In this document: one piece after another, positions 1 to 64,000 of the stretch | Numbering within the stretch: position 1 is the stretch's first letter | Layout of the letters: each line of letters opens with the position of its first letter | Assembly (NCBI RefSeq): GCF_022846255.1 | Contig: NZ_AP025682.1 | Origin: Escherichia coli | Lineage (GTDB): Bacteria > Pseudomonadota > Gammaproteobacteria > Enterobacterales > Enterobacteriaceae | DNA: 64,000 nt | Direction: 5' to 3' (one strand) | The notes under the pieces: generated by a model | What the model saw: the letters and a program-made list of their open reading frames with translations, nothing else | The model's database searches: none | What the model was told of the DNA's origin: nothing | Translations under genes and position numbers: made by a program

Positions 1-479
1 GCGTGCCGAGAAAGCAGAGAACAGGATAAGGAAGCTGTACCCAAAGCCAGAGTACACCAAGCCCAAACCACGTGAGCCAGTAGCGAGGATGCAGAAACTC
101 GCGGGAAAATTTGCATTTTGGAAACATAGTTACCTTCTGTAGATACGAATTGTTGTATCGCAGAAGATTCCATGTCGACAGCGGTACACTCAATTGATTA
201 GGCCATCATGTACGACAATGGTTCCTGTAAAGAGTGTAAAGACTAGTCAGGACATAACCACGAGGAGCATGAATGCGGTATCTGTACTTTATCACTCGCT
301 GACTGCTTTCAGCTACTGATTATTAATCGTGCAAAGTAAATATTTTTCCGTACGTAACAGTCTTGCATTTAACATGCTGTTTTGATTGATGCTTAGCAAA
401 AATTGCCAGAGGTTAAGGATTGTCTTACTATTAAAGTGACTGAAGTTACAGGTTTTTTAGCGCGGCAGGAGGTTGAGCT

Positions 480-722
480 ATGATTTATTTATGGATGTTT
501 CTCGCCCTGTGTATTGTCTGCGTAAGCGGATACATCGGTCAGGTACTGAACATGGTATCGGCGATCTCTTCTTTCTTCGGCATGGTGATCCTCGCTGCAC
601 TCATTTATTACTTCACCATGTGGTTAACTGGCGGTAATGAACTGGTGACGGGGATATTTATGTTTCTTGCCCCGGCTTGTGGCTTGATGATTCGCTTTAT
701 GGTGGGGTATGGCAGGCGATAG
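480..722 (+). CDS. yfdY: small inner-membrane protein YfdY
   Basis: 80-aa ORF with two hydrophobic helices; sequence and synteny match K-12 yfdY as recalled. Confidence 0.7.
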   Translation: MIYLWMFLALCIVCVSGYIGQVLNMVSAISSFFGMVILAALIYYFTMWLTGGNELVTGIFMFLAPACGLMIRFMVGYGRR

Positions 723-798
723 TGGGTCAGGATGGCTCATTTGGGCAGGTGTTCACATCAGCATCAGACATGATTGTTCACCTGCCAGGTGACAGACG

Positions 799-1074
799 CT
801 ATCGCAAAGGATGAATGAGATAATTCGCCTTTGTCGGATAAGTAGACGTGATGTCTTCTGTGAGGTTTAATGGTGGTGCATCTTCTCTCATCTTAAACAA
901 AATCGCCTGTGATGGCTGAAGTTTTGTAGAATGCGTTGTCGTCATCACTGACGTTTTTTCTGTCTCTTTATAGCTCGCCTCACTACCACCACCAGAAATA
1001 GAAAATGCAAAAACATTGCATGCCATAATAGAGACAAATAAAAATAAGCTAAAAAGCATTAAGTTTACTTTCAT
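799..1074 (-). CDS. ypdI: small lipoprotein YpdI
   Basis: 91-aa ORF with signal peptide and Cys after the hydrophobic core; position between yfdY and yfdX. Confidence 0.6.
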   Translation of the reverse strand: MKVNLMLFSLFLFVSIMACNVFAFSISGGGSEASYKETEKTSVMTTTHSTKLQPSQAILFKMREDAPPLNLTEDITSTYPTKANYLIHPLR

Positions 1075-1215
1075 AGAAAATATCCTGAAAATGGTTCACT
1101 GAAAACCTACGATGTTATGGCTGTATTTATATTTAATTAATCAGTATTTACATCGATATAATAAATGACATATCTTTGTGGTATATAAGAATAGTTCTCT
1201 GCGACAGGAAGCAGA

Positions 1216-1233
1216 TTCCTACAACTGTAAGAC
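1216..1233. promoter_or_regulatory. EvgA-box-like palindrome TTCCTACAACTGTAAGAC upstream of yfdX
   Basis: 17 of 18 match to the EvgA consensus TTCYTACA-NN-TGTARGAA; a second half-site TGTAAGA lies at 1264-1270. Confidence 0.5.
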
Positions 1234-1368
1234 TAAAAGCGGCTTTGCGATAATAACTACAGTTGTAAGATAACCCTTTCAAAATGTCCGTTGCTCTCTG
1301 ATTTCTCATTTCATGCTCACCCAATATGATGGCGGCGTTTTCTAAAACTGTTAAAGAATGAGGTAAGT

Positions 1369-2001
1369 ATGAAACGTTTAATTATGGCTACTATGGTCAC
1401 AGCAATTCTGGCATCTTCAACTGTATGGGCTGCTGATAATGCACCGGTAGCGGCACAACAGCAAACTCAGCAAGTTAAGCAAACCCAGAAAACGGCAGCA
1501 GCAGAGCGTATCTCTGAACAAGGTTTATATGCGATGCGTGACGTGCAGGTAGCGCGCCTGGCTCTGTTTCATGGCGATCCGGAAAAGGCAAAAGAACTGA
1601 CCAATGAAGCTTCCGCTTTGCTGTCAGATGATAGTACCGAATGGGCAAAGTTCGCTAAGCCAGGTAAAAAGACCAACGTCAATGATGACCAATATATTGT
1701 CATTAATGCATCTGTCGGAATTTCTGAGAGTTATGTAGCGACACCCGAAAAAGAAGCCGCGATAAAAATTGCCAACGAAAAAATGGCGAAAGGGGATAAA
1801 AAGGGTGCAATGGAAGAGCTTCGCCTGGCCGGTGTTGGTGTAATGGAAAACCAATATTTGATGCCGCTTAAACAGACTCGTAATGCACTTGCTGATGCGC
1901 AGAAACTGCTTGATAAAAAGCAATACTACGAGGCAAACCTGGCGCTTAAAGGTGCGGAAGATGGAATCATCGTTGATAGCGAAGCACTGTTTGTGAACTA
2001 A
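1369..2001 (+). CDS. yfdX: periplasmic protein YfdX (EvgA-regulated)
   Basis: 210-aa ORF with N-terminal signal peptide; synteny upstream of frc. Confidence 0.8.
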
Positions 2002-2244
2002 ACCTGACAGGCAATATATTGAGGTAAAGGATTTAACTCCCTCCAGTCGACAATTTTTTATGACCACAATACGACAGGTTGTGGTCATAAAATTATTTGG
2101 CGCTCGCGGTGCTATAAACTCGCATTTTATCTTCCTCAAAGTAAACCGCAATAATCCCATATTATCACAAATCATTTATTATGTTATATTTTATGGTACG
2201 CTTTAAATAGTGTAATCATAACCTTACTTGTAAATCACTGACAC

Positions 2245-2262
2245 TTCTTACAGTTGTAAGAA
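2245..2262. promoter_or_regulatory. EvgA box, perfect palindrome TTCTTACAGTTGTAAGAA upstream of frc
   Basis: perfect 18-bp inverted repeat matching the EvgA binding consensus, about 250 bp upstream of the frc start. Confidence 0.6.
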
Positions 2263-2512
2263 TAACATCACAAATGTCGCGGCTCTCTCTGATTACCGCG
2301 AACCAATATTTATTATATTCTTCTTTTCGTCCTCACTACTTACCATGCAGAAAGGAATTGGAAGTAGCGATGAAATGATTTTCAGCACTTGATACAGGAA
2401 TTTAAAAATATCGAGTGCAGCTACGACGATATTTTGCAGATTATTTATAGAGGCGTTATGCCTTAAATAAACGCTAAATTAACACATATTTAATTAACTA
2501 ATAGGTATTGCT

Positions 2513-3763
2513 ATGTCAACTCCACTTCAAGGAATTAAAGTTCTCGATTTCACCGGTGTGCAATCTGGCCCATCTTGTACTCAAATGCTGGCCTGGTTTG
2601 GCGCTGACGTCATTAAAATTGAACGTCCCGGCGTTGGTGACGTAACGCGCCACCAGCTGCGAGATATTCCTGATATCGATGCGCTTTACTTCACCATGCT
2701 TAACAGTAACAAACGTTCTATTGAATTAAATACCAAAACAGCGGAAGGCAAAGAGGTAATGGAAAAGCTGATCCGCGAAGCTGATATCTTAGTCGAGAAC
2801 TTTCATCCAGGGGCCATTGATCATATGGGCTTCACCTGGGAGCATATTCAAGAAATCAATCCACGTCTGATTTTTGGTTCGATCAAAGGGTTTGATGAGT
2901 GTTCGCCTTATGTGAATGTAAAAGCCTATGAAAACGTTGCTCAGGCAGCGGGTGGCGCGGCATCTACTACAGGTTTTTGGGACGGTCCGCCGCTGGTAAG
3001 CGCTGCAGCGTTGGGTGACAGCAACACCGGAATGCATTTGCTGATCGGTTTACTTGCTGCTTTGCTGCATCGCGAAAAAACGGGGCGTGGGCAACGAGTC
3101 ACCATGTCAATGCAGGATGCCGTGTTGAACCTTTGCCGCGTGAAATTACGCGACCAGCAGCGTCTCGATAAGTTGGGGTATCTGGAAGAATACCCGCAGT
3201 ATCCGAATGGCACATTTGGTGATGCAGTTCCCCGCGGTGGTAATGCGGGTGGTGGCGGTCAGCCTGGCTGGATCCTGAAATGTAAAGGCTGGGAAACCGA
3301 TCCTAACGCCTATATTTATTTCACTATTCAGGAGCAAAACTGGGAAAACACCTGTAAAGCCATCGGCAAACCAGAATGGATTACCGATCCGGCATACAGT
3401 ACAGCCCATGCCCGACAGCCACATATTTTCGATATTTTTGCTGAAATCGAAAAATACACTGTCACTATTGATAAACATGAAGCTGTGGCCTATTTGACTC
3501 AGTTTGATATTCCTTGTGCACCGGTTTTAAGTATGAAAGAAATTTCACTTGATCCCTCTTTGCGCCAAAGTGGCAGTGTTGTCGAAGTGGAACAACCGTT
3601 GCGTGGAAAATATCTGACAGTTGGTTGTCCAATGAAATTCTCTGCCTTTACGCCGGATATTAAAGCTGCTCCGCTATTAGGTGAACATACCGCTGCTGTA
3701 TTGCAGGAGCTGGGTTATAGCGACGATGAAATTGCTGCAATGAAGCAAAACCACGCCATCTGA
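2513..3763 (+). CDS. frc: formyl-CoA:oxalate CoA-transferase
   Basis: 416-aa family III CoA-transferase matching E. coli Frc (YfdW) over full length as recalled. Confidence 0.95.
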
Positions 3764-3816
3764 TATTAACGGGGGCTTCTGGCTCCCAATTTATAAAAAT
3801 TTCGAGGTTATTAATC

Positions 3817-5511
3817 ATGTCAGATCAACTTCAAATGACAGATGGTATGCATATCATCGTTGAAGCATTAAAACAGAATAATATTGACACTATTTATGGT
3901 GTTGTAGGTATTCCTGTGACGGATATGGCGCGCCATGCCCAGGCGGAAGGCATTCGTTATATTGGTTTTCGTCATGAGCAGTCGGCAGGCTATGCCGCTG
4001 CAGCAAGCGGTTTTCTTACCCAAAAACCAGGGATCTGCCTGACAGTGTCTGCGCCAGGATTCCTCAATGGTTTGACCGCATTGGCCAATGCAACGGTAAA
4101 TGGTTTTCCGATGATCATGATTAGCGGCTCCAGCGACCGCGCGATCGTCGATCTCCAGCAAGGTGATTATGAAGAGCTGGACCAAATGAATGCGGCAAAA
4201 CCGTATGCCAAAGCAGCATTTCGCGTTAATCAGCCGCAGGATCTTGGCATTGCATTGGCACGCGCTATCCGGGTCTCAGTATCGGGTCGTCCTGGCGGTG
4301 TTTATCTTGATTTGCCAGCAAATGTCCTGGCCGCGACGATGGAAAAAGACGAAGCGTTAACCACGATTGTTAAAGTTGAAAATCCGTCGCCAGCATTATT
4401 GCCATGCCCGAAGTCAGTCACTAGCGCAATTTCGCTTTTAGCAAAAGCTGAACGACCATTAATTATCCTTGGCAAAGGCGCGGCGTATTCACAATCTGAT
4501 GAACAGCTTCGTGAATTTATTGAAAGTGCCCAGATTCCATTCCTGCCAATGTCTATGGCGAAAGGGATCCTCGAAGATACGCATCCACTTTCTGCGGCAG
4601 CTGCGCGTTCGTTTGCCCTGGCAAATGCTGACGTTGTCATGCTTGTTGGTGCACGACTGAATTGGTTACTGGCACACGGTAAAAAAGGATGGGCGGCAGA
4701 TACACAGTTTATTCAACTGGATATTGAACCGCAGGAAATTGACAGCAACCGCCCCATTGCTGTGCCAGTCGTTGGCGATATTGCATCCAGTATGCAAGGT
4801 ATGCTGGCAGAATTGAAACAAAACACATTTACGACTCCACTGGTGTGGCGCGATATTTTAAATATCCACAAGCAGCAAAATGCACAAAAAATGCATGAAA
4901 AGTTAAGTACAGATACCCAACCATTAAATTACTTTAATGCATTGAGTGCTGTGCGCGATGTTTTGCGCGAGAACCAGGATATTTATTTAGTTAATGAAGG
5001 GGCAAATACCCTGGATAATGCACGAAATATTATTGATATGTATAAACCACGTCGTCGTCTGGATTGTGGCACCTGGGGTGTCATGGGCATCGGTATGGGC
5101 TATGCCATCGGTGCTAGCGTGACCTCTGGTTCTCCGGTTGTCGCTATTGAAGGTGATAGTGCTTTTGGTTTCAGTGGGATGGAGATTGAAACGATTTGTC
5201 GATATAACCTGCCGGTGACGATCGTTATTTTTAATAATGGCGGCATCTACAGAGGAGACGGTGTTGACCTCAGCGGCGCTGGTGCACCATCGCCAACGGA
5301 TCTGTTGCACCATGCAAGGTATGACAAATTAATGGATGCGTTTCGTGGCGTTGGCTATAACGTCACCACGACAGATGAACTTCGTCATGCTTTAACCACC
5401 GGAATTCAGTCGCGCAAACCGACCATTATTAATGTGGTCATCGACCCAGCAGCAGGAACTGAAAGTGGCCATATTACCAAACTTAACCCAAAACAAGTCG
5501 CTGGTAATTAA
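3817..5511 (+). CDS. oxc: oxalyl-CoA decarboxylase (TPP-dependent)
   Basis: 564-aa ORF with thiamine-diphosphate motif GDSAFGFSGMEIETICRYNLPVTIVIFNNGG; synteny. Confidence 0.95.
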   Translation: MSDQLQMTDGMHIIVEALKQNNIDTIYGVVGIPVTDMARHAQAEGIRYIGFRHEQSAGYAAAASGFLTQKPGICLTVSAPGFLNGLTALANATVNGFPMIMISGSSDRAIVDLQQGDYEELDQMNAAKPYAKAAFRVNQPQDLGIALARAIRVSVSGRPGGVYLDLPANVLAATMEKDEALTTIVKVENPSPALLPCPKSVTSAISLLAKAERPLIILGKGAAYSQSDEQLREFIESAQIPFLPMSMAKGILEDTHPLSAAAARSFALANADVVMLVGARLNWLLAHGKKGWAADTQFIQLDIEPQEIDSNRPIAVPVVGDIASSMQGMLAELKQNTFTTPLVWRDILNIHKQQNAQKMHEKLSTDTQPLNYFNALSAVRDVLRENQDIYLVNEGANTLDNARNIIDMYKPRRRLDCGTWGVMGIGMGYAIGASVTSGSPVVAIEGDSAFGFSGMEIETICRYNLPVTIVIFNNGGIYRGDGVDLSGAGAPSPTDLLHHARYDKLMDAFRGVGYNVTTTDELRHALTTGIQSRKPTIINVVIDPAAGTESGHITKLNPKQVAGN

Positions 5512-5580
5512 ATACTGACATCGTCTCCTCTTGCCAACTTATTATGCGATGGTGAGGGGACCCTTATCGGAAATACTATT

Positions 5581-6525
5581 ATGCTAACATTTTTTATTGG
5601 CGATTTATTGCCTATTATCGTAATCATGCTGTTGGGTTATTTTAGCGGCAGACGAGAAACTTTTTCAGAAGATCAAGCCCGGGCATTTAATAAACTGGTA
5701 TTAAACTACGCTCTTCCTGCGGCTCTATTTGTTTCTATTACCAGGGCAAACAGGGAAATGATTTTTGCGGACACTCGCCTGACCCTTGTATCACTTGTGG
5801 TTATTGTCGGATGTTTCTTTTTCTCCTGGTTCGGTTGCTACAAATTTTTTAAACGTACCCATGCAGAAGCAGCAGTATGTGCATTAATTGCAGGTTCACC
5901 TACCATTGGATTCCTGGGGTTTGCAGTTCTCGATCCTATTTATGGTGATTCCGTATCAACAGGTTTAGTGGTAGCAATTATTTCTATTATTGTTAACGCA
6001 ATTACTATTCCTATTGGTCTGTATTTGCTGAATCCTTCCTCAGGAGCGGATGGTAAGAAGAATAGTAATCTGAGCGCATTAATTTCTGCGGCAAAGGAGC
6101 CAGTAGTATGGGCACCTGTTCTGGCAACGATCCTGGTGCTGGTTGGGGTAAAAATTCCGGCAGCATGGGACCCAACCTTTAATCTGATTGCGAAGGCTAA
6201 CTCAGGGGTAGCGGTATTCGCTGCGGGGTTGACTCTGGCTGCACATAAATTCGAGTTCAGTGCCGAAATTGCTTATAACACTTTCCTGAAGCTGATTCTG
6301 ATGCCACTGGCGCTGCTTCTCGTCGGTATGGCATGTCATTTGAATAGCGAACATTTGCAGATGATGGTACTGGCAGGCGCATTACCGCCGGCATTCTCCG
6401 GAATCATTATTGCCAGCCGGTTTAATGTCTACACCCGCACTGGTACAGCGTCATTGGCTGTGAGCGTACTGGGTTTTGTCGTCACGGCTCCTTTGTGGAT
6501 TTATGTCAGTCGACTGGTTTCATAA
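5581..6525 (+). CDS. yfdV: AEC-family membrane transporter
   Basis: 314-aa polytopic membrane protein; synteny between oxc and yfdE. Confidence 0.85.
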
Positions 6526-6597
6526 TTAATCATGTTATTGATTTTACATAAATGCCGAAGTGTCTTTTCACCTTCGGCTTTTTCAAGGCATAAGCAA

Positions 6598-7743
6598 ATG
6601 ACAAATAATGAATGCAAAGGGCCGTTTGAAGGCTTATTAGTTATCGATATGACGCATGTCCTTAATGGGCCTTTCGGAACTCAACTTCTTTGTAATATGG
6701 GTGCAAGGGTAATTAAAGTTGAGCCGCCGGGTCATGGTGATGATACCCGCACATTTGGTCCCTATGTGGATGGACAGTCACTCTATTACAGTTTTATTAA
6801 TCATGGCAAAGAGAGTGTGGTTCTTGATTTAAAGAATGATCACGATAAAAGTATATTTATAAATATGCTTAAACAAGCTGATGTATTAGCTGAGAATTTT
6901 CGCCCAGGTACAATGGAAAAACTCGGGTTTTCATGGGAAAGGTTACAAGAAATCAACCCGCGCCTTATATATGCTTCATCGTCAGGTTTCGGACATACCG
7001 GTCCGCTAAAAGATGCTCCTGCCTACGATACCATCATTCAGGCAATGAGCGGGATAATGATGGAAACAGGATACCCTGATGCTCCGCCAGTGCGCGTTGG
7101 TACCTCTCTTGCGGATCTCTGTGGCGGTGTTTATTTATTCGGTGGAATAGTGAGTGCACTTTATGGCCGCGAAAAGAGCCAGAGAGGTGCGCATGTCGAT
7201 ATAGCGATGTTTGATGCCACTCTGAGTTTTCTGGAGCATGGACTGATGGCATATATCGCGACTGGGAAGTCACCACAACGCCTGGGAAATCGCCATCCCT
7301 ACATGGCACCTTTTGATGTTTTCGATACTCAGGATAAGCCGATTACGATTTGTTGTGGTAATGACAAGCTTTTTTCTGCGTTATGCCAGGCACTGGAGCT
7401 TACGGAACTGGTTAATGATCCCCGATTTAGCAGCAATATTTTACGCGTACATAACCAGGCTATTCTTAAAGAATATATTGAGCGGACGTTAAAAACGCAG
7501 GTAGCTGAAGTTTGGTTAGCCAGAATACATGAAGTTGGTGTGCCCGTCGCGCCGTTATTAAGTGTGGCTGAGGCCATTAATTTACCACAAACTCAGGCGA
7601 GAAATATGTTGATTGAAGCCGGGGGAATAATGATGCCGGGTAATCCGATAAAAATCAGCGGCTGCGCGGACCCGCATGTTATGCCGGGAGCGGCAACGCT
7701 CGACCAGCATGGGGAACAAATTCGCCAGGAGTTCTCATCATAA
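6598..7743 (+). CDS. yfdE: acetyl-CoA:oxalate CoA-transferase
   Basis: family III CoA-transferase paralog of Frc; start placed at MTNNECKGPF (381 aa) rather than the upstream ORF start at 6532. Confidence 0.9.
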   Translation: MTNNECKGPFEGLLVIDMTHVLNGPFGTQLLCNMGARVIKVEPPGHGDDTRTFGPYVDGQSLYYSFINHGKESVVLDLKNDHDKSIFINMLKQADVLAENFRPGTMEKLGFSWERLQEINPRLIYASSSGFGHTGPLKDAPAYDTIIQAMSGIMMETGYPDAPPVRVGTSLADLCGGVYLFGGIVSALYGREKSQRGAHVDIAMFDATLSFLEHGLMAYIATGKSPQRLGNRHPYMAPFDVFDTQDKPITICCGNDKLFSALCQALELTELVNDPRFSSNILRVHNQAILKEYIERTLKTQVAEVWLARIHEVGVPVAPLLSVAEAINLPQTQARNMLIEAGGIMMPGNPIKISGCADPHVMPGAATLDQHGEQIRQEFSS

Positions 7744-7765
7744 ATGTAAGATGTGCTGGTAAATA

Positions 7766-7792
7766 GCTCCCACATTTGAACATTGTGGGAGC
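7766..7792. terminator. hairpin between convergent yfdE and evgS
   Basis: 9-bp stem GCTCCCACA / TGTGGGAGC with 9-nt loop in the 55-bp gap between two convergent genes. Confidence 0.5.
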
Positions 7793-7798
7793 CGCTAT

Positions 7799-10700
7799 TT
7801 AGTCATTTTGCTGACAGAAAACAGTAATCTCCTGGTCCAGCTCTGCAATGTGTTCTTTTACAGAGTTCAGCAACTGAAGAATTTCAGGCTTACTGTCATC
7901 TGAAACAGGTGTTATTTCTAACTGGTGGCTAATATTAATCAACTTTTGCAAATTCAGGATGTTAGCCGCACCGTGGATGCGATGAATACACTGATGGAAA
8001 GTTCTGTTATCGCCAGCTTCTAGTGCATGAAACGCAGCGGGTAGATCTTTATGCGTTTCATGCTGGAAAGTCATGAGAATCTCCTGCATCAGTTGTAGAT
8101 CATTCGCCGTATTATTCTTCAGGGCCTCGATATCAAGGTGGCGATACTGAGGTGCAATATGCGCAACCTGGTGTAACTGACTTAAATGTGTTTTCAGTAC
8201 ATCCAGAGTCAACGGTTTGAACAAACATAAGTTCATGCCGCAATTTAACCCTTTTTCACGTTCGTTAGCCTGTGCGTTGGCTGTAAGCCCCCAGATGGGT
8301 AAGGAAGAATTTTGCTCACGGAGTTTGCGAGTCAACTCAAAACCATCCATATTCGGCATATTAACGTCAGTAATAAGCAGATCATAATGTTGCATACTGA
8401 CTTTGTGTAGCGCTTGCACACCATCAGTGGCTTCATCAACATCATATCCTAATAGATTTAGCTGGCGTTTGAGTAATAGCCTGTTGGTCGGATGATCATC
8501 CGCGATTAATATGCTCAACTTTTCAGGGAGTGTTATAGGTTGTTCTGCTTTTGCCTCGACAGCCGCCACTTGTTGGGTAATTTCTACCGGGATTGTGATC
8601 GTAAATATCGTTCCTATGCCTGGATGACTTTCTAATGACAAATCGCCCTGCATGTTTTTAATTAATTCTTTGCAGATCATTAAGCCTAAACCAGAACCTG
8701 TTTGCTGACGACCTGCACTTGTTTGGCTATAGCGTTTAAACAGTTGTTGTTGTTCTTCCTGAGATAATCCACTTCCAGAATCCATAATCGTCATTTTGAT
8801 AACAGCGTGGTTGTCATCAATGTGACCCAGGGAGGTCGTAATTTTTACTGCCCCCTCGGTAGTAAATTTGAGAGCATTACTCAGTAAATTAGATAAGACC
8901 TGCTTAAACGCCTGAGGGTCGATCTTAACCAGGTAGCGTTCAGGAAGCGTACTGCTGCAACTTAATGCGATCGATTTGCTTGCAGCAATCGCAGCGAAAG
9001 AGTGACAAGTGTTCTGGACTAAAGTAGGGATATCGACCCATTGTGGTTGAAGTTGATAGTTACCCGATTCAATTTTGTCGACATCAAGGATTTCACCAAT
9101 TAAGCCGAGGAGTGATTGTCCGGTGGCGTAGGCAAGTGAAATCGCCTCCACCCGTTGTTCCTTGCTAAGACCAGAACCCGACAGTAGTTCCAGGAAGCCC
9201 ATAATGGAGCTTATTGGTGTTCTTATTTCGTGACTCATTGTTGCCAGAAACTGGCTTTTTGCGACAGTTGCATTGATCGCTTTATTTCTCTCTACTTCGA
9301 GTGCATGAATTAAATCACGCGTCTCGGTAATATCTTGCCAACCACAAATATAAACAGCATGTTCGCTTGCTGGCAGATTACATAAGGTATGCCAGTGATT
9401 AATGCATCTTTTCTCGATGCCATTATCAATTTCAAATACCTGTGTGTATATTGTTCGGTTTTCTTTCGTTTCTGCTGTGACTTCATGCGTATTAGAAAAA
9501 ACATCTTTAAAGGGGGATTCACTGTTTTCTAATGGTAACATTGCATTTTTATAGTAATCAGCAGTGAAATAATGTTCAAATGCACTATTGTGACTAATGA
9601 CATTACCTTGCCAGTTTACAACATAAGTTGGATTCGGTAAGGAATCCGAGAGCGCTTTCCGGAATGATATTTGGTTTTCTAAATCACCCTGAATAACTTT
9701 ACGACGACGAACTGAGCGTAACAGGTAGAATCCCCATAAAAGGCTACTGCCAACTAATAAAACGGATAATGTCGTAACAATATAAAATTGCTCGCTATAG
9801 AGGTCCCATGTGTCAATGGTCACATTGGGCATTTTAATCCATTTTTCGGTCAGGCGCAGAACTTCGCTTGGGGGAATTGCATTCAGTGCTTTATTAATAA
9901 TATCCTTAAGTTCCGGTTCTCCGCGAGGAAAAGCGAACGAAAGTGATGCATTCTGAACGCCGGGAATAAGAAAATGATAAAGTTCATTAGGATAGTAATG
10001 GTCGATCATGTAACGCGAATTTAACTGTGTCGCGACCAGAGCATCAAGTTCACCTTCCTTGACCTTGTGAAATGCAGCGCTGGCGTTATCGACTTTTATC
10101 CACTCTACCTCCGGATACATCTCTTTTAATTGCGAATGAAGCTCATAATAATATGGAATGGCAACTTTCATTCCTTTTTTTAATGTTTGTTCACTGTCAG
10201 GCGCTTTTTGCATGACAAAAACGTAAGGCGTTGTTATGAAGACTTCAGCAAATGAAACATTATTTTCTCGATCTTCACTATAAATAGCGGCGGGCAATAT
10301 ATCCCATCCACCGGGGTTAAGCTGTGTCCCAGCATGAATATTATGTGAAACGGTGATCGGAGAAAAATTTAAACCTGTTTGCAAGGTAATAATATTAAGA
10401 ATATCACCCATCACGCCCCGAACTGAGCCAGTTTCATCTGTCATAGAATAGGGTGGCGAGTAAGGATTTTCCAGCACCTTTAAATCGGGATGCTGCTTAA
10501 TCCACTGTTTTTCATGTTCAGTGAGTTCTAATGGTTTGTTCAGAAAGGCCAGGTTTCCTGTATCAAGCCAATTTTGTGATACTTCATAGCGAACTTCATT
10601 TGTTAAAGCATCAACAAATCGATTGAGTACTTCATTAAGAACGATTGAATCTTTTCTGGTTAATAAAAAGTTAAATTGACGCGGTGAGTTATAATACTTC

Positions 10701-11392
10701 ACTACATTTAAGGAGTGAGTAAAATAACGGGAAATCATACTGCTGGTAATGATGTTACTACCAATAAAGTAATCATTCTGTCCGGCTGAGACGGATGCTA
10801 ATGCCTGATATAAATTTGTAAAAGAGATAATTGTTGCTTTTGGAAATGATTGATGAATTACCTCGTCTGGGGGATAATTTGCTACTCGAGCAATATTTAC
10901 TGGTTTTGATGAGGTAAGCGGTCGCATTGAATCGTGAAGGGTAGTGACCAGCGCCGGAAAGGTAATTATCAGAGGATTAGTTGCAGCAATGTCATCATTA
11001 AGAGGCGGCGAAGCAACTAAATGTGATAACACTATATCAACTTCACCGTCTTCCAGCGCGTCCATTGCTTTTTGATGATCTGCGTATTCCCGGAGTGTTA
11101 ATTTGATATTTAACGCTCTTTTTAAAAGATTTAAATAATCAGCATTAATACCACGAATCCGTTGCTGCGAATCGGTATGCAACAACGTAGCTGTTTGGGA
11201 CTTGTGTACTGCAATCACAAGATTTTTTTTGCTCGCGAGCCAACGTAATTCCTTGTTGCTCAGACGTAGTGGATCAAGTGTGACACGGTTGTTACTACTG
11301 ATGCCACGATATTCGATGTAATCTCCGTCTGCGAAACTTATGGTCGACCAAAGACCACAACAGAGAAGAAAAATATAGGGTAAAAACTTCAT
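7799..11392 (-). CDS. evgS: hybrid sensor histidine kinase EvgS
   Basis: 1197 aa; periplasmic solute-binding-like domains, HisKA/HATPase, receiver and HPt domains. Confidence 0.95.
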   Translation of the reverse strand: MKFLPYIFLLCCGLWSTISFADGDYIEYRGISSNNRVTLDPLRLSNKELRWLASKKNLVIAVHKSQTATLLHTDSQQRIRGINADYLNLLKRALNIKLTLREYADHQKAMDALEDGEVDIVLSHLVASPPLNDDIAATNPLIITFPALVTTLHDSMRPLTSSKPVNIARVANYPPDEVIHQSFPKATIISFTNLYQALASVSAGQNDYFIGSNIITSSMISRYFTHSLNVVKYYNSPRQFNFLLTRKDSIVLNEVLNRFVDALTNEVRYEVSQNWLDTGNLAFLNKPLELTEHEKQWIKQHPDLKVLENPYSPPYSMTDETGSVRGVMGDILNIITLQTGLNFSPITVSHNIHAGTQLNPGGWDILPAAIYSEDRENNVSFAEVFITTPYVFVMQKAPDSEQTLKKGMKVAIPYYYELHSQLKEMYPEVEWIKVDNASAAFHKVKEGELDALVATQLNSRYMIDHYYPNELYHFLIPGVQNASLSFAFPRGEPELKDIINKALNAIPPSEVLRLTEKWIKMPNVTIDTWDLYSEQFYIVTTLSVLLVGSSLLWGFYLLRSVRRRKVIQGDLENQISFRKALSDSLPNPTYVVNWQGNVISHNSAFEHYFTADYYKNAMLPLENSESPFKDVFSNTHEVTAETKENRTIYTQVFEIDNGIEKRCINHWHTLCNLPASEHAVYICGWQDITETRDLIHALEVERNKAINATVAKSQFLATMSHEIRTPISSIMGFLELLSGSGLSKEQRVEAISLAYATGQSLLGLIGEILDVDKIESGNYQLQPQWVDIPTLVQNTCHSFAAIAASKSIALSCSSTLPERYLVKIDPQAFKQVLSNLLSNALKFTTEGAVKITTSLGHIDDNHAVIKMTIMDSGSGLSQEEQQQLFKRYSQTSAGRQQTGSGLGLMICKELIKNMQGDLSLESHPGIGTIFTITIPVEITQQVAAVEAKAEQPITLPEKLSILIADDHPTNRLLLKRQLNLLGYDVDEATDGVQALHKVSMQHYDLLITDVNMPNMDGFELTRKLREQNSSLPIWGLTANAQANEREKGLNCGMNLCLFKPLTLDVLKTHLSQLHQVAHIAPQYRHLDIEALKNNTANDLQLMQEILMTFQHETHKDLPAAFHALEAGDNRTFHQCIHRIHGAANILNLQKLINISHQLEITPVSDDSKPEILQLLNSVKEHIAELDQEITVFCQQND

Positions 11393-11396
11393 GTGG

Positions 11397-12011
11397 TTAG
11401 CCGATTTTGTTACGTTGTGCGAATGTGTAAAGATCCATCAGTGATTTGCATTCTAATTTTTCCATCAAGCGACTTTTATAAGTGCTGACAGTTTTGTTGC
11501 TGATGAACATTTTTTCAGCAATGTCATTATTATCCTTGCCATCAAGAATATACCGCATGACACTAATTTCTTGTTTCGATAAGGAGTCGAGTTTTTGCTG
11601 GTCGGACGTTAAACTTCCAACAAACCGGTTGAGAGAGAAGGGGAAATAGCAGTAGCCATTTTTTGCAGCTTCAATAGCTGCAATGATATTGTTCATGCCT
11701 TCTTTTTTACTCACGAAACCATTAGCGCCAGCATCAGCACAATGTTTCCCGTAAAAATGGTCATTTTTAGCGGAGACAATAATAATAATTCCGCTATATT
11801 GGCGCTTTCTCAGCGTTTCTAACACCTGGATACCGTTAACTCCGGGGATATCGACATCAATGATGACGATATCAGGCTTAAGTGTTTCCACCCGCTGAAC
11901 GGCGCTTCCGCCTTCAGTCAACTCTGCTAAGATTTCAATATCGTTTTTGATCAATAAATTACGAATTGCTGCGATAGCAAGAGGATGGTCATCAATAATT
12001 ATTGCGTTCAT
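11397..12011 (-). CDS. evgA: response regulator EvgA (NarL/FixJ family)
   Basis: 204 aa; receiver domain plus C-terminal LuxR-type HTH; immediately upstream of evgS. Confidence 0.95.
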   Translation of the reverse strand: MNAIIIDDHPLAIAAIRNLLIKNDIEILAELTEGGSAVQRVETLKPDIVIIDVDIPGVNGIQVLETLRKRQYSGIIIIVSAKNDHFYGKHCADAGANGFVSKKEGMNNIIAAIEAAKNGYCYFPFSLNRFVGSLTSDQQKLDSLSKQEISVMRYILDGKDNNDIAEKMFISNKTVSTYKSRLMEKLECKSLMDLYTFAQRNKIG

Positions 12012-22559: not shown

Positions 22560-22927
22560 CGTAAAATATCCTCTATACTGGTAAGTCCTTCATTATTTAG
22601 CCAGATCATGGCGTCATCCGGCAACTTGCTGTCTGGTTTGGCGTTTTTGAGAGAGGAACTCAGTCGCTTAATCCACATTGTCACCTCAGTAATGCGCCTG
22701 TCTTTGCCTTCCAGCTCAACACGCAGCTTCCCTACTGTTAGCGCAATATCCTCGTTCTCCTGGTCGCGGCGTTTGATGTATTGCTGGTTTCTTTCCCGTT
22801 CATCCAGCAGTTCCAGCACAATCGATGGTGTTATCAATTTATGGAAAAGGTCTGCGTCAAATCCCCAGTCGTCATGCATTGCCTGCTCTGCCGCTTCACG
22901 CAGTGCCTGAGAGTTAATTTCGCTCAC
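22556..22927 (-). CDS. Ead/Ea22-like protein
   Basis: 123 aa with N-terminus MSEINSQALREAAEQAMHDDWGFDADLFH typical of Ea22-like proteins. Confidence 0.6.
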   Translation of the reverse strand: MSEINSQALREAAEQAMHDDWGFDADLFHKLITPSIVLELLDERERNQQYIKRRDQENEDIALTVGKLRVELEGKDRRITEVTMWIKRLSSSLKNAKPDSKLPDDAMIWLNNEGLTSIEDILR

Positions 22928-23145
22928 TTCGAACCTCTCTGTTTACTGATAAGCTCCAGATCTTCCTGGCAACTTGCACAAGTCCGACAACCCTGAACGG
23001 CCAGGCGTCTTCGCTCATCTATGGGATCGCCACACTCACAACAATGAGTGGCAGATACAGCCTGGTGGTTCAGACGACGCATTTTTATTGCTGTATTGCG
23101 CTGTAATTCTTCGATTTCTGATGCTGAATCAATGATGTCTGCCAT
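22924..23145 (-). CDS. TraR/DksA-family C4 zinc-finger protein
   Basis: 73 aa with CxxC...CxxC motif. Confidence 0.7.
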   Translation of the reverse strand: MADIIDSASEIEELQRNTAIKMRRLNHQAVSATHCCECGDPIDERRRLAVQGCRTCASCQEDLELISKQRGSK

Positions 23146-23243
23146 CTTCCATTAATCCCTGAATTGTTGGTTAATACGCTTGAGGGTGAATGCGAACAAT
23201 AAAAAAGGAGCCTGTAGCTCCCTGATGATTTTGCTTTTCATGT

Positions 23244-23459
23244 TCACCGTTCCTTAAAGACGCCATTTAACATGCCGATCGCCAGGCTTAAATGAGTCGG
23301 TGTGAATCCCATCAGCGTTACCGTTTCGCGGTGCTTCTTCAGTACGCTACGGCAAATGTCATCGACGTTTTTATCCGGAAACTGCTGTCTGGCATTTTTG
23401 ATTTCAGAATTAGCCTGACGGGCAATGCTGCGAAGGGCGTTTTCTTGCTGAGGTGTCAT
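23244..23459 (-). CDS. lambda orf61-like hypothetical protein
   Basis: 71 aa from MTPQQENALRS; position after exo as in lambda. Confidence 0.5.
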   Translation of the reverse strand: MTPQQENALRSIARQANSEIKNARQQFPDKNVDDICRSVLKKHRETVTLMGFTPTHLSLAIGMLNGVFKER

Positions 23460-23535
23460 TGAACAAGTCCCATGTCGGCAAGCATAAGCACACAGAATTT
23501 GAAGCCCGCTGCCAGAAAAATGCATTCAGTGGTTG

Positions 23536-23727
23536 TCATACCTGGTCTCTCTCATCTGCTTCTGCTTTCGCCACCATCATTTCCAGCTTTTGTGAAAGGG
23601 ATGTGGCTAACGTATGAAATTCTTCGTCTGTTTCTACTGGTATTGGCACAAACCTGACTCCAATTTGAGCAAGGCTATGTGCCATCTCAATACTCGTTCT
23701 TAACTTAACAGGAGATGCTTTGTGCAT
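23536..23727 (-). CDS. lambda orf63-like hypothetical protein
   Basis: 63 aa, close to lambda orf63 as recalled. Confidence 0.55.
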   Translation of the reverse strand: MHKASPVKLRTSIEMAHSLAQIGVRFVPIPVETDEEFHTLATSLSQKLEMMVAKAEADERDQV

Positions 23728-23888
23728 ATCGCCTCCCGTTTATTATTTATCTCCTCAGCCAGCCGCTGGGCTTTCAGTGGATTTTGGATAACAGAAAGGC
23801 CGGGAAATACCCAGCCTCGCTTTGTAACGGAGTAGACGAAAGTGATCGCACCTACCCGGATATTATCGTGAGGATGCGTCATCGCCAT
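23700..23888 (-). CDS. lambda orf60a-like hypothetical protein
   Basis: 62 aa; overlaps exo stop as in lambda. Confidence 0.5.
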
Positions 23889-24559
23889 TGCTCCCCAAAT
23901 ACAAAACCAATTTCAGCCAGTGCCTCGTCCATTTTTTCGATGAACTCCGGCACCATCTCGTCAAAACTCGCCATGTACTTTTCATCCTGCTCAATCACGA
24001 CATAATGCAGGCCTTCACGCTTCATCCGCGGGTCATAGTTAGCAAAGTACCAGGCATCTTTTCGTGTCACCCACATGCTGTACTGCACCTGGGCCATGTA
24101 AGCCGACTTTATGGCCTCGAAACCACCGAGCCGGAATTTCATGAAATCCCGGGAGGTAAACGGGCATTTCAGTTCAAGGCCGTTGCCGTCACTGCATAAA
24201 CCATCGGGAGAGCAGGCGGTGCGCATACTTTCGTCGCGATAGATGATCGGGGATTCATTAACATTCACGCCGGAAGTGAACTCAAAGAGGGCTCTGGCGT
24301 CGTTCTCGTACTGTTTTCCCCAGGCCAGCGCCTTAGCGTTAACTTCCGGAGCCACACCGGTGCAAACCTCGGCAAGCAGGGTGTGGAAGTAGGACATTTT
24401 CATGTCAGGCCATTTCTTTCCGGAGCGGGGTTTTGCTATCACATTGTGAACTTCTGAAGCGGTGATGATGCCGAGCCGTAATTTGTGCCATGCATCATCC
24501 CCCTGTTCGACAGCTCTCACGTCGATCCCGGTACGCTGCAGGATAATGTCCGGTGTCAT
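23879..24559 (-). CDS. exo: lambda exonuclease (Red alpha)
   Basis: 226 aa, near-identical to lambda Exo as recalled. Confidence 0.97.
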
Positions 24560-25341
24560 GCTGCCACCTTCTGCTCAGTGGCTTTCTGTTTCAGGAATCC
24601 AAGAGCTTTCACTGCTTCGGCCTGTGTCAGTTCTGACGATGCGCGAATGTCGCGGCGAAATATCTGGGAACAGAGCGGCAATAAGTCGTCATCCCATGTT
24701 TTATCCAGGGCAATCAGCAGAGTGTTAATCTCCTGCATGGTTTCATCGTTAACCGGAGTGATGTCGCGTTCCGGCTGACGTTCTGCAGTGTATGCGGTAT
24801 TTTCGACAATGCGCTCGGCTTCATCCTTGTCATAGATACCAGCAAATCCGAAGGCCAGACGGGCACACTGAATCATGGCTTTATGCCGTAACATCCGTTT
24901 GGGATGCGACTGCCACGGTCCGGTGATTTCTCTGCCTTCGCGGGTTTTGAATGGTTCGCGGCGGCATTCATCCATCCACTCGGTAACGCAGATAGGATGA
25001 TTGCGGTCTTTGCGGTAAATCCGGCATGTGCAGGATTCGTTGTCCTGTTCAAAGTCCATGCCGTCAAACTGCTGGTTTTCGTTGATGATGCGGGACCAGC
25101 CATCAACGCCCACCACCGGAACGATGCCGTTCTGCTTATCAGGGAAGGCGTAAATTTCTTTCGTCCACGGATTAAGGCCGTATTGGTTGGCGACGATCAG
25201 CAATGCGATGAACTGCGCATCGCTGGCATCGCCTTTAAATGCTGTCTGGCGAAGAGTGGTGATCAGTTCCTGTGGGTCGACAGAATCCATGCCGACACGT
25301 TCAGCCAGCTTCCCAGCCAGCGTTGCGAGTGCTGTACTCAT
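24556..25341 (-). CDS. bet: recombinase Bet (Red beta)
   Basis: 261 aa, near-identical to lambda Bet as recalled. Confidence 0.97.
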
Positions 25342-25346
25342 CCGTT

Positions 25347-25643
25347 TTATACCTCTAAATCAATATCAACCTGGTGGTGAGCAATGGTTTCAACCATGTA
25401 CCGGATGTGTTCTGCCATGCGCTCCTGAAACTCAACATCGTCATCAAACGCACGGGTAATGGCTTTTTTGCTGGCCCCGTGACGTTGCAAATGATCGATG
25501 CAGAGCGATTCAAACAAATGCTGGGGCAGACCCTTTTCCAGGTCGTCTGCCAGTTCTGCCTCTTTCTCTTCACAGGCGATCTGCTGGTAGTGACGCGCCC
25601 AGCTCTGAGCCTCAAGACGATCCTGAATGTAATAAGCGTTCAT
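25347..25643 (-). CDS. gam: RecBCD inhibitor Gam, short form only
   Basis: 98 aa from [21 protein letters not shown], preceded by AGGAG; the long-form N-terminal extension is not in frame. Confidence 0.9.
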
Positions 25644-25718
25644 GGCTGAACTCCTGAAAATGGCTGTGAAAATATCGCCCGCGAAATGCCAGGCTGATTA
25701 GGAAAACAGGAAAGGGGA

Positions 25719-26009
25719 TTAGTGATTCAGGCCGTTACCGCGTCCGTCGAGAAAAACTTCCACGAGCAAATCACGGGTATAAGTGCGCTCGATGCCGCGA
25801 TGCAGATATAGCCGTCCGCGTAAATTAGCTGATGCAGTCCAGGTACCATCTTTGTGTTTGACCAGCATTCCTGGCATGACCGCACCGCGATTAACGGTCT
25901 GCGTTCCGTAATGTTGATGAACCATAAAAACTCCTGCCCGTAAGCTGGGCTGCTGAACATATAGAGACTTCTGCGCGTATTCAGGCGGTGGATGGCCGCC
26001 GGTTGTCAT
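25719..26009 (-). CDS. hypothetical protein at the start of the early-left operon
   Basis: 96-aa ORF (68 aa from the internal Met with AGGAG RBS); no Arg-rich N-like motif. Confidence 0.35.
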
Positions 26010-26209
26010 AACTAAGCCGCCTCGTTGAAGCGACTAAGGTATGAAATGTTGAGTTGATTTCAGCTGGTCACACCGACGTTCACGCGTCCGTTTCACCCCT
26101 CGCACTCCCCGAAGCCTGCTGAAATTCAAACTGCGGATCTAAGCGGTCATCGCAACGGTGAATCAGGTGGTTGCCGTATCGTTGTGTTGTTGCGATGAAC
26201 TTATTTAAA

Positions 26210-26280
26210 ACTATAGTTGTTTTATCGTCAACAACAAAAGTTGTTTTATTGGTTGTTTTAGATATAACTGGTTGTATTTA
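26210..26280. promoter_or_regulatory. putative OL operator/promoter cluster
   Basis: repeated GTTGTTTTA / GGTTGT half-sites and the dyad AACAAC-AAAA-GTTGTT, sharing the half-site of the cI-cro palindrome. Confidence 0.4.
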
Positions 26281-26520
26281 GGATGGATTTATTTTGTGAC
26301 TTGAATCGCATAGCGATAACTGAAGCGAGGTTATGGTGGTTTTTTTAACGGTGTGTGTGATGAGGGGAGGGCAAAAGAAAACCCGGCACGGTGACCGGGA
26401 TTCTTACGCCGTTAGGTAAAGATATTATTGCGGTGGCTTAATATTACTACCTAGAGCAAAGATAGGAATTAGTTCTTTACTGAATGAGCACAATGCCCAG
26501 TTGATAATTTTTAATTGGTA

Positions 26521-27210
26521 CTACCCATGCTTCCTATATGTCTGCGGCATGCTCCCAATAACCTTACCGAAGATGAACACCCGGTTCATCTCGTCTTTCT
26601 CGATCGGGTCCCACGGTGAGTAGCTTTTGTTATCAGAGATGACCAGCAGCTTATCCTTCATCATTTGCAGGCGCTTTACATGGGCTGTGTCGTCGTACAG
26701 AAACGCATAGATACCATCACCGTCGAAAGATTTAACTGTGATATCAACGAACAGCAGATCACCTGGTTCGATCGTTCCTGACATGCTGTCACCACGCACG
26801 TTAATGATGCGGATATTTTCCGCCTTCCTACCATCGAACATGTGACGAGCATCGTCAAACGAGTACTCAACCGAGCGTAGAACTTCTACAAACTCACGGT
26901 TGATGACTCCCGGCCCAGCACTGACTTCTATATCAAGAACGTCAATCTTAAAGTATTTGGAATGGCTGACAGTTGATAGTATTGGTTGCACTGTACTGTC
27001 TGACATATTTCCAACGCCAGAAGATAACCATTCTGCGCGCACACCCAAAGCGTTCGCGATCTCCACGATTTTAGTTGTTTGATTAGCTTTCCCTGTTTCG
27101 ATTTTCTGAATAGCAGCCTGGCTAACCCCGACCAAATCCCCAAGCGCCTTTTGTGTAAGGCCTCGCGCTAATCTGGCTTCTTTAAGTCTTTCTGAGAGTG
27201 TTGTTTTCAT
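26521..27210 (-). CDS. CI-like prophage repressor (HTH_XRE plus S24 LexA-like peptidase)
   Basis: 229 aa from MKTTLSERLKEARL; C-terminal domain with GDSM motif; divergent from cro-like gene. Confidence 0.85.
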   Translation of the reverse strand: MKTTLSERLKEARLARGLTQKALGDLVGVSQAAIQKIETGKANQTTKIVEIANALGVRAEWLSSGVGNMSDSTVQPILSTVSHSKYFKIDVLDIEVSAGPGVINREFVEVLRSVEYSFDDARHMFDGRKAENIRIINVRGDSMSGTIEPGDLLFVDITVKSFDGDGIYAFLYDDTAHVKRLQMMKDKLLVISDNKSYSPWDPIEKDEMNRVFIFGKVIGSMPQTYRKHG

Positions 27211-27251
27211 AGTCCAAATGTACAACCAAGGTTTTATTCCATCAAACGAAA

Positions 27252-27277
27252 ATGGTTGTTGACTAAAAAACAACCAT
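27252..27277. promoter_or_regulatory. OR-like operator palindrome overlapping putative PR -35 TTGACT
   Basis: perfect inverted repeat ATGGTTGTT-N8-AACAACCAT between the divergent cI-like and cro-like genes. Confidence 0.5.
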
Positions 27278-27315
27278 AGTTTTAATCTTGATTCAAATTA
27301 ACCACGGAGGTTGTT

Positions 27316-27546
27316 ATGAACCCAGCTATCAAAACAGCGATCAATATCGTTGGTTCACAAAAGAAACTGGGCGCTGCTTGCGAAGTTTCACAGCAGGCCG
27401 TCTATAAGTGGCTTCACAACAAAGCAAAGGTATCCCCTGAACATGTCGGCAGCATTGTTACGGCTACTGGTGGAGTAGTGAAGGCATACCAGATTCGCCC
27501 GGATCTTCCGAAGTTGTTTCCACACACCGAAAAGAACGCAGCTTAA
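27316..27546 (+). CDS. Cro-like repressor
   Basis: 76 aa with HTH (QKKLGAACEVSQQAVYKW); GGAGG RBS. Confidence 0.7.
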   Translation: MNPAIKTAINIVGSQKKLGAACEVSQQAVYKWLHNKAKVSPEHVGSIVTATGGVVKAYQIRPDLPKLFPHTEKNAA

Positions 27547-27615
27547 ATTTCCATTTCACGCTCTTTAACAATAAGCAATCAACTTAACAGTCAATTCAAA
27601 CTAAAGGAGTCAATT

Positions 27616-28155
27616 ATGCAACCACTTACATACCAACAGACTAGCGGATTTAGCCCGACTGCGGTGATAAATCGTTCTCAAACAAAACAGGCGCCAGGCC
27701 ACGAAAAAATCCGTGATGCCGTTCGCGCCTGGTCGGCTGCAGATAATCAGGATGTTGTTGCCGCACTCATTGTGAATGAGTATCGGGAGCAGGGCGGCGG
27801 CACCATCGATTTCCCTGATGATGTCAGCCGTGCACGCCAGAAGCTGTTCCGCTTCCTCGATAACAAATTCGATTCTGAAAAATACCGAAATAACGTGCGT
27901 GAACTGACCCCGGCAATTCTGGCGGTACTACCGCTGGAATATCGCGGCCACCTGGTTGAGCAGGATAGCTTCATGGCTCGGTTGGCTGAAATGGATAAGG
28001 AACTCAGTGAGGCAAAGCAGGCGGTCATTCTCAACGCACCACGCCACCAGAAACTGAAGGAAATGAGTGAAGGTATTGTGTCGATGTTTCGTGTGGACCC
28101 GGATCTGGCTGGTCCATTAATGGCGATGGTTACCACCATGCTGGGGGCAATATGA
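27616..28155 (+). CDS. YdaT-like (CII-position) regulatory protein
   Basis: 179 aa; assignment mainly from the racR-ydaS-ydaT-like gene order. Confidence 0.4.
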   Translation: MQPLTYQQTSGFSPTAVINRSQTKQAPGHEKIRDAVRAWSAADNQDVVAALIVNEYREQGGGTIDFPDDVSRARQKLFRFLDNKFDSEKYRNNVRELTPAILAVLPLEYRGHLVEQDSFMARLAEMDKELSEAKQAVILNAPRHQKLKEMSEGIVSMFRVDPDLAGPLMAMVTTMLGAI

Positions 28156-28241
28156 CAGGTTCAGAAATGGCGAAAGCCGGTCTGCGGGAACAGAGCCGAC
28201 TTTCAGGTGCAAATCGTAACGCACTCATTGCGGAAGGAATT

Positions 28242-29171
28242 ATGGCAAACACTGCTGAGATATTCAATTTTCCAGTGCCGGATGAGGCACAAAAGGAGCC
28301 GCGCGTGGCAGATCTCGATGATGGTTATACGCGCATTGCAAATGAGTTGCTGGAAGCTGTGATGCTGGCCGGATTAACACAGCACCAGCTTCTGGTCTTC
28401 CTGGCTGTCATGCGCAAAACATATGGCTTTAATAAAAAACTGGATTGGGTGAGCAACGAGCAACTGTCCGAATTGACCGGGATATTGCCGCACAAGTGTT
28501 CTGCTGCAAAAAGTGTTCTGGTAAAGCGTGGGATTTTGATTCAGAGCGGGCGGAATATCGGTATTAATAATGTGGTCAGTGAATGGGCAACATTACCCGA
28601 ATCAGGTAAGAAAAATAAAGTTTACCTGAAAGAGGTAAATTTACCTGAATCAGGTAAGAAAAGTTTACCCAAATCAGGTAAAGGCGTTTACCCGAATCAG
28701 GTAAACACAAAAGACAAACTAACAAAAGACAATATAAAACCTTTTTCGTCAGAGAATTCTGGCGAATCCTCTGACCAACCAGAAAACGATCTTCCTGTGG
28801 TGAAACCAGATGCTGCAATTCAGAGCGGCAGCAAGTGGGGGACAGCAGAAGACCTGACCGCCGCAGAGTGGATGTTTGACATGGTGAAGACCATCGCGCC
28901 ATCAGCCAGAAAACCGAATTTTGCAGGGTGGGCTAACGATATCCGCCTGATGCGTGAACGTGACGGACGTAACCACCGCGACATGTGCGTGCTGTTCCGC
29001 TGGGCATGCCAGGACAACTTCTGGTCCGGTAACGTGCTGAGTCCGGCCAAACTCCGCGACAAGTGGACCCAGCTCGAAATCAACCGAAACAAGCAACAGG
29101 CTGGCGTGACAGCCGGCAAACCAAAACTCGACCTGACGAACACTGACTGGATTTACGGGGTGGATTTATGA
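28242..29171 (+). CDS. O: replication initiator O
   Basis: lambda O-like N-terminus (VADLDDGY) and C-terminus (DLTNTDWIYGVDL); iterons inside the gene. Confidence 0.9.
   Translation: MANTAEIFNFPVPDEAQKEPRVADLDDGYTRIANELLEAVMLAGLTQHQLLVFLAVMRKTYGFNKKLDWVSNEQLSELTGILPHKCSAAKSVLVKRGILIQSGRNIGINNVVSEWATLPESGKKNKVYLKEVNLPESGKKSLPKSGKGVYPNQVNTKDKLTKDNIKPFSSENSGESSDQPENDLPVVKPDAAIQSGSKWGTAEDLTAAEWMFDMVKTIAPSARKPNFAGWANDIRLMRERDGRNHRDMCVLFRWACQDNFWSGNVLSPAKLRDKWTQLEINRNKQQAGVTAGKPKLDLTNTDWIYGVDL
28592..28745. repeat. replication origin: five 19-bp iterons plus AT-rich tract
   Basis: TTTACC-N7-GGTAAA units at 28592, 28621, 28640, 28664 and 28687, followed by an A-rich tract. Confidence 0.7.
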
Positions 29172-29869
29172 AAAACATCGCCGCACAGATGGTTAACTTT
29201 GACCGTGAGCAGATGCGCCGGATCGCCAACAATATGCCGGAACAGTACGACGAAAAGCCGCACGTACAGCAGGTAGCGCAGATCATCAATGGTGTGTTCA
29301 GCCAGTTACTGGCAACTTTCCCTGCGAGCCTGGCTAACCGGGATCAGAACGAACTGAACGAAATCCGCCGCCAGTGGGTTCTGGCTTTCCGGGAAAACGG
29401 GATCACCACAATGGAACAGGTTAACGCAGGAATGCGCGTAGCCCGTCGGCAGAATCGACCATTCCTGCCATCACCCGGGCAGTTTGTTGCCTGGTGCCGG
29501 GAAGAAACATCCGTTACCGCCGGGCTGCCAAACGCCAGCGAGCTGGTTGATATGGTTTACGAGTATTGCCGGAAGCGTGGCCTGTATCCGGACGCAGAGT
29601 CTTATCCATGGAAATCAAACGCGCACTACTGGCTGGTTACCAACCTGTACCAGAACATGCGGGCCAATGCGCTGACTGACGCGGAATTACGGCGTAAAGC
29701 TGCCGATGAGCTGACCTGTATGACCGCGCGAATTAACCGTGGTGAGGCGATACCTGAACCAGTAAAACAACTTCCTGTCATGGGCGGTAGACCTCTAAAT
29801 CGTGCACAGGCTCTGGCGAAGATCGCAGAAATCAAAGCTAAGTTTGGGCTGAAAGGAGCAAGGGTATGA
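29168..29869 (+). CDS. P: replication protein P (DnaB loader)
   Basis: 233 aa, near-identical to lambda P as recalled. Confidence 0.95.
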   Translation: MKNIAAQMVNFDREQMRRIANNMPEQYDEKPHVQQVAQIINGVFSQLLATFPASLANRDQNELNEIRRQWVLAFRENGITTMEQVNAGMRVARRQNRPFLPSPGQFVAWCREETSVTAGLPNASELVDMVYEYCRKRGLYPDAESYPWKSNAHYWLVTNLYQNMRANALTDAELRRKAADELTCMTARINRGEAIPEPVKQLPVMGGRPLNRAQALAKIAEIKAKFGLKGARV

Positions 29870-30168
29870 CGGGCAAAGAGGCAATTATTCATTACCTGGG
29901 GACTCATAAGAACTTCTGTGCGCAGGACGTTGCCGTGGTAACAGGCGCAACCGTAACCAGCATAAATCAGGCTGCGGCTAAAATGGCACGGGCAGGTCTT
30001 CTGGTTATCGAAGGTAAGGTCTGGCGAACGGTGTATTACCGGTTTGCTACCAGGGAAGAACGGGAAGGAAAGATGAGCACGAACCTGATTTTTAAGGAGT
30101 GTCGCCAGAGTGCCGCGATGAAACGGGTATTGAGGGTATATAAAAGAACATCAATGGGTACACAATGA
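29866..30168 (+). CDS. ren: Ren
   Basis: 100 aa, close to lambda Ren as recalled. Confidence 0.85.
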   Translation: MTGKEAIIHYLGTHKNFCAQDVAVVTGATVTSINQAAAKMARAGLLVIEGKVWRTVYYRFATREEREGKMSTNLIFKECRQSAAMKRVLRVYKRTSMGTQ

Positions 30169-30235
30169 TGAAACAGATGAGTTGAGTTCAAACTGTAGTA
30201 CAATTCTCTCCAGTTTGAACAGGAAAGAATATGCT

Positions 30236-30568
30236 ATGAATCCTTATATTTATCTTGGTGGTGCAATACTTGCAGAGGTCATTGGTACAACCTTAATGAA
30301 GTTTTCAGAAGGTTTTACACGGTTATGGCCATCTGTTGGTACAATTATTTGTTATTGTGCATCATTCTGGTTATTAGCTCAGACGCTGGCTTATATTCCT
30401 ACAGGGATTGCTTATGCTATCTGGTCAGGAGTCGGTATTGTCCTGATTAGCTTACTATCATGGGGATTTTTCGGCCAACGGCTGGACCTGCCAGCTATTA
30501 TAGGCATGATGTTGATTTGTGCCGGTGTGTTGGTTATTAATTTATTTTCACGAAGCACACCACATTAA
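30236..30568 (+). CDS. emrE: SMR-family multidrug efflux protein EmrE
   Basis: 110 aa from MNPYIYLGGAILAEVIGTTLMK, 4 TM; matches K-12 DLP12 EmrE as recalled. Confidence 0.9.
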   Translation: MNPYIYLGGAILAEVIGTTLMKFSEGFTRLWPSVGTIICYCASFWLLAQTLAYIPTGIAYAIWSGVGIVLISLLSWGFFGQRLDLPAIIGMMLICAGVLVINLFSRSTPH

Positions 30569-30626
30569 AAATAATTTCTTTTGAATCGAGTGAAATAGGT
30601 TAGCCCGCATAAGTGCGGGCTGCTTT

Positions 30627-31670
30627 TTACAGGTCAGCGTTTGTTTTTTGTTGTTGGGTAGCGGTTTTTATGGGGGTTCCCAGGTTTTTAGTAAACCACT
30701 CAACAACTCTGTTTATAATAATTGGCTGATACCATGTATTATCTCCATGCTCAGCCCCTTCTACCAGAACGTACTCAGCGTTATCGCCGTTCTTCTTCAA
30801 CATCCTGAATAGTTTGGCGCTTTGCTCAGGTGAAACCAGAGTGTCTTTGCTACCATGCATAATAAGAAATGGGGGGTTTACTCCTTTCATATGTCCGATT
30901 GGACTGGCGTTTAGCGCTTTTTCTTTTGACGCTGTTATGGGGGCTCCCGCAAAACTTCTGAATGCAGGGCCATTGATCATTAAGGCTTCGGTTACGGCAG
31001 GAGATCGATGAACCTCCTGCACAGATTCAGGGAACCCCTCGCCAATATTCAACAAGTCAGAAATCCCATAAAGTGTGGCAACTGCCTGAACATCTGCTGA
31101 TTGCTGAAGAAAGTCACCTTTATCAAAGGTTTTGTCACCATTTGTAGTTCCCATCATCTGGGCAAGCCATCCACCGGCAGAGTCACCCAGAACTCCGATT
31201 CTTTGAGGATCAATCCCATAATCGCTGGCATGTTCTCTCAAGTAACGTATTGCAGCTTTCCCATCCTCAACTGGTGCTGGAAATGTATCAGGAATTGTTC
31301 TGTATTCTACAGCGGCCACAACAAAACCAGCTTCAGCCAGAGCCATTCTCATTTCAATAAATTTGTCATGTTCAGAAGACATGAATCCGCCGCCGGGATA
31401 ATAAATAATGGCTGGTTTTAAATCATTTGTTCGTGGGACAAGAACTGACATGTGAAGCTGTCTGACAGAACGAGTTCCTTTTATCTGGGAATAAACAACA
31501 TCACCAATGAGATCGACCTGGTTTCTGGTCGGTGAAACACTAATGATATCTGCACCCGGGGTGTAACCAGGAAGATTAGTCTGGACAGGTGTTGCACAAC
31601 TCCCGACCGACATGGCCATTGACATACCATACAATAGTGTTGCAGATGATAATATCTTGTTAATTTTCAT
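30627..31670 (-). CDS. secreted esterase/lipase lipoprotein, HSL-type alpha/beta hydrolase
   Basis: 347 aa; signal peptide with lipobox SVGSC; oxyanion motif YYPGGGF; nucleophile elbow GDSAGG; C-terminal HGSKD and AEHGDN. Confidence 0.75.
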   Translation of the reverse strand: MKINKILSSATLLYGMSMAMSVGSCATPVQTNLPGYTPGADIISVSPTRNQVDLIGDVVYSQIKGTRSVRQLHMSVLVPRTNDLKPAIIYYPGGGFMSSEHDKFIEMRMALAEAGFVVAAVEYRTIPDTFPAPVEDGKAAIRYLREHASDYGIDPQRIGVLGDSAGGWLAQMMGTTNGDKTFDKGDFLQQSADVQAVATLYGISDLLNIGEGFPESVQEVHRSPAVTEALMINGPAFRSFAGAPITASKEKALNASPIGHMKGVNPPFLIMHGSKDTLVSPEQSAKLFRMLKKNGDNAEYVLVEGAEHGDNTWYQPIIINRVVEWFTKNLGTPIKTATQQQKTNADL

Positions 31671-32117
31671 GTTTTACATGCCTTGACTTATCGGATGAAA
31701 TTCTCTTACTGAATTTAACGGCAGTTTAATAGCCGTACAACTCGTGGTAGCTAGGGAAATATCCCAGTCGTGGTTAAGGTTGTACTTGACGGCTATTATT
31801 TCAACAATGCTTAAAGTGAGAGCTTAAGGTTATGCGTATGTTTTACAGTCCGAGTAGATTCTGACCAATAGCTTCTTTGTATGATTCTGTCAGAAATAAA
31901 TCTTGGCTTGCATGAAGTTTGAGACCTTATCTTGTTTGATTATGAATAATCAATTCGCCATAATTGTATCACCGGAGCCTGAACAACTTCGGTGACTTCT
32001 GCGCTAAACGGGGACGTTTATGCGCACATACAATCCAAACTCTCTTCTCCCTTCACAGATGCAGAAATGCACCTGCGATTTTTTGCATCCTGCGTTTGAC
32101 CTCTGCGGAGGTGAAGC

Positions 32118-32573
32118 GTGAACCTCCCACAAGACGGCATCAAATTACATCGCGGCAACTTCACCGCTATCGGCCAGCAGATCCAGCCTTATCTGGAGGA
32201 AGGCAAATGCTTTCGCATGGTGCTTAAACCGTGGCGGGAGAGACGCAGTCTTTCCCAGAATGCACTTAGCCACATGTGGTACAGCGAAATCAGTGAATAC
32301 CTCATCAGCAGGGGTAAAACGTTCGCCACTCCAGATTGGGTAAAAGATGCTCTCAAACACACTTATCTCGGTTATGAAACCAAAGAACTGGTTGATGTCG
32401 TATCTGGTGAGATCACCACTATTCAGTCATTACGCCATACCTCCGATCTTGATACCGGAGAGATGTATGTCTTCCTGAGTAAGGTTGAATCTTGGGCGAT
32501 GAATATTGGCTGCCACCTGACTATTCCGCAGAGCTGCGAGTATCAGCTGCTGCGTGATAAGCAGGAGGCGTAA
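32118..32573 (+). CDS. ybcN: YbcN-like protein (DLP12 nin region)
   Basis: 151 aa; matches DLP12 YbcN as recalled. Confidence 0.75.
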
Positions 32574-32743
32574 TGGCTACACCGCTTATTCGTGTCATGA
32601 ACGGACACATCTACAGAGTACCAAATCGTCGTAAGCGTAAGCCTGAGCTGAAACCATCCGAAATACCAACACTGCTCGGATATACCGCCAGCCTGGTTGA
32701 TAAAAAATGGTTGCGACTGGCAGCAAGGAGGAATCATGGCTGA
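32573..32743 (+). CDS. ninE: NinE-family protein
   Basis: 56-aa basic protein, start overlapping ybcN stop (TAATG); nin-region position. Confidence 0.55.
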   Translation: MATPLIRVMNGHIYRVPNRRKRKPELKPSEIPTLLGYTASLVDKKWLRLAARRNHG

Positions 32744-33026
32744 TTTGAGAAAAGCAGCGCGTGGTCGGGAATGCCAGGTAAGAATCCCTGGCGTATGTAA
32801 TGGCAATTCTGAGACGTCTGTACTGGCACATATCCGGCTGGCTGGATTGTGCGGTACCGGTATCAAACCGCCAGACCTGATTGCCACCATTGCATGTTCT
32901 GCCTGCCACGACGAAATCGACCGCCGCACACATTTTGTCGATGCTGCATATGCAAAAGAATGCGCGCTGGAAGGTATGGCGAGAACACAGGTTATCTGGC
33001 TGAAAGAGGGGGTAATCAAGGCGTGA
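32736..33026 (+). CDS. ybcO: YbcO-like protein (DUF1364, Cys-rich)
   Basis: 96 aa from [14 protein letters not shown] with CxxC...CxxC. Confidence 0.7.
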
Positions 33027-33385
33027 ATACTTACCACATCACACTACCCTGGCCGCCGAGCAATAACCGCTACTACAGGCATAATCGCGGGCGCACGCAC
33101 ATCAGCGCAGAAGGGCAGGCATACCGTGATAACGTCGCCCGAATCATTAAAGGCTCAATGCTGGATATCGGTCTGGCTATGCCTGTGAAAATCCGCATTG
33201 AGTGCCACATGCCGGATCGCCGTCGCCGTGACCTGGATAATCTGCAAAAAGCCGCTTTTGACGCACTCACTAAAGCAGGTTTCTGGCTGGATGATGAGCT
33301 GGTCGTTGATTACCGCGTTGTGAAGATGCCTGTTACCAAAGGTGGGAAGCTGGAACTGACCACCACTGAACTGGGAGATGAATGA
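33023..33385 (+). CDS. rusA: Holliday junction resolvase RusA
   Basis: 120 aa, GTG start; [18 protein letters not shown] matches RusA as recalled. Confidence 0.9.
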
Positions 33386-33480
33386 TGTTTGAGTCTTATA
33401 TGGCAGAACGTCTTCGCCGCCGCTGGGTGCGCCTGCGCTTATATCGTTTTATTGATTTTTGCTGGCAATTGGCGTGCTAG
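33382..33480 (+). CDS. small ORF (ylcG-like)
   Basis: 32 aa [32 protein letters not shown] overlapping rusA stop. Confidence 0.35.
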
Positions 33481-33503
33481 CCTGATTTTTGTGGGGAAAG
33501 TTG

Positions 33504-33887
33504 ATGCGTGATATTCAGATGGTTCTTGAGCGTTGGGGGGCATGGGCGGCTAATAACCACGAGGATGTAACCTGGTCATCCATTGCTGCCGGTTTTAAGG
33601 GATTAATTCCTTCAAAAGTAAAGTCTCGCCCACAATGCTGTGATGATGACGCGATGATTGTTTGTGGATGTATGGCTCGCCTGAAAAAGAACAATAGCTA
33701 TTTGCATGATTTACTAGTGGATTATTATGTCGGGGGTATGACATTTATGTCACTGGCAAGTAAGCATTGTTGCTCTGATGGTTATATCGGGAAAAAGTTA
33801 CAGAAGGCTGAGGGAATAATTGAAGGGATGTTAATGGCATTAGATATACGGTTAGAGATGGATATCGTTGTTACTAAGTCTAATTAA
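33504..33887 (+). CDS. quuD: late-gene antiterminator Q
   Basis: 127 aa from [14 protein letters not shown]; matches DLP12 QuuD as recalled. Confidence 0.85.
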
Positions 33888-33914
33888 TACGCTAATTATT
33901 TACTAAGTGTTATT

Positions 33915-34068
33915 AAAAAAGGGGCGTAGAAACGCCCCCAAAAATAAAGGGTAATATATAACAGAAGGTTTATATAGTCAGAAGCAAGGTAGTGCTTCTA
34001 AAGGAAGTGGCTTGAGGGAGCCACTTATATGTTGGGGAGGTAAAGCCTCCCGCAACATATCTTTTTCG
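33915..34068. promoter_or_regulatory. late promoter / qut / terminator hairpin region
   Basis: several GC-rich hairpins (GGGGCGTAGAAACGCCCC, GAAGCAAGGTAGTGCTTC, GTGGCTTGAGGGAGCCAC, GGGAGGTAAAGCCTCCC) between Q and the convergent porin gene. Confidence 0.4.
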
Positions 34069-34076
34069 TAACCAGA

Positions 34077-35174
34077 TTAGAACTGGTAAACCAGTCCTAC
34101 GGCAACGATGTCGTCAGTGCTTACACCAAGTGCTTTAGTGAAGTCGTTTTTGTCAAGCAGGTTGATCTTGTAATCAACGAAAGTAGACATGTTTTTGTTG
34201 AAGTAATAAGTTGCACCTACATCAACATATTTGACTAAGTCCTGATCGCCCCATACTCCAAGATCCTTACCTTTAGATTGCAGGTAAGCAACGGACGGAC
34301 GCAGACCGAAATCGAACTGATATTGTGCAACAGCTTCGAAGTTTTGAGCTTTATTAGCAACGAAGTGATCAGCAAATACAGTCATATTCTGGGTTTCAGA
34401 ATAGGTAGTGGCCAGGTAAATGTTGTTAGCGTCATATTTCAGACCTGCGGCCCAAATTTCTGCATTTTTACCGGAAGCAAATACTTCAGGAAGAACTTTG
34501 CCTGCATTGACTTGAGTGTCGGTACGATCAGATTTCGCATAAGTCGCACCAATGCCGAATCCTTCGTATTCATAGGTAGCAGAGAAACCGAATCCATCAC
34601 CGTTACCTTCGGTGTAGTTATCGAAATCGCTACGATCGTTTTTACCTTGGTACTGAGCAGCAAAGTTCAGACCATCAACCAGACCAAAGAAGTCGTTGTT
34701 ACGGTAAGTTGCAACACCAGTTGCACGTTGAGTCATGAACACGTCGGTTTGAGTCCAAGTGTCACCACCGAATTCTGGCAGGACGTCAGTCCACGCACCG
34801 ATGTCGTATGCTACACCGTAGTTACGACCGTAATCGATGGAACCGTAGTCACCGAATTTCAGGCCTGCAAATGCAAGACGGGTTTTGTCTTTGGCGGAAC
34901 CTTGAGATTCAGCGCGGTTGCCTTTGAATTCATATTCCCACTGACCGAAACCAGTCAGTTGATCGTTGATTTGGGTTTCACCTTTGAAGCCCAGACGAAC
35001 ATAAGTAGTATCACCATCATCTGCATCGTTAGAGGAAAAGTAGTGCTTGGCATTAACTTTCCCGTACAGATCCAGCTTGTTACTGTCTTTATTATAAATT
35101 TCAGCTGCCTGAGCAGACATCGCCATCAGTACTGATGCAGCTACAGCAGAAATTGCCACTGTTAATTTTTTCAT
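34077..35174 (-). CDS. nmpC: outer-membrane general porin (NmpC/OmpC family), apparently intact
   Basis: 365 aa from [11 protein letters not shown]; signal peptide; C-terminal F; long AT-rich upstream region 35175-35716. Confidence 0.9.
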
Positions 35175-35761
35175 CGTGAGCCCTTTTTTTGAACTATTAT
35201 TAAAAAATGATGTCACTGCGCGATAAATATTCATCTAATCAATATGATTATTTCAAGATGTAAGTTTTAGTTTCTCATTTAATTTGTGAAGTAGATCTCT
35301 ATTTTTATCTGAACTTTTTCTATCGAAACCTATTTATGGCTCTTATTTGAACAAAAATAAACCTATTAGCTAATTTATATTAATGGCTGTTATTTATGGT
35401 GGTTCTATAATTCGGAAGTTTAATTTAAATCAACTAAAAATAACGTCGGAAATTATTTATTGGTTATTTGTTGAGGTTTTCTAATGTATTTGTGGTGGTG
35501 TTTTGAACACTCGGTAGCATTCTCATAAATATCATTCAGTGGTTTACGTACGTAAAAAATTGGTTATGCTGTTAAGAGTGGTTACTTCGTCACACAGCTT
35601 AAACCCGCCGTCGAGCTGGTTTTTCCATTTTTTGAGTCTCGATATTAGCTGATAACTCAATACCTGAGTTATTCACTGACTCCGAGTCTGTTACGTTTCT
35701 GCTTTTTTGCGATACGTTGTATTCCCTCAATTTACACCCGCTTTGTCTGCGAGGTGGGGTT

Positions 35762-35977
35762 ATGAAATCCATGGATAAGTTAACAACGGGTGTCGCCTAT
35801 GGCACCTCAGCAGGTAGTGCCGGTTACTGGTTTTTACAGCTGCTCGATAAAGTCACGCCCTCACAGTGGGCAGCAATAGGTGTGCTGGGTAGCCTGGTAT
35901 TTGGCCTGCTGACGTACCTGACAAACCTTTATTTCAAGATTAAAGAAGATAAGCGCAAGGCTGCGAGAGGTGAATAA
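35762..35977 (+). CDS. essD: holin
   Basis: 71 aa from [11 protein letters not shown] with one TM; matches DLP12 EssD as recalled. Confidence 0.85.
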
Positions 35978-36474
35978 TGCCTCCATCATTACGAAAAGCC
36001 GTTGCTGCTGCTATTGGTGGCGGAGCAATTGCTATAGCATCAGTGTTAATTACTGGCCCAAGTGGTAACGATGGTCTGGAAGGTGTCAGCTACATACCAT
36101 ACAAAGATATTGTTGGTGTATGGACTGTATGTCACGGGCATACAGGAAAAGACATCATGCTCGGTAAAACGTATACCAAAGCAGAATGCAAAGCACTCTT
36201 GAATAAAGACCTTGCCACTGTCGCCAGACAAATTAACCCGTACATCAAAGTCGATATACCGGAAACAACGCGCGGCGCTCTTTACTCATTCGTTTACAAC
36301 GTGGGTGCTGGCAATTTCAGAACATCGACGCTTCTTCGCAAAATAAACCAGGGTGATATCAAAGGCGCATGTGATCAGCTACGTCGCTGGACATATGCTG
36401 GCGGTAAGCAATGGAAAGGTCTCATGACTCGTCGTGAGATTGAGCGTGAAATCTGTTTGTGGGGTCAGCAATGA
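35977..36474 (+). CDS. rrrD: phage lysozyme (endolysin)
   Basis: 165 aa, T4-lysozyme-like with N-terminal signal-anchor; matches DLP12 RrrD as recalled. Confidence 0.9.
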
Positions 36475-36914
36475 ACAGAGTAACCACGATTATCTCCGCT
36501 CTGGTTATCTGCATCATCGTCTGCCTGTCATGGGCTGTTAATCATTACCGTGATAACGCCATCACTTACAAAAAGCAGCGTGATAAGGCCGTATCCATTA
36601 TTACTGACATGCAGAAGCGTCAACGTGATGTAGCTGAACTCGATGCCAGATATACAAAGGAGCTTGCTGATGCTAACGCGACTATCGAAAGTCTTCGTGC
36701 TGATGTTTCTGCTGGTCGTAAGTGGCTGCACGTCAAAGCAGTCTGTCCGGACAAGCATAAAACCACCGCCGCCTCCGGCGTGGATGATGCTTCCAGCCCC
36801 AGACTTACTGACACCGCTCAACGGGATTATTTCGTTCTCAGAGAGCGCATCGAAACCATAACTAACCAATTGAATGGCCTGCAAGAGTATGTGAGATCAC
36901 AGTGCTCATATTAG
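36459..36914 (+). CDS. rzpD: i-spanin Rz
   Basis: 151 aa, N-terminal TM then coiled coil; overlaps lysozyme end. Confidence 0.8.
36670..36861 (+). CDS. rzoD: o-spanin Rz1 lipoprotein, embedded in Rz in +1 frame
   Basis: 63 aa with lipobox VVSGC and proline-rich PPPPPAW. Confidence 0.7.
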
Positions 36915-36952
36915 AAAAGTCGTATCATAAGATTTTTGTATATGGATGCATT

Positions 36953-37327
36953 ATGTCTCAATACGCTCACGCCGCTTTAATCGCTTATCATTTGGTTGCT
37001 GATAGCTCAATGCATCCTCGTGATGCATGGGATGCAGCTGTCGCAGAGGTTACGGAAAGCGAATCGTCAAGAAAGAAGATATGCCCACGGGCAACATTTC
37101 TCGCCCTGGCGGATAGCGGTTATCTGAAGAATGTAAAACCACAGCATGGGGAGAGAAAGGGCGGTAAGTTGTATCAAAGGGCAATTGAAGTTGCGAATCT
37201 GATTCTTGATTTACCCGGAATCAGCAAAGCGGAGTTAGTTGATAAAACTTGCTATAAAGACAGGCAAGGGTCTTATGACATTGCACTAACTCTCGCTCAG
37301 CACGGATTACTCCAGCGTCCTCAATAA
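36953..37327 (+). CDS. hypothetical protein between lysis cassette and cos
   Basis: 124 aa from MSQYAHAAL; followed by a hairpin and T-run terminator at 37345-37369. Confidence 0.4.
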   Translation: MSQYAHAALIAYHLVADSSMHPRDAWDAAVAEVTESESSRKKICPRATFLALADSGYLKNVKPQHGERKGGKLYQRAIEVANLILDLPGISKAELVDKTCYKDRQGSYDIALTLAQHGLLQRPQ

Positions 37328-37705
37328 GATATTAAGTGATTTATGGCCTCGCTTTTAGCGGGGCTTTTTCATATCTGAATCTCACCATGCATATCATCAC
37401 CTGACTGGAACGTCAGGAGAATTCGTTACCGGGATTCGATAAAGGTATTCAAGCCTGACACATTATGCGCTGTATCGTCGCCGTATTCCTGCATTAACCA
37501 TGACCGTAGCCCGACGGGAACTCCTTCTGCGTGAGTGTGCGGGAATAATCAAAAACGATGCACACCGGGTTTTTACCGCGTTTATGGTTCGCGGGGGTGT
37601 CCCTCATGCTCGCCAGTCCTGTGCGGGGGTGGAAGAAACAGGACGTGTATTCAGGTCTGTGCGACCGTGGCCGCACGCATTTCTTTTATTGCTTTGAGGT
37701 AGATA

Positions 37706-37914
37706 TGTCAGTAGCTGTTTTCGAGGCACTCAATGCACGTATTAACCAACTTGAAAGTAAGGTGAAGGAATACGAGCAGCGACAGGCTGAGGCAGATGAG
37801 AAGACTCAGAACGAACTTTTCCTGGAGTTTCTTGCCATCGTTCACGAACTGATGCCGTTAGTTAATCAGGCGCTGATGACAGGGCTGAAGGATGGAGATT
37901 TACACAGTAGGTAA
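37706..37914 (+). CDS. hypothetical small coiled-coil protein
   Basis: 69 aa from MSVAVFEALNARINQLESKVKEYEQRQ. Confidence 0.3.
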
Positions 37915-37963
37915 ACCTGATCTTCTGTCTTACGGGTCCTTTCCGGCGATCCGGCAGGCTACG

Positions 37964-37975
37964 GGGCGGAAGGCG
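37964..37975. other. cosN cohesive-end site (variant 12-mer GGGCGGAAGGCG)
   Basis: flanks ACG...CGCGGGTTTTCGCTATTTATGAAAATTTTCCGG match lambda cos as recalled; lambda 12-mer is GGGCGGCGACCT. Confidence 0.5.
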
Positions 37976-38152
37976 CGCGGGTTTTCGCTATTTATGAAAA
38001 TTTTCCGGTTTAAGGCGTTTCCGTTCTTCTTTGCCGTAACTTAATGTTTTTATTTAAAACACCCCCTGAAAAGAAAGGAAACGACAGGTGCTGAAAACGG
38101 GCTTTTTGGCCTCTGTCGTTTCCTTTCTCTGTTTTTGTCCGTGGAATGAACA

Positions 38153-38671
38153 ATGGAAGTCAACAAAAAGCAGCTGGCTGACATTTTCGGTGCGAGTATC
38201 CGTACCATTCAGAACTGGCAGGAACAGGGAATGCCCGTTCTGCGAGGCGGTGGCAAGGGTAATGAGGTGCTTTATGACTCTGCCGCCGTCATAAAATGGT
38301 ATGCCGAAAGGGATGCTGAAATTGAGAACGAAAAGCTGCGCCGGGAGGTTGAAGAACTGCGGCAGGCCAGCGAGACAGATCTCCAGCCAGGACTATTGAG
38401 TACGAACGCCATCGACTTACGCGTGCGCAGGCCGACGCACAGGAGCTGAAAAATGCCAGAGACTCCGCTGAAGTGGTGGAAACTGCATTCTGTACTTTCG
38501 TGCTGTCGCGGATCGCAGGTGAAATTGCCAGTATTCTCGACGGGATCCCCCTGTCGGTGCAGCGGCGTTTTCCGGAACTGGAAAACCGACATGTTGATTT
38601 CCTGAAACGGGATATCATCAAAGCCATGAACAAAGCAGCCGCGCTGGATGAACTGATACCGGGGTTGCTGA

Positions 38672-38697
<26 letters not shown>
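38153..38697 (+). pseudogene. Nu1: terminase small subunit Nu1 with a 1-nt frameshift
   Basis: ORFs 38153-38449 and 38473-38697 together match lambda Nu1; total 545 nt versus 546 expected; missing A near 38391. Confidence 0.75.
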
Positions 38698-42378
<3,681 letters not shown>

Positions 42379-42398
<20 letters not shown>

Positions 42399-43698
42399 TC
42401 TCCCGCATATTGCCAGCATGGCCTTTAATGAGCCGCTGATGCTTGAACCCGCCTATGCGCGGGTTTTCTTTTGTGCGCTTGCAGGCCAGCTTGGGATCAG
42501 CCGCCTGACGGATGCGGTGTCCGGCGACAGCCTGACTGCCCAGGAGGCACTCGCGACGCTGGCATTATCCGGTGATGATGGCGGGCCACGACAGGCCCGC
42601 AGTTATCAGGTCATGAACGGCATCGCCGTGCTGCCGGTGTCCGGCACGCTGGTCAGCCGGACGCGGGCGCTGCAGCCGTATTCGGGGATGACCGGTTACA
42701 ACGGCATTATCGCCCGTCTGCAACAGGCTGCCAGCGATCCGATGGTGGACGGCATTCTGCTCGATATGGACACACCGGGCGGGATGGTGGCGGGAGCATT
42801 TGACTGTGCTGACATCATCGCCCGTGTGCGAGACATAAAACCGGTATGGACGCTGGCCAACGACATGAACTGCAGTGCAGGTCAGCTGCTTGCCAGCGCC
42901 GCCTCCCGGCGTCTGGTCACGCAGACCGCCCGGACAGGCTCCATCGGCGTCATGATGGCTCACAGTAATTACGGTGCTGCGCTGGAGAAACAGGGTGTGG
43001 AAATCACGCTGATTTACAGCGGCAGCCATAAGGTGGATGGCAACCCCTACAGCCATCTACCGGATGATGTCCGGGAAACACTGTAGTCCCGGATGGATGC
43101 AACCCGCCGGATGTTTGCACAGAAGGTGTCGGCATATACCGGCCTGTCCGTGCAGGCTGTGCTGGATACCGAGGCTGCAGTGTACAGCGGTCAGGAGGCT
43201 ATTGATGCCGGACTGGCTGATGAACTTGTTAACAGTACCGATGCGATCACCGTCATGCGTGATGCACTGGATACACGTAAATCCCGTCTCTCAGGAGGGC
43301 GAATGACCAAAGAGACTCAATCAACAACTGTTTCAGCCACTGCTTCGCAGGCTGACGTTACTGGCGTGGTGCAAGCGACGGAGGGCGAGAACGCCAGCGC
43401 GGCGCAGCCGGACGTGAACGCGCAGATCACCGCAGCGGTTGCGGCAGAAAACAGCCGCATTATGGGTATCCTCAATTGTGAGGAGGCCCACGGACGTGAA
43501 GAACAGGCACGCGTGTTGGCAGAAACCCCCGGAATGACCGTGGAAACGGCCCGCCGCATTCTGGCCGCAGCACCACAGAGTGCACAGGCGCGCAGTGACA
43601 CTGCGCTGGATCGTCTGATGCAGGGGGCACCGGCACCGCTGGCTGCAGGTAACCCGGCATCTGATGCCGTTAACGATTTGCTGAACACACCAGTGTAA
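42379..43698 (+). pseudogene. C: head protease/scaffold gene C interrupted by an in-frame TAG at 43084-43086
   Basis: GTG start inside B; 440 codons in one frame equal lambda gpC length, but codon 236 is TAG; S49 peptidase domain lies upstream of the stop. Confidence 0.7.
43093..43698 (+). CDS. Nu3: scaffolding protein Nu3
   Basis: 201 aa, same frame as the C 3' part; starts MDATRRMFAQ. Confidence 0.9.
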   Translation: MDATRRMFAQKVSAYTGLSVQAVLDTEAAVYSGQEAIDAGLADELVNSTDAITVMRDALDTRKSRLSGGRMTKETQSTTVSATASQADVTGVVQATEGENASAAQPDVNAQITAAVAAENSRIMGILNCEEAHGREEQARVLAETPGMTVETARRILAAAPQSAQARSDTALDRLMQGAPAPLAAGNPASDAVNDLLNTPV

Positions 43699-43707
43699 GG
43701 GATGTTT

Positions 43708-44040
43708 ATGACGAGCAAAGAAACCTTTACCCATTACCAGCCGCTGGGCAACAGTGACCCGGCTCATACCGCAACCGCGCCCGGCGGATTGAGTGCGAAA
43801 GCGCCTGCAATGACCCCGCTGATGCTGGACACCTCCACCCGTAAGCTGGTTGCGTGGGATGGCACCACCGACGGTGCTGCCGTTGGCATTCTGGCGGTTG
43901 ATGCTGACCAGACCAGCACCACGCTGACGTTCTACAAGTCCGGCACGTTCCGTTATGAGGATGTGCTCTGGCCGGAGGCTGCCAGCGATGAGACGAAAAA
44001 ACGGACCGCGTTTGCCGGAACGGCAATCAGCATCGTTTAA
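43708..44040 (+). CDS. D: head decoration protein D
   Basis: 110 aa from [12 protein letters not shown], lambda gpD-like. Confidence 0.95.
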
Positions 44041-44061
44041 CCTTACCCTTCATCACTAAAG

Positions 44062-44082
44062 GCCGCCTGTGCGGCTTTTTTT
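44062..44082 (+). terminator. hairpin plus T-run between D and E
   Basis: GCCGCCTGTGCGGC followed by TTTTTTT. Confidence 0.5.
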
Positions 44083-44095
44083 ACGGGATTTTTTT

Positions 44096-45121
44096 ATGTC
44101 GATGTACACAACCGCCCAGCTGCTGGCGGCAAATGAGCAGAAATTTAAGTTTGATCCGCTGTTTCTGCGCCTCTTTTTCCGTGAGAGCTATCCCTTCACC
44201 ACGGAGAAAGTCTATCTCTCACAAATTCCGGGACTGGTAAACATGGCGCTGTACGTTTCGCCGATTGTTTCCGGTGAGGTTATCCGCTCCCGTGGCGGCT
44301 CCACCTCTGAATTTACGCCGGGATATGTCAAGCCGAAGCATGAAGTGAATCCGCAGATGACCCTGCGTCGCCTGCCGGATGAAGATCCGCAGAATCTGGC
44401 GGATCCGGCTTACCGTCGCCGTCGCATCATCATGCAGAACATGCGTGACGAAGAGCTGGCCATTGCCCAGGTCGAAGAGATGCAGGCAGTTTCTGCCGTG
44501 CTTAAGGGCAAATACACCATGACCGGTGAAGCCTTCGATCCGGTTGAGGTGGATATGGGCCGCAGTGCGGCGAATAACATCACGCAGTCCGGCGGCACGG
44601 AGTGGAGCAAGCGTGACAAGTCCACGTATGACCCGACCGACGATATCGAAGCCTACGCGCTGAACGCCAGCGGTGTGGTGAATATCATCGTGTTCGATCC
44701 GAAAGGCTGGGCGCTGTTCCGTTCCTTCAAAGCCGTCAGGGAGAAGCTGGATACCCGTCGCGGCTCTCATTCCGAGCTGGAGACAGCGGTAAAAGACCTG
44801 GGCAAAGCGGTGTCCTATAAGGGAATGTATGGCGATGTGGCCATCGTCGTGTATTCCGGACAGTACGTGGAAAACGGCGTCAAAAAGAACTTCCTGCCGG
44901 ACAACACGATGGTGCTGGGGAACACTCAGGCTCGCGGTCTGCGCACCTATGGCTGTATTCAGGATGCGGATGCATTGAGTGAGGGTATTAATGCGTCTCC
45001 TCGTTATCCGAAAAACTGGAAGACATCCGGCGATCCGGCGCGTGAGTTCACCATGATTCAGTCAGCACCGCTAATGCTGCTGGCTGATCCTGATGAGTTC
45101 GTGTCCGTACAACTGGCGTAA
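44096..45121 (+). CDS. E: major capsid protein E
   Basis: 341 aa from MSMYTTAQLLAANEQ, lambda gpE-like. Confidence 0.97.
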   Translation: MSMYTTAQLLAANEQKFKFDPLFLRLFFRESYPFTTEKVYLSQIPGLVNMALYVSPIVSGEVIRSRGGSTSEFTPGYVKPKHEVNPQMTLRRLPDEDPQNLADPAYRRRRIIMQNMRDEELAIAQVEEMQAVSAVLKGKYTMTGEAFDPVEVDMGRSAANNITQSGGTEWSKRDKSTYDPTDDIEAYALNASGVVNIIVFDPKGWALFRSFKAVREKLDTRRGSHSELETAVKDLGKAVSYKGMYGDVAIVVYSGQYVENGVKKNFLPDNTMVLGNTQARGLRTYGCIQDADALSEGINASPRYPKNWKTSGDPAREFTMIQSAPLMLLADPDEFVSVQLA

Positions 45122-45158
45122 TCATGGCCCTTCGGGGCCATTTCTCTCTGTGGAGGAG

Positions 45159-45557
45159 TCCATGACGAAAGATGAACTGATTGCCCGTCTCCGCTCGCTG
45201 GGTGAACAACTGAACCGTGATGTCAGCCTGACGGGGACGAAAGAAGAACTGGTGCTCCGTGTGGCAGAGCTGGAAGAGGAGCTTGATGACACGGATGACG
45301 CTGCCGGTCAGGACACATCTGTCAGCCCGGAAAATGCGCTGACCGGACATGAAAATGAGGTGGTATCAGCGCAGCCGGATACCGTGACTGATACGGCTGA
45401 TCTGGTCACGGTTGTGGCACTGGTGACGCTGCATACTGATGCACTTCACGCCACGCGGGATGAACCTGTGGCATTTGTGCTGCCGGGAACGGCGTTTCGT
45501 GTCTCTGCCGGTGTGGCAGCCGAAATGACAGAGCGCGGCCTGGCCAGAATGCAATAA
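45159..45557 (+). CDS. FI: DNA packaging protein FI
   Basis: 132 aa from MTKDELIARLRSLGEQ. Confidence 0.9.
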   Translation, partial: SMTKDELIARLRSLGEQLNRDVSLTGTKEELVLRVAELEEELDDTDDAAGQDTSVSPENALTGHENEVVSAQPDTVTDTADLVTVVALVTLHTDALHATRDEPVAFVLPGTAFRVSAGVAAEMTERGLARMQ

Positions 45558-45568
45558 CGGGAGGCGCT

Positions 45569-45922
45569 GTGGCTGATTTCGATAACCTGTTCGATGCTGC
45601 CATTGCCCGCGCCGATGAAACGATACGCGGGTACATGGGAACGTCAGCCACCATGACATCCGGTGAGCAGTCCGGTGCTGTGATACGTGGTGTTTTTGAT
45701 GACCCTGAAAATATCAGCTATGCCGGACAGGGCGTGCGCGTTGAAGGCTCCAGCCCGTCCCTGTTTGTCCGGACTGATGATGTGCGGCAGCTGCGGCGCG
45801 GCGACACGCTGACCATCGGTGAGGAAAACTTCTGGATAGACCGGATTTCGCCGGATGATGGCGGAAGCTGTCATCTCTGGCTTGGGCGGGGCGTACCGCC
45901 TGCCGTTAACCGTCGCCGCTGA
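45569..45922 (+). CDS. FII: head completion protein FII
   Basis: 117 aa, lambda gpFII-like. Confidence 0.9.
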   Translation: MADFDNLFDAAIARADETIRGYMGTSATMTSGEQSGAVIRGVFDDPENISYAGQGVRVEGSSPSLFVRTDDVRQLRRGDTLTIGEENFWIDRISPDDGGSCHLWLGRGVPPAVNRRR

Positions 45923-45933
45923 AAGGGGGATGT

Positions 45934-46512
45934 ATGGCCATAAAAGGTCTTGAGCAGGCCGTTGAAAACCTCAGCCGTATCAGCAGAACGGCGGTGCCCG
46001 GTGCCGCCGCAATGGCCATTAACCGCGTTGCTTCATCCGCGATATCGCAGTCGGCGTCACAGGTTGCCCGTGAGACAAAGGTACGCCGGAAACTGGTAAA
46101 GGAAAGGGCCAGGCTGAAAAGGGCCACGGTCAAAAATCCGCAGGCCAGAATCAGGGTTAACCGGGGGGATTTGCCCGTAATAAAGCTGGGTAACGCGCGG
46201 ATTGTCCTGTCCCGACGCAGGCGTCGTAAAAAGGGGCAGCGTTCATCCCTGAAAGGTGGCGGCAGCGTGCTTGTGGTGGGTAACCGTCGTATTCCCGGCG
46301 CGTTTATTCAGCAACTGAAAAATGGCCGGTGGCATGTCATGCAGCGTGTGGCCGGGAAAAACCGTTACCCCATTGATGTAGTGAAAATCCCGATGGCGGT
46401 GCCGCTGACCACGGCGTTTAAACAAAATATTGAGCGGATACGGCGTGAACGTCTTCCGAAAGAGCTGGGCTATGCGCTGCAGCATCAACTGAGGATGGTA
46501 ATAAAGCGATGA
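45934..46512 (+). CDS. Z: tail completion protein Z
   Basis: 192 aa, lambda gpZ-like. Confidence 0.9.
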   Translation: MAIKGLEQAVENLSRISRTAVPGAAAMAINRVASSAISQSASQVARETKVRRKLVKERARLKRATVKNPQARIRVNRGDLPVIKLGNARIVLSRRRRRKKGQRSSLKGGGSVLVVGNRRIPGAFIQQLKNGRWHVMQRVAGKNRYPIDVVKIPMAVPLTTAFKQNIERIRRERLPKELGYALQHQLRMVIKR

Positions 46513-46904
46513 AACATACTGAACTCCGTGCAGCCGTACTGGATGCACTGGAGAAGCATGACACCGGGGCGACGTTTTTTGATGGTCGCCCCGCTGTTTT
46601 TGATGAGGCGGATTTTCCGGCAGTTGCCGTTTATCTCACCGGCGCTGAATACACGGGCGAAGAGCTGGACAGCGATACCTGGCAGGCGGAGCTGCATATC
46701 GAAGTTTTCCTGCCTGCTCAGGTGCCGGATTCAGAGCTGGATTCGTGGATGGAGTCCCGGATTTACCCGGTGATGAGCGATATCCCGGCACTGTCAGATT
46801 TGATCACCAGTATGGTGGCCAGCGGCTATGACTACCGGCGCGACGATGATGCGGGCCTGTGGAGTTCAGCCGATCTGACTTATGTCATTACCTATGAAAT
46901 GTGA
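46509..46904 (+). CDS. U: tail terminator protein U
   Basis: 131 aa, lambda gpU-like. Confidence 0.9.
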
Positions 46905-46911
46905 GGACGCT

Positions 46912-47652
46912 ATGCCTGTACCAAATCCTACAATGCCGGTGAAAGGTGCCGGGACCACCCTGTGGGTTTATAAGGGGAGCGGTGACCCTTATGCGAACCC
47001 GCTTTCAGACGTTGACTGGTCGCGTCTGGCAAAAGTTAAAGACCTGACGCCCGGCGAACTGACCGCTGAGTCCTATGACGACAGCTATCTCGATGATGAA
47101 GATGCAGACTGGACTGCGACCGGGCAGGGGCAGAAATCTGCCGGAGATACCAGCTTCACGCTGGCGTGGATGCCCGGAGAGCAGGGGCAGCAGGCGCTGC
47201 TGGCGTGGTTTAATGAAGGTGATATCCGTGCCTATAAAATCCGCTTCCCGAACGGCACGGTCGATGTGTTCCGTGGCTGGGTCAGCAGTATCGGTAAGGC
47301 GGTGACGGCGAAGGAAGTGATTACCCGCACGGTGAAGGTCACCAATGTGGGACGTCCGTCGATGGCAGAAGATCGCAGCACGGTGACGGCGACAACCGGC
47401 ATGACGGTGACACCCGCCAGTGCTTCCGTAGTGAAAGGGCAGAGCACCACGCTGACCGTGGCATTCCAGCCGGAGGGCGCAACCGACAAGAGCTTCCGTG
47501 CGGTGTCTGCGGATAAAACAAAAGCCACCGTGTCGGTCAGTGGTATGACCATCACCGTGAAAGGTGTTGCTGCAGGCAAGGTCAACATTCCGGTCGTATC
47601 CGGTAATGGTGAACTTGCTGCGGTTGCAGAAATCAACGTCACCGCCAGTTAA
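46912..47652 (+). CDS. V: major tail tube protein V
   Basis: 246 aa from [16 protein letters not shown] with C-terminal Ig-like domain. Confidence 0.95.
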
Positions 47653-47667
47653 TCCGGAGAGTCAGCG

Positions 47668-48090
47668 ATGTTCCTGAAAACCGAATCATTTGAACATAAC
47701 GGTGTGACCGTCACGCTTTCTGAACTGTCAGCCCTGCAGCGTATTGAGCATCTCGCCCTGATGAAACGGCAGGCAGAACAGGCGGAGTCAGACAGCAACC
47801 GGAAGTTTACTGTGGAAGACGCCATCAGAACCGGCGCGTTTCTGGTGGCGATGTCCCTGTGGCATAACCATCCGAAGAAGACAAAGCTGCCTTCCATGAA
47901 TGAAGCCGTTAAACAGATTGAGCGGGAAGTGCTTACCACCTGGCCCACAGAGGCAATTTCTCATGCTGAAAACGTGGTGTACCGGCTGTCCGGTATGTAT
48001 GAGTTTGTGGTGAATGATGCTCCTGAACAGGCAGAGGACGCCGGGCCTGCAGAGCCTGTTTCTGCGGGAAAGTGTTCGACGGTGAGCTGA
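47668..48090 (+). CDS. G: tail assembly chaperone G
   Basis: 140 aa, lambda gpG-like. Confidence 0.9.
   Translation: MFLKTESFEHNGVTVTLSELSALQRIEHLALMKRQAEQAESDSNRKFTVEDAIRTGAFLVAMSLWHNHPKKTKLPSMNEAVKQIEREVLTTWPTEAISHAENVVYRLSGMYEFVVNDAPEQAEDAGPAEPVSAGKCSTVS
48066..48072 (+). promoter_or_regulatory. programmed -1 ribosomal frameshift slippery site GGGAAAG (G to GT fusion)
   Basis: heptamer near the 3' end of G; the downstream T frame has no ATG start. Confidence 0.7.
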
Positions 48091-48506
48091 GTTTTGCCCT
48101 GAAACTGGCGCGCGAGATGGGGCGACCCGACTGGCGTGCCATGCTTGCCGGGATGTCATCCACGGAGTATGCCGACTGGCACCGCTTTTACAGTACCCAT
48201 TATTTTCATGATGTTCTGCTGGATATGCACTTTTCCGGGCTGACGTACACCGTACTCAGCCTGTTTTTCAGCGATCCGGATATGCATCCGCTGGATTTCA
48301 GTCTGCTGAACCGGCGCGAGGCTGACGAAGAGCCTGAAGATGATGTGCTGATGCAGAAAGCGGCAGGGCTTGCCGGAGGTGTCCGCTTTGGCCCGGACGG
48401 GAATGAAGTTATCCCCGCTTCCCCGGATGTGGCGGACATGACGGAGGATGACGTAATGCTGATGACAGTATCAGAAGGGATCGCAGGAGGAGTCCGGTAT
48501 GGCTGA
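48072..48506 (+). CDS. T: tail assembly protein T (made only as G-T frameshift fusion)
   Basis: 144-codon frame continuing from the slippery site. Confidence 0.8.
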   Translation: MFDGELSFALKLAREMGRPDWRAMLAGMSSTEYADWHRFYSTHYFHDVLLDMHFSGLTYTVLSLFFSDPDMHPLDFSLLNRREADEEPEDDVLMQKAAGLAGGVRFGPDGNEVIPASPDVADMTEDDVMLMTVSEGIAGGVRYG

Positions 48507-51060
48507 ACCGGTAGGCGATCTGGTCGTTGATTTGAGTCTGGATGCGGCCAGATTTGACGAGCAGATGGCCAGAGTCAGGCGTCATTTTTCCGGTACGGAA
48601 AGTGATGCGAAAAAAACAGCGGCAGTCGTTGAACAGTCGCTGAGCCGACAGGCACTGGCTGCACAGAAAGCGGGGATTTCCGTCGGGCAGTATAAAGCTG
48701 CCATGCGTATGCTGCCTGCGCAGTTCACCGACGTGGCCACGCAGCTTGCAGGCGGGCAAAGTCCGTGGCTGATCCTGCTGCAACAGGGGGGGCAGGTGAA
48801 GGACTCCTTCGGCGGGATGATCCCCATGTTCAGGGGGCTTGCCGGTGCGATCACCCTGCCGATGGTCGGGGCCACCTCGCTGGCGGTGGCGACCGGTGCG
48901 CTGGCGTATGCCTGGTATCAGGGCAACTCAACCCTGTCCGATTTCAACAAAACGCTGGTCCTTTCCGGCAATCAGTCGGGTCTGACGGCAGATCGCATGC
49001 TGGTCCTGTCCAGAGCCGGGCAGGCGGCAGGGCTGACGTTTAACCAGACCAGCGAGTCACTCAGCGCACTGGTTAAGGCGGGAGTAAGCGGTGAGGCTCA
49101 GATTGCATCCATCAGCCAGAGTGTGGCGCGTTTCTCCTCTGCATCCGGCGTGGAGGTGGACAAGGTCGCTGAAGCCTTCGGGAAGCTGACCACAGACCCG
49201 ACGTCAGGGCTGACAGCGATGGCACGCCAGTTCCATAACGTGACGACGGAGCAGATTGCGTATGTTGCTCAGTTGCAGCGTTCCGGCGATGAAGCCGGGG
49301 CATTGCAGGCGGCGAACGAGGCCGCGACGAAAGGGTTTGATGACCAGACCCGCCGCCTGAAAGAGAACATGGGTACGCTGGAGACCTGGGCAGACAGGAC
49401 AGCGCGGGCATTCAAATCCATGTGGGATGCGGTGCTGGATATTGGTCGTCCTGATACCGCGCAGGAGATGCTGATTAAGGCAGAGGCTGCGTTTAAGAAA
49501 GCGGACGACATCTGGAGTCTGCGCAAGGATGATTATTTTGTTAACGATGAAGCGCGGGCGCGTTACTGGGATGATCGTGAAAAGGCCCGTCTTGCGCTTG
49601 AAGCCGCGAGAAAGAAGGCTGAGCAGCAGAGTCAACAGGACAAAAATGCGCAGCAGCAGAGCGATACTGAAGCGTCACGGCTGAAATATACCGAAGAGGC
49701 GCAGAAGGCTTACGAACGGCTGCAGACGCCGCTGGAGAAATATACCGCCCGTCAGGAAGAACTGAACAAGGCACTGAAGGACGGGAAAATTCTGCAGGCA
49801 GATTACAACACGCTGATGGCGGCGGCGAAAAAGGACTATGAAGCGACGCTGAAAAAGCCGAAACAGTCCGGCGTGAAGGTGTCTGCGGGCGATCGTCAGG
49901 AAGACAGTGCTCATGCTGCCCTGCTGACGCTTCAGGCTGAACTCCGGACGCTGGAGAAGCATGCCGGAGCAAATGAGAAAATCAGCCAGCAGCGCCGGGA
50001 TTTGTGGAAGGCGGAGAGTCAGTTCGCGGTACTGGAGGAGGCGGCGCAACGTCGCCAGCTGTCTGTACAGGAGAAATCCCTGCTGGCGCATAAAGATGAG
50101 ACGCTGGAGTACAAACGCCAGCTGGCTGCACTTGGCGACAAGGTTACGTATCAGGAGCGCCTGAACGCGCTGGCGCAGCAGGCGGATAAATTCGCACAGC
50201 AACAACGGGCAAAACGGGCAGCCATTGAGGCGAAAAACCGGGGGCTGACTGACCGGCAGGCAGCGCGGGACGCCACGGAACAGCGCCTGAAGGAACAGTA
50301 TGGCGATAATCCTCTGGCGCTGAATAACGTCATGTCAGAGCAGAAAAAGACCTGGGCGGCTGAAGACCTGCTTCGCGGGAACTGGATGGCAGGCCTCAGG
50401 TCCGGCTGGAGCGAGTGGAAAGAGAGTGCCACGGACAGTATGTCGCAGGTTAAAAGTGCTGCCACGCAGACCTTTGATGGTATTGCGCATAATATGGCGG
50501 CGATGCTGACCGGCAGTGAGCAGAACTGGCGAAGCTTCACCCGTTCCGTGCTGTCCATGATGACAGAAATTCTGCTTAAGCAGGCAATGGTGGGGATTGT
50601 CGGGAGTATCGGCAGCGCCATTGGCGGGGCTGTTGGTGGCGGCGCATCCGCGTCAGGCGGTACAGCCATTCAGGCCGCTGCGGCGAAATTCCATTTTGCA
50701 ACCGGAGGATTTACGGGAACCGGCGGCAAATATGAGCCAGCGGGGATTGTTCACCGTGGTGAGTTTGTCTTCACGAAGGAGGCAACCAGCCGGATTGGTG
50801 TCGGCAACCTGTACCGCCTAATGCGGGGCTATGCGGAAGGTGGTTATGTGGGCGGTGCCGGAAGTCCGGCGCAGATGCGGCGGGCTGAAGGCATTAATTT
50901 TAATCAGAACAATCACGTGGTGATTCAGAACGACGGTACGAATGGTCTGCCAGGTCCACAGATGATGAAGGCAGTGTATGACATGGCCCGCAAGGGTGCC
51001 CGTGATGAAATTCAGACACAGATGCGTGATGGTGGCCTGTTCTCCGGAGGTGGACGATGA
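48499..51060 (+). CDS. H: tail tape-measure protein H
   Basis: 853 aa, lambda gpH-like. Confidence 0.95.
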   Translation: MAEPVGDLVVDLSLDAARFDEQMARVRRHFSGTESDAKKTAAVVEQSLSRQALAAQKAGISVGQYKAAMRMLPAQFTDVATQLAGGQSPWLILLQQGGQVKDSFGGMIPMFRGLAGAITLPMVGATSLAVATGALAYAWYQGNSTLSDFNKTLVLSGNQSGLTADRMLVLSRAGQAAGLTFNQTSESLSALVKAGVSGEAQIASISQSVARFSSASGVEVDKVAEAFGKLTTDPTSGLTAMARQFHNVTTEQIAYVAQLQRSGDEAGALQAANEAATKGFDDQTRRLKENMGTLETWADRTARAFKSMWDAVLDIGRPDTAQEMLIKAEAAFKKADDIWSLRKDDYFVNDEARARYWDDREKARLALEAARKKAEQQSQQDKNAQQQSDTEASRLKYTEEAQKAYERLQTPLEKYTARQEELNKALKDGKILQADYNTLMAAAKKDYEATLKKPKQSGVKVSAGDRQEDSAHAALLTLQAELRTLEKHAGANEKISQQRRDLWKAESQFAVLEEAAQRRQLSVQEKSLLAHKDETLEYKRQLAALGDKVTYQERLNALAQQADKFAQQQRAKRAAIEAKNRGLTDRQAARDATEQRLKEQYGDNPLALNNVMSEQKKTWAAEDLLRGNWMAGLRSGWSEWKESATDSMSQVKSAATQTFDGIAHNMAAMLTGSEQNWRSFTRSVLSMMTEILLKQAMVGIVGSIGSAIGGAVGGGASASGGTAIQAAAAKFHFATGGFTGTGGKYEPAGIVHRGEFVFTKEATSRIGVGNLYRLMRGYAEGGYVGGAGSPAQMRRAEGINFNQNNHVVIQNDGTNGLPGPQMMKAVYDMARKGARDEIQTQMRDGGLFSGGGR

Positions 51061-51386
51061 AAACCTTCCGCTGGAAAGTGAAACCCGGTATGGATGTGGC
51101 TTCGGCCCCTTCTGTAAGAAAGGTGCGCTTTGGTGATGGCTATTCCCAGCGAGCGCCTGCCGGGCTGAATGCCAACCTGAAAACGTACAGCGTGACGCTT
51201 TCTGTCCCCCGTTGGGAGCCCACGGCGCTGGAGTCGTTTCTGGCTGAGCACGGGGGCTGGAAATCCTTTCTGTGGACGCCGCCTTATGAGTGGCGGCAGA
51301 TAAAGGTGACCTGCGCAAAATGGTCGTCGCGGGTCAGTATGCTGCGTGTTGAGTTCAGCGCAGAGTTTGAACAGGTGGTGAACTGA
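51057..51386 (+). CDS. M: tail tip protein M
   Basis: 109 aa, lambda gpM-like. Confidence 0.9.
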   Translation: MKTFRWKVKPGMDVASAPSVRKVRFGDGYSQRAPAGLNANLKTYSVTLSVPRWEPTALESFLAEHGGWKSFLWTPPYEWRQIKVTCAKWSSRVSMLRVEFSAEFEQVVN

Positions 51387-52084
51387 TGCAGGATATCCGG
51401 CAGGAAACATTGAATGAATGCACCCGTGCGGAGCAGTCGGCCAGCGTGGTGCTCTGGGAAATCGATCTGACAGAGGTCGGTGGAGAACGTTATTTTTTCT
51501 GTAATGAGCAGAACGAAAAAGGTGAGCCGGTCACCTGGCAGGGGCGACAGTATCAGCCGTATCCCATTCAGGGGAGTAGTTTTGAACTGAATGGCAAAGG
51601 CACCAGTACGCGCCCCACGCTGACGGTTTCTAACCTGTACGGTATGGTCACCGGGATGGTGGAAGATCTGCAGAGTCTGGTCGGCGGAACGGTGGTCAGG
51701 CGTAAGGTTTACGCCCGTTTTCTGGATGCGGTGAACTTCGTCAACGGAAACAGCGACGCCGATCCGGAGCAGGAGGTGATCAGCCGCTGGCGCATCGAGC
51801 AGTGCAGCGAACTGAGTGCGGTCAGTGCCTCCTTTGTACTGTCCACACCGACGGAAACGGATGGTGCCGTTTTTCCGGGGCGCATCATGCTGGCCAACAC
51901 CTGCACCTGGACCTATCGCGGCGATGAGTGCGGTTATCACGGTCCGGCGGTCGCGGATGAATATGACCAGCCAACGTCCGATATCACGAAGGATAAATGC
52001 AGCAAATGCCTGAGCGGTTGTAAGTTCCGCAATAACGTCGGCAACTTTGGCGGCTTCCTTTCCATTAACAAACTTTCGCAGTAA
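51386..52084 (+). CDS. L: tail tip protein L
   Basis: 232 aa with Cys cluster. Confidence 0.9.
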   Translation: MQDIRQETLNECTRAEQSASVVLWEIDLTEVGGERYFFCNEQNEKGEPVTWQGRQYQPYPIQGSSFELNGKGTSTRPTLTVSNLYGMVTGMVEDLQSLVGGTVVRRKVYARFLDAVNFVNGNSDADPEQEVISRWRIEQCSELSAVSASFVLSTPTETDGAVFPGRIMLANTCTWTYRGDECGYHGPAVADEYDQPTSDITKDKCSKCLSGCKFRNNVGNFGGFLSINKLSQ

Positions 52085-52089
52085 ATCCC

Positions 52090-52833
52090 ATGACACAGGC
52101 AGAATCAGCGATTCTGGCGCACGCCCGGCGATGTGCGCCAGCGGAGTCGTGCGGCTTCGTGGTAAGCACGCCGGAGGGGGAAAGATATTTCCCCTGCGTG
52201 AATATCTCCGGTGAGCCGGAGGCGTATTTCCGTATGTCGCCGGAAGACTGGCTGCAGGCAGAAATGCAGGGTGAGATTGTGGCGCTGGTCCACAGCCACC
52301 CCGGTGGTCTGCCCTGGCTGAGTGAGGCCGACCGGCGGCTGCAGGTGCAGAGTGATTTGCCGTGGTTGCTGGTCTGCCGGGGGGCGATTCATAAGTTCCG
52401 CTGTGTGCCGCATCTCACCGGGCGGCGCTTTGAGCACGGGGTGACGGACTGTTACACGCTGTTCCGGGATGCTTATCATCTGGCGGGGATTGAGATGCCG
52501 GATTTTCATCGTGAGGATGACTGGTGGCGTCACGGTCAGAATCTCTATCTGGATAATCTGGAGGCAACGGGGCTGTATCAGGTGCCGTTGTCAGCGGCGC
52601 AGCCGGGCGATGTGCTGCTGTGCTGTTTTGGTTCATCGGTGCCGAATCATGCCGCTATTTACTGCGGCGACGGCGAGCTGCTGCACCATATTCCTGAACA
52701 ACTGAGCAAACGAGAGAGGTATACCGACAAATGGCAGCGACGCACACACTCCCTCTGGCGTCACCGGGCATGGCGCGCATCTGCCTTTACGGGGATTTAC
52801 AACGATTTGGCCGCCGCATCGACCTTCGTGTGA
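52090..52833 (+). CDS. K: tail tip assembly protein K (JAB/MPN plus NlpC/P60-like)
   Basis: 247-aa ORF with HSHP motif; overlaps I as in lambda. Confidence 0.85.
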   Translation: MTQAESAILAHARRCAPAESCGFVVSTPEGERYFPCVNISGEPEAYFRMSPEDWLQAEMQGEIVALVHSHPGGLPWLSEADRRLQVQSDLPWLLVCRGAIHKFRCVPHLTGRRFEHGVTDCYTLFRDAYHLAGIEMPDFHREDDWWRHGQNLYLDNLEATGLYQVPLSAAQPGDVLLCCFGSSVPNHAAIYCGDGELLHHIPEQLSKRERYTDKWQRRTHSLWRHRAWRASAFTGIYNDLAAASTFV

Positions 52834-53402
52834 AAACGGGGGCTGAAGCCATTCGGGCGCTGGCCACACAGCTCCCGGCGTTTCGTCAGAAACTGAGCGA
52901 CGGCTGGTATCAGGTACGGATTTCCGGGCGGGACGTCAGCACGTCCGGATTGACGGCGCAGTTACATGAGGTTCTGCCTGACGGCGCTGTGATTCATATT
53001 GTTCCCAGAGTCGCCGGGGCCAAGTCAGGGGGCGTATTCCAGATTGTTCTGGGGGCTGCCGCCATTGCCGGATCATTCTTTACTGCCGGAGCCACCCTTG
53101 CAGCATGGGGGGCAGCCATTGGGGCCGGTGGTATGACCGGTATCCTGTTTTCTCTCGGTGCCAGTATGGTACTTGGTGGTGTGGCGCAGATGCTGGCACC
53201 GAAAGCCAGGACGCCCACGGCAGCCAGTACAGATAACGGCAAACAGAACACGTATTTCTCGTCACTGGATAACATGGTTGCCCAGGGCAATGTTCTGCCT
53301 GTTCTGTACGGGGAAATGCGCGTGGGGTCACGCGTGGTTTCTCAGGAGATCAGCACGGCAGACGAAGGGGACGGTGGTCAGGTTGTGGTGATTGGTCGCT
53401 GA
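52731..53402 (+). CDS. I: tail tip assembly protein I
   Basis: 223 aa, lambda gpI-like. Confidence 0.85.
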   Translation: MAATHTLPLASPGMARICLYGDLQRFGRRIDLRVKTGAEAIRALATQLPAFRQKLSDGWYQVRISGRDVSTSGLTAQLHEVLPDGAVIHIVPRVAGAKSGGVFQIVLGAAAIAGSFFTAGATLAAWGAAIGAGGMTGILFSLGASMVLGGVAQMLAPKARTPTAASTDNGKQNTYFSSLDNMVAQGNVLPVLYGEMRVGSRVVSQEISTADEGDGGQVVVIGR

Positions 53403-53462
53403 TGCAAAATGTTTTATGTGAAACCGCCTCCGGGCGGTTTTGTCGTTTATGGAGCATGACGA

Positions 53463-56400
53463 ATGGGTAAAGGCAGCAGTAAGGGGCATACCCCGCGCGA
53501 AGCGAAGGACAACCTGAAATCCACGCAGTTGCTGAGTGTGATTGATGCCATCAGTGAAGGGCCGGTTGAAGGTCCGGTGGATGGATTAAAAAGCGTGCTG
53601 CTGAACAGTACGCCGGTGCTGGACAGTGAGGGGAATACCAACATCTCCGGTGTCACGGTGGTGTTCCGGGCAGGTGAGCAGGAGCAGACACCGCCGGAGG
53701 GATTTGAATCCTCCGGTTCCGAGACGGTGCTGGGTACGGAAGTGAAATACGACACGCCGATCACCCGCACCATCACGTCGGCAAACATCGACCGTCTGCG
53801 CTTTACCTTCGGTGTGCAGGCACTGGTGGAAACCACCTCAAAGGGGGACAGGAATCCATCGGAAGTCCGCCTGCTGGTTCAGATACAACGTAACGGTGGC
53901 TGGGTGACGGAAAAAGACATCACCATTAAGGGCAAAACCACCTCGCAGTATCTGGCCTCGGTGGTGGTGGATAACCTGCCGCCGCGCCCGTTTAATATCC
54001 GGATGCGCAGGATGACGCCGGACAGCACCACAGACCAGCTGCAGAACAAAACGCTCTGGTCGTCATACACCGAAATCATCGATGTGAAACAGTGCTACCC
54101 GAACACGGCACTGGTCGGCGTGCAGGTGGATTCGGAGCAGTTCGGCAGCCAGCAGGTGAGCCGTAATTATCATCTGCGCGGGCGTATTCTGCAGGTGCCG
54201 TCGAACTATAACCCGCAGACGCGGCAATACAGCGGTATCTGGGACGGAACGTTTAAGCCAGCATACAGCAACAACATGGCCTGGTGTCTGTGGGATATGC
54301 TGACCCACCCGCGCTACGGCATGGGGAAACGTCTTGGTGCGGCAGATGTGGATAAATGGGCGCTGTATGTCATCGGCCAGTATTGCGACCAGTCAGTGCC
54401 GGACGGTTTTGGCGGCACGGAGCCGCGCATCACCTGTAATGCGTACCTGACCACACAGCGCAAGGCGTGGGATGTGCTCAGTGATTTCTGCTCGGCGATG
54501 CGCTGTATGCCGGTATGGAACGGGCAGACGCTGACGTTCGTGCAGGACCGACCGTCGGATAAGGTGTGGACCTATAACCGCAGTAATGTGGTGATGCCGG
54601 ATGATGGCGCGCCGTTCCGCTACAGCTTCAGCGCCCTGAAAGACCGCCATAATGCCGTTGAGGTGAACTGGATTGACCCGAACAACGGCTGGGAGACGGC
54701 GACAGAGCTTGTGGAGGACACGCAGGCCATTGCCCGTTACGGTCGTAACGTCACGAAGATGGATGCTTTTGGCTGTACCAGCCGGGGGCAGGCACACCGC
54801 GCCGGGCTGTGGCTGATTAAAACAGAACTGCTGGAAACGCAGACCGTGGACTTCAGCGTGGGCGCAGAAGGGCTTCGCCATGTGCCGGGCGATGTCATTG
54901 AAATCTGTGATGATGACTATGCCGGTATCAGCACCGGCGGGCGCGTGCTGGCGGTAAACAGCCAGACCCGGACGCTGACGCTCGACCGTGAAATCACGCT
55001 GCCATCCTCCGGCACCACGCTGATAAGCCTGGTTGACGGGCAGGGGAGTCCGGTCAGCGTGGAGGTCCAGTCCGTCACCGACGGTGTGAAGGTGAAAGTG
55101 AGCCGGGTTCCTGACGGAATAGCCGAATACAGCGTGTGGGGGCTGAAGCTGCCGACGCTGCGTCAGCGCCTGTTCCGCTGTGTGAGTATCCGTGAGAATG
55201 ATGACGGCACGTATGCCATCACCGCCGTGCAGCATGTACCGGAAAAAGAAGCCATCGTGGATAACGGGGCACACTTTGACGGCGACCGGAGCGGCACGGT
55301 GAATGGTGTCACGCCGCCAGCGGTGCAGCACCTGACCGCCGAAGTCATTGCAGACAGCGGGGAGTATCAGGTACTGGCCCGCTGGGACACGCCGAAGGTG
55401 GTGAAGGGCGTGAGCTTCCTGCTTCGCCTGACCGTGACAGCGGATGACGGCAGTGAGCGGCTGGTCAGCACGGCCCGGACGACGGAAACCACATACCGCT
55501 TCACACAACTGGCACCGGGGAACTACAGGCTGACAGTCCGGGCAGTAAATGCCCGGGGGCAGCAGGGAGACCCGGCGTCTGTATCGTTCCGGATTGCCGC
55601 ACCGGCAGCACCGTCGCGGATTGAGCTGACGCCGGGTTATTTTCAGATAACCGCCACGCCACATCTTGCGGTTTATGACCCGACGGTACAGTTTGAGTTC
55701 TGGTTTTCGGAAAAGCGGATTGCCGATATCCGGCAGGTTGAAACCACAGCGCGCTATCTTGGCACGGCGCTGTACTGGATAGCCGCCAGTATCAATATCA
55801 GGCCGGGCTATGATTATTATTTTTACGTTCGCAGTGTGAACACCGTTGGCAAATCTGCATTCGTGGAGGCTGTCGGTCAGGCGAGCGATGATGCGGAAGG
55901 TTACCTGGATTTTTTCAAAGGCAAGATAACCGAATCCCATCTCGGCAAGGAGCTGCTGGAAAAAGTCGAACTGACGGAGGGTAACGCCAGCAAACTGGAG
56001 GAGTTTTCGAAAGAGTGGAAGGACGCCATTGATAAATGGAATGCCATGTGGGGCGTCAAAATTGAGCAGACCAGAGACGGCAAACATTATGTCACGGGTA
56101 TTGGTCTCAGCATGGAGGACACGGTGAGCCAGTTTCTGGTTGCCGCTAACCGTATCGCGTTTATTGATCCGGCAAACGGGAATGAAACGCCGATGTTTGT
56201 GGCGCAGGGCAATCAGATATTCATGAACGACGTGTTCCTGAAACGCCTGACGGCCCCCACCATTACCAGTGGTGGAAATCCACCGGCATTTTCCCTGACA
56301 CCGGACGGAAAGCTGACTGCTAAAAATGCGGATATCAGTGGCAGTGTGAATGCGAACGCCGGGACGCTCAACAACGTCACGATAAATGAGAACTGTACGA

Positions 56401-56846
56401 TTAAAGGGAAACTGTCAGCCAATCAGATTGAAGGCGATATTGTCAAAACAGTGGGTAAGGCTTTCCCGCGGGATTCCCGTGCACCGGAGCAGTGGCCATC
56501 AGGGACCATTACCGTCAGAGTCTATGACGATCAGCCTTTTGACCGGCAAATTGTTATTCCCGCGGTGGCGTTTCGCGGAGCTAAACATGAGCGGGAGAAT
56601 AGCGATACTTATTCGTCATGCCGCCTGATAGTGAAGAAAAACGGTGCTGAAATTTATAACCGTACCGCACAGGATAGTACGCTGATTTATACAGGTGTTA
56701 TTGATATGCCTGCAGGCAGTGGCGTAATGACACTGGAGTTTTCTGTATCAGCATGGTGGGTAAATGGTTGGTATCCCACAGCAAGTATCAGCGATTTGCT
56801 GGTTGTGGTGATGAAGAAATCCACTGCAGGTATCACGATTAGCTGA
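53463..56846 (+). CDS. J: central tail fibre / host-specificity protein J
   Basis: 1127 aa; first ~960 aa lambda gpJ-like, last ~160 aa divergent. Confidence 0.95.
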
Positions 56847-56864
56847 ATTTTATAACCCATATAC

Positions 56865-56890
56865 GGGCGCCAGAAATGGCGCCTTTTTTA
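56865..56890 (+). terminator. rho-independent terminator after J
   Basis: GGGCGCCAGAAATGGCGCC followed by TTTTTT. Confidence 0.6.
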
Positions 56891-56913
56891 TTGCAGAAAA
56901 GCGAGAGGTAATT

Positions 56914-57513
56914 ATGCGTAAAGTTTGTGCCGCCATTTTGTCCGCCGCCATCTGTCTGGTCGTATCCGGTGCGCCTGCATGGGCATCTGAGCAGCAGGCC
57001 ACGCTGAGCGCGGGGTATCTTCATGCCCGGACGACCGCTCCCGGTAGCGATAATCTGAACGGGATTAACGTGAAATACCGTTATGAATTTACGGACACGC
57101 TGGGGCTGATTACGTCCTTCAGTTATGCCGACGCCGAAGATGAACATAAAACGCATTACAGCGATACCCGCTGGCATGAAGATTCCGTGCGTAACCGCTG
57201 GTTCAGCGTAATGGCGGGGCCGTCTGTGCGTGTGAATGAATGGTTCAGTGCGTATGCGATGGGGGGTGTGGCTTACAGCCGTGTGTCGACTTTTTCCGGG
57301 GATTATCTCCGCGTAACTGACAACACGGGGAAAACGCACGATGTGCTGACCGGAAGTGATGACGGTCGCCACAGCAACACGTCTCTGGCGTGGGGGGCTG
57401 GCGTGCAGTTTAACCCGACCGAATCCGTGGCCATTGATATTGCTTATGAAGGCTCCGGCAGTGGTGACTGGCGCACTGACGGTTTCATCGTGGGTGTCGG
57501 TTATAAATTCTGA
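56914..57513 (+). CDS. lom: outer-membrane protein Lom (Ail/OmpX family)
   Basis: 199 aa with signal peptide and C-terminal YKF. Confidence 0.9.
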   Translation: MRKVCAAILSAAICLVVSGAPAWASEQQATLSAGYLHARTTAPGSDNLNGINVKYRYEFTDTLGLITSFSYADAEDEHKTHYSDTRWHEDSVRNRWFSVMAGPSVRVNEWFSAYAMGGVAYSRVSTFSGDYLRVTDNTGKTHDVLTGSDDGRHSNTSLAWGAGVQFNPTESVAIDIAYEGSGSGDWRTDGFIVGVGYKF

Positions 57514-57540
57514 TTAGCCAGGTAACACAGTGTTATGACA

Positions 57541-57567
57541 GCCCGCCGGTTCAGGCGGGCTTTTTTG
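57541..57567 (+). terminator. rho-independent terminator after lom
   Basis: GCCCGCCGGTTCAGGCGGGC followed by TTTTTT. Confidence 0.6.
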
Positions 57568-57571
57568 TGGG

Positions 57572-64000: not shown

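Follow-up and report, generated by a model that had tools for sequence, protein, structure and literature searches.

A compact N-less early-left control region with a putative Rac/phi80-type kil gene in a lambda/DLP12-like prophage of Escherichia coli

The window analysed here (the whole 64,000-nucleotide stretch of E. coli DNA) carries a lambda/DLP12-like prophage. The interval 25644-26520 comprises the 877 bp between the gam ATG (25643) and the stop codon of a cI-like repressor (26521), in close agreement with the gap of about 870 bp given in the initial annotation. The neighbouring genes were identified with Pfam as gam, the cI-like repressor, a YdaS-type Cro and a YdaT-type CII; by these predicted products the immunity module is of the cI / YdaS-type Cro / YdaT-type CII type. 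The features found in and around the interval are as follows.

23786..23818, minus strand: lambda tL3 terminator, just after exo, with a 9-pair stem at 23818..23796
25347..25643, minus strand: gam, short 98-aa form only (Pfam PF06064, E=4.2e-63, residues 1-98/98)
25644..25725, minus strand: lambda-derived spacer between kil and gam, containing a weak hairpin (25694..25677) and the gam ribosome-binding site, from lambda alignment and terminator scan
25719..25925, minus strand: kil, predicted KilR/phi80-type FtsZ inhibitor, 68 aa, GGAG ribosome-binding site (phrog_294, PRK11354, phage annotations)
25926..26009, minus strand: first 28 codons of a 96-aa ORF, the start of a mini-ORF (MTTGGHPPP) joined in frame to kil
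25984..26046, minus strand: conserved RNA cassette of CAUACC (26043..26038), hairpin 1, AUG 26009 and hairpin 2
26035..26027 and 26023..26015, minus strand: arms of cassette hairpin 1
26000..25996 (GGCGG) and 25988..25984 (CCGCC), minus strand: arms of cassette hairpin 2
26047..26196, minus strand: family-specific 5′ leader of the pL transcript, about 150 nt, from homology between immunity types A and B
26203..26231, minus strand: predicted pL promoter (-35 TTGACG 26231..26226, 17 nt, -10 TTAAAT 26208..26203)
26207..26280: predicted OL operators, 14-bp dyads at 26207..26220 and 26231..26244 with a spacing of 24 bp, and GGTTGT half-sites at 26251 and 26270
26207 and 26231 (OL); 27222, 27270 and 27301 (OR): dyad sites in the control regions
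26372..26399, minus strand: intrinsic terminator after cI (CCCGGUCACCGUGCCGGG + UUUUCUUUUG), from terminator scan, hairpin 26399..26382 plus U-tract
26521..27210, minus strand: cI-like repressor, HTH plus S24 peptidase (Pfam Peptidase_S24 and HTH_3; phrog_4, E=9e-73)
27316..27546: YdaS-type Cro (Pfam)
27616..28155: YdaT-type CII (Pfam)

At the left end of the interval, the Pfam match covers the whole of the short Gam and in-frame stops lie upstream of its ATG, which bears out the earlier statement that only the 98-aa form is encoded. Identity to lambda extends a further 82-84 nt upstream of the Gam ATG, to approximately 25725, and ends there at the kil stop codon, confirming the abrupt loss of lambda similarity upstream of the Gam start that had been noted before. 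The 82 nt before gam are near-identical to lambda (3 differences), and this kil-gam spacer is 98.8% identical in some 165 phage records.

The ORF upstream of the spacer had been described as a 96-aa frame of unknown nature with an internal Met start giving 68 aa, in a region said to lack kil. The coordinates were as described (25719..26009, minus strand), with GGAG-N5 preceding the internal ATG at 25925. Its nature was not: the 96-aa ORF matches phrog_294, "Kil protein for bacterial septation inhibition" (E=1e-38), and the 68-aa version does so end to end (E=1.3e-37). A match to NCBIfam PRK11354, "FtsZ inhibitor protein", was also found (E=1.8e-17), its 63 bits against a cut-off of 92 indicating a family relative and not the curated equivalog. 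A Pfam search of the 96-aa ORF gave no match. The 68-aa version is annotated as Kil in phages 4A7 and HK225. Across 87 distinct family sequences, polymorphisms within 25925..25722 fall almost exclusively on third codon positions, and the real product is probably the 68 aa from ATG 25925. On these matches the ORF is a predicted Kil of the Rac KilR/phi80 type, a putative FtsZ inhibitor, with the lambda-type kil replaced by the Rac/phi80 type. The ORF should be named Kil in annotations, with the 68-aa start preferred.

The extra 28 codons of the longer reading open with ATG ACA ACC GGC GGC CAT CCA CCG CC (MTTGGHPPP). Elsewhere, in most of the other phages that carry the cassette, the MTTGGHPPP start opens a separate mini-ORF of 16-21 aa; its in-frame fusion to kil by an indel is peculiar to the window's family, within which frameshifted versions of 38, 39 and 93 aa also occur. 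No third-position bias was seen in 26009..25926 among the same 87 distinct family sequences, and 8 distinct sequences carry a 2-nt deletion there. The pattern of polymorphism indicates that the 28-codon extension is not a constrained part of Kil.

The cassette that holds this start is common to phi80, HK225, HK639, Klebsiella phage KO-TP1 and at least 120 viral contigs. In the predicted fold, hairpin 1 is extended by CAUAC:GUUAUG pairing, and the extended hairpin would occlude both an SD-like GAG and the mini-ORF AUG. Covariation was assessed on 24 variants of hairpin 1: both sides have changed in 7 of the 11 pairs, and 92.8% of cells are paired (31-57% in slid controls). Neither the observed percentage paired nor the covariation score was reached by any of 500 shuffles. 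No Rfam family matched the hairpin-plus-mini-ORF cassette in a search of 25300..27700. The covarying hairpin and polyproline mini-ORF before kil are thus a separate candidate regulatory RNA, present in many lambdoid phages.

Repeats and a dyad at 26210-26280 had been reported as structured elements, possibly of a cis-acting RNA. The elements themselves exist: GTTGTTTTA occurs three times in the 64-kb window, each copy within 26216-26260, and the dyad AACAACAAAAGTTGTT lies at 26230-26245, its perfect copy being the 26231 site. However, the reading of them as RNA elements was not upheld. When one mismatch was allowed, the 14-bp dyad ACAAC-N4-GTTGT was found at seven sites in 64 kb, five of them in OL or OR. 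Moreover, the minus strand at 26185-26300, on the pL side, can be aligned with the plus strand at 27205-27320, on the pR side, and the alignment includes a nearly identical 34-nt stretch, GTTGTTGAC-N-AAAACAAC-Y-ATAGTTTTAA. Phage 4A7 (immunity type B) has the same leader and everything from cII onward with another cI/cro pair, and in its OL as well as its OR the corresponding positions are occupied by other repeats, of the AACAATAGC type. The repeats therefore change together with the repressor type, as expected of operators. By these comparisons the repeats and dyad are putative OL DNA operators overlapping pL, not RNA structure, and they should be named OL operators. Ordinary operators had been named beforehand as the outcome that would speak against an RNA role, and this is what the OL/OR match and the type B repeats point to.

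The pL transcript would start near 26196, and it is at approximately 26196, the predicted transcript start, that homology between immunity types A and B begins. The promoter scan made no call at pL; its rule requires an A at position 2 of the -10 element. With the promoter placed here, the single untranslated stretch of 510 bp described initially resolves into three separate parts that do not form one transcript. The 3′ end of the cI transcript, including the terminator, runs from 26520 to approximately 26372, 26300 to 26197 is OL/pL, and only approximately 26196 to 26010 is 5′ leader. The hairpin at 26399..26382 (fold -13.2 kcal/mol, z=-1.9) is predicted to end the cI transcript; it is kept in phages 4A7 and PhiR47_2, after two moron genes inserted between cI and the terminator. 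Reading leftward, the proposed order would be the tail of the cI transcript and its intrinsic terminator, OL overlapping pL, the family-specific leader of about 150 nt, the hairpin-plus-mini-ORF cassette, the Rac/phi80-type kil and then lambda gam-bet-exo.

The path of the predicted pL transcript was scanned for terminators. No strong intrinsic-terminator candidate was found on the minus strand from 26196 to 23818; the only terminator-like hairpins reported on the path are two weak ones, one at 25776..25760 within kil and one at 25694..25677 within the spacer derived from lambda. The one before gam is lambda sequence, and in pKD46-type plasmids polymerase reads through it with no N present. 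The hairpin after exo, known as tL3 in lambda and pKD46, is with its tail an exact 33-nt match to lambda 31255..31287. Directly 5′ of CATACC, a GC hairpin and T-run are present in phi80, HK225, KO-TP1 and the majority of 141 cassette copies, and they end the upstream gene of those other phages. This terminator is absent from the window's family (40 copies), leaving tL3 as the first strong terminator candidate predicted on the pL transcript. Once the repressor leaves OL, polymerase would transcribe kil, gam, bet and exo with no antitermination factor. Because no strong terminator stands before tL3, the kil-gam-bet-exo unit should need only derepression of pL. Red expression independent of N-type antitermination would fit this anatomy, and of the two alternatives first offered, that Red needs no N-type antitermination is the one supported. 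We therefore favour, with a probability of roughly 0.7, the reading of the interval as an ordinary, if compact, early-left control region of the lambdoid type, belonging to a DLP12/lambda-like prophage whose kil-gam-bet-exo unit needs only derepression. Rho-dependent termination may occur in the 186-270-nt leader before the first translated ORF, which would count against this model.

The derepression-only model covers only kil-gam-bet-exo. In lambda, the leftward path beyond tL3 and the rightward path to Q would need N. The features bearing on those paths, together with one reading frame in the leader, are given below.

19260..19460: xis-like (excisionase-like) ORF, beyond tL3 (PHROG scan)
26034..26129, minus strand: arginine-rich frame (..SRLRGVRGVKRTRERRCDQLKSTQHFIP*), starting at TTG 26129 or at GTG 26096 (GGAG-preceded)
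30601..30622: strong terminator of a qacE/emrE-like moron, on the rightward path before Q
33489..33887: Q antiterminator (PHROG scan)

A convergent esterase gene also stands on the rightward path, and with Q behind both a strong terminator and a convergent gene some antitermination device may exist. Searches for N and for nutL were negative. No ORF resembling N, cIII, ral or sieB was found in the interval, so that this part of the original list of missing genes stands, while kil has to be struck from it. An ORF of the length of N (about 90-130 aa, arginine-rich N-terminus) is missing between pL and kil. PHROG scans of early ORFs in both arms yielded no N-like family among those scanned, Q being the sole antiterminator, and the early-region annotations of relatives list neither N nor another antiterminator. 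The pL leader contains no boxA with up to two mismatches, and inspection and leader folds revealed no nutL boxB there (a 5-bp stem with a GNRA-like loop). The reported absence of N is confirmed by ORF and PHROG searches, and a lambda-type nutL is absent as well.

This leaves the leader itself. It may, as RNA or through an arginine-rich mini-ORF, be an undescribed processive antitermination device acting past tL3, with some unrecognised counterpart passing the moron terminator before Q; we regard this as unlikely. Literature searches on GevA/GevT, on the pSIM design and on any mechanism described for this family returned nothing usable. If the device were real, it would join N/nut and put as a third solution, carried by about 40% of complete E. 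coli genomes.

Slightly less probable again is the narrower version in which 26047..26196 is a cis-acting antiterminator RNA, a put analogue of unrelated sequence that carries polymerase past tL3 and later terminators. In its favour, the leader follows pL immediately, as putL does in HK639, a phage with a related cro. Immunity types A and B retain the leader from the exact transcript start, and a third type retains it from approximately 26161. Furthermore, a strong terminator identical to tL3 precedes the remaining leftward genes, including the xis-like ORF, and a put-like RNA has been suggested for another lambdoid phage, LLS, reported to lack N (PMC12315714). However, a covariance model of put (R1) argues against it. 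The hallmark of put is a two-stem RNA with invariant GAACGGC..GUCGG..GGCG..GGA.GA..CAAU, and 20 of the 65 distinct put sequences collected from viral contigs went into the model; RNAalifold missed the published two-stem fold on this alignment, and the model is thus mostly sequence plus one covarying stem. It scored the known sites at 90 bits (HK022 putL), 78 bits (HK639 putL) and 68 bits (HK022 putR), whereas the best score in the window was 9.7 bits, outside the early region, and that over 25300..28400 with filters off was 5.4 bits. No match to it was found in phage 4A7.

Other properties of the leader likewise tell against such an RNA. Rfam searches at a permissive E-value over 25300..27700 gave only chance-level matches. 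Shuffled sequences fold as well as the leader does (z=0.0 over 187 nt, z=-0.83 for its two halves). No counterpart was found after pR beyond a 13-mer with 12 matches, although Q too lies behind a terminator. No homologue was found outside the >90%-identical family, either by blastn against phages and E. coli genomes or by tblastn and protein searches with the arginine-rich frame. Copies of the leader are mostly at least 95% identical, too alike to show covariation. The cis-acting RNA put forward in the initial annotation is thus left without support from Rfam, the put model, folding or a pR-side copy.

More doubtful still is the suggestion that the arginine-rich frame, running from GTG 26096 or TTG 26129 to TAG 26034, is translated as an N-gene remnant or a small RNA-binding peptide. 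Within it, KRTRERRCDQLK is similar to the TRRRERRAEKQ motif of lambda N. GTG 26096 has a GGAG 7 nt upstream, and 7 of 87 distinct relatives have ATG in its place. The four commonest polymorphisms in the frame are synonymous third-position changes, but third positions account for only 6 of the 12 frequent polymorphic sites, which is not significant. In most relatives the TAG is CAG, giving one ORF of 125-139 aa that runs into kil. In the window, however, the frame is interrupted by the TAG, and among family members there are also non-synonymous changes and a 5-nt TCAAC insertion, besides the TAG/CAG switch itself. At 21-31 aa it is too short for the NusA- and polymerase-binding regions of N, it has no homologue outside the family in tblastn or protein searches, and a GC-rich stretch will contain arginine codons by chance.

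Between cro and cII, where a nutR would lie, an exact rrn-type boxA, GCTCTTTAACAA, is present at 27560..27571, starting 14 nt past cro, and occurs nowhere else in the window. The sequence downstream of it forms no boxB hairpin (MFE -4.1 kcal/mol, centroid unpaired), and immunity type B does not have this boxA. The missing boxB, and the lack of any boxA in the pL leader, speak against the peptide. The arginine-rich frame and the post-cro boxA are leads, not findings. In other phages the genes upstream of the kil cassette are very diverse, and the idea that they encode an N with a comparable arginine motif was rejected. The product that the depositors of phi80 named "N" has no arginine-rich N-terminus.

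The whole interval is present at 99.3% identity in Escherichia phage PhiR34_1 and at 99.0% in phage Turner, whose records give E. coli as host. Approximately 95% of it is found at 92-96% identity in PhiR47_2, IdasGreatGrand, 4A7 (genus Bievrevirus), Lambda_4C10 and others; the aligned part in 4A7 and others ends before cI, which is displaced by inserted moron genes. The leader was found by blastn in 2221 of 5426 complete E. coli genomes (41%), nearly all copies being at least 95% identical, and it occurs with three immunity types. Because isolated phages (PhiR34_1, Turner, 4A7 and others) and 41% of complete E. coli genomes share this architecture, a one-off deletion does not account for the region. 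The weakest alternative, a deletion scar in a defective prophage that has lost N through kil and its normal development, can point to DLP12-type genes typical of cryptic prophages and to the lack of an integrase-like match among the ORFs scanned left of the xis-like ORF in this window, but it is scarcely credible against full-length identity of 99.0-99.3% in PhiR34_1 and Turner, 92-96% identity over about 95% of the interval in 4A7 and others, and a leader shared by 2221 genomes and three immunity types. The region should not be annotated as a deletion scar.

The reading of the interval as an ordinary control region was compared with known systems. As in lambda, the repressor gene is followed by a terminator and operator dyads 24 bp apart overlap pL, and gam-bet-exo and tL3 are lambda sequence. 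Unlike lambda, the window is without N, nutL, tL1, ral, sieB, ea10 and cIII, its kil is a 68-aa KilR-type gene in place of the 47-aa lambda Kil, and only the short Gam is encoded. The N gene is absent from HK022 and HK639 as well. HK022 is an N-less lambdoid phage that uses put, an RNA acting via the beta′ zinc-binding domain of RNA polymerase (PMC9378689). For HK639, put use is taken from the annotation of its record, which places a putL-like RNA right after pL. HK639 also resembles the window in its (distantly) related cro and cII-like genes and in having the same hairpin/mini-ORF cassette before kil. In contrast to both phages, the window has no put sequence.

CP-933P follows the same repressor/YdaS/YdaT/kil logic, and its description mentions no antitermination (PMC8630535). 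CP-933P/Sp12 and Rac share with the window YdaS as Cro, YdaT as CII and an early leftward division inhibitor (kil or dicB). The half-site consensus of CP-933P is GTTTAGTAA, as opposed to the dyad ACAAC-N4-GTTGT here, and its repressor is another one; the recombination module here is lambda Red, unlike that of CP-933P/Sp12 and Rac.

In engineered pSIM-type constructs pL is joined to gam, N and its terminators are removed, and Red is set by repressor inactivation only. The derepression-only model of the window follows the same principle, but compared with these constructs the natural region keeps kil and a 270-nt leader with a conserved regulatory cassette.

Taken together, the region is one more N-less lambdoid early region, already deposited in several phage genomes, and what distinguishes it is that put is absent too. 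Most of the finding consists of ordinary parts; the residual interest lies in the passage of tL3 and of the terminators before Q. This is a widespread family that has neither N/nut nor put, yet keeps tL3 and a strong moron terminator upstream of Q. It makes concrete the question of how delayed-early and late timing is set in N-less lambdoids, whether with no antitermination at all or through a device that has gone unrecognised.

Many lambdoid phages carry the same cassette upstream of kil-type genes, and it is present in the early-left control region of this N-less prophage. This cassette and the other candidate control elements around the immunity genes are as follows (window coordinates unless a phage locus is named).

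25984..26046, minus strand: kil cassette, also found at 355-413 of the phi80 locus and 2501-2563 of the HK225 locus
26034..26129, minus strand: candidate arginine-rich reading frame in the pL leader, SRLRGVRGVKRTRERRCDQLKSTQHFIP
26305..26317: perfect palindrome ATCGC-ATA-GCGAT
27559..27571, plus strand: exact rrn-type boxA, CGCTCTTTAACAA
6270..6300 of the locus of phage 4A7, a sister immunity type: hairpin GCCGCCTAATCTGCGGC in the cro-cII spacer

The cassette consists of CAUACC, a hairpin of 9-11 bp (hairpin 1) and a mini-ORF whose product starts MTTGGHPPP. Both the SD-like GAG and the AUG are paired within hairpin 1, for which covariation is strong, and a second hairpin (GGCGG/CCGCC) is made by the mini-ORF's own codons. 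The cassette has no match in Rfam. It resembles a control element that acts on translation or by attenuation and includes a polyproline stall motif.

The reading frame in the pL leader shows a likeness to the N-type arginine-rich motif. Its candidate start, GTG 26096, has a GGAG 7 nt upstream. The TAG that closes the frame (26036..26034) is replaced by CAG in most relatives, resulting in an ORF of 125-139 aa that continues into kil. At the junction of leader and cassette (~26057), three distinct sequences of the family have one additional TCAAC within the AATCAACTCAAC stretch, apparently the product of slippage on a short direct repeat. The segment from the cI terminator to OL (26290..26381), which contains the palindrome, is conserved across two immunity types, with OL itself differing between them. 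The 5′ end of the pL leader repeats the ATCGC and GCGAT arms of the palindrome, and 26196..26189 pairs there with 26156..26149.

On the rightward side, the boxA lies 14 nt past the cro stop and is the sole exact copy within the 64 kb. No boxB hairpin was found downstream of it, and the element is absent from phage 4A7. Just 3′ of the boxA is a 13-mer, AATCAACTTAACA, matching the pL leader (26058..26046) at 12/13 positions. The cro-cII hairpin of phage 4A7 is similar to the stem AGCCGCCTAACCAGCGGC of the phi80 terminator that precedes the kil cassette; however, unlike that terminator, it lacks a T-run.

Features further out on the two arms are listed below.

18131..19072 and 20829..21713, plus strand: two paralogous phrog_3736 genes (function not assigned)
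19260..19460, minus strand: excisionase-like ORF
23786..23818, minus strand: terminator hairpin and tail of 33 nt, just past exo
30182..30568: qacE/emrE-like moron (an inserted extra gene)
30601..30622: strong terminator after the moron, probably bidirectional
30627..31670, minus strand: convergent esterase gene

The phrog_3736 paralogues lie on either side of the prophage arm's left end, and no integrase-like match was found among the ORFs scanned beside the excisionase-like ORF. The terminator past exo is identical over its 33 nt to lambda 31255..31287, which is tL3. The leftward operon of this N-less phage therefore still includes a terminator of the N era. The moron, its terminator and the esterase gene (30182..31670) sit between ren and the nin/Q genes, and so pR transcripts must traverse this block to reach the late antiterminator gene Q (33489..33887).

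Follow-up and report, generated by a model that had tools for sequence, protein, structure and literature searches.

The five dyad-symmetric repeats at 28592-28705 are very probably the origin at which a lambdoid prophage of the DLP12/phage-82-like kind begins to replicate; its plan is that of the lambda origin (ori), and it lies inside the gene for the initiator protein O. The window, meaning the whole 64,000-nucleotide stretch of Escherichia coli DNA that was analysed, combines the features of a lambdoid O-type origin: an array of iterons, its position in O, an A/T-rich tract, constraint at the DNA level and an adjoining helicase-loader gene. From its sequence this is a textbook kind of element, an ordinary member of the classical lambdoid O-iteron system, and the O/ori specificity appears to be distinct from that of lambda. 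The result is of little consequence beyond annotation, where it assigns 28592-28778 as the origin of a DLP12/82-like prophage, a type very common in E. coli. The features on which the argument is built are as follows.

26521-27273, minus strand, S24/HTH repressor gene, upstream of O
28152-29171, plus strand, O gene, origin-specific initiator (Pfam Phage_rep_O, E = 1.5e-34)
about 28242-28586, N-domain of O
about 28587-28745, origin-bearing linker of O
28592-28610, iteron 1, ATTACCCGAATCAGGTAAG, promoter-proximal extra unit, 29 bp upstream of unit 2
28621-28639, iteron 2, TTTACCTGAAAGAGGTAAA, in frame V-Y-L-K-E-V-N
28640-28658, iteron 3, TTTACCTGAATCAGGTAAG, in frame L-P-E-S-G-K
28664-28682, iteron 4, TTTACCCAAATCAGGTAAA, in frame L-P-K-S-G-K
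28687-28705, iteron 5, TTTACCCGAATCAGGTAAA, in frame V-Y-P-N-Q-V-N, abutting the A-rich tract
28706-28745, plus strand, A-rich low-GC tract, CACAAAAGACAAACTAACAAAAGACAATATAAAACC..., 25% GC, AT skew up to +0.77
28745-28759 and 28764-28778, inverted repeat TTCGTCAGAGAATTC / GAATCCTCTGACCAA, 87% complementary
about 28746-29168, lambda-type C-terminal half of O
29168-29869, plus strand, P gene, DnaB helicase loader (Pfam Phage_lambda_P, E = 8e-62)

The array consists of five 19-bp units with the dyad TTACC-N7-GGTAA, found from 28592 onward as in an earlier, sequence-only reading of the window. That reading put the spacing of the units at about 22 bp; the measured start-to-start distances are 29, 19, 24 and 23 bp and are not uniform. 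It also gave the dyad as TTTACC-N7-GGTAAA, of which the inner TTACC-N7-GGTAA is invariant among relatives, whereas the outer T and the outer A are conserved only to 65% and 57%. When the longer form was searched for with at most one mismatch, the 64-kb window gave four matches, every one in the array, against 0.13 expected in the shuffled window (0 of 100 shuffles reached four); iteron 1 has two mismatches to this form. The dyad centre, YGAAWCA, is conserved and non-palindromic. Folding of the array as single-stranded DNA revealed strong hairpin/cruciform potential (z = -6.7), a trivial consequence of the dyads that is not counted as functional evidence. Reading the repeats as promoters was dropped when a promoter and terminator scan gave nothing inside the array. 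An Rfam scan of the origin region returned no RNA family; the only Rfam match in the window is IS009 (60749-60947, plus strand, 229 bits, full length), inside a tail-fibre-assembly ORF (60406-60990).

Directly to the right of the last iteron lies the 40-bp A-rich tract, as the earlier reading had it, and the interval 28700-28749 likewise has 25% GC. By analogy with lambda, the tract is presumed to be the site of initial strand opening. Its motif, CACAAAAGACA...ACAAAAGA, is common to lambda, P22, HK97, SEN34 and a Klebsiella phage, the phi80 version being more divergent. The inverted repeat at 28745-28778 has its homologue in the palindrome on the right of lambda ori, and it is at this inverted repeat that homology to lambda O resumes.

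The O open reading frame has 339 aa from its first ATG and 309 aa from the lambda-equivalent start, Met31, at 28242. The Pfam Phage_rep_O match covers residues 51-145 of the longer form, and the array spans codons 117-155 of the 309-aa frame, which places it, as had been proposed, in the linker-coding part of the gene between the Phage_rep_O domain and the lambda-like C-terminal half. O is 67% identical to lambda O overall, with about 49% identity in the N-domain and about 98% in the C-terminal half (from about residue 165). The P gene adjoins O downstream, its start overlapping the O stop codon, and its product shares 226 of 233 residues (97%) with lambda P, bearing out its description as essentially lambda P; a ren-like gene is 92% identical to that of lambda. 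The start of O is ambiguous: PGAP-style annotation takes the upstream ATG at 28152 (339 aa), overlapping the YdaT stop, while the O homologues of lambda, P22 and Klebsiella phages all start at the Met31 equivalent, and both the 309- and 339-aa forms are found in protein databases. A sigma-70-like site on the minus strand (28239-28267; TTGAAT-17-CATAAT with an upstream TG) overlaps the Met31 start codon and occupies the place of the lambda oop promoter pO; nothing in the DNA downstream of it resembles the oop RNA of lambda or the oop terminator.

The prophage that carries these genes is a DLP12-type lambdoid. Upstream of O are a YdaS-type cro-like gene and a YdaT-type gene, and downstream of P follow emrE, an esterase gene, NinB-like and Q genes, a porin gene and lambda-like head and tail genes. 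The 26 bp at 27252-27277, ATGGTTGTTGACTAAAAAACAACCAT, are a palindrome able to form a hairpin; they lie at the 5' end of the cI-like repressor ORF, just upstream of the YdaS-type gene, and could be an operator/promoter element. Cargo genes occupy the stretch between ren and the nin region (30182-31670): emrE, for SMR efflux, on the plus strand and, convergent with it on the minus strand, the gene for a 347-aa esterase (BD-FAE/alpha-beta-hydrolase); emrE is followed by ybcK in K-12 and FDAARGOS_497 and by the esterase in the window. At 33489-35234 the Q antiterminator (Pfam Phage_antitermQ) precedes a convergent porin gene (Porin_1, 385 aa), an order that corresponds to the nmpC/lc/OmpD-type arrangement of DLP12-like phages and is common to the isolated phages that share the O/ori module. 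The left prophage boundary (19000-22000) abuts a host LysR gene (20829-21713) and a PACE-transporter gene (20267-20725), and the E. coli genomes that come nearest to it at this junction (99.2-99.4% identity) belong to isolates from soil and water. A related E. coli genome has the same prophage block as part of a complete-looking prophage at the argU/intD locus.

It is improbable, to our minds, that the origin is an inactive relic, that is, part of a defective prophage in which it no longer fires despite its intact-looking sequence. Such a reading can draw on the left prophage end in the window, where no integrase, tRNA gene or tRNA attachment site was seen; for want of an integrase there, this particular copy may be unable to excise. 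It can also draw on the cargo (emrE, esterase and porin) that interrupts the early-right region and on some near-identical copies elsewhere that have a truncated O and altered unit numbers. O (309/339 aa) and P are intact in the window, however, as is each of the five units, and the window also has the repressor, the cro-like gene, Q, the genes for lysis and a complete head-tail set. Moreover, the same O/ori module occurs, 97-99% identical, in 15 phage genome records, the closest being PhiR30_1 (99%) and the 14 others 97-98% identical; among them are 4A7, Lambda_4C10, Perceval, Turner, 1W, 3W and the PhiR series. Its presence in these records is indirect support for the module working in living phage.

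An origin should be constrained as DNA, and the repeats could in principle owe their existence to the protein instead. In this alternative, a peptide repeat in the flexible linker of O (LPESGKK-like) would be kept for a protein-level reason and the periodicity of the DNA would be its by-product, as might be supposed from units 1, 3 and 4, which encode the similar L-P-E/K-S-G-K. In units 2 and 5, however, the reading frame is shifted by one base relative to the same DNA motif, giving V-Y-x-x-x-V-N; since the iterons are read in two frames, the repeated entity is the DNA, and the iterons of lambda are likewise frame-independent. Relatives were fetched from IMG/VR with the 17-mer TTACCCGAATCAGGTAA, giving 70 distinct sequences that align to the window without gaps over 515 bp and fall into two groups, one more than 95% and the other about 75-85% identical to it. 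Mean pairwise diversity was 0.010 in the 50 half-site columns and 0.004 at half-site third codon positions, compared with 0.093 in the dyad centres and 0.21 in the spacers between units; in the N-domain it was 0.06 at codon positions 1 and 2 and 0.242 at third positions. The half-site bases are almost invariant at any codon position. In the spacer codons variation is the same at each of the three positions, a sign that the protein constrains them little. Frame alternation and the codon-position pattern together exclude the peptide-repeat reading, to which we assign almost no probability, and the half-sites are under DNA-level purifying selection.

Because the fetch pattern was derived from an iteron, conservation is biased upward for the units that match it, a bias mitigated by unit 2 and by a second set ascertained through protein. 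Unit 2 never equals the fetch pattern, and its half-site diversity is still 0.003 (70 sequences); unit 4, with a half-site diversity of 0.000, equals it in no more than 24 of the 70 rows. In the relatives with five units, the half-site diversity of iteron 1 is 0.04. The second set comprises 80 loci found via the N-domain protein, whose members are 97-100% identical and so useful for unit number, not for divergence. Five units at 29/19/24/23 were found in 74 of these loci, 71 of them with a complete 309-aa O and three running off the end of the locus. Iteron copy number ranges from 4 to 7 among relatives (loci L124, L128, L023, L073, L079 and the L132-L211 set). The few near-identical E. coli copies with 4 or 7 units have a truncated O; in one of them the O frame is shifted by a 43-bp duplication that takes in units 2 and 3. 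More distant lineages have stable 4-unit arrays that lack unit 1.

If the array is the origin, the DNA-binding part of O should travel with it. A segment G(I/M)L(P/S)HKCSAAK is common to the proteins that adjoin TTACC-N7-GGTAA arrays. The C-terminal halves of these proteins differ, with at least four types told apart by reading the sequences (lambda-like, phi80-like, P22-gp18-like and one or more from Klebsiella phages), yet the LPHKCSAAK helix accompanies the iterons in all of them; when four examples were scanned, the N-domain was the only part that Pfam recognised. As judged from these sequences, the N-domain and its iterons are co-inherited as one unit while the C-terminal domain is swapped, which makes the module a clean natural example of modular lambdoid initiators, with the helicase-loader-binding domain exchanged at the A-rich tract. 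A search of the PDB with the O sequence returned no solved relative. An AlphaFold model of the N-domain, built on a shallow alignment of 15 sequences, has a mean pLDDT of 77, rising above 90 over residues 70-110 (helix-turn-helix and wing), and its helix-helix-strand-helix-helix-hairpin topology is that of a predicted winged helix-turn-helix. The nearest solved folds are the dimeric CRP/FNR and MarR DNA-binding domains, a weak match (best E = 3e-3, TM about 0.45). Residues 83-95 (PHKCSAAKSVLVK) occupy the position of the recognition helix in this model; the recognition-helix stretch, O residues 80-95, corresponds to 28479-28526 of the window (loci L003, L007). LPHKCSAAK goes with TTACC-N7-GGTAA in all relatives seen, and in SEN34 and HK97, where HHTH(C/V) replaces LPHK, the half-sites are TTAGC-N7-GCTAA, with one base changed. 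This pairing is consistent with the helix reading the half-site and, coming from few lineages, is a lead only.

The same observations leave scarcely any room for the dyads being operators of a protein other than O (the prophage repressor, YdaS/YdaT or a host factor), for although dyad-symmetric sites of 17-19 bp are typical of many HTH regulators, these sites are co-inherited with the N-domain of O and not with the immunity region (Klebsiella phage RCIP0034, with the same iterons and N-domain, has annotated cro/cII adjoining them where the window has YdaS/YdaT-type genes), their position, spacing and flanks match the lambda and P22 origins, and SEN34 and HK97, with the HHTH helix, have the altered half-sites (TTAGC) at the same place.

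Taking the array as the O-dependent origin, its mode of action can be proposed from the lambda model of O/ori initiation (PMC5043065, PMC6022878, PMC7466680). By that analogy O would bind the dyads, the A-rich tract would unwind and P would be recruited. Transcription from the early rightward promoter would supply O and P, and O dimers would bind each TTACC-N7-GGTAA dyad via the winged-helix N-terminal domain, whose predicted recognition helix includes ...LPHKCSAAKSVLVK.... The five bound and bent sites would then assemble an O-some on supercoiled DNA, which would destabilise the adjoining 40-bp A-rich tract. The lambda-type C-terminal half of O would bring the P-DnaB complex to the opened DNA, and the release of DnaB by host chaperones would lead to bidirectional theta replication.

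The module is common. A 3.3-kb block from the cro-like gene to emrE is present, at a threshold of at least 80% coverage, in at least 1129 of 5426 complete E. coli genomes; the exact 339-aa O protein occurs on 596 contigs, and the 90%-identity cluster of O has 7825 members, with names that include 'replication protein' and 'Origin specific replication initiation factor'. Since the module is so widespread and its sequence has been determined many times over, the arrangement cannot be called new. The records inspected carry no annotation of an origin in this module and label the gene only 'replication protein', and a full-text search for the iteron strings in the papers available returned no match.

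The origin in the window may be of the classical phage 82 type. The phage 82 origin, ori82, is said to have five iterons, and its O protein reportedly combines a type-specific N-terminus with a C-terminus compatible with lambda P. Twelve listed phages with the O/ori of the window also carry the YbcN-RusA-Q-porin region typical of DLP12, and the YbcN of DLP12 is 97% identical to its phage 82 counterpart (PMC4118853). Among the database matches to the module there was no record named for phage 82, the protein database and cluster look-up gave only generic names, and a literature search for the phage 82 origin (ori82, lambda-82) found only mentions in reference lists. There is a lesser chance that TTACC-N7-GGTAA/LPHKCSAAK represents an experimentally uncharacterised O/ori class, neither lambda, phi80, 82 nor P22, that is orthogonal to lambda O and uses lambda P; we regard this as a tentative idea and would sooner doubt it than adopt it. 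Were it true, nature would offer, in the paired changes from LPHK to HHTH and from TTACC to TTAGC, a readable switch of specificity with which compatible lambda-type replicons could be engineered. A replicon with a second specificity, still dependent on lambda P, could be made from the module.

Comparison with known origins places the window within a shared architecture. An alignment of the window with lambda, P22, HK97, SEN34, phi80 and one Klebsiella phage showed in every case a type-specific dyad array followed by the CACAAAAGACA...ACAAAAGA motif, with the palindrome TCGTC.GAGAATTCTG.CGAATCCTCTGAC coming next in the phages that have a lambda- or phi80-type partner. In its architecture the origin in the window is collinear with the iterons annotated in lambda and 434 and with the P22 origin as annotated. 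The claim that the window has the lambda ori arrangement with a different iteron sequence is upheld by this alignment: the order of iterons, A-rich tract and palindrome is the same, also with respect to phi80, while the iteron sequences differ and the half-sites are unrelated to those of lambda. In related systems, O-like proteins bind their own iterons within their own coding region (PMC8022706, PMC5043065, PMC7466680). The iteron types compared are the following.

lambda, TCCCTC...GAGGGA
phi80, TTCCCGAAAACGGGAA
HK97 and SEN34, TTAGC-N7-GCTAA
P22, TTTACC-N5-GGTAAA
window, TTACC-N7-GGTAA

Like the window array, the lambda origin lies inside O between the DNA-binding and the P-binding halves and has dyad-symmetric iterons of 18-19 bp, with a spacing of 20/24/23 compared with 19/24/23 for the last four units of the window; the A-rich motif and the right-hand palindrome are shared, as are the C-terminal half of O and P at the identities given above. 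The two differ in their half-sites (TTACC/GGTAA in the window and TCCCTC/GAGGGA in lambda) and in unit number, lambda having four and no counterpart of unit 1 of the window. They differ also in the N-domain of O and in the genes upstream, cro and cII in lambda where the window has YdaS/YdaT-type genes. Assignment to the lambda/434/21 ori specificity class, with its ATCCCTCAAAACGAGGGA-type iterons, was rejected on the unrelated half-sites and the N-domain identity of only about 49%.

The gene 18 origin of P22 is close in other respects. Its half-sites are nearly the same (TTTACC...GGTAAA), it has 20/24/23 spacing and the A-rich motif, and no experimentally known relative is closer to the DNA-binding half of O than its N-domain, which is 59% identical. 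Unlike the window, P22 has four units with a dyad centre of 5 bp rather than 7, and the C-terminal half of gp18 and its partner gp12 (a DnaB-type helicase) are unrelated to the C-terminal half of lambda O and to P. The P22 gene-18 ori specificity class was likewise set aside, given the difference in the dyad centre, the 59% identity of the N-domain and the lambda-type C-domain and partner in the window.

The origins of phi80 (gene 15/14), HK97 and SEN34 have the same architecture, with iterons at the same place in the gene. They differ from the window in iteron sequence, phi80 having TTCCCGAAAACGGGAA and HK97 and SEN34 having TTAGC-N7-GCTAA together with the HHTH recognition helix in place of LPHK. 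The six-iteron origin of the Stx phages 933W/P27 offers a parallel for the unit that lambda lacks: extra promoter-proximal iterons are set on a lambda-like four-unit core, with a longer O linker, and in P27 the extra iterons are weakly bound yet required (PMC7466680). Unit 1 of the window may be analogous to these extra iterons, and the conserved, offset fifth iteron might be an auxiliary/regulatory site, like iteron 1' of the Stx phages. Lambda O binds the iterons of the Stx phages, which have the lambda type of sequence, whereas those of the window belong to another sequence class.

Follow-up and report, generated by a model that had tools for sequence, protein, structure and literature searches.

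A candidate lipid-anchored hydroxycinnamoyl esterase of the BD-FAE/CE10-like family in the nin region of a lambda-like Escherichia coli prophage

The feruloyl esterases FaeT and FaeD of Dickeya were reportedly described by Hassan and Hugouvieux-Cotte-Pattat in 2011 and belong to class CE10 of CAZy; in D. dadantii 3937 they are Dda3937_01836 (FaeT) and Dda3937_01449 (FaeD). Both enzymes are named in PMC10319131 and bioRxiv 10.1101/568105. The related enzyme BD-FAE (PDB 6TKX/6XYC, Pfam PF20434) comes from a Bacteroidetes polysaccharide-utilisation locus; its crystal structure has been described with a Ser-Asp-His catalytic triad, and it takes off acetyl as well as feruloyl groups (PMC8165983). 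Relatives are also encoded in pad-esterase operons on enterobacterial plasmids (e.g., E. coli pSCU-105-1, NZ_CP051739), where the esterase gene follows a phenolic acid decarboxylase gene. Lip_vut4 (PDB 6NKF), a 'lipase' from a goat rumen metagenome, is the closest protein of solved structure, to which, as far as we are aware, no physiological substrate has been assigned. As for the position of the gene studied here, the closest known equivalent is that of prophage DLP12 of E. coli K-12, in which the gene order is renD-emrE-ylcJ-ybcK-ybcL-ybcM-ylcH-ybcN.

We analyzed a locus within a stretch of 64,000 nucleotides of E. coli DNA (the window), where a complete-looking lambda-like prophage carries the following features:

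29866..30168, + strand: ren-like exclusion gene (PHROG 142 'Ren-like exclusion protein', E 2.6e-41; ORF list)
30236..30568, + strand: emrE, SMR efflux transporter of 110 aa (NCBIfam SMR_efflux_EmrE; Pfam Multi_Drug_Res)
30562..30576, no strand assigned: 15-bp repeat CATTAAAAATAATTT, present as a single copy (window compared with the sequence of locus L002)
30601..30622, no strand assigned: GC-rich hairpin between the convergent emrE and esterase genes (terminator scan; folding)
30627..31670, - strand: 347-aa alpha/beta-hydrolase, predicted to be exported, a BD-FAE/CE10-like, FaeT-like esterase (Pfam; PDB relatives; PHROG)
31596..31670, - strand: predicted signal peptide, residues 1-25, ending in the lipobox V-G-S-C (composition; lipobox pattern)
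31671..31960, - strand: esterase-specific upstream region, 39% G+C (alignment with L002, L020, phage 4A7 and K-12)
32020-32121, + strand: ylcH (annotation of the near-identical locus L001)
32118-32573, + strand: ybcN (NCBIfam PRK09741, 275.5 bits; annotation of L001)

The ren-like gene is the final conserved gene of the replication module ahead of the cargo, and ylcH and ybcN are conserved nin genes that form the constant flank of the esterase gene. The ATG of emrE lies within a longer ORF (30182-30568, + strand), and its product matches the NCBIfam model with 239 bits (cut-off 226) and the Pfam model with an E-value of 2.1e-35; Glu14, which is essential in EmrE, is found in the translation (AILAEVIG). 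A previous reading of the letters alone (the sequence-only reading) had placed emrE and then a convergent ORF for a 347-aa esterase after ren in the nin region, and had listed the motifs YYPGGGF, GDSAGG, HGSKD, AEHGDN and SVGSC. The ORF list of the window gave the same gene order and coordinates, and all five motifs were located in the protein. The ORF at 30627-31670 is a real gene and not a chance ORF, since BD-FAE matches its product with an E-value of 1.5e-44 and 680 complete E. coli genomes carry the gene as well.

The window and DLP12 have in common ren, emrE, ylcH, ybcN, ninE, ybcO and rusA, with emrE at the same place; they differ in that the window has the esterase cassette in place of ybcL-ybcM and has no ylcJ-ybcK segment. 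Other esterase loci normally retain ybcK, which there separates emrE from the esterase gene. In the usual arrangement, a ylcJ-ybcK segment of 2.07 kb lies between two copies of CATTAAAAATAATTT (in L002, one copy is at about 9927-9941 and the other at about 12001-12015); 30562..30576 is, on sequence comparison, the junction of a ybcK-less arrangement: the window lost, or never had, ylcJ-ybcK. The sequence-only reading had named ybcK/ybcL/ybcM as the genes that DLP12 carries instead of the esterase gene; only ybcL-ybcM are replaced, ybcK being a gene that esterase-bearing loci usually retain. Its view of the gene as accessory nin-region cargo agrees with the comparison of nin regions, as K-12 has ybcL-ybcM at the same place.

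The esterase gene lies 448 nt from ybcN. The distance from ybcN to the esterase start was 447-451 nt in 40 of 42 IMG/VR loci, the remaining two being truncated, whereas the left neighbor of the esterase gene varies, with three different left-hand contexts. In at least 17 of the 42 loci there is a gap of 3.8-4.2 kb between gene P and the esterase gene that holds neither emrE nor ybcK; in strain 2/0 this gap contains an inverse-autotransporter gene. The gene is inserted between conserved phage genes and is present or absent among similar phages, as expected of a moron, and its G+C content (44.3%) is lower than that of the window (48.9%). We regard emrE and the esterase gene as two independent accessory genes (morons) of the nin region. 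A functional coupling of the two (e.g., hydrolysis of the choline ester sinapine followed by choline export) was considered and rejected, because the linkage between them is not conserved.

Our analysis of complete E. coli genomes identified the esterase gene (at least 95% identity) in 680 of 5426, i.e., 12.5%, and eight isolated lambda-like phages also carry it. The exact protein is already in databases (BDH32598.1 and others), and PHROG 3341 'esterase' matches it at 430 bits. The gene is therefore not unusual; given that roughly an eighth of complete E. coli genomes carry it and that it is already annotated as an esterase, it is ordinary nin-region cargo. We found no published characterization of this E. 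coli or phage gene in the literature.

The family of the protein was assigned by profile and structure comparisons. Pfam BD-FAE (PF20434) matched residues 80-290 over profile positions 7-214 of 215 with 152.6 bits, against a cut-off of 26.8, while Abhydrolase_3 reached 80.9 bits (cut-off 25), well under the BD-FAE score; the C-terminal half also matched the Pfam families Peptidase_S9 (residues 249-331, 65.9 bits) and DLH. The oxyanion motif reads Y-P-G-G-G-F (GGGF at 93), with Pro92 in the place of the His of hormone-sensitive lipases (HSL) and no HGG(G), and is followed by GDSAGG at 162, HGSKD at 272 and AEHGDN at 306. The catalytic codons, all on the - strand, are those of Ser164 (31179-31181), Asp276 (30843-30845) and His308 (30747-30749). 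In the HSL family the C-terminal catalytic Asp lies in a DPxxD-type motif, which this protein does not have; its Asp lies within HGSKDTLV. The NCBIfam models for HSL subfamilies stayed far short of their cut-offs (380-430 bits): GTSAG gave 54.9 bits, GESAG 47.5 and GCSAG 32.1. Identification as chloramphenicol hydrolase, PaeX, tannase or PHB depolymerase was likewise rejected, all scores being far under the NCBIfam cut-offs. By these sequence criteria the protein is BD-FAE/CE10-like rather than a classical HSL. The HSL-family assignment of the sequence-only reading hence holds for a serine esterase with an intact triad and fails for the classical HSL family. The loss of catalytic residues that it had also considered was not seen: GGGF 93-96, Ser164, Asp276 and His308 are invariant in an alignment of 36 homologues.

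Searches of the PDB by sequence and by fold returned 6nkf, BD-FAE (6tkx/6xyc), the esterase domain of a GH43-CE protein (6mly) and an acetyl-ester/xyloside hydrolase (6a6o); the AlphaFold model of the protein has a mean pLDDT of 82.4. Its catalytic residues align with those of 6nkf, 6mly and 6xyc, and its triad with the one described for BD-FAE. BD-FAE is of the same family, has the same triad order and shares the fold (Foldseek E about 1e-19, TM about 0.65-0.8); the two proteins are, however, only 24-25% identical, and the phage-borne esterase is enterobacterial, a putative lipoprotein and outside any polysaccharide-utilisation context. Lip_vut4 is closer (phmmer E 8.8e-37, 33% identity, TM 0.72-0.83, catalytic residues aligned) but has no N-terminal lipoprotein signal.

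The N-terminus of the esterase, MKINKILSSATLLYGMSMAMSVGSC, has an n-region charge of +2 (K2, K5), an h-region of 17 residues with a mean hydropathy of 1.4, and the motif V-G-S-C25, which passes a PROSITE PS51257-style lipobox pattern; the Gly at -2 is outside the strict [LVI][ASTVI][GAS]C pattern. Cys25 is encoded at 31596-31598 (- strand) and is followed by Ala at +2. AlphaFold pLDDT is below 50 at residues 1-27 (the model is numbered one residue low). The representative of the 90%-identity cluster (P0001) has Tyr25, which raised the possibility that the lipobox is peculiar to the window. This was rejected, as 679 of the 5426 complete genomes contain the exact 40-mer with the Cys25 codon and no genome contains the Tyr variant; among the 680 carriers, 679 have Cys25. 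Relatives of 74-80% identity also have a lipobox-type S(A/T)GC, while more distant ones without the Cys have plain A-x-A signal peptides or none. The signal peptide and SVGSC lipobox proposed by the sequence-only reading are thus also predicted here, from the n- and h-region features and the loose pattern, and the esterase is probably lipid-modified on Cys25.

A phenolic acid decarboxylase gene lies 12-33 bp upstream of the genes for the closest non-phage relatives (80%, 75.7% and 74% identity), with a LysR regulator adjacent in two of these loci (75.7% and 74%). These pad-esterase operons encode proteins of the same length, which have a lipobox-type signal peptide (S-T/A-G-C) as well; the phage, however, has the esterase gene alone, behind a new upstream region and with neither decarboxylase nor LysR regulator beside it. 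Dickeya homologues are 62-69% identical. Among them, the D. aquatica protein P0078 (62-66% identity; UniRef name 'Ferulate esterase') is encoded at the faeT position, five tags from faeD (DAQ1742_00888, 00893), and is taken to be FaeT by locus tags and gene order only. P0078 shares its length, GDSAGG elbow and triad with the phage-borne esterase, and the paralogue at the FaeD position is 42% identical to it. The Dickeya proteins differ in having ordinary signal peptides instead of the lipobox Cys, and their genes lie on the chromosome of a plant pathogen, whereas the phage gene lies in a nin region without an adjacent LysR gene. Because the relatives adjoin phenolic acid decarboxylase genes and include the faeT-position protein of Dickeya, we read the protein as a putative hydroxycinnamoyl esterase; since the relatives are paired with the decarboxylase, release of hydroxycinnamic acids would be expected. 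The sequence-only reading had called the substrate unknown. By analogy with these neighborhoods and with the faeT link, hydroxycinnamate esters are the most likely substrates.

We therefore favor, with a probability of roughly 0.6, a phage moron encoding an exported, lipid-anchored hydroxycinnamoyl (feruloyl or chlorogenate) esterase of the BD-FAE/CE10-like family. According to this proposal, the esterase would be made with a signal peptide ending in a lipobox, Cys25 would be lipid-modified, and the Ala at +2 would lead to default sorting to the outer membrane by the Lol pathway, where a disordered stretch of about 25 residues would tether the enzyme. Hydrolysis of carboxylic esters would depend on the catalytic triad (Ser164-Asp276-His308) and on the oxyanion loop GGGF, the candidate substrates being small, soluble, porin-passing hydroxycinnamate esters such as feruloyl or p-coumaroyl oligosaccharides and chlorogenate, possibly with acetyl esters as well. 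Lysogeny would in this way enable the host to de-esterify plant compounds of the diet.

Specificity could differ from this or be broader, because acetyl or short acyl esters are the preferred substrates of some structural neighbors: the acetyl xylan esterases 6xyc/6tkx (bifunctional), 6a6o and the short-acyl esterase Est2. Together with the double activity of BD-FAE itself and weak NCBIfam matches to acetyl esterase, pectin acetylesterase PaeX and acetylxylan esterase AxeA1, these neighbors would suit a general short-chain acyl or acetyl carbohydrate esterase acting on acetylated xylo-oligosaccharides, pectin fragments or O-acetylated host glycans, with no hydroxycinnamate preference. All of those matches are nonetheless far under their cut-offs, the Dickeya relative carries a ferulate esterase annotation, and the pairing of the closest relatives with phenolic acid decarboxylase fits only hydroxycinnamic acid release, making this alternative unlikely. 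A colonization or detoxification factor in the form of an HSL-type lipase or a carboxylesterase acting on lipids, drugs or toxic esters, in line with the suggestion of the sequence-only reading, is clearly improbable: the Abhydrolase_3 score and the GDSAG elbow, weak matches to LipP1, LipQ and chloramphenicol hydrolase, and a top PDB match (6nkf) deposited as a lipase speak for it, but the BD-FAE score is nearly double, the protein has YPGGG and not HGGG and a C-terminal half resembling S9/DLH, the HSL subfamily and chloramphenicol hydrolase models gave 32-61 bits against cut-offs of 380-500, and classical HSL structures rank under carbohydrate esterases in the fold search.

More improbable still is an envelope esterase that serves the phage by de-O-acylating O-antigen, enterobacterial common antigen (ECA), peptidoglycan or lipid, thus altering receptors and excluding superinfecting phages. 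It would be in keeping with the presence of the gene on viable lambda-like phages, with a putative lipid anchor restricted to the phage and closest-relative clade, and with the many membrane proteins among lambda morons (PMC6969025). Against it, the non-phage relatives occur in catabolic contexts, with phenolic acid decarboxylase and a LysR regulator, and no PADLOC defense-system model was matched. Moreover, the envelope de-O-acetylases known to us all have other folds (SGNH). Finally, the gene might be a decaying, non-functional passenger, given that it has no clear promoter upstream, that the partner decarboxylase gene is absent from the phage and that a few genomes have truncated copies (cluster members of 194-272 aa). 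Yet 670 of the 680 carrier genomes cover at least 80% of the ORF, its catalytic residues do not vary, and dN/dS between phage-borne allele groups is 0.07-0.19; the phage-borne alleles are, as read from their sequences, under purifying selection. Decay is hence barely credible, and the inactive remnant for which the sequence-only reading had allowed is not what we find.

Lactobacilli and bifidobacteria are generally seen as the source of hydroxycinnamate release in the gut. If the proposed substrates are correct, E. coli would free ferulic, caffeic and p-coumaric acids from dietary fiber fragments and chlorogenates, the phage would mediate conversion of a metabolic and not a virulence trait, and a gene from a plasmid pad-esterase operon would be able to survive in a phage without its operon partners; if they are not, it would simply be cargo that databases already annotate. 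A review lists three E. coli strains that hydrolyze chlorogenic acid (PMC10340781). It is a tentative suggestion, and one more doubtful than not, that the prophage esterase accounts for the cinnamoyl or chlorogenate esterase activity reported, with differences between strains, for some human colonic E. coli. Were this the case, lambda-like phages would spread a trait that releases dietary polyphenols by lysogenic conversion across about one in eight E. coli genomes, and its carriers would include many human isolates, among them urinary-tract strains.

With regard to expression, every esterase-bearing locus has a near-identical region upstream of the esterase gene, which K-12 lacks; homology to K-12 ends near 31960. 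A scan for the sigma-70 consensus on the - strand upstream of the gene gave no match, and the best relaxed match was CTCTCA-16-AATAAT (31822-31795, 8/12), 124 nt upstream of the ATG. No Rfam match (E up to 1) was found for structured RNA across 29000-33500. Among the traits of a moron, the search for its own promoter thus yielded only the relaxed 8/12 match, and a terminator hairpin lies downstream of the gene. This hairpin (30601..30622) is a predicted intrinsic terminator for emrE, with a T-run on the + strand; the minus-strand version of its stem has no clean T-run. Its folding energy is -16.9 kcal/mol (z -3.2) on the + strand and -14.8 kcal/mol (z -3.7) on the - strand.

Downstream of the ren-like gene, the window carries emrE and a convergent 347-aa ORF, in the order given by the sequence-only reading. 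The features considered here are:

29866-30168, + strand, ren-like gene (ORF list)
30236-30568, + strand, emrE (ORF list; NCBIfam EmrE model, 239 bits against a cut-off of 226)
30627-31670, - strand, 347-aa esterase ORF, convergent with emrE (ORF list; Pfam BD-FAE, E = 1.5e-44)
34077-35234, - strand, 385-aa porin-like ORF, downstream of the Q antiterminator region

Given its Pfam E value, the esterase ORF is not a chance reading frame, and every motif quoted for it earlier is present: MKINK...SVGSC (Cys25), GGGF at residue 93, GDSAGG at 162, HGSKD at 272 and AEHGDN at 306. The porin-like ORF matches the ompC/nmpC-type porin cargo annotated in a near-identical locus (L001) and in phage 4A7.

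The top Pfam model for the esterase was BD-FAE (PF20434; 152.6 bits), as against 80.9 bits for Abhydrolase_3, the hormone-sensitive-lipase (HSL) type, and 65.9 bits for Peptidase_S9 over the C-terminal part. The NCBIfam HSL subfamily models reached just 32-55 bits against cut-offs of 380-430, and no NCBIfam equivalog came near its cut-off. By sequence, the nearest solved structure was Lip_vut4, a rumen-metagenome esterase (6nkf; E 8.8e-37), with the esterase domain of a Bacteroides GH43-CE protein (6mly) and BD-FAE (6xyc/6tkx) also close; a Foldseek search with an AlphaFold model (36-sequence alignment; mean pLDDT 82.4; residues 1-27 disordered) placed these same proteins first and classical HSL esterases lower. 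GGGF, Ser164, Asp276 and His308 were invariant in the 36-sequence alignment, so the catalytic residues are retained, and the triad agrees with the one reported for BD-FAE (Ser-Asp-His; PMC8165983). Together, the profile scores, structure matches and invariant triad point to an intact serine carboxylesterase, its activity being predicted. The sequence-only reading had named HSL-family motifs in it: the relatedness stands, and the better placement is a BD-FAE/CE10-like group, the oxyanion motif being YPGGG, not HGGG.

Three lines, namely gene neighbourhood, a Dickeya link and family membership, point to hydroxycinnamate esters as the probable substrate. In the nearest non-phage relatives, a phenolic acid decarboxylase gene lies 12-33 bp upstream of the esterase gene, a pairing that makes sense if the esterase releases ferulic, p-coumaric or caffeic acid, the acids on which the decarboxylase acts. 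This arrangement was found for P0002 (80% identity; esterase directly downstream of the decarboxylase gene), for the copy on IncF plasmid pSCU-105-1 (75.7%; decarboxylase gene before the esterase, LysR gene upstream) and for P0005 (74%; decarboxylase gene and LysR beside the esterase on three contigs). The exception is P0003 (L015 1-6113; 79% identity, lipobox STGC): its neighbours are genes for a SPATE serine-protease autotransporter and for a regulator of the PerC family, a setting that hints at a virulence plasmid or island and not at a decarboxylase operon. On pSCU-105-1 (L009 3155-7047), a conjugative E. coli plasmid, LysR (split by an IS3 element), decarboxylase and lipoprotein esterase form a small catabolic cassette, and a cassette of this kind may have been the source of the phage copy.

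As to the second line, Dickeya homologues are 62-69% identical to the phage esterase. The D. aquatica homologue P0078, named 'Ferulate esterase', and a 42%-identical paralogue, itself next to a LysR gene, are five locus tags apart, and the published tags are faeD = DAQ1742_00888 and faeT = DAQ1742_00893 (supplement of PMC8386352). The five-tag spacing fits, and by locus-tag position P0078 is probably FaeT. The primary paper on FaeD and FaeT is reportedly that of Hassan and Hugouvieux-Cotte-Pattat 2011. Both are classed in reviews as CE10 feruloyl esterases.

With regard to family, BD-FAE, which gives the Pfam model its name, is a bifunctional feruloyl/acetyl xylan esterase (PMC8165983); the main alternative to a hydroxycinnamate esterase is a carbohydrate esterase of broader specificity, acting on acetyl or short-acyl esters. 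An HSL lipase or detoxification enzyme fits less well, given the poorer profile match, and a phage-serving role in modifying the envelope is unlikely; a PADLOC search gave no match. The phage copy has neither decarboxylase nor regulator beside it, and promoter scans found no clear promoter upstream of it. Chlorogenate-hydrolysing E. coli isolates are noted in the literature (PMC10340781); that the phage esterase explains them seems rather unlikely.

Of 5426 complete E. coli genomes, 680 carry the esterase gene (95-100% nucleotide identity; at least 80% of the gene covered in 670 of these carriers), as do eight records of isolated lambda-like phages: 4A7 (two records), Lambda_4C10, D2, 1W, 3W, Perceval and PhiR47_2. 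Allele groups differ mainly by synonymous changes (dN/dS 0.07-0.19 between groups; 13 synonymous and 4 non-synonymous changes between the window and phage 4A7), and the lipobox and catalytic motifs are the same in all five alleles examined. These data contradict a decaying passenger gene: the gene is maintained, and it is not the inactive remnant that would have refuted the sequence-only reading. It is already known to be widespread and annotated: it matches PHROG 3341 'esterase' (430 bits), and in NCBI the identical protein is named 'esterase' or 'alpha/beta hydrolase'. No functional study of the gene turned up in literature searches; Mathieu et al. 2020 (PMC6969025) mention EmrE in two lambda genomes and do not discuss the esterase. 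We therefore regard neither the gene nor its family as new; what we propose is a putative FaeT/BD-FAE-type esterase riding as a phage moron, an accessory cargo gene.

At the N-terminus, two lysines and a hydrophobic stretch of 17 residues lead up to V-G-S-C25, after which come Ala and Thr; the sequence passes a PROSITE-style lipobox pattern, with an atypical Gly at -2. From this pattern and the +2 rule for lipoprotein sorting, we infer lipidation and outer-membrane sorting. P0001, representative of the 90% cluster, has Tyr25 in place of the lipobox Cys; an exact 40-mer of the Cys allele occurs in 679 complete E. coli genomes and its Tyr counterpart in no such genome, so P0001 is atypical of its 1454-member cluster. 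Because the nearest relatives (74-80% identity) share S-(A/T)-G-C, and those at about 60-72% have ordinary A-x-A signal peptides or none, the lipobox is probably a derived feature of a small clade including the phage gene. Predicted location within the family varies (cytoplasmic, periplasmic, lipid-anchored), since some relatives at 72-74% identity, on Klebsiella, Enterobacter and Kosakonia plasmids (P0023, P0028, P0030, P0033, P0042 and P0043), lack a signal peptide; these adjoin aromatic alcohol reductase, gluconolactonase and amidohydrolase genes. A 73%-identical esterase in the record of Escherichia phage PHB10 (MK524177; L004 1-5915) lies in a block of LysR, amidohydrolase, gluconolactonase and aromatic alcohol reductase genes that matches Klebsiella variicola plasmid pKP91, and this cargo block appears to be common to the 'phage' record and the plasmid.

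K-12 DLP12 has the order renD-emrE-ylcJ-ybcK-ybcL-ybcM-ylcH-ybcN. The sequence-only reading placed ybcK/ybcL/ybcM of DLP12 where the esterase lies; this holds for ybcL-ybcM and not for ybcK, as the esterase cassette replaces only ybcL-ybcM. A 290-bp stretch upstream of the esterase is cassette-specific and nearly identical across carriers, and K-12 homology picks up again near position 31960. In 40 of the 42 IMG/VR loci that have a full-length esterase copy, the distance between ybcN and the start of the esterase is 447-451 nt; the remaining two loci end early. The other flank varies:

Context on the emrE side of the esterase in the IMG/VR loci
ybcK, then emrE: 11 loci (and a twelfth ending just past ybcK)
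emrE directly, as in the window: 4 loci
gap of 3.8-4.2 kb before phage gene P, without emrE or ybcK (the commonest context): 17 loci
contig ends too soon to decide: 9 loci

The two genes do not stay linked across loci, which makes functional coupling of the esterase to emrE unlikely. In the usual arrangement, the 15-bp sequence CATTAAAAATAATTT forms a direct repeat around a 2.07-kb segment of ylcJ and ybcK, a serine recombinase gene (in comparison locus L002, copies at about 9927-9941 and about 12001-12015). The emrE stop codon lies within the first copy, and the second is preceded by an apparent short remnant of the emrE 3' end (…TCA CGC CCC CAT TAA). In the window the emrE-esterase junction falls at a single copy (30562-30576), so the window represents either a precise deletion or the pre-insertion state. 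Among complete genomes, only NZ_OY754409 shares this direct junction.

The prophage is complete-looking and lambda-like, and its insertion site adjoins dsdC, with dsdX, dsdA and emrY alongside (about 18131-19300 and leftwards); this is the KplE1/CPS-53 site, and no tRNA gene was found in the whole 64,000-nt window. Judging from strain P470, the left end of the prophage should carry a torI-type excisionase gene. Since the dsdC/torI site differs from those at argU (NZ_OY754409, with a nearly identical nin region) and icd (SCU-301), the nin module is common to prophages at several loci. In the urinary-tract isolate 2/0 (NZ_CP023853; L020 1699-5964), the esterase is convergent not with emrE or ybcK but with a gene for a 1421-aa inverse autotransporter (intimin/invasin-like), which occupies the 3.8-4.2 kb gap in that isolate, and the same prophage also carries iss.

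Follow-up and report, generated by a model that had tools for sequence, protein, structure and literature searches.

An intact Lc/NmpC-type porin gene with an AT-rich upstream region in a lambdoid Escherichia coli prophage

Known Lc/NmpC porins and the copy in this prophage

Many lambda-like E. coli prophages carry an Lc/NmpC porin gene between Q and the lysis genes, and a lysogen making an extra porin is the textbook lysogenic conversion by phage PA-2, whose Lc porin sequence dates from the 1980s. Phage 'morons' sit within a phage operon as autonomous accessory genes that have a promoter and a terminator of their own. The porin described here is a classic example: it lies between Q and the lysis genes in the reverse orientation, has both of these signals, and is lower in GC than its surroundings. 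In PA-2 (J02580.1), the lc gene likewise lies between Q and S/R/Rz and points the opposite way, with 95.1% DNA identity over 1.9 kb, 358 of 365 residues shared, and a signal peptide and two annotated CRP boxes that are the same as here. The two differ at seven amino acids, four of them clustered at residues 149-154, and in a variable patch of the AT-rich core at about 35340-35450. For nmpC (b0553) of the cryptic K-12 prophage DLP12, 362 of 365 residues are shared once IS5 is removed, and in both DLP12 and phage 434B, the neighbors are quuD, essD, and rrrD, as here. However, the K-12 and 434B copies contain IS5 at a CTAA after codon 346 (the 434B record is annotated 'porin NmpC; IS5 insertion after codon 346'), whereas the copy reported here is free of it. 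Also, the K-12 intergenic region lacks 16 bp close to the holin, at about 35719-35734.

The window, that is, the whole 64-kb stretch of DNA analyzed, contains a mechanical ORF running from the first ATG on the minus strand (34077-35234 in the ORF list). Biologically, the gene starts at ATG 35174, preceded by AAAGGG, which gives it 1098 nt and a direct translation of 365 aa with zero internal stops (Table 1). The preliminary description had claimed a full-length nmpC-like porin with a signal peptide and a C-terminal Phe, borne by a prophage and lacking the IS of the K-12 copy, and all these points are borne out: the frame is uninterrupted, the 23-aa peptide is that of the PA-2 record, the CTAA is unoccupied, and the gene lies between a Q antiterminator and a holin. 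The signal peptide is of the typical cleavable Sec type, and the mature OmpC chains in the PDB align with the porin from residue 24 on, matching its length. The chromosomal porins OmpC, OmpF, and PhoE and the Salmonella OmpD belong to the same fold family and share the PEFGG eyelet motif, read here from the loop-3 sequence, and the final Phe, here in ...GLVYQF. In contrast to the chromosomal porins, the present one is prophage-borne and would combine a CRP-dependent promoter of its own that responds to temperature with an sRNA in its 3' UTR.

Judged by its sequence, the protein belongs to the enterobacterial general (trimeric, 16-strand) porins of the OmpC/OmpF/PhoE family. It scores 530.1 bits over residues 8-365 against the NCBIfam model NF007841 (porin OmpC subfamily; cut-off 484) and does not reach the PhoE and OmpF equivalog cut-offs, and the PDB entries of OmpC, OmpK36, PhoE, and OmpF match across the whole mature porin with E values from 1e-137 to 1e-109 (OmpC, E = 6e-137, residues 24-365). 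Hindahl is said to have reported the channel conductance of NmpC in 1984. An identical protein is already in NCBI (e.g. BDH32604.1) and is found on 38 contigs, and the 90% cluster to which it belongs has 896 members named porin, LC, or NmpC. There are three substitutions relative to K-12 NmpC without IS5 (A59V, S94A, and V240I), all of them conservative, and the protein differs from STE15 by the same three. Of the 34 nucleotides that differ from K-12 nmpC, 31 are synonymous changes, which indicates purifying selection on the coding sequence.

The 1.9-kb locus has matches in 3851 of 5426 complete E. coli genomes, the best at 97% and annotated quuD-porin-essD, and in 44 phage records, including PA-2 J02580.1 (lc, 95.1%) and 434B; phage records label the porin gene OmpD or OmpC. 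When the IS5 site was surveyed in complete E. coli genomes with a 201-bp probe spanning the K-12 insertion point, it was uninterrupted in 1488 of the 1770 genomes that matched the probe (about 84%), and the split cases, among those sampled, were mostly laboratory strains of the K-12 type. The intact porin is thus the normal state and K-12 the exception. The locus has at least 95% identity to the known cassette, on the opposite strand between Q and an S21-type lysis cassette, with the promoter-proximal CRP box and the core promoter sequence conserved and with a 3' flank containing an IpeX homologue. Except for the three conservative substitutions and the variable patch of the AT core, it matches the known Lc/NmpC cassette. 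The gene is therefore an intact copy of a long-known porin, correctly recognized as such, ordinary and already known, and its phage origin, regulation, and sRNA have been described since the 1970s-2000s.

Table 1. Positions of the porin gene, its flanking elements, and neighboring genes in the window
Feature	Position	Strand	Basis or remark
Q-like antiterminator, QuuD type	33504-33887	+	phrog_79, E = 1.5e-52; quuD in relatives
Porin 3' UTR, IpeX sRNA homologue: four stem-loops and intrinsic terminator	33910-34076	-	Homology, folding
Terminator-like hairpin followed by CUUUUUC	34027-34068	+	-21.3 kcal/mol, z = -4.7
Porin CDS, Lc/NmpC type, 365 aa and stop	34077-35174	-	ORF reading, homology
CTAA, IS5 target in K-12 DLP12 and phage 434B; empty here	34135-34138	-	Sequence comparison
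Porin signal peptide, 23 aa, cleavage AQA/AE	35106-35174	-	sig_peptide of J02580.1
Porin-holin intergenic region, GC 0.33; AT-rich core 35200-35500, GC 0.26	35175-35761
Sigma-E-type lysis-cassette promoter, GAACTA-N16-TCACT, +1 = A35223	35191-35223	+	Published K-12 primer mapping
Putative core porin promoter: TTGAAA 35251-35256, AATATT 35226-35231, start G 35219 or 35221	35214-35256	-
Proximal CRP box (AGAGATCTACTTCACA), predicted	35282-35302	-	misc_binding 1363-1383 of J02580.1
Distal CRP box annotated in PA-2 (TGTGACGAAGTAACCA)	35578-35598	-	Feature 1067-1087 of J02580.1
Holin, EssD/S21-like, 71 aa	35762-35977	+	Annotation in relatives
Endolysin	35977-36474	+	Follows holin
Rz	36459-36914	+	Follows endolysin

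The neighbors of the porin (NinB, RusA, Q, holin, endolysin, Rz, and large terminase), together with a first 12 kb of the window that is E. coli chromosome at 99.7% identity (evgS-oxc-frc), identify the element as a lambdoid E. coli prophage. Host LysR-type regulator genes extend to 21713 at its left end, and the next genes are those for a dATP/dGTP pyrophosphohydrolase/DUF551 protein, Exo (YqaJ), and RecT. This end (about 21700-23900) showed no integrase, and the whole window has no tRNA genes. The nin region contains a second opposite-strand cargo gene (30627-31670, minus strand), encoding a 347-aa alpha/beta-hydrolase esterase/lipase with a lipoprotein-like N terminus (phrog_3341) that scores far under all NCBIfam equivalog cut-offs. 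In the distal part of the window, the ORF for tail-fibre assembly, 60406-60990, overlaps in its 3' part with a full-length Rfam IS009 RNA (RF02111, 229 bits; 60749-60947, plus strand). Past the tail-fibre genes, a 479-aa ORF (62434-63873, plus strand) has zero Pfam or NCBIfam matches, the best among the matches listed for this segment being 99.7% identical and annotated 'hypothetical protein'; a class I SAM methyltransferase gene (61045-61713, minus strand) adjoins it.

The phages that match at 94-97% across 34077-35780 reach only about 91% over the Q gene with its 3' flank (33489-33887), a difference that suggests a mosaic joint near the boundary between Q and the porin. A search for the late promoter pR' through porin-less phages sharing Q was not productive, Q being only about 91% identical to its relatives, and the comparison was uninformative, as the phages matching only the first half of Q diverge inside it.

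What is established directly here is the intact gene, its homology, the sequence conservation of the promoter, the CRP boxes, and the IpeX region, and the AT-richness upstream. The reading proposed for the locus is that of a functional accessory porin. The lysogen would express it from a dedicated promoter that depends on CRP, responds to temperature, and is modulated by OmpR and H-NS, and IpeX would lower OmpC and OmpF; by analogy with the homologues, a probability of about 0.9 is assigned to this reading.

The AT-rich intergenic region and its two putative promoters

The upstream region had been described as AT-rich over about 540 bp. The AT-richness stands, with a GC content of 0.317 for 35175-35716 against 0.489 for the window, a core within the lowest 0.06% of 300-bp windows, and the GC minimum of all 64 kb (300 bp) beginning at 35191. 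The length does not, because the region measures 587 bp to the holin ATG at 35762, the annotated start, and not 542 bp; position 35716 is only a mechanical TTG start of the holin ORF. The intergenic region is 92.8% identical to K-12 nmpC/essD, and therefore data obtained on the K-12 region should transfer; the identity is 94.5% with PA-2 and 98% with STE15. Most differences among the window, PA-2, K-12, and STE15 fall in the patch of about 100 bp at 35340-35450 in the AT core, the rest being nearly invariant. A repeat search in the core gave weak repeats only, none of them interpretable.

For K-12, the nmpC promoter is reported to lie inside -199..-1, with activity gone when only this stretch is deleted, the start was mapped to a 'G', and the primers put the rrnB terminator immediately after ...TATCGCGCAGTG (PMC11677980). 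From this placement of the terminator, we infer a start at G35219 or G35221 and the hexamers AATATT and TTGAAA as the core promoter, a stretch in which a single base differs between the window and K-12. A consensus sigma-70 scan of the intergenic region returned no promoter, the best hexamers having a 19-bp spacer. Relative to the start proposed, the proximal CRP box, with 2 mismatches in 10 to TGTGA-N6-TCACA, would be at about -73, a class I position. The function of the distal box is doubtful because it has three mismatches and is about 415 bp from the porin ATG.

The same region bears a promoter on the other strand, a role that the preliminary description had overlooked. The regulatory region of the DLP12 lysis cassette was cloned as '-121 to +650' (PMC7918800), and the forward primer of that work maps exactly to 35102-35121. 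The reverse primer, printed with two bases fewer than the genome has, finds no match in that form, and a 12-mer served to locate its site; the amplicon length of 771 bp is confirmed in K-12. The forward primer together with the stated limits sets the +1 at A35223, 6 nt past the TCACT of a sigma-E-like element that the window shares unchanged with K-12. By analogy with DLP12, the AT-rich region would thus double as a leader of about 539 nt for the holin-endolysin-Rz transcript.

This raises the question of whether the AT-rich region serves chiefly as leader and promoter for the lysis cassette, with the porin using only the proximal 130 bp or so, as far as the CRP box (35282-35302), or about 200 bp at the very most (the stretch deleted in K-12). 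The published DLP12 start and its element support this view, since a 539-nt leader covers the whole region, as do the loss of the K-12 porin promoter upon the short deletion mentioned above and the holin-proximal 330 bp, which are almost invariant in the window, PA-2, and STE15. However, the two roles are compatible, the proximal CRP box and the porin promoter being inside the same region, H-NS occupancy would act on both promoters, and a terminator scan detected none in the leader. The explanation is a serious contender, at slightly under even odds.

According to these positions, which come indirectly from the primers of K-12 papers, the divergent starts G35219/35221 on the minus strand and A35223 on the plus strand would be only 2-4 bp apart. 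Each promoter would then have its -10 element within the first transcribed bases of the other, so RNA polymerase at one could exclude it from the other in an either/or manner, although such mutual exclusion is considered unlikely. If true, it would constitute a switch between remodeling of the porins of the lysogen (porin and IpeX) and the lysis genes upon envelope stress or induction, situated under the H-NS-covered AT-rich leader and with the lysis promoter controlled by sigma-E and Q. No published description of a coupling between the porin and lysis promoters was found, and the near-coincident divergent starts would be the only loose thread of the locus with any novelty.

The 3' flank and the IpeX homologue

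PA-2 adsorbs to OmpC, and OmpC is lost in PA-2 lysogens. Between the porin stop and the Q stop there are 189 bp, about 94% identical to K-12 pairwise and with a mean column identity of 97% over four aligned sequences (window, K-12, PA-2, and STE15), where the substitutions of the window fall mostly in loops or unpaired positions. The RNA of this flank on the porin strand has a minimum free energy of -61.3 kcal/mol (z = -8.0), and its intrinsic terminator consists of a GC hairpin at 33920-33939 followed by a T run. The flank, passed over in the preliminary description, is a conserved and strongly structured IpeX homologue. No Rfam family was found for it, either at the gathering threshold over the whole window or at E <= 1 on 33700-36000, and thus the assignment rests on homology to K-12 and on the literature, in which IpeX is a 167-nt DLP12 sRNA processed from the porin transcript (PMC12197685, PMC5069750) that represses ompC and ompF (PMC12197685, PMC5069750, PMC3333887). 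A paper on the prophage sRNA svsR, checked for a link to this locus, mentions neither the porin nor IpeX.

On the opposite strand, the hairpin at 34027-34068, 140 nt past the Q stop, has its stem in common with the first IpeX hairpin; it was missed by a simple terminator scan owing to a 1-nt bulge. This hairpin would block read-through of early-right transcription from Q into the porin gene.

The repression of both porin genes by IpeX (PMC5069750) also opens the possibility that the selected benefit is superinfection exclusion and not permeability, in which case the porin and IpeX would replace OmpC and OmpF, the receptors of related phages. The conserved and structured IpeX region and the PA-2 behavior given at the opening of this section are counted in its favor. 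This explanation of the benefit is considered possible but rather unlikely.

Proposed expression and meaning of the accessory porin

The title of one paper reportedly calls nmpC 'quiescent' in E. coli B, and for this reason expression of the porin may depend on strain and condition. That title, like the extremely AT-rich core, would favor a porin that is intact but effectively silent, H-NS coating the upstream DNA so that the protein makes no contribution under ordinary conditions. Also, in K-12, the divergent nmpC(-)/essD(+) region is among the 'promoter islands', a class described as transcriptionally suppressed, and it is bound by H-NS in all three ChIP-chip data sets compared (PMC3661553). 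In the 587 bp here, an H-NS nucleation motif (TCGATAAATT-like) has one match with up to two mismatches and is not enriched over the window, an uninformative count.

Nonetheless, the K-12 nmpC promoter drives the IS5 transposase and gave the only detectable read-through ins5A transcript in 5' RACE, and it is activated by CRP at two operators, whereas OmpR, IHF, and MprA repress it (PMC11677980). Moreover, when K-12 is shifted from 23 to 37 °C, nmpC rises 16.5-fold, which places it among the most strongly induced genes (PMC8544407), and in CFT073, mRNA and protein of two porin genes annotated nmpC are both higher at 37 °C (PMC12890032). With these data, and with the strong purifying selection on the coding sequence, a silent porin is very improbable. 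The upstream DNA had earlier been called H-NS-silenced or regulated; the second term suits a region whose K-12 homologue is bound by H-NS, and the first does not, because activity of the K-12 promoter in wild-type cells argues against full silencing. 'H-NS-bound and regulated' would therefore describe it better than 'silenced'.

Promoter activity, regulators, H-NS occupancy, thermoregulation, and IpeX function come from papers on homologues and would apply here by analogy. For the functional accessory porin, the following sequence of events is proposed. A general diffusion porin is carried as a self-contained moron, in reverse orientation, in the interval from Q to the lysis cassette, and the lysogen would transcribe it from a dedicated sigma-70 promoter lying no more than about 200 bp from the ATG. 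As with K-12 and PA-2, this promoter would be embedded in AT-rich DNA bound by H-NS, activated by cAMP-CRP, and repressed by OmpR, IHF, and MprA, with 37 °C strongly favored over 23 °C. The protein would be exported through its 23-aa signal peptide and form an OmpC-like 16-strand trimeric channel, and the 3' end of the transcript would yield the IpeX homologue, which would lower OmpC and OmpF. As a net result, the prophage would reset the porin set of the host, and with it permeability and the receptors for phages and colicins.

The finding has little weight as a discovery and is of practical relevance for work with this strain. K-12 is a poor proxy for the trait, its own copy being broken by IS5. 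By analogy with its relatives, the strain, when at body temperature, probably produces a third major porin along with an sRNA that lowers OmpC and OmpF, and such an extra porin and sRNA can shift antibiotic permeability, sensitivity to phages and colicins, and surface antigens.

Follow-up and report, generated by a model that had tools for sequence, protein, structure and literature searches.

Are the two small open reading frames that lie between the lysis genes and cos of a lambda-like E. coli prophage morons comparable to bor of phage lambda, an outer-membrane lipoprotein gene with its own promoter? The question concerns a window of 64,000 nucleotides (the whole stretch of DNA analyzed, from contig NZ_AP025682.1 of assembly GCF_022846255.1), in which an earlier note, made from the letters alone, placed a 124-aa and a 69-aa frame (hereafter ORF1 and ORF2) where lambda carries bor and called this slot a known moron position. 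Our analysis suggests that the interval would be a mosaic of three independent modules, forming the accessory region that ends the late operon of the prophage. Taken as a whole, a combination of a late DUF6979 gene, a structured RNA element and an ORF2 that corresponds to the N-terminal part of phrog_2571 proteins is, in our judgment, the probable and best explanation of the locus.

Organization of the Rz-to-cos interval

The prophage of the window was found to be lambda-like, its gene order being read from the ORFs and from the RefSeq annotation of a near-identical prophage of E. coli VCSW7. The features referred to in the text are the following:

34077-35234, minus strand: ompC/nmpC-like porin gene
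35762-35977: essD-type holin gene
35977-36474: RrrD lysozyme gene
36471-36914: Rz, with Rz1 embedded within it
36953-37327, plus strand: ORF1, 124-aa DUF6979 family protein (PF22399, phrog_5039), identified by Pfam, PHROG and the RefSeq name
37345-37375, plus strand: intrinsic terminator after ORF1 (stem-loop 37345-37365, then T-run), from a terminator scan
37467-37645, plus strand: conserved non-coding structured element of ~180 nt, recognized by a covariance model, covariation and the lack of a kept frame
37658-37690, plus strand: terminator-like hairpin GUGCGACC-GU-GGCCGCAC (37659-37676), then CAUUUCUUUUAUU, from the terminator scan
37705-37914, plus strand: ORF2, 69-aa acidic helical-hairpin protein and last gene before cos, recognized by homology to the phrog_2571 N-terminus
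37934-37975, plus strand: cos, aligned to the lambda right end and to relatives, with positions inferred from lambda
37934-37940, plus strand: cosQ-like GGGTCCT
37963/37964: inferred cosN nick, with the 12-nt end GGGCGGAAGGCG at 37964-37975
from 38153: Nu1 (small terminase gene), 3' of cos
38672-40597: large terminase gene

In lambda, Rz is followed by bor on the opposite strand and then by lambdap78 (minus strand) and lambdap79 (plus strand). The lambda bor gene lies directly after Rz, in the same slot as ORF1, and the placement given in the earlier note is thus correct. Like ORF1, bor/iss directly after Rz/Rz1 varies between phages, and related phages were found to carry bor/iss, Rha, DUF4406, phrog_2571, ybcV, ybcW, ylcI, a colicin-immunity gene, Ivy or a TonB-like gene in the slot. 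A variable accessory slot between Rz/Rz1 and cos is therefore what remains of the "known moron position"; its further reading as a site of morons expressed in the lysogen is little supported, as discussed below.

The whole stretch from ORF1 to cos could be aligned in only two complete E. coli genomes. The 240-bp segment bearing ORF2 replaces ~40 bp of most relatives, and ORF2 is always located ~240-270 bp 5' of the small terminase gene (Nu1), preceded by DUF6979, Rha, DUF4406, nothing, or an unrelated lysis cassette (Phage_holin_8/GH108). Since ORF2 moves with cos and the terminase genes and the content upstream varies, ORF1 and ORF2 are unrelated, independently exchangeable modules that do not form a unit.

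ORF1 is a member of the DUF6979 family

The coordinates previously proposed for ORF1 were borne out (ATG at 36953, stop at 37327, 124 aa), and the claim that it has no assignable motifs proved wrong. ORF1 matches Pfam DUF6979 (PF22399) with 101.1 bits against a gathering cut-off of 27 (E = 6.4e-29; protein 1-121 on profile 1-127 of 127) and phrog_5039 over its entire length (E = 2.1e-71; residues 1-124 on 1-124), and its RefSeq name is already 'DUF6979 family protein'. In an alignment of 66 DUF6979 sequences, L52 is invariant and A8, A11, A25, W26, K42, C44, P45, G56, A77, L95, and L114 are conserved in at least 90%, all of them being present in ORF1. The conserved features of the family, namely W26, K42-x-C44-P45 (K-x-C-P-R), L52, G56 and the C-terminal helix, are shared by ORF1, so that no sequence difference separates it from DUF6979/PHROG 5039, a family without known function or solved structure. 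An exhaustive HMMER search resulted in 234 representative clusters for the family.

Among 5426 complete E. coli genomes, ORF1 is present in 247, with one copy each and always annotated as DUF6979. It is also carried by the inducible or viable lambdoid phages 4A7, D2, 1W, 3W, Lambda_4C10, mEp460_4F5, and SfI; in each of them it follows Rz immediately, at the right end of the genome. With a dN/dS of 0.29-0.36 against 92%-identical copies, ORF1 is under purifying selection. Its AlphaFold model is all-helical and two-lobed (mean pLDDT 95.7), suggesting a compact helical fold with two winged-helix-like lobes, which may point to nucleic acid or protein binding and not to catalysis. A Foldseek search of viral structures returned no structural relatives at E < 1, and comparison with NCBIfam gave only noise. 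In longer DUF6979-containing proteins no second Pfam domain hinting at function was found, and distant homologs lie in unrelated, heterogeneous and mostly non-phage neighborhoods that provide no functional clue. Our literature search found no paper mentioning DUF6979.

The position of ORF1 directly after Rz/Rz1 raises the alternative of a lysis-accessory protein. ORF1 starts 38 nt past the Rz stop codon on the same (late) strand, with no terminator between, and a 46%-identical homolog occupies the same slot of a different lambdoid prophage, where it is followed by a colicin-immunity gene and Ivy. However, most phages with the same essD/rrrD/Rz cassette do not carry ORF1, and homologs of ORF1 occur widely beyond phages, where their contexts are unrelated. 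Furthermore, ORF1 has no match to a lysis family in Pfam, NCBIfam, or PHROG and none to a signal-peptide, lipoprotein or membrane-protein family, while the predicted all-helical structure looks soluble. We thus consider a lysis role very improbable.

The hairpin and T-run previously noticed after ORF1 were confirmed as a terminator by the scan (37345-37365). The stem consists of nine pairs, six of them G-C, with a loop of 3; the tail found by the scan is TTTTTCAT, also given as TTTTTCATATC. The terminator is invariant in all six aligned relatives (6/6).

ORF2 corresponds to the N-terminal part of phrog_2571 proteins

A 69-aa frame does exist before cos; it starts at 37705 and not at 37706, as previously proposed, given that 37706-37914 translates with 7 stops. 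The ATG is preceded at 5 nt by the Shine-Dalgarno sequence GAGG (37696-37699), and the frame is the only open one of six. The earlier description as coiled-coil is roughly right, the AlphaFold model being a two-helix hairpin (H2-25 and H32-68; mean pLDDT 85.6) with the last 9 residues at low confidence. The location immediately before cos is also right, since the stop codon lies 19 nt 5' of cosQ and 49 nt 5' of the inferred cosN nick.

ORF2 is rare, being carried by only 9 of the 5426 complete E. coli genomes, and was also found in Citrobacter prophages, the homologs of which show 87-90% protein identity and are called at 69 aa. In BLASTP, its residues 12-59 match residues 6-56 of a 286-aa protein of phage PhiR46_1 (39% identity, E = 9e-10). 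Against phrog_2571, ORF2 gives E = 1.3e-6 and covers only profile positions 12-57 of 291, compared to positions 1-291 (E = 7e-164) for the long PhiR46_1 protein. The motif QNELxxEFxxIVxELMPxVNxxLMT is common to ORF2 and to the 286-aa PHROG 2571 proteins (PhiR46_1; E. coli F1053 WP_106788338.1), and the same RNA element and hairpin precede both genes. Compared to the long form, ORF2 is missing 220 residues at the C-terminus and stops 19 nt short of cosQ, while downstream of the long-form gene there are a phrog_3054 gene and another copy of the element. A tblastn search of phages with ORF2 matched only PhiR46_1 and YDC107_1.

Other assignments were rejected. The match of ORF2 to XhlA (PF10779) reaches 15 bits against a cut-off of 34.7 (E = 0.029) and comprises only 28 residues of coiled coil, and the remaining weak Pfam matches (ABC_tran_CTD etc.) are coiled-coil noise below thresholds. 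The 68-aa lambdap79/YbcW resembles ORF2 in size and strand and, in lambda and DLP12, is likewise the final ORF ahead of cos. However, no similarity was detected by BLASTP at E up to 100, and lambdap79 is 558 bp from the lambda right end, compared to 49 nt from ORF2 to the cosN nick.

Relatives lacking ORF2 become homologous again from GTAAACC onward, a sequence that includes the ORF2 stop codon. The 3' end of ORF2 is thus a junction, with the stop coming from shared cos-proximal sequence. These comparisons lead us to conclude that ORF2 represents the N-terminal domain of the phrog_2571 family, either truncated or standing alone. It would most likely have arisen by a deletion joining codon ~66 to the cos-proximal sequence, which gave the stop codon, although the direction could also be the opposite, the long form having been produced by fusion.

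A deletion of this kind also raises the possibility that ORF2 is a non-functional, decaying 5' fragment of a phrog_2571-type gene, the remainder of which was deleted as far as cos, and is open by chance. Its rarity in E. coli, the restriction of the match to the first ~56 residues of the 286-aa protein, the junction at its 3' end and the low confidence of its modelled last residues are all compatible with a remnant, as are the many broken fragments of the long form in the database. On the other hand, all of the 15 E. coli and Citrobacter copies examined encode an intact 69-aa ORF2, although they differ at 14-16 nucleotides. Roughly half of these substitutions leave the protein unchanged (dN/dS 0.25-0.33; binomial p about 0.01-0.02), and this weak purifying selection argues against a dead remnant. 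The good Shine-Dalgarno sequence and the single open frame do not favor decay either, and a 67-aa short form holds the same position in other Citrobacter prophages, just before a DUF1441-type small terminase gene (at least 24 contigs). We therefore find the remnant explanation rather doubtful and prefer a short domain that is probably still made, the function of which may be vestigial.

A conserved, putatively structured element between ORF1 and ORF2

The 377 bp between ORF1 and ORF2 were passed over by the earlier note and hold a conserved element (37467-37645). Matches to it were found in 3820 of the 5426 E. coli genomes (about 70%). The element also occurs in Citrobacter, in DLP12 of K-12 (borD-ybcV intergenic region) and in lambda, between bor and lambdap78, while in PhiR46_1 two copies flank the cassette of phrog_2571 and phrog_3054. 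With the covariance model, the window scored 214 bits at this sole copy, lambda 114 bits (46869-47034) and K-12 121 bits (579010-579176). At 120 IMG/VR loci, the element is co-oriented with its neighbors, with Rz upstream on the same strand in all 105 detectable cases (105/105) and TerL downstream in 67/67.

Folding of the element by RNAalifold resulted in a long bipartite stem-loop, a middle hairpin and a 3' hairpin. Across 30 distinct sequences, 95% of the cells are paired and 9 pairs show compensatory changes compared to 3.8 ± 1.3 in shuffles, none of which reached 9 (0/500); the structure was derived from the same data as this count, and the sequences are close kin (87% mean column identity), so that the compensatory changes represent few independent events and the shuffles overstate their significance. 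Slid controls pair at 36-60%. The number of covarying pairs becomes 11 once lambda and K-12 are added. The single-sequence folding energy is not unusual on either strand (z = -1.4).

The 3' hairpin forms part of a predicted H-type pseudoknot, the second stem of which, crossing the hairpin, was added by eye. It consists of S1 (37609-37613/37623-37627) and S2 (37616-37622/37638-37644), with the loop GGUGGAAGAA. Compensatory changes were found in 3 of the 5 pairs of S1 (96% of cells paired) and in 2 of the 7 pairs of S2 (98% paired). The 3' part thus appears to contain the two crossing, covarying helices that define an H-type pseudoknot. The lambda/DLP12 variant shows no evident S1, and in one variant a mismatch interrupts this stem.

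It could be argued that the conservation of 37467-37645 reflects protein coding, either by a 60-aa ORF on the minus strand (37494-37676) or by an N-terminal extension of ORF2 to 102 aa, or that the region is conserved solely as a linker for recombination at the DNA level, without an RNA function. Both ORFs appear in the RefSeq annotation of some genomes, the minus-strand one as a PGAP 'hypothetical protein' in relatives, the two copies flanking the PhiR46_1 cassette would suit a linker, and the covariation statistics might be raised by the kinship of the sequences. Against coding, the 57 unique variants range from 162 to 180 nt with 1-2-nt indels (lengths differing by non-multiples of 3) and have no frame open in all, the minus-strand ORF is kept in only 17 of them, and the ORFs of the region gave no protein family matches. 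The minus-strand ORF, which overlies the RNA element, was therefore judged spurious. The 102-aa version of ORF2, proposed by PGAP, was likewise rejected, given that its frame is not kept across the element variants and that the Citrobacter homologs are called at 69 aa. The extent of base-pair conservation and the 9-11 covarying pairs, compared to about 4 in shuffles, speak against both coding and a linker. In addition, 160 G-U cells were counted compared to 12 A-C cells. Such an asymmetry is unexpected for a pure DNA site and indicates an RNA read on the plus strand, in the sense of the late transcript. We consider the coding and pure-linker explanations decidedly unlikely and prefer a structured RNA.

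No relevant Rfam 15 match was found for the region 35200-38700 of the window at E up to 1, nor any for the lambda copy at E up to 10, and our literature search on the bor-ybcV region found no relevant described element. Two known candidates were dismissed. The element is not ylcI, as the match abuts the 3' end of this gene and does not cover it. Neither is it one of the known prophage sRNAs (AgvB, AsxR, Pas, STnc100, Esr41), which lie elsewhere and are in Rfam, with no Rfam match to the element.

Downstream of the element, the terminator-like hairpin at 37658-37690 lies directly 5' of the ORF2 ribosome-binding site, 27 nt before the ORF2 start. In the Citrobacter copies, a double change of G-C to A-U together with G-U changes preserves its stem (37659-37676). 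The hairpin and its T-rich tract were found in only a subset of the element copies.

Expression of the interval and the moron interpretation

In lambda, Q renders late transcription from pR' resistant to terminators, and this transcription covers the lysis genes, passes cos and reaches the head genes. In the window, a crude consensus scan, which weak or non-sigma-70 promoters could escape, found no plus-strand promoter-like site upstream of ORF1 or ORF2, the sole such site on this strand (37368-37397) being downstream of ORF1. Since ORF1, the element and ORF2 are all on the late strand with no promoters detected, they are most simply parts of the late transcript. Given its late-operon orientation and the lack of a detectable promoter, ORF1 is most likely a late product, a dispensable accessory protein that would be translated from the pR' transcript under Q antitermination. 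ORF2 is probably still translated from the late transcript as well. The two terminators would matter only for RNA polymerase unmodified by Q. CRISPRi directed at the plus-strand lambdap79 was scored as essential, and at bor and p78 was not (PMC10695390). We interpret the lambdap79 result as a polar effect, consistent with late transcription crossing this region.

These observations bear on whether ORF1 and ORF2 are bor-like morons, i.e., genes transcribed autonomously in the lysogen and conferring a host phenotype such as serum resistance or phage exclusion. In favor of such a role, the slot is a hotspot for genes of this kind (bor/iss, colicin immunity, Ivy), and each ORF is found in some prophages and missing from others that are otherwise similar and share lysis and cos backbones (247/5426 for ORF1 and 9/5426 for ORF2). 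When morons are considered as independent transcription units in the sense of Juhala and Hendrix, ORF1 has its own terminator and ORF2 has none before cos; presence/absence variation was observed, and the base composition is not atypical. The G+C content of ORF1 (0.468) and ORF2 (0.469) is close to that of the lysis genes (0.474) and thus neighbor-like. Unlike bor, which is on the opposite strand, both ORFs are co-oriented with the late operon, with no promoter-like site, and the hairpin preceding the start of ORF2 leaves no room for a promoter. In Pfam and NCBIfam, neither ORF matched the Bor family or any signal-peptide or lipoprotein family. Similarly, ORF1, ORF2 and the minus-strand ORF had no match in PADLOC-DB 2.0 at E up to 1. 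The moron interpretation is thus weakly supported for both ORFs, and we regard it as unlikely compared to an assignment to the late operon.

Possible role of the element

The fixed place of the element at the boundary of lysis and morphogenesis genes suggests that it may act in cis on the late transcript, through processing, stability or read-through control. It may also serve as a recombination linker for swaps of accessory cassettes, a role suggested by its being common to otherwise unrelated cassettes and duplicated around the PhiR46_1 cassette. We tentatively propose that the element could be an undescribed and functionally important cis-acting RNA of lambdoid late operons that contains a pseudoknot, controls the late transcript of more than 20 kb at the lysis/morphogenesis boundary and, where the hairpin follows, serves as a leader or attenuator for genes of the ORF2 family. 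In its full form we hold this proposal to be possible, yet short of likely. If functional, the element would constitute a novel signal of regulation or processing in lambdoid late transcription and would also explain the exchange of accessory cassettes at this site, including the virulence-linked bor/iss.

In this respect the element may matter more than the ORFs, as most E. coli genomes and the much-studied lambda carry it, and no description of it was found in Rfam 15 or in the literature searched. The two ORFs themselves add little, namely a member of a named family of unknown function and a rare, probably truncated small gene. Their value lies mainly in the correction of annotation, concerning the start of ORF2, its length of 69 instead of 102 aa, and the spurious minus-strand ORF.

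Finally, the element can be compared with the put RNAs of HK022, the nut/boxB sites of lambda and the prophage sRNAs AgvB, AsxR, Pas, and STnc100. Like them, it would be a conserved structured RNA of a lambdoid operon in the sense direction. It differs in lacking a match to an Rfam family and in its location, since it sits between Rz and cos and not next to pL, pR, or pR'. A further difference is the predicted H-type pseudoknot that it contains.

A conserved putative RNA element between the lysis genes and cos

A conserved non-coding stretch of about 180 nt, predicted to fold into covarying helices and an H-type pseudoknot, lies in the window between the 124-aa DUF6979 gene that follows Rz (ORF1) and the last ORF before cos (ORF2). 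Copies were found as follows:

37467-37645, + strand: RNA element of the window
NC_001416, 46869-47034: copy in phage lambda
NC_000913, 579010-579176: copy in K-12
PhiR46_1 (an Escherichia phage, L026), 2753-2931 and 4536-4715: a directly repeated pair

In every case the element lies between Rz and terminase, in the same orientation as the late operon. It matched no Rfam family, and no prior account of it was found in the literature searched. The two direct copies of PhiR46_1 bracket a two-gene cassette (phrog_2571, 286 aa, and phrog_3054, 149 aa), which suggests that the element serves as homology for cassette gain or loss.

Transcription and annotation around the element

The following features overlie or adjoin the element in the window:

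37368-37397, + strand: promoter-like site (TTCATA, 18 nt, TATCAT; 9 of 12 matches)
37606-37914: ORF2 as called by RefSeq/PGAP (102 aa), its start ATG within the RNA pseudoknot
37494-37676, - strand: 60-aa RefSeq/PGAP 'hypothetical protein' overlying the element, marked as frameshifted in E. coli strain VCSW7

The promoter-like site, the only one on the + strand of the region, is located just past the ORF1 terminator and approximately 70 nt upstream of the conserved element, outside it. In phages that carry DUF6979, this site could drive a separate transcript of the element. Both the 102-aa version of ORF2 and the minus-strand 60-aa protein look like annotation artefacts.

Upstream of the lysis genes, an OmpC/NmpC-like porin gene (34077-35234, - strand) separates the holin gene from the Q region, an arrangement shared with the K-12 prophage DLP12.

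Follow-up and report, generated by a model that had tools for sequence, protein, structure and literature searches.

A lambda-type cos site with a probable natural minority cohesive end in a defective Escherichia coli prophage

Background

Lambda-like phages do not all have the same cohesive ends. Feiss et al. (2015, PMC4669245) described differences in bp 7-12, the right half of cosN, as 'common' among these phages and cited N15, phiD326 and Gifsy-1: the cosN of N15 and that of phiD326 depart from lambda at positions 9 and 12, and that of Gifsy-1 at positions 8, 9 and 11. According to the same work, mutations in the right half have a minimal phenotype, C11G having none whereas G2C causes a 10-fold loss of yield, because a terminase anchored at cosB nicks the adjacent strand without much dependence on its sequence (PMC4669245). 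Furthermore, the yield with lambda terminase was the same for cosN-N15 as for cosN-lambda, both cosQ and the CG pairs at the flanks are conserved among lambda-like phages, and mismatched cohesive ends lower the yield of phage (PMC4669245).

Here we analyse a cos site within 64,000 nucleotides of Escherichia coli DNA, a stretch that we call the window when we refer to its whole length. A first-pass annotation of this stretch had noticed that the 12 nucleotides at the nicking site are not those of lambda, and had proposed either a distinct cohesive end or a degenerate site, the latter in agreement with lesions in the Nu1 and C genes of the same prophage.

Results

Layout of the cos site and comparison with lambda

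The lambda-type cos region occupies 37931-38165 of the window and includes, towards its end, the Nu1 start codon (38153). The first-pass annotation had aligned 37930-38150 with the cosQ-cosN-cosB of lambda, and this alignment was borne out. When 37930-38160 was compared by BLASTN with 50,697 phage records, 103 records matched, and the match to the cos of lambda and of DE3 (93.5% over 231 bp, E 4e-94) is far above chance. The ungapped MAFFT alignment with the lambda record PV340536 places the 12-mer of the window directly over the lambda GGGCGGCGACCT, which means that both the lambda cohesive end given in that annotation and its register were right.

The 12-mer of the window is GGGCGGAAGGCG (37964-37975, + strand), with ...TACGGGTCCTTTCCGGCGATCCGGCAGGCTACG upstream and CGCGGGTTTTCGCTATTTATGAAAATTTTCCGGTTTAAGGCGTTTCCG... 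downstream. It differs from lambda at five positions (7 C>A, 8 G>A, 9 A>G, 10 C>G and 12 T>G) and not at six as had been counted before, position 11 being C in both. The left half, GGGCGG, is that of lambda, and all five substitutions fall within bp 7-12, where AAGGCG takes the place of CGACCT; this is the pattern of the natural right-half variants of cosN. With five mismatches, the 12-mer does not belong to the cohesive-end class GGGCGGCGACCT of lambda, 21 and phi80. We found no lambda-type 12-mer with fewer than two mismatches anywhere in the 64-kb window, and the 47 matches with three mismatches or fewer are at chance level (44 expected).

The remaining elements, that is cosQ, GGGCGG, the CG dinucleotides at both predicted nicks, R3, R2 and R1, are unchanged with respect to lambda. 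The cosQ heptamer GGGTCCT (37934-37940, + strand), the packaging-termination signal according to PMC4669245, was invariant in the six phages aligned; it starts 30 bp upstream of the first base of the cohesive end, the same distance as in lambda, and is separated from the 12-mer by a spacer of 23 bp whose last bases are ACG. The cosN core, CGGGGCGGAAGGCGCG (37962-37977, + strand), consists of a 12-bp interval between two CG dinucleotides. From homology with lambda (PMC9026076), the top strand would be nicked at 37963/37964 and the bottom strand at 37975/37976, and a 12-nt 5' cohesive end GGGCGGAAGGCG is predicted at 37964-37975 on the + strand; for every phage with this 12-mer, the nick positions and the overhang are likewise purely homology-based predictions.

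In cosB, the critical gpNu1 binding site R3, AGGCGTTTCCGTTCTT (38013-38028, + strand), corresponds to lambda bp 50-65 (coordinates from PMC9026076) and is identical to it. The other two repeats are also identical to lambda and have putative boundaries. One is an R2-like inverted repeat at 38072-38087 on the - strand, which reads AGAAAGGAAACGACAG on the + strand and was assigned because the CGTTTCC core is common to the repeats and because of the lambda identity in the alignment; the other is an R1-like repeat, CTGTCGTTTCCTTTCT (38113-38128, + strand). Thus the position of cosQ, the GGGCGG between CG flanks and the R repeats followed by Nu1 and A are those of a lambda-like cos.

Four of the eight pairs of the 16-bp core are twofold-symmetric, versus five of eight in lambda, and the pairs kept in the window include the flanks and G2:C11. 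With a GC content of 10/12 in each allele and nearest-neighbour Tm values of 46.1 C for the window and 47.7 C for lambda, the predicted duplex stability is about the same.

Terminase genes and state of the prophage

The window starts with the E. coli chromosomal genes yfdX, frc and lpxP (99.9% identity). The lesions in Nu1 and C that the first-pass annotation had reported are present. The gene for the small terminase subunit, Nu1 (38153-38697, + strand; Pfam Phage_Nu1, E 2e-49), is a pseudogene: a 1-bp deletion in the G run at 38390-38391 stops the product at 98 aa versus 181. This run is GG in the window, GGG in 105 related sequences and GGA in 7, and its context reads CCAGGACTA in the window, CCAGGGACTA in 84 relatives and CCAGGAACTA in 7, including lambda. 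The deletion lies in a homopolymer and may be a sequencing error.

Gene A for the large terminase subunit (38672-40597, + strand; Pfam GpA_ATPase and GpA_nuclease) is intact, and its 641-aa product is 100% identical to gpA proteins at loci with either cosN allele. Gene C, the head protease/scaffold gene (42379-43698), has an amber mutation, CAG>TAG, at 43084-43086 (codon 236 of 439) and no indel with respect to PhiR46_1, a phage described below. The amber codon is two codons before the internal start of Nu3 (ATG 43093), so that the 201-aa Nu3 ORF is intact and the S49 peptidase domain is left without its C-terminal part.

Since Nu1 is frameshifted and the head gene C carries an amber codon, the cos of this prophage is probably unusable in cis. 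In trans, a helper phage with the packaging specificity of lambda could still cut and package it.

Two other genes of the prophage were also observed. In the late region, upstream of the lysis genes, there is a 385-aa Gram-negative porin (34077-35234, - strand; Pfam Porin_1, E 2.5e-156), presumably akin to the nmpC/lc-type porins that lambdoid prophages carry as cargo. On the opposite (-) strand, the prophage region has a 347-aa alpha/beta-hydrolase ORF (30627-31670; Pfam BD-FAE, E 1.5e-44) that may be a moron or cargo gene.

The same cohesive end in other elements

The 12-mer GGGCGGAAGGCG is found, with identical flanks, in two deposited phage genomes, PhiR46_1 (PV340565) and YDC107_1 (CP025712); actually, the 57 bp formed by cosQ, the spacer, cosN and the first 15 bp beyond are the same in the window and in both phages. 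PhiR46_1 is 96.2% identical to 37930-55960 of the window, an 18-kb head and tail module. Its genome is complete and annotated, with full-length Nu1, A, W, B, C/Nu3, D and E as well as tail genes, and its telL/telR, ParA/ParB and large primase make it an N15-like telomere/linear-plasmid prophage. YDC107_1 is called N15-like on the basis of its Ravinvirus taxonomy only.

Relative to PhiR46_1, the window lacks 1 bp between E and FI (45141) and, in frame, 3 bp within FI (45390); there are no further indels from cos to 46200.

The first-pass annotation had named the same 12-mer in viable lambdoid phages as a refuting observation, and the present findings largely supply it against the reading of decay. 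The 12-mer is present in PhiR46_1; the viability and plaque formation of this phage are presumed from its GenBank record (propagation host ECOR13) and from its membership in the PhiR series. The source paper of the PhiR panel is reportedly that of Brenes and Laub in 2025 (Cell Host Microbe). In the accessible part of PMC13190303, PhiR-series phages are a temperate-phage panel for plaque assays, and PhiR46.1 itself is not named there.

A scan of IMG/VR for GGGCGGAAGGCG gave 82 stretches, around 74 of them in cos context; this and the other IMG/VR counts come from targeted scans or from the matches listed and are not unbiased frequencies. The cosB beside the variant was of the lambda type (R3) in around 52 of these cos loci, 21-like in 17 and of a third type, GAGCATTTTAAGGGGACTGG, which may come from a phage or from a cos-bearing satellite (PICI), in 4. 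Several different cosQ-cosN spacers also accompany the 12-mer. One 12-mer thus occurs with at least three cosB types, and therefore cosN alleles and the determinants of packaging specificity reassort. As an example of the downstream sequence at the variant loci we give ...TTTCCGGGGAAAATCATGTCG.

Regarding the terminase genes at these loci, Nu1 has 181 aa in 40 of the 41 variant loci with a lambda-type Nu1 start, the window being the sole exception, and gpA has 641 aa in all 24 loci with enough sequence (23 from IMG/VR and the window). The gpA proteins beside the variant are 98.9-100% identical to the closest gpA beside a lambda-type cosN, so one enzyme evidently acts on both alleles. Intact terminase genes thus accompany the 12-mer in independent elements, PhiR46_1 included, as would be expected of a functional allele.

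Two possible associations of the allele were rejected. Covariation between TerL and cosN was discarded, as gpA is up to 100% identical across both alleles, and so was a link to spacer base -5 (GGCTACG versus GGTTACG), because the variant was found with both.

Of 5,426 complete E. coli genomes, 154 have the variant, at 164 places in total; 16 of these places are on plasmids, which would be compatible with linear plasmids of the N15 kind. The lambda-type cosN was found in 4,283 of the same genomes, at 8,148 places; the variant therefore represents around 2% of the sites. The 41-bp stretch around it is 100% identical in independent E. coli assemblies. The closest E. coli relative of the prophage (98.2%), in strain VCSW7 (NZ_CP082357), has the same 12-mer, and its nohD/Nu1, A and C are intact, as is B. 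In VCSW7 (12097-13740) the major capsid gene is shortened, with an integrase behind it, so this copy is defective in another way. Among the GTDB one-per-species representatives, the variant with a lambda-like right flank matched only Escherichia sp. E1V33, and from these searches the AAGGCG allele looks essentially confined to Escherichia.

Spectrum of right-half alleles

A scan of IMG/VR in which bp 7-12 were left free, and which required 31 exact flanking bases, gave at least 120 stretches, with 108 CGACCT, 13 AAGGCG, one CAGGCG and one CTGACG among the matches listed. The 13 AAGGCG include two loci of the phage database, those of PhiR46_1 and YDC107_1. The bimodal distribution of 108 versus 13 may reflect the requirement for exact flanks, or selection.

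Two looser scans specified only cosQ, the spacing, CG-GGGCGG and the distal CG, 17 bases in total, so that their singletons may include chance matches in a very large collection; alleles were counted only when the additional downstream context CGCTATnTATG was present. In this strict lambda-like context we found at least 14 right-half alleles. Among them were CGTCCG of the N15 type, CGTCCT, CGACCG and CAGACT, together with three that are intermediate between lambda and the window, namely CAGGCT, CAGGCG and AAGGCT. AAGGCG was often recovered in the strict context and is there among the alleles most divergent from lambda; the scans recovered other alleles with five or six differences from lambda too. 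In other downstream contexts, GGGCGGGCGGCG and GGGCGGCAGCGT are abundant. The latter, which is of the Gifsy-1 type, was recovered 23 times in the IMG/VR scans, with a downstream context mostly different from that of the window.

Discussion

Taking these results together, the cos site of the window is very probably structurally complete and of lambda specificity, with a natural minority cohesive-end allele. Of the two proposals of the first-pass annotation, the distinct cohesive end is thus the one that gains support, since many independent phages and prophages whose terminase genes are intact share the 12-mer. The changes are confined to that part of cosN in which, according to published genetics, mutations are tolerated (PMC4669245). 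Full cleavage efficiency of the AAGGCG allele would be an extrapolation from those experiments, because five of the six right-half positions are changed, more than in any allele tested experimentally (N15: two).

The way in which such a site would work can be proposed from lambda (PMC4669245, PMC9026076). Dimers of gpNu1 would bind R3, R2 and R1 in cosB while IHF bends the stretch that separates R3 from R2, and the cosB-bound gpNu1 would anchor gpA over cosN. Then gpA would nick the two strands 12 bp apart, beside the conserved CG dinucleotides, and the separation of the strands would leave the 5' overhangs GGGCGGAAGGCG and its complement CGCCTTCCGCCC. The bottom-strand nick, which is near cosB, would be placed by the Nu1-R3 anchor and not by base-specific reading, so that bp 7-12 could drift and many right-half alleles could coexist. 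Cyclisation would be unaffected, since both ends of one genome come from the same cos and stay self-complementary.

It could be argued that AAGGCG is a selected functional class, for example a cohesive-end incompatibility group, or a match to a specialised terminase, and not a result of neutral drift. We consider this quite improbable. A specialised TerL is not what we see, because gpA beside one allele can be 100% identical to gpA beside the other. The scan with the hexamer left free is strongly bimodal among the matches listed (108 CGACCT, 13 AAGGCG and two singletons), although its 31 exact flanking bases favour close relatives and inflate the bimodality, and intermediate alleles exist. The allele does persist across several cosB types and spacers, and mismatched cohesive ends do lower phage yield (PMC4669245); however, a single cos yields ends that always match, and terminase acts without cosN specificity for right-half changes (PMC4669245). 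It is also improbable that AAGGCG and its NNGGCG relatives make up a selectively maintained second 'sticky-end type' among the lambda-like phages of E. coli. If they did, this second type would lower productive end-joining or heteroconcatemer packaging with lambda-type genomes or cos-bearing satellites, and a cohesive-end incompatibility group would contradict the published view of bp 7-12 as simply unconstrained.

The other proposal of the first-pass annotation, a degenerate site in agreement with the Nu1 and C lesions, found no support. According to it, cosN would have decayed and lost its function, and the substitutions would be the erosion of a defective prophage with a frameshift in Nu1 and an amber codon in C. 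The prophage is certainly defective (Nu1 of 98 aa, CAG>TAG at 43084-43086), and five changes in 6 bp are dense for a region around 94% identical to lambda. Nevertheless, decay would not repeat the same five changes while sparing cosQ, GGGCGG, both CG dinucleotides and all R sites, whereas GGGCGGAAGGCG stands beside a full-length Nu1 in 40 IMG/VR loci and beside a full-length gpA in 23 (24 with the window), in a deposited phage with a complete structural module, in VCSW7, whose Nu1, A and C are intact, and in 154 genomes of E. coli. Only the window has the lesions, whereas intact elements share the allele, and therefore the lesions are unrelated to the cosN sequence; decay of the site is highly improbable. 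Finally, the probability of a sequencing or assembly artefact, or of a misregistered alignment, is practically negligible: the Nu1 lesion is in a homopolymer, a typical error site, so the assembly may contain errors, but five substitutions are atypical of sequencing error, the alignment has no gaps and its flanks are exact on either side, and the same 41-bp stretch is 100% identical in independent assemblies.

We thus regard the AAGGCG cohesive end as an ordinary natural variant and not as a sign of decay. Its general biological weight is small, because the right-half variability of lambda-like cosN is already published and this allele is a further, more divergent example, with five of six right-half positions different from lambda versus two or three in the natural alleles cited in the literature (N15/phiD326 and Gifsy-1). 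A search of full-text papers for the 12-mer and its reverse complement matched only irrelevant plant and Streptomyces primer sequences; we found no paper naming the allele in the searchable literature, and the sequence itself sits in public genomes. The presence of GGGCGGAAGGCG should not lead annotators to call a cos site dead, and such ends will fail to anneal to the usual lambda cos ends or to cos-ligation oligonucleotides. The divergence of the allele also makes it a convenient natural test of whether cosB-anchored gpA nicks the bottom strand without reading its sequence.

Regarding the known systems, the closest is lambda. The cosQ heptamer and its spacing, the left half of cosN, the CG flanks and R3, R2 and R1 are all the same, and the window has an Nu1 N-terminal DNA-binding region and a gpA of the lambda type. 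The lambda cos differs at bp 7, 8, 9, 10 and 12 of the cohesive end and in having five symmetric pairs and not four.

The cosN of N15 and phiD326, GGGCGGCGTCCG, which we confirmed as the N15 cohesive end, is a right-half variant like that of the window, keeps GGGCGG and the CG flanks and shares the G at position 12. However, N15 has only two differences from lambda (9 and 12) and a simple cosB with a single R3, whereas the window has five differences and the complex lambda cosB. The Gifsy-1-type cosN is also a natural right-half variant, although the positions substituted (8, 9 and 11) are others than in the window.

PhiR46_1 and YDC107_1 share the cos of the window and are linear-plasmid prophages, whereas the element in the window is a prophage integrated into the chromosome of E. 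coli; moreover, the Nu1 and C genes of PhiR46_1 are intact, unlike those of the window. The 96.2% identity between the window and PhiR46_1 is evidence of an exchange of the packaging, head and tail module between integrated lambdoid and N15-like linear-plasmid prophages, and suggests that one packaging module moves between these two kinds of prophage.

Follow-up and report, generated by a model that had tools for sequence, protein, structure and literature searches.

Does the lambda-type Nu1 locus of this Escherichia coli prophage still encode the small subunit of the terminase? The locus occupies positions 38153–38697 of the 64-kb stretch of DNA that was analysed as a whole, hereafter the window. 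It measures 545 nt, against 546 nt for an intact gene, and contains two ORFs in different frames, 38153–38449 (98 aa) and 38473–38697 (74 aa). The former begins MEVNKKQLADIFGASIRTIQNWQEQG and the latter ends LSEYIEQSG. When the window was searched with lambda Nu1 by tblastn, residues 1–82 of the protein were found in one frame at 96% identity and residues 72–181 in another at 93% identity. The ORF list and this search thus confirm the preliminary description, which had recognized the two ORFs as lambda Nu1 read in different frames.

Where is the missing nucleotide? To answer this, we examined a four-way DNA alignment of window positions 37950–38800 with lambda, a prophage of E. coli MS1657 and the Stx1a phage Stx1_9793. 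The MS1657 prophage is the closest prophage from a complete genome, 99.2% identical over this interval. There is one gap in 852 columns, at 38390–38392, in agreement with the 1-nt deletion that had been placed near 38391. At this site the window reads CCAGGACT (CCAGG-ACT), both of the closest relatives read CCAGGGACT and lambda reads CCAGGAACT, just as the preliminary description had given it. The identity of the lost base is another matter. It had been given as A, which fits lambda; however, the closest relatives read GGG where lambda reads GGA, so that the base cannot be assigned to A and G is equally likely. Compared with those relatives, the base lost may be a G from the GGG run. A compensating second indel, one that would restore the Nu1 frame, is excluded by the single gap in the 852 aligned columns.

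The frame of Nu1 is correct through Gly80 and is shifted from codon 81 onward, where 18 out-of-frame residues lead to a stop at 38447–38449. On the combined evidence of the alignment and of tblastn, the earlier statement that no full-length Nu1 can be encoded here is upheld. The positions of this and neighbouring features are collected in table 1.

Table 1. Coordinates, in the window, of the features of the cos–Nu1 region and of genes A and C.
Feature	Position	Strand	Remarks
Cohesive-end variant of cosN, GGGCGGAAGGCG (lambda GGGCGGCGACCT)	37964..37975	+	From the alignment with lambda
Region upstream of Nu1, which we take to be cosB from established knowledge of lambda	37976..38152	+	Nearly identical to lambda (alignment)
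Nu1 N-terminal ORF, 98 aa	38153..38449	+	Residues 1–80 (winged-HTH DNA-binding domain) plus 18 out-of-frame residues
Site of the 1-nt deletion	38390..38392	+	GGA here, GGGA or GGAA in intact relatives; the lone gap column in three alignments
Nu1 C-terminal remnant in the original frame, residues 81–181	38392..38697	+	Frame open from 38353
Terminase large subunit gene A, intact, 641 aa	38672..40597	+	99.7% identical to lambda gpA; start overlaps the Nu1 remnant
Head protease/scaffold gene C, amber-interrupted	42379..43698	+	Nested Nu3 ORF intact
TAG amber codon in C, Q236*	43084..43086	+	Gln in VCSW7; lambda C aligns across the site without gaps

How much of a Nu1 gene is left? The N-terminal winged-HTH segment homologous to lambda Nu1 residues 1–68 is present, and Pfam PF07471 is recorded on a product identical to the 98-aa ORF. 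An intact relative matches the solved structures 1J9I (residues 1–68) and 6HN7 (residues 1–98) in the PDB. The position is also that of lambda Nu1: the locus lies directly 3′ of cos, and its 3′ end overlaps the beginning of A. What is absent is an uninterrupted ORF of about 181 codons running from the DNA-binding to the self-assembly and gpA-binding regions. The sole ORF call in the C-terminal remnant is the 74-aa ORF; it begins at a GTG, and no Shine–Dalgarno sequence was found upstream of that codon. Since the deletion splits the locus into 98-aa and 74-aa ORFs in different frames, the locus is a pseudogene rather than a functional member of PF07471. The likeness to lambda otherwise extends from residues 1–80 (about 96% identical) through the remnant of residues 81–181 (about 93%) to a collinear series of genes from A to tfa. 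The departures from lambda are two: the Nu1 frame is broken after Gly80, so that there is no 181-aa protein, and the cohesive end is of another type.

Five of the 12 positions of the cohesive end differ from lambda, despite a gpA nearly identical to lambda's. The 76-nt cos stretch recurs unchanged in two phage records, PhiR46_1 (listed host ECOR13) and YDC107_1, as well as in 48 records of complete genomes, stand-alone replicons of about 46 kb among them. The variant cohesive end thus appears to be a natural minority cos allele.

Is Nu1 the only damaged gene of the late operon? The preliminary description had held that every other late gene looked intact. We compared all lambda proteins with the window by tblastn and screened each homologous segment for internal stops. 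Genes A, W, B, D, E, FI, FII, Z, U, V, G, T, H, M, L, K, I, J, lom, stf and tfa all run to full length, in the same order as in lambda. The exception is gene C: an in-frame amber codon interrupts it, the local protein sequence being RETL*SRMD in the window and RETLQSRMD in VCSW7, so that the former statement was mistaken. The Nu3 ORF (43093–43698, 201 aa) is untouched by this amber. The same TAG occurs in the one other genome carrying the Nu1 deletion whose sequence reaches C (loci L006 and L007), where the gene calls are of 235 and 201 aa. The prophage lineage that includes the window therefore bears two independent late-gene lesions, one in Nu1 and one in C. The full length of the remaining late genes, from A to tfa, points to a decay that is recent or partial.

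The closest complete-genome relative, E. coli VCSW7, has a separate feature. At 20436–32682 of its locus (L004), an insert of about 12 kb splits the prophage capsid gene E. Its products are a tyrosine integrase, a primase, an Icd-like protein, SSB, major capsid and decoration proteins of its own, and a protein of abortive infection. The insert has the look of a satellite-like element lodged in the capsid gene of the prophage.

What kind of element surrounds the locus? Chromosomal genes extend to dsdC (18131–19072) and are followed by a lambdoid prophage that begins with torI (19260–19460). Its gene set includes exo, bet, gam, a Kil homologue, CI-, Cro- and CII-like regulators, O, P, ren, NinB, RusA, a Q-like antiterminator, an endolysin and Rz. 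Together with the regulators, the replication genes and the lysis genes, the order Nu1-A-W-B-C-D-E-FI-FII-Z-U-V-G-T-H-M-L-K-I-J-lom-stf-tfa identifies it as lambdoid, and inactivating lesions in genes essential for the particle, the Nu1 frameshift and the C amber, place it among defective prophages. Two further candidates for such lesions were considered and rejected. An internal stop assigned to gam lies upstream of an intact 98-aa Gam ORF (25347–25643). The 64-kb window holds no lambda-type integrase and no tRNA gene; the position of torI beside dsdC resembles the KplE1/argW arrangement of K-12, in which int stands at the far end, probably beyond position 64000 in the present case, and we do not count the missing integrase as a sign of decay.

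The prophage carries several cargo genes. In its left arm, between an xis-like gene and ea22-like genes, lies a gene of the PACE family of multidrug and biocide efflux proteins (above the NCBIfam cut-off) with a divergently transcribed LysR regulator beside it (both within 20267–21713); the best match of the regulator, AceR, falls below the cut-off. An EmrE-family SMR efflux gene and an esterase gene (30182–31670) are situated between ren and ninB, and an OmpC-family porin gene (34077–35234) between Q and the lysis genes. The SMR efflux and porin genes resemble emrE and nmpC in the K-12 cryptic prophage DLP12. A 479-aa ORF (62434–63873) beyond tfa matches nothing in PHROG or NCBIfam. Only a few complete genomes contain near-identical DNA; in one of them, TB06052, the ORF is annotated as a hypothetical protein. 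For the query covering the chromosomal flank, dsdA-dsdX-dsdC (15000–19100), identity to the best matches among complete genomes reaches only about 96%, which suggests a divergent lineage or a variable locus.

If the deletion is genuine, is it found elsewhere? An exact-protein look-up in a large collection of assemblies (NCBI, ENA and Logan) returned the 98-aa product on ten contigs. The carriers are NCBI GCA_005387665.1, the ENA metagenome ERZ929318 (L008) and the Logan assemblies DRR102846, ERR8433107, DRR540076, SRR11871737, SRR23278681, DRR322657, SRR16525437 and SRR22784467. Two of the loci, L006 and L007, are 100% identical and were counted as one genome, leaving about nine datasets besides the window. 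In an alignment of 15 sequences the gap falls in the identical column in 10/10 carriers and in 0/4 intact references. The carriers comprise several haplotypes, diverging from the window by as much as about 3% in their DNA, and both types of cosN are represented among them. Among deposited proteins, the 98-aa product is BDH32610.1 (TRECRb50_14260) and GDA26550.1, the 74-aa product is BDH32611.1 and the C fragment is BDH32615.1. The spacing of the three BDH accessions agrees with the gene order of the window.

The allele is rare, but it is not absent. The exact 98-aa protein is recorded on 8 contigs, as compared with at least 1000 for one intact allele. Exact-pattern scans for the deletion were negative in the representative genomes of GTDB, the viral contigs of IMG/VR and the metagenome contigs of JGI. 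BLAST of 5,426 complete E. coli genomes was likewise negative: a 72-nt query had no perfect full-length match and a 36-nt query that seeds only on the deletion allele had zero matches. Because the carriers lie on several sequence backgrounds, the deletion may either have arisen once and spread by recombination or have arisen repeatedly at the GGG run.

Several carriers have decayed further. Three contain an extra 1-nt deletion downstream, at 38547 in L009 and L012 and at 38671 in L010, as is expected where the Nu1 reading frame is no longer constrained. In the L008 contig, Nu1 at about 38614 is joined to stf at about 59204 and the intervening head-tail region is gone; this contig, which shares the Nu1 frameshift, is a derivative in which decay has gone further.

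Could the deletion nevertheless be an error of sequencing or assembly, Nu1 being intact in the real genome? The preliminary description had left this open. In the closest relatives a short run of G occupies the site, and the allele was missing from the complete genomes and from the GTDB, IMG/VR and JGI collections, both of which would suit an error. However, the deletion recurs on several haplotypes in about nine further datasets, which come from separate projects (DRR, ERR, SRR and ERZ), and a one-off assembly error is ruled out by the finding of one deletion in independent projects and on different backgrounds. Moreover, a GGG stretch is no typical hotspot of error, the chromosomal ORFs of the window (roughly 19 kb) and its other late genes show no evident frameshift, and the C amber, a lesion of the substitution type, is inherited together with the deletion in a second genome (L006/L007). 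We regard an artefact as extremely unlikely. If the deletion is genuine, might recoding repair it? Both frames are open over 38353–38449, and a programmed −1 ribosomal frameshift or transcriptional slippage in that interval would give a near-normal protein. But the interval contains neither an X XXY YYZ heptamer nor a homopolymer of five or more, the extra deletions of L009, L012 and L010 show that the downstream frame is not conserved among carriers, and the intact relatives, which form the overwhelming majority, need no such device. The probability of recoding is negligible.

There remains the fragment itself. It keeps the whole of the solved DNA-binding domain, its allele persists on several backgrounds, and Nu1 homologues are retained in cryptic prophages, those annotated nohA and nohD being among the matches. 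It might function alone, for example as a regulator or as a cosB decoy against superinfecting lambda-type phages. Against this, the allele is far outnumbered by its intact counterpart, and a repressed lysogen, on established lambda biology, should not transcribe its late operon. The C amber and the larger deletion of L008 also point to plain decay. The apparent conservation of the fragment does not bear on the matter: the carriers were retrieved by exact protein identity, which biases dN/dS and makes amino-acid conservation uninformative as to selection. A function of the fragment is improbable. Its most specific form, a domesticated anti-phage decoy that would bind cosB when lambda-type phages enter the cell and so poison the packaging of their DNA, is very improbable; were it true, selection rather than drift would explain why the same deletion occurs on several haplotypes. 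We conclude, with high confidence, that the deletion is a real and heritable loss-of-function frameshift in the Nu1 gene of a decaying lambda-like prophage. It is a case of ordinary prophage decay, a well-known kind of feature.

What should follow from a loss-of-function frameshift at this point? Lambda Nu1 consists of an N-terminal cosB-binding domain, a region of self-association and a C-terminal gpA-binding region, and both Nu1 and C are essential in lambda. Loss of one base in codon 80/81 would leave a 98-aa product that keeps the winged-HTH cosB-binding domain and, judged by what is known of the domains of Nu1, would be without the self-assembly region and the C-terminal gpA-binding region. 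With these two regions missing, the product could not tether gpA to cos, and assembly of a holoterminase at cos from this gene would be impossible. The early stop, 220 nt upstream of the start of A at 38672, may in addition lower the translation of gpA through loss of coupling. The amber in C would independently disable the maturation of heads. Given both lesions, the prophage alone should yield no filled heads and no packaged infectious particles; as far as its genes can be read, it should be defective for particle production on its own.

Is Nu1 commonly lost? A second null allele, Q93amber, arises by CAG to TAG at codon 93 and gives a 92-aa product (P0003), for example in E. coli KTE108; it is represented by loci L016–L018. 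Its site (within 1501–1779 of L016 and of L018) corresponds to window positions of about 38429–38431, 38 nt downstream of the deletion. Like the deletion allele, it leaves an N-terminal fragment, of a similar kind, together with the separately called C-terminal ORF of 74 aa, but it is an independent null and results from a substitution rather than from a 1-nt deletion. It is far commoner, being recorded on 182 contigs and in 315 index blocks, as compared with 8–10 contigs for the deletion allele. The separately called 74-aa C-terminal ORF is itself recorded on 293 contigs. Nu1 null alleles are thus common.

Does the loss of Nu1 necessarily confine the prophage? In prophage Sp4 of the O157:H7 Sakai strain, nu1 is disrupted by an IS and yet the DNA is packaged (Asadulghani et al. 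2009, PMC2669165). Sp14 has a nearly identical cos, and its terminase most likely packages Sp4, as was inferred from the experiments in that study (PMC2669165). Like Sp4, the present prophage is lambdoid, has an inactive terminase small-subunit gene and further defects of head formation, and belongs to the class described as the ‘defective prophage pool’ (PMC2669165). It differs in the nature of its lesions, a 1-nt deletion and the C amber in place of an IS insertion, and in being known from sequence alone. On the precedent of Sp4 (PMC2669165), a nu1 defect would block cos recognition and packaging, as the preliminary description predicted, only if no helper prophage is present, which here means a co-resident lambdoid prophage that supplies terminase. 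The window represents 64 kb of the genome, and rescue by, or recombination with, such a prophage is possible.

What, then, does the lesion signify? Beyond annotation the frameshift in Nu1 matters little. For annotation, the two ORFs are a single Nu1 pseudogene, C is a pseudogene as well, and the prophage is defective, not intact. A late operon that looks intact needs an explicit check for internal stops. The defective status of the prophage alters the predictions that can be made of its inducibility and of the horizontal transfer of its PACE efflux, EmrE-like efflux and porin cargo; a defective terminase gene alone does not exclude the mobilization of the prophage by helper prophages.

Follow-up and report, generated by a model that had tools for sequence, protein, structure and literature searches.

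We estimate the probability at about 85% that gene C of the lambda-like prophage described here carries a loss-of-function nonsense mutation that belongs to ordinary early prophage decay and involves no new coding trick. The gene is located in a stretch of 64,000 nucleotides from Escherichia coli (contig NZ_AP025682.1 of assembly GCF_022846255.1) that was analysed as a whole and is referred to as the window. The lesion is inherited, has arisen in a single step, falls within the fold of the encoded protease and is rare in this species.

The product of gene C in phage lambda, gpC, is reportedly a viral protease. In the window the C frame comprises 440 codons in one reading frame that starts with GTG behind a GGAGGAG motif (Table 1), and the read-through protein exhibits 97.7% identity with lambda gpC over residues 1-439. 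The overlap of B with C and the subsequent order of D and E are those of lambda, as are the GTG start, the length of 439 amino acids and the in-frame nesting of a 201-residue Nu3, which corresponds to the nested protease/scaffold pair C/Nu3 at lambda coordinates 4418-5737 and 5132-5737. At position 236, where lambda gpC has glutamine (CAG) in the context LQSRMDATRQ, the window copy shows TAG, and this triplet at 43084-43086 is the sole internal stop of the frame. The first-pass annotation had already described one 440-codon frame with TAG at codon 236 in place of the CAG of lambda; both the reading of the frame and the alignment with lambda bear this out, and the diagnosis of a nonsense mutation in a lambda-type gene C is supported.

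Table 1. Positions of gene C, the nested scaffold gene and the accompanying late genes in the window
Feature	Position	Strand	Description
Gene C frame	42379..43698	+	Orthologue of lambda gpC, head maturation protease fused to scaffold domain; pseudogene via one internal amber
S166 codon	42874..42876	+	Predicted nucleophile; aligned to the nucleophilic Ser of B. subtilis SppA; invariant in 54 relatives
K218 codon	43030..43032	+	Predicted general base; aligned to an Ala in the SppA crystal constructs 3RST and 4KWB; invariant in 54 relatives
Amber TAG	43084..43086	+	Codon 236; C>T transition from CAG (Gln)
Truncated product C(1-235)	42379..43086	+	GTG start, GGAGGAG ribosome-binding site, ends at TAG
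Nu3 scaffold ORF	43093..43698	+	201 codons, uninterrupted; 97% identical to lambda Nu3; product recorded as BDH32616.1
nu1 (terminase small subunit)	38153..38698	+	1-base deletion at ~38392; split into 98- and 74-aa ORFs
Rest of lambda-type late module	38672..60990	+	A, W, B, D, E, FI, FII, Z, U, V, G, T, H, M, L, K, I, J, lom, stf, tfa

The start of Nu3 is an in-frame internal ATG at gpC codon 239, which begins 6 nucleotides downstream of the stop. Only the codons 237 (Ser) and 238 (Arg) precede this ATG at 43093, so that the earlier wording "two codons before" the Nu3 start is accurate, and Nu3 was rightly regarded as intact because its ORF runs uninterrupted to 43698. The frame still codes for the scaffold domain, yet gpC can no longer include it, which means that in the window, unlike in lambda, no product contains both the protease and the scaffold part. 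The deposited records list the C and Nu3 pieces as two hypothetical proteins.

The nonsense codon is accompanied by the frameshift in nu1, and both are found together in GCA_005387665.1 and in the Logan assembly of DRR102846. The two were assembled independently, represent a sister strain and match the window at 100% over 37615-43199 (5.6 kb). Since both of them carry the TAG as well as the nu1 deletion, the lesions are inherited and not an assembly artefact. It could be argued that the T at 43084 was introduced by sequencing or assembly and that the gene is really intact, as the change is a single-base substitution and an allele intact at 43084 exists. Such an error is almost inconceivable, however, because the exact 235-residue truncated product is recorded under two accessions (BDH32615.1 and GDA26582.1) and the two lesions reappear, within the 5.6 kb of complete identity, in a draft genome and in an assembly from raw reads. 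The window-type truncated product (P0002) is restricted to 2 contigs. The sister strain shows an additional 23-bp deletion in T, and a breakpoint of recombination that separates it from the window lies no more than 115 bp from the TAG.

An intact twin of the window allele is still circulating. The protein P0182, known from three isolates (GenBank EFF0700350.1, EPL8246691.1 and EKV8157638.1), is the window allele with Q236, and the corresponding loci (L099-L101) differ from the window over 42306-43199 (894 bp) by one base, namely C at 43084. As the intact twin is identical across these 894 bp except for this base, the TAG arose by a single C>T transition from an intact allele. In the contig that carries one of the twin alleles (L100) nu1 is intact. 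The substitutions A158T and D68G were considered as decay that followed the stop in the window lineage and were rejected as such, since both are present in the intact twin and must predate the stop.

The identical change of codon 236 from CAG to TAG was found in three further loci, GUJ28_RS01760 and GUJ28_RS06815 of strain 94EC and QMY05_RS17385 of strain AHS8C65RI, which RefSeq labels as pseudogenes ("S49 family peptidase, internal stop"). Their haplotype differs from the window at 34 of 1320 nucleotides and shares with it, around the mutated site, only the tract from nt 619 to 725 of the gene. Prophages of the 94EC type reside at the Qin and argU sites, in contrast with the window prophage on the dsdC side. 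They have their own CAG twin (L039), which is identical over nt 1-894. The TAG is the only private change of the 94EC-type allele. Because the haplotypes differ, share only nt 619-725 and possess each a CAG twin that matches over a longer distance, the TAG at codon 236 appears from these alignments to have arisen independently in the window and 94EC lineages. A common origin of both TAG alleles by gene conversion was rejected as main explanation, as the CAG twins match over 894 bp each; a conversion patch of less than 107 bp may nevertheless link them. The truncated product of the 94EC type (P0001) occurs on 56 contigs with head and tail genes otherwise intact. In strain 94EC itself two prophages share an identical tract of 17,764 bp which carries the TAG allele, and thus the TAG has been copied between two prophages of one genome inside this tract. 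The Qin-site prophage of 94EC contains another internal-stop pseudogene as well.

In complete E. coli genomes the CAG form is present at 2236 places and the TAG form at 3 (about 0.1% of alleles). When every possible single-base nonsense 31-mer of C was pooled in one search, whose sensitivity is limited by the need for exact 28-base seeds, nonsense alleles were detected at 7 codons (71, 205, 236, 259, 265, 324 and 376) in 10 of 5426 genomes. Three of these sites were hit in two genomes each, and mutations at four sites destroy Nu3 as well. A special status of codon 236 was considered and rejected because six other sites were found and this one is not an outlier. With 6 of the 29 transition-type nonsense sites already hit, a second hit would coincide with one of them by chance in about 1 of 5 cases, if equal rates are assumed for all sites. 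Not a single nonsense allele of C was found among 50,697 records of isolated phages. In IMG/VR the 31-mer with TAG was detected in 0 contigs compared with 81 for the CAG form, a difference that is uninformative at an allele frequency of about 0.1-2%. Judged from these records, C nonsense alleles appear to be subject to purifying selection where phages must be viable, and the alleles detected fit a background of neutral decay.

It follows from the stop, as was correctly anticipated, that full-length gpC is possible only with suppression. An amber suppressor or natural read-through of UAG could insert glutamine and restore wild-type gpC, and even a low level might suffice, since only about ten copies of gpC are needed per procapsid. 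In lambda assembly gpC is a minor component relative to Nu3, and as the original codon was CAG, a near-cognate tRNA-Gln that reads UAG would bring back the native residue. We consider this very improbable. Within the 64-kb window no tRNA gene was found, and the stop is not conserved in related functional genes, as would be typical of recoding; both TAG lineages have CAG twins, and the TAG form accounts for only about 0.1% of alleles and is absent from isolated phages. Moreover, gene C was first identified through amber (sus) mutants unable to grow on hosts that lack a suppressor, so background read-through is normally insufficient, and a U directly after the stop, as present here, probably represents an efficient termination context. 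The accompanying frameshift in nu1 could not be rescued by suppression in any case.

The place of the stop within the protease was derived from the read-through sequence. Pfam Peptidase_S49 (PF01343) covers residues 150-297 (E = 6e-43), gpC residues 81-298 align to the catalytic domain of SppA (3RST, E = 1e-21), and the AlphaFold model of gpC (mean pLDDT 82) exhibits a confident globular fold to about residue 305, with a disordered linker that precedes the C-terminal helical scaffold domain (residues 346-415 helical, pLDDT 96-97). This means that the S49 fold extends over approximately residues 80-305 and is bisected by the stop, the domain ending after about 70% of its length. The first-pass annotation had placed the S49 region upstream of the stop, which does not hold: only the catalytic dyad S166/K218 lies there. 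In the model one continuous helix (residues 229-254) contains both the stop and the start of Nu3, and the first ~60 residues of Nu3 are the C-terminal part of the S49 fold according to Pfam, the SppA alignment and the AlphaFold model alike.

With SppA (MEROPS S49; PDB 3RST, 4KWB and 3BF0) gpC shares the Ser and Lys positions of the dyad; the constructs 3RST and 4KWB are presumably K199A mutants. In contrast to SppA, gpC is soluble, acts as a protease in phage assembly and possesses, in addition, a disordered linker and a C-terminal helical scaffold domain. The truncated product retains both predicted catalytic residues. It is devoid of most of helix 229-254, of the last ~70 residues of the fold (including the ~50 that remain beyond this helix), of the linker and of the C-terminal targeting domain. 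Among the conserved positions downstream of the stop F246 is invariant in 54 relatives, and V250, T264, E265, A266, A274 and G278 are at least 90% conserved in the same set. By descent the window C is a gpC-type member of the S49 family, yet it is a pseudogene, its frame being interrupted at codon 236 and not open through the catalytic fold to about residue 300.

The distribution of the fold over two reading frames raises the question whether a two-piece protease could be formed, in which C(1-235) would dock non-covalently on the N-terminal ~60 residues of Nu3, complete the S49 fold and act tethered to the scaffold. The truncated product and Nu3 together encode all of gpC except Q236, S237 and R238, the former contributing the dyad and the latter the conserved rest of the fold, and the fact that codon 236 was hit independently in two lineages, one of them represented by 56 contigs whose head and tail genes are otherwise intact, could hint at tolerance. 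If true, this would show that the nested C/Nu3 architecture divides one fold between two products; it would also account for the second hit on this codon and for the presence of one lineage on dozens of contigs with intact head genes. We regard it as highly doubtful, since the break occurs inside a continuous, confidently predicted helix and neither in a loop nor at a domain boundary. Among the best 150 of 31,898 homologues none of the divergent ones is split or ends near residue 236; they are nearly all fusions of 410-470 amino acids, and short protease-only forms end at about 293-301. A natural split of C at this place in related functional phages, which the first-pass annotation had named as a refuting observation, was thus found neither in the phage records nor among these homologues. 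The recurrence is statistically unremarkable, the allele is absent from isolated phages and from the IMG/VR contigs, and its spread is accounted for by recombination from prophage to prophage. In addition, the window lineage carries a lethal nu1 frameshift and the Qin-site prophage of 94EC its other internal-stop pseudogene.

The second lesion of the window prophage is equally real, as had been stated before: comparison with lambda reveals a 1-base deletion in nu1 (CCAGG-ACT in the window versus CCAGGAACT in lambda). All other genes of the late module are full length, and every lambda protein can be aligned over its entire length in a single frame, so that ~23 kb of late genes contain two small lesions only. 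Such intactness of the remaining structural genes is also the expected look of a still-functional phage. According to CRISPRi mapping both C and nu1 are essential in lambda (PMC10695390). If a defective prophage is understood as one with a lesion in at least one particle-essential gene, the C amber and the nu1 deletion place the window prophage in this category. That it has been disabled recently, as proposed in the first-pass annotation, is supported by the intact and circulating twin of C, the full length of the other head and tail genes and the additional break in nu1.

The prophage adjoins dsdC in the E. coli chromosome, and its right end lies beyond the window. Between dsdC (which ends at 19072) and exo (23879) no integrase-sized ORF is present; int and xis occupy this place in lambda, whereas genes for a PACE pump and a LysR protein are found here. 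The cargo comprises this PACE transporter with its AceR-like LysR regulator, EmrE, an esterase lipoprotein and an OmpC-family porin. The first-pass annotation had offered, as an alternative, a prophage retained for cargo and tail functions, and from these genes and the intact tail genes one could suppose that the host has selected the lesions in order to lock in a prophage with useful cargo (efflux pumps, porin, esterase) or tails. This seems improbable, as no signal of selection is visible: the lesion is rare, the lineages are recent and the nonsense sites are scattered as in neutral decay, and the intact tails can just as well mean that decay has had too little time.

A more conceivable objection to simple decay is that this copy of C no longer works, while other lambdoid prophages of the same cell provide gpC and Nu1 in trans or mend the lesions by recombination, and that the element is still packaged and transferred. 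In O157 Sakai, lambdoid prophages with head and packaging defects, one of them with nu1 disrupted, are still packaged, which the authors credit to complementation by other prophages (PMC2669165). Genomes of E. coli contain up to 7 copies of gene C with 97-98% identity, and the breakpoint close to the TAG as well as the long shared tract in 94EC demonstrate that recombination of modules is active. On the other hand, the lack of an integrase-sized ORF at the left junction may block excision regardless of any complementation, and in 94EC recombination has so far spread the TAG and not repaired it. Altogether we consider rescue by neighbouring prophages possible but rather unlikely.

Under the preferred reading, in which C is a pseudogene and its prophage was grounded recently, translation would begin at the GTG and end after 235 residues, Nu3 would still be made from its own start, and the prophage would produce the scaffold and no competent protease. 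The small terminase subunit would also be lost through the independent nu1 deletion. As neither a competent protease nor this subunit would be made, the prophage is expected to be unable to yield infectious particles alone, despite its otherwise intact head and tail genes. The inactivity of the truncated gpC and the phenotype after induction are inferred. In lambda, the C-terminal domain shared by gpC and Nu3 probably brings the protease into the assembling procapsid. In lambda an amber in C upstream of the Nu3 start would abolish gpC and spare the synthesis of Nu3. The classical conditional-lethal C amber (sus) mutants are a counterpart in this respect; in contrast with them, the window allele is natural, belongs to a prophage of wild E. 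coli, is inherited in at least two strains and is not a laboratory mutant grown on a suppressor host. Further counterparts are the defective lambdoid prophages of the O157 Sakai pool (PMC2669165) and Qin and DLP12 of K-12, which show point lesions in head and packaging genes of otherwise complete morphogenesis modules and, like the window prophage, recombination with sibling prophages. Unlike the Sakai prophages, for which IS insertions and deletions are emphasised, the window prophage has suffered a base substitution and is at a very early stage of decay.

For annotation this means that the prophage should be described as defective and C as a pseudogene, whereas Nu3 should be listed as intact. 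The window offers a clean and datable snapshot of the first steps of prophage decay, with two point lesions and an intact twin of each still in circulation. It is also evident that a conversion tract of 17.8 kb can carry a dead allele from one lambdoid prophage to another in the same genome. Therefore, prophages that share a lesion are not necessarily related by descent, and the recurrence of a lesion on different haplotypes is not necessarily a sign of selection.

Gene C of the prophage, encoding the head maturation protease gpC, forms a single reading frame of 440 codons (42379-43698) that begins with GTG behind a GGAGGAG motif; as in lambda, there is an overlap with the end of the portal gene. 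Its sole internal stop is TAG at 43084-43086 (codon 236), where lambda gpC has glutamine (CAG); elsewhere the protein is 97.7% identical to its lambda counterpart over residues 1-439. The nested Nu3 scaffold frame opens with ATG at 43093, separated from the stop by the codons of Ser237 and Arg238, and is intact over 201 codons, so that the first-pass annotation described both frames accurately. The 6-nt distance between the stop and the downstream Nu3 ATG could allow reinitiation by terminating ribosomes, and minimal polarity on D and E is expected under Q-antiterminated late transcription. A loss-of-function nonsense mutation in C is the best-supported reading (probability roughly 85%): the 235-residue fragment lacks part of the fold as well as the domain common to Nu3, and Nu3 itself is still produced.

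A one-off assembly error as source of the TAG was rejected because both this codon and the split nu1 gene recur in two other assemblies, namely the draft genome GCA_005387665.1 and the independent Logan assembly of run DRR102846. These are 100% identical to the window over 37615-43199 and then 1-2% divergent over 43200-49623; therefore both lesions predate a recombination that separates at least two strains. The divergent stretch is a recombinational replacement with its left breakpoint within 115 bp of the TAG, and in the DRR102846 assembly it spans the 3' part of Nu3, D, E, FI, FII, Z, U, V, G, T and the start of H. A similar breakpoint between nucleotides 706 and 726 of C is seen if the compared loci L007 and L001 are aligned. 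The exact 235-residue product is recorded as BDH32615.1 (E. coli TRECRb50), adjoined by BDH32616.1 which is the Nu3 of the window, and as GDA26582.1. The window sequence itself was absent from the complete-genome and phage collections searched, the best match of gene C being 98.6%. The sister strain (loci L014 and L015) is devoid of 23 bp inside gene T (window 48138-48160), and T is called there with 123 instead of 144 amino acids; this third lesion of that prophage lineage is absent from the window.

With Gln236 restored, the C allele of the window equals an intact 439-residue protein found in three GenBank isolates (EFF0700350.1, EPL8246691.1 and EKV8157638.1). Contigs with the corresponding DNA (L099-L101) differ from the window over 42306-43199 only by C versus T at 43084, and therefore the amber codon arose by a single C>T transition in an allele of which intact copies are still in circulation. 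A158T and D68G were considered as changes private to the window lineage and rejected, as both predate the stop.

The frequency of this lesion was assessed with a 31-mer centred on the mutated T, so each 28-base megablast seed includes this base. It occurred at three places in 2 of 5426 complete genomes, those of strains 94EC and AHS8C65RI (the CAG version at 2236 places in 1567 genomes), and in both the gene carries the annotation "S49 family peptidase, pseudogene, internal stop". Their allele differs from that of the window at 34 of 1320 positions, with only nucleotides 619-725 common around the stop, and the TAG is its only private change; an intact twin of this allele (L039) matches it throughout nucleotides 1-894 except at position 706. 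As the haplotypes are distinct and each has an intact twin, the two TAG alleles are best explained as independent mutations of one CAG codon. A pooled search in which each of the 99 single-base changes that create a stop in C was represented by 31-mers centred on the mutation in three haplotype contexts, and whose sensitivity was limited by the need for exact 28-base seeds, revealed 11 places in 10 genomes and at seven codons (71, 205, 236, 259, 265, 324 and 376). C>T transitions at CAG or CGA account for six of these codons; three of the seven were seen in two genomes each, and four also destroy Nu3. With 29 transition-type nonsense sites in C, six of them already mutated, a coincidental repeat has a chance of about 1 in 5 if equal site rates are assumed, and codon 236 is not an outlier among these sites. 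Lambda-type C is highly variable (75 full-length alleles from the IMG/VR loci L017-L096 and other loci fall into 53 haplotypes, typically with 30-40 differences per 1320 nt) and almost never disrupted, a nonsense codon being detectable in about 0.2% of some 4900 copies in complete genomes.

The truncated product of the 94EC type is found on 56 contigs, all with intact nu1, head and tail genes, in varied upstream contexts and with mosaic downstream genes. In AHS8C65RI the TAG copy sits in a prophage at the argU/DLP12 site, and 94EC has copies in prophages at the argU/DLP12 and Qin sites, the latter differing in its early region and containing a further pseudogene with an internal stop. Over 17,764 bp the two 94EC prophages are 100% identical, and this tract, which contains the TAG, begins shortly before nu1 and ends within J. 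The tract is a recent duplication or gene conversion of the whole late module within this genome, and therefore a dead allele can spread by homologous exchange between co-resident lambdoid prophages. The presence of the TAG in several prophage backbones does not imply a viable virion.

Peptidase_S49 (Pfam) covers gpC residues 150-297, and residues 81-298 align with SppA from B. subtilis (3RST, 4KWB; E = 1e-21), with S166 at the position of the nucleophile and K218 at that of the general base. Both are invariant among 54 relatives (34-75% identity), as is F246 downstream of the stop, where conservation reaches at least 90% at V250, T264, E265, A266, A274 and G278. An AlphaFold model based on the alignment of these relatives (mean pLDDT 82, core 95-98) predicts one continuous helix 229-254, within which both the stop and the Nu3 start fall, fold elements up to about residue 305, a disordered linker (306-345) and a confident helical C-terminal domain (346-415). 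The S49 region had been placed upstream of the stop in the first-pass annotation, which is wrong, since only the catalytic dyad is located there and the fold runs to about residue 305. Judged from the model, the protease product lacks about 70 fold residues and the scaffold-type C-terminal domain. As the fold continues past the Nu3 start, the first 60 or so residues of Nu3 represent a fragment of the protease fold.

A natural division of C at codon 236 in related functional phages, named at first pass as an observation that would speak against a lesion, was found neither in phage genomes nor among the listed homologues. The 50,697 deposited phage genomes, of which about 90 have the gene, include no C allele with a single-base nonsense change, and the TAG 31-mer is absent from IMG/VR versus 81 contigs with the CAG version, a comparison of low power. 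Of the divergent homologues among the best 150 of 31,898 from a representative library, almost all are fusions of 410-470 amino acids, the few short protease-only forms reach query residues 293-301, i.e. the true end of the fold, and none ends near residue 236. No positive support was obtained for amber suppression or read-through, for a two-piece protease that is functional, for selected domestication or for sequencing error, and several of these rivals are contradicted by the findings described here.

The prophage starts just past dsdC, and the flanking genes evgS, evgA, emrK and emrY show 99.8% identity with E. coli chromosomes. Its early region is lambdoid (exo, bet, gam, kil, a CI-like repressor, cro, a CII-like gene, O, P, ren, ninB, rusA and Q), holin, lysozyme and Rz follow after Q, and the remaining lambda head and tail genes from A to tfa are end-to-end single-frame matches. 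The nu1 frameshift reported at first pass is real and lies in a short GGA/GGG context (CCAGG-ACT in the window versus CCAGGAACT in lambda and CCAGGGACT in 94EC). It is common to L014 and L015, and nu1 is intact in L100, the only twin-allele contig that spans the whole gene. No integrase-sized ORF, and no excisionase ORF, is present at the left junction (19073-23878), the place of int/xis in lambda, and no tRNA gene within the 64-kb window. The side tail fibre gene (57572-60406) is one continuous ORF of 944 codons, whereas lambda NC_001416 is annotated with two, orf-401 (88% identical to the N-terminal 285 residues) and orf-314 (72% identical to the C-terminal part). The only Rfam match in the window, IS009 (RF02111, 229.5 bits, full length; 60749-60947, plus strand), lies inside tfa (60406-60990). 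Downstream, an ORF of 479 amino acids (62434-63873, plus strand) has no NCBIfam or PHROGs match, and its neighbour of 222 amino acids (61045-61713, minus strand) matches only phrog_2132 of unknown function.

Lesion, cargo and junction features of the window and the tract shared by two 94EC prophages
Feature	Coordinates	Strand or identifier	Remarks
nu1	38153-38698		1-base deletion near 38392, ORFs of 98 and 74 aa
Phage protein, function unknown	19585-19929	phrog_1229	left junction interval
PACE efflux transporter	20267-20725	minus strand	left junction interval
AceR-like LysR regulator	20829-21713		left junction interval, pairs with PACE pump as cargo
EmrE (SMR efflux pump) and alpha/beta-hydrolase esterase lipoprotein	30182-31670		between ren and ninB, cargo
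OmpC-family porin	34077-35234		between Q and holin, cargo
94EC shared tract	L016 28916-46679 and L103	NZ_CP047576.1	~334-352 kb and ~1402-1420 kb

Both genes, C and nu1, are essential for lambda (PMC10695390), so the prophage is expected to yield no infectious particles by itself. It is plausible that sibling prophages supply these functions in trans or repair the lesions; in O157 Sakai, lambdoid prophages with head or packaging defects still become packaged (PMC2669165). The window prophage adds one more case to the familiar lambdoid prophages in early decay, and RefSeq already marks the gene with this lesion as a pseudogene in another lineage. Of modest interest are the two independent mutations of codon 236, for both of which an intact twin survives, and the copying of a lesion-bearing late module over 17.8 kb within one genome.

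Follow-up and report, generated by a model that had tools for sequence, protein, structure and literature searches.

The tail-tip protein J of the Escherichia coli prophage analysed here is a mosaic, in which a lambda-type body is followed, over the final 135-165 or so residues, by a receptor-binding domain (RBD) of the class found in the lambda gpJ chimera 1A2 and in phage VT1-Sakai, in place of the LamB-binding domain of lambda. By analogy with 1A2, the receptor is quite likely to be OmpC, and LamB would be dispensable. All positions refer to the window, i.e. the whole 64-kb stretch of DNA that was analysed.

Mosaic structure of J

J is encoded in a single uninterrupted frame, as determined from the list of open reading frames and the translation. 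The NCBIfam model lambda_TipJ (NF049904) covers it from aa 1 to 1127 with 2313 bits against a cutoff of 1950, and the Pfam domains found in it are Phage-tail_3, FNIII-A_GpJ, Ig_J, Ig_J_second, Phage_Tail_Tip and Ig_GpJ_C. Judged by its sequence, J is the lambda TipJ/gpJ tail-tip protein, with a matching domain order of hub, FNIII, fibre and C-terminal RBD. The parts of the body, named after Ge et al. 2024, are the hub domains, the FNIII domains, the alpha-helical shaft and most of the beta-prism fibre (PMC11101478). The gene and its segments are as follows.

53463-56846, plus strand: gene J, tail-tip / central tail fibre protein, 1127 aa (ORF, translation, NCBIfam lambda_TipJ, Pfam)
53463-56339, plus strand: lambda-like body, aa 1 to about 959 (96.6% amino acid identity to lambda gpJ over aa 1-965)
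56340-56450, plus strand: junction segment, aa about 960-996, the distal end of the fibre prism directly above the RBD (alignment, dip in DNA identity)
56451-56843, plus strand: RBD, aa 997-1127, Ig-like beta-sandwich of the 1A2/VT1-Sakai class, predicted receptor OmpC (PF12421, alignment, AlphaFold/Foldseek)

The lambda reference was gpJ from NC_001416, aligned globally, and DNA was compared in 100-nt windows. Overall amino acid identity is 89%, with 936/969 positions identical over aa 1-965, 46% identity over aa 966-1127 and 42.6% over aa 981-1127. An earlier note on this DNA had described the first 960 or so residues as close to lambda and the C-terminus as unlike it; both statements are borne out, and a full-length match to lambda J is refuted by the alignment. 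The only gap in the body is a 4-aa deletion near aa 888. Up to position 56350, DNA identity to lambda is 0.90-1.00 per 100-nt window with one exception of 0.83, which contains a 12-nt deletion; past 56350 it falls to 0.70, 0.59, 0.59, 0.53 and 0.52. Since DNA identity falls from about 94% to 52-59% from 56351 onwards, position 56350, at which the earlier note had started the divergent segment, is essentially the breakpoint. The first 30 or so residues of that segment (aa 965-995) retain about 75% identity to lambda, and strong divergence is confined to aa ~997-1127, the stretch covered by Pfam Ig_GpJ_C.

Class, fold and selection of the receptor-binding domain

PF12421 (Ig_GpJ_C) matches aa 997-1127 with 133.3 bits against a cutoff of 26.2, spanning profile positions 1-135 of 135; to go by this profile match, the C-terminal domain is a genuine gpJ receptor-binding domain. 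The non-lambda receptor-binding region proposed earlier for this end of J thus finds its counterpart in a PF12421 domain of the VT1-Sakai/1A2 class. In the AlphaFold2 model, pLDDT is mostly 77-96 across the domain (monomer mean 76). Foldseek returned 9wcb, 9wca, 8xck and 8xcj as the top four structures (E 3e-19 to 3e-17, TM about 0.7), and as modelled the domain has the Ig-like beta-sandwich fold of the solved gpJ RBDs. Four loops are predicted to face the receptor, an assignment based on the monomer model and strand order, not on coordinates or a complex.

56460-56501, plus strand: predicted receptor-facing loop L1, aa about 1000-1013, 14 residues, site of indels between classes (model, alignment)
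56577-56603, plus strand: predicted receptor-facing loop L2, aa about 1039-1047, GAKHERENS (model, alignment)
56670-56678, plus strand: predicted receptor-facing loop L3, aa about 1070-1072, QDS (model, alignment)
56757-56795, plus strand: predicted receptor-facing loop L4, aa about 1099-1111, 13 residues (model, alignment)

L1, an inter-strand loop in the model, is hypervariable and carries indels among RBD classes in the alignment. Directly downstream of L2, after aa ~1049, A8 and 434-type domains have an insertion of 5-6 aa. All classes share the motifs DD..FDRQ, NG and DMP.G.G unchanged, in loops predicted to face the fibre.

Alignment of the last 175 residues, which covered lambda, 434 and OmpC-binding types as had been proposed earlier, placed J nearest to PhiR47_1 (93% identity) and VT1-Sakai (88%), followed by A8/4A7 (70-71%), and distant from lambda (50%) and the 434 type (48-51%). 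VT1-Sakai, a phage of E. coli O157:H7 (O157 Sp15), aligns over these 175 residues with zero indels and 21 differing residues, and it resembles the present prophage in RBD class, in a junction at lambda aa ~964, and in the lom gene and terminator downstream. The 1A2 protein is a lambda gpJ chimera swapped at lambda aa 964 (Brodel et al., Nature 2024, PMC11338833). Its DNA in the supplement of PMC11338833 is machine-read with dropped bases and was rebuilt by frameshift-tolerant alignment. The rebuilt sequence equals VT1-Sakai at 175/179 readable residues and has the VT1-Sakai residue at 20/20 readable sites distinguishing J from VT1-Sakai; within this reconstruction, the RBD of VT1-Sakai J is the same domain as that of gpJ 1A2. 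J itself matches the segment swapped in 1A2 at 147/168 positions (87.5%) with equal length, and its RBD belongs, as aligned, to the 1A2/VT1-Sakai class.

Two features set J apart from 1A2 and VT1-Sakai. One is the set of 21 substitutions per 175 aa, which cluster at aa 1044-1049, 1070-1072, 1086-1088 and 1099-1102, partly within predicted loops. The other is the junction: over aa 961-993, J has 2 differences from A8 and 6 from VT1-Sakai/PhiR47_1, and its DNA identity to VT1-Sakai and PhiR47_1 dips to 0.77-0.79 at 56394-56468. In the alignment, this segment resembles the A8 and lambda types more than VT1-Sakai or PhiR47_1.

The nearest sequenced phage is Escherichia phage PhiR47_1 (PV340566), with 94% DNA identity over the entire J. 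Its last 175 residues show 13 differences, and both the 13-residue loop motif and WWVNGW are identical. Its record lists ECOR13 as host; a literature search on PhiR phages for a measured PhiR47_1 receptor returned nothing relevant. The nearest solved structure is A8 gpJ (PDB 9wca, closed; 9wcb, open and bound to EDL933 OmpC), whose natural relatives include phage 4A7. A8 and J share the Ig-like RBD fold and a conserved C-terminal strand ending in (S/T)IS, but identity in the last 175 aa is 70%, L1 of A8 is shortened by a 4-aa deletion, and 5 aa are inserted just after its L2. With these two loop indels J is not collinear with the A8 type and falls into a different class. Phage 434 J (lambda h434) and the Stx2a phage WGPS6 likewise combine a lambda-like J with a swapped, OmpC-using C-terminal RBD. 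Their domain has longer L1 and L2 loops and several indels relative to J, with 39-40% identity over 148 aa by tblastn, and J is not close enough to the lambda h434/WGPS6 C-terminus to be of the 434 type. The OmpC-dependent EHEC siphophage phi330 was considered as a same-class reference and dropped, its published nearest relative WGPS6 having a 434-type RBD; phi330 was judged via WGPS6 J.

Cryptic prophages are common in E. coli, a mutation splits J in VT1-Sakai itself, and the window stops short of the far prophage end, all of which would suit a defective prophage in which J persists as a relic free of selection and no longer serves in receptor binding. This is very improbable, given that the J frame is intact over 1127 aa with a full-length TipJ match and that the neighbouring tail genes (lom, stf, tfa and the K and I homologues) are all intact. 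Moreover, dN/dS of the RBD against PhiR47_1 and VT1-Sakai is 0.10-0.14 (dS 0.38-0.51), which indicates a functional domain long maintained under purifying selection. The divergence of the C-terminus is therefore not decay, as the frame is intact and dN/dS is low.

Predicted receptor

The assignment of OmpC draws on 1A2, whose DNA delivery into a delta-lamB delta-ompC strain depends on ompC (from EDL933) being supplied (PMC11338833). Three lambda-like RBD classes, the 434, A8 and 1A2 types, have each been tied experimentally to OmpC (for 1A2, PMC11338833), and the 434 type, which is separate from the class of J, functions on K-12 OmpC. The proposal of the earlier note that the receptor is probably not LamB is strengthened by same-class 1A2 working via OmpC and by the nearest solved structure being a gpJ-OmpC complex. 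No receptor was named in that note; OmpC is the one to which these data point.

The lambda gpJ RBD-LamB complex (PDB 8xcj, 8xck; Ge et al. 2024) shares with J the first 960 or so residues, the domain family and the predicted trigger mechanism. J could accordingly be pictured as still using LamB, with its divergence representing neutral drift in a LamB-binding family, and phi21 J, with its own sequence, is natively LamB-using (PMC11336670). Such continuity is hardly to be expected, however, despite the common Pfam family and fold. Identity to the lambda RBD is only 43%; over lambda gpJ aa ~985-1132, including L1-L4, J has indels and other variable loops, and 1A2, of the same class, works without lamB and depends on OmpC (PMC11338833). 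In addition, the A8 domain, solved in complex with OmpC, is nearer to J in sequence than is lambda, whose receptor is LamB, with a PDB sequence search giving 1e-84 for 9wca/9wcb (A8 gpJ) versus 8e-64 for lambda.

The range of OmpC variants accepted differs between related classes. At the top MOI, 1A2 delivery was at least 76% for 20/23 E. coli OmpC variants and 0.9-2% for variants G1 (MG1655), G2 and G40, and A8 accepts K-12 OmpC, which 1A2 does not (PMC11338833). By analogy, J probably accepts most natural E. coli OmpC variants, not necessarily the K-12 type; the ompC gene of the host itself lies beyond the window. Sixteen of the differences from 1A2 lie inside the RBD core, and 8/16 of these are in predicted receptor-facing loops; by loop, L1 has 1 difference, the L2 region (aa 1044-1049) 4, L3 2 and L4 2. 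Because of the 21/175 substitutions and the 8/16 core ones in predicted loops, porin-variant specificity, and even the porin itself, could differ from 1A2. The proportion in loops is not significantly above the 29% expected (p = 0.06), nor is that of PhiR47_1 (4/8, p = 0.17), and as neither p value is significant no loop enrichment is claimed.

Altered loops could also direct the RBD to another outer-membrane protein altogether, such as OmpF, PhoE, an NmpC/Lc-type porin or a non-porin. The substitutions relative to 1A2/VT1-Sakai are clustered, in lambda and phi21 between one and four changes in J suffice for OmpF or OmpC to be used as well (PMC11336670), and binding to OmpC, OmpX and BtuB is reported for the J protein of Gifsy-1 (PMC12312913). 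Nevertheless we consider a different receptor unlikely: the J domain has the same length as that of 1A2, without indels and at 88% identity, purifying selection within the class is strong, the loop enrichment is not significant, and three lambda-like RBD classes each lead to OmpC.

With OmpC as receptor, the sequence of events can be sketched if the solved complexes of lambda gpJ with LamB and of A8 gpJ with OmpC are taken as analogues, together with the receptor-triggered opening of the tail tip described in PMC11101478. The variable bottom loops of the three RBDs of the J trimer would enter the extracellular mouth of the trimeric porin. Binding would push the RBDs apart, the beta-prism fibre would then twist and the helical shaft flip, and the tip would open to eject the DNA.

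Prophage porin, neighbouring genes and distribution

The porin gene and the features downstream of J are the following.

34077-35174, minus strand: porin gene lc, OmpC family, 365 aa from the MKK start (identity to PA-2 Lc, NCBIfam)
56865-56884, plus strand: terminator-like hairpin with T-run between J and lom (sequence, comparison with VT1-Sakai)
56914-57513, plus strand: lom, Ail/OmpX-family outer-membrane protein, 199 aa (NCBIfam OmpX and Rck families)
57572-60406, plus strand: side tail fibre gene stf, 944 aa (Pfam phage_tail_N, Phage_fiber_2, Collar)
60406-60990, plus strand: tfa, stf assembly protein (Pfam Caudo_TAP)

The porin is identical to Lc of phage PA-2 (J02580) at 358/365 residues (98%) and matches the NCBIfam OmpC subfamily with 530 bits against a cutoff of 484. 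Its position and orientation beside the lysis genes are as in PA-2, and conservation extends to the upstream region with the CAP site that J02580 annotates there. Both its near-identity and its place on the opposite strand, between the late regulator and the lysis genes, are those of an Lc/NmpC lambdoid-phage porin. Lysogens of PA-2 are said, from the work of Schnaitman in the 1970s-80s, to be the classic example of the OmpC receptor being swapped for the phage porin, with OmpC lowered. The remark in the earlier note that the porin could affect receptor availability is reasonable, and by analogy such a modification in the lysogen is possible; we know of no role of Lom in receptor availability. 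A more elaborate proposal would treat RBD and porin as a co-adapted pair for host range and exclusion, in which the loop substitutions common to J and PhiR47_1 relative to 1A2 retarget the tip to a non-OmpC porin, or to OmpC variants closed to 1A2, and Lc, as the porin matched to this tip, clears the receptor concerned from the surface of the lysogen. We regard this as decidedly unlikely.

In a survey of complete E. coli genomes, the 1A2/VT1-Sakai RBD class was present in about 62%. Among 5,426 such genomes there was no exact copy of the prophage or of the J allele, and the best match reached 95.6% across 83% of the tail region and 92.9% in the RBD; in a large protein collection, the best cluster representative was 94% identical. 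The kind of RBD is thus already known and very common, and the J described here is a new allele. Swapping of the J C-terminus is a classic route of receptor change among lambdoid phages, and with the 1A2 class lambda particles have already been redirected to OmpC so as to deliver genes in the gut. The swap seen here is genuine, though of an ordinary kind, and raises no new question. Its practical value lies in annotation: the label of this prophage can name an Lc porin and a tail tip that probably binds OmpC, not LamB. Together with its PhiR47_1-like relatives, the allele would add one more natural variant to a panel of OmpC-targeting J domains, if its range of OmpC variants were measured.

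Rfam and tRNA scans of the window gave nothing in or beside the J region. The hairpin between J and lom is identical in VT1-Sakai, with one base differing upstream of it, and lom occupies the same position as the annotated lom in lambda, PhiR47_1, VT1-Sakai and WGPS6. Further downstream, stf and tfa (57572-60990) are a second host-range determinant on the same tail as J.

Divergence of the J C-terminus from lambda

The features of the tail-tip gene J that bear on its receptor are as follows.

53463-56846, + strand: J, a single open reading frame of 1127 aa ending in the C-terminus quoted in the earlier note
J aa 845-968: PF09327, tail tip fibre (Pfam match)
J aa 997-1127: PF12421 (Ig_GpJ_C, "C-terminal receptor binding domain"; Pfam, 133 bits)

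From end to end, the protein matches the curated NCBI lambda_TipJ model (2313 bits, cutoff 1950), and it carries the expected Pfam series, of which these two domains are the last. Compared with lambda gpJ (NC_001416), amino acid identity is 96.6% for aa 1-965 and 42.6% for aa 981-1127, while DNA identity drops from 56351 onwards (~0.94, then 0.70, then 0.52-0.59). The earlier note was therefore correct in placing a divergent J C-terminus at 56350-56846; over its first ~30 residues that segment keeps ~75% likeness to lambda, and it is the Pfam receptor-binding domain (RBD) itself that diverges strongly.

In the fibre region, a 4-residue deletion was observed at aa ~888 (window ~56120-56135), where MEDTEEGKLSQ of lambda gpJ is replaced by MEDTVSQ. 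GC content declines along 54500-57000: it is ~0.60-0.64 in the J body as far as ~55700, ~0.50-0.52 from the distal fibre into the first part of the RBD, and as low as 0.44 at the 3' end of the RBD and in the J-lom spacer (56600-56899).

RBD classes and their receptors

A tblastn survey of the last 148 aa of J against 50,697 phage records revealed that lambda-like J proteins fall into four discrete identity groups.

RBD classes of lambda-like J proteins, with identity to the window J over 148 aa
Class I (the window's own), 88-93%: PhiR47_1, vB_EcoS-640R1, VT1-Sakai, PPompW prophages, many Stx1a/Stx2a phages, JLK-2012
Class II, 61-65%: 4A7, ev017, mEp460_4F5, CP-1639, YYZ-2008, PhiR30_1
Class III, 43%: lambda and close relatives
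Class IV, 39-40%: lambda h434, ev099, Perceval, phi458

A multiple alignment of J C-termini showed that all classes share the RBD framework and three invariant motifs (DD..FDRQ, NG, DMP.G.G), and diverge by substitutions and indels in the four intervening loops. Class I is very common in E. coli, being found in 3,884 of 5,426 complete genomes at megablast sensitivity (3,363 with at least 80% query coverage), with a median of two copies per genome having any. The exact window allele occurred in none of the 5,426, the top match having 92.9% DNA identity; in a large protein collection, matches were restricted to J fragments of E. coli, E. albertii and Shigella, the top cluster representative being 94% identical. 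The module to which the window RBD belongs is well known, characterised by experiment and extremely common; the window carries a new allele of it.

Brodel et al. (Nature 2024) fitted lambda gpJ with C-termini of E. coli prophages in place of its own sequence from aa 964 on and obtained two chimeras, A8 and 1A2. In delta-lamB delta-ompC cells, each delivered DNA only if a plasmid supplied ompC (PMC11338833). Since the supplementary DNA is machine-read text with dropped bases, the 1A2 C-terminus was rebuilt by frameshift-tolerant alignment. The rebuilt sequence agrees with the VT1-Sakai (O157 Sp15) J at 175 of the 179 residues that could be read and has the VT1-Sakai residue at all 20 readable sites where the window and VT1-Sakai differ, which identifies it as a VT1-Sakai-type, class I RBD. 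Over the swapped segment, the window is identical to 1A2 at 147/168 positions, without indels. At the top MOI, 1A2 delivery was at least 76% in 20 of 23 OmpC variants and just 0.9-2% for G1 (the MG1655 variant), G2 and G40; A8, unlike 1A2, functions on G1 and G2 (PMC11338833). A follow-up preprint employing 1A2 particles against O157 strains again gives OmpC as the receptor. In VT1-Sakai itself, the annotation (AP000400, 975-4447) shows the J gene broken into two parts by a mutation. This natural copy in O157 Sakai probably does not function, yet its C-terminal domain is active once transferred to lambda.

OmpC use is also conferred by phage 434 J (cited in PMC11101478) and is required by the EHEC siphophage phi330 (PMC12502783), whose nearest relative, WGPS6, has an RBD of 434 type. 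Three of the four classes are therefore tied experimentally to OmpC, and that of lambda to LamB. Structural searches point the same way: "A8 gpJ 713" (9wca, 9wcb) ranked first in the PDB sequence search (1e-84, vs ~1e-63 for lambda gpJ, 8xcj and 8iyk), and 9wcb holds an OmpC chain besides A8 gpJ. Modelled with AlphaFold2, the last 175 aa form an all-beta sandwich (mean pLDDT 76, most of the domain 77-96), with strong Foldseek matches only to 9wcb, 9wca, 8xck and 8xcj.

The proposal that the receptor is probably not LamB is supported, as same-class 1A2 delivers through OmpC in a delta-lamB background and the nearest structure is A8 gpJ-OmpC; continued use of LamB is very improbable. OmpC is most probably the receptor of the window J, and binding to another outer-membrane protein appears unlikely.

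Predicted docking and the window allele

In gpJ, hub domains, two FNIII domains, an alpha-helical shaft and a beta-prism fibre precede an Ig-like RBD, whose four bottom loops (L1-L4) enter the porin mouth; upon binding, the three RBDs spread, the prism twists, the shaft flips and the tip opens (Ge et al., PMC11101478). The same trigger is expected here because the upstream parts are all kept at ~97% identity, and the window J would dock on OmpC and open its tip as lambda gpJ does. The strand order in the model suggests the following receptor-facing loops.

J aa ~1000-1013: predicted loop L1
J aa ~1039-1047: predicted loop L2
J aa ~1070-1072: predicted loop L3
J aa ~1099-1111: predicted loop L4

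Between-class indels sit in L1, L4 and at the edges of L2 and L3, and the invariant motifs would fall in the opposite loops, adjoining the fibre.

Relative to 1A2, the window RBD has 21 substitutions in 175 aa, including Q1010R, R1044K, N1046H, S1047T, T1049I, Q1070L, S1072N, S1086H, V1088H, W1099L and G1102N. Half of the 16 in the RBD core lie in predicted bottom loops, an enrichment that is not significant (p = 0.06). With dN/dS of 0.10 vs PhiR47_1 and 0.14 vs VT1-Sakai, and dS of 0.38-0.51, the domain is under purifying selection and its alleles are old; that the window J is a relic devoid of current receptor function is very unlikely.

The ~35 residues above the RBD (56340-56450, + strand) are closer to A8/lambda-type J than to VT1-Sakai and PhiR47_1. 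Within this junction, aa 961-993 differ at 2 positions from the A8 type vs 6 from VT1-Sakai in the alignment, and at the DNA level this stretch is less like the class I relatives than its surroundings are, which in this small sample suggests a crossover into class I sequence at aa ~994-997, in the conserved NQIEGD(I/L)VKTV motif, and one differing from that in VT1-Sakai and PhiR47_1.

The prophage porin and neighbouring genes

Positions 1-12000 are E. coli chromosome, and the window beyond is a lambdoid prophage, with these features.

1-12000: evgS, oxc, frc, yfdE, yfdV (several human isolates match at 99.7% identity)
34077-35174, - strand: Lc-like porin, 358/365 aa (98%) identical to phage PA-2 Lc
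56865-56884: terminator-like hairpin downstream of J
56914-57513: lom, downstream of J
Past lom: side tail fibre (944 aa) and its assembly protein

According to work by Schnaitman and colleagues in the 1970s-80s, PA-2 reportedly adsorbs to OmpC, and its lysogens to produce Lc, with a drop in the levels of OmpC and OmpF. Lom is not known to influence receptor availability. Upstream of the porin (to ~35640), the PA-2 sequence is conserved, as is the CAP site that J02580 annotates there. This porin is present in 36 phage records, with a non-lambda (OmpC-type) RBD in every one whose J class could be assigned.

J class I: 2G7b
J class II: 4A7, ev017, PhiR29_2, PhiR30_1, Chlobot
J class IV: 434, ev099, ev243, Perceval, PhiR49_1

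This uncontrolled tally is in line with the proposal of the earlier note that the phage's own porin could affect receptor availability.

Other observations concern the flanking genes. An Rfam IS009 (RF02111) match lies at 60749-60947 (+) within tfa (60406-60990), scoring 229.5 bits vs a gathering score of 117. A SAM-methyltransferase-like ORF (61045-61713, minus strand) is followed by an 89-aa fragment (61770-62039) matching only the C-terminal half of a tail-fibre assembly protein; together (61045-62039) they look like the remnant of a second tail-fibre cassette. Past the tail-fibre genes, a 479-aa ORF (62434-63873, +) is without Pfam or NCBIfam match, and a 347-aa prophage ORF (30627-31670, -) has weak esterase/lipase family matches (best 3e-24, far below every cutoff).
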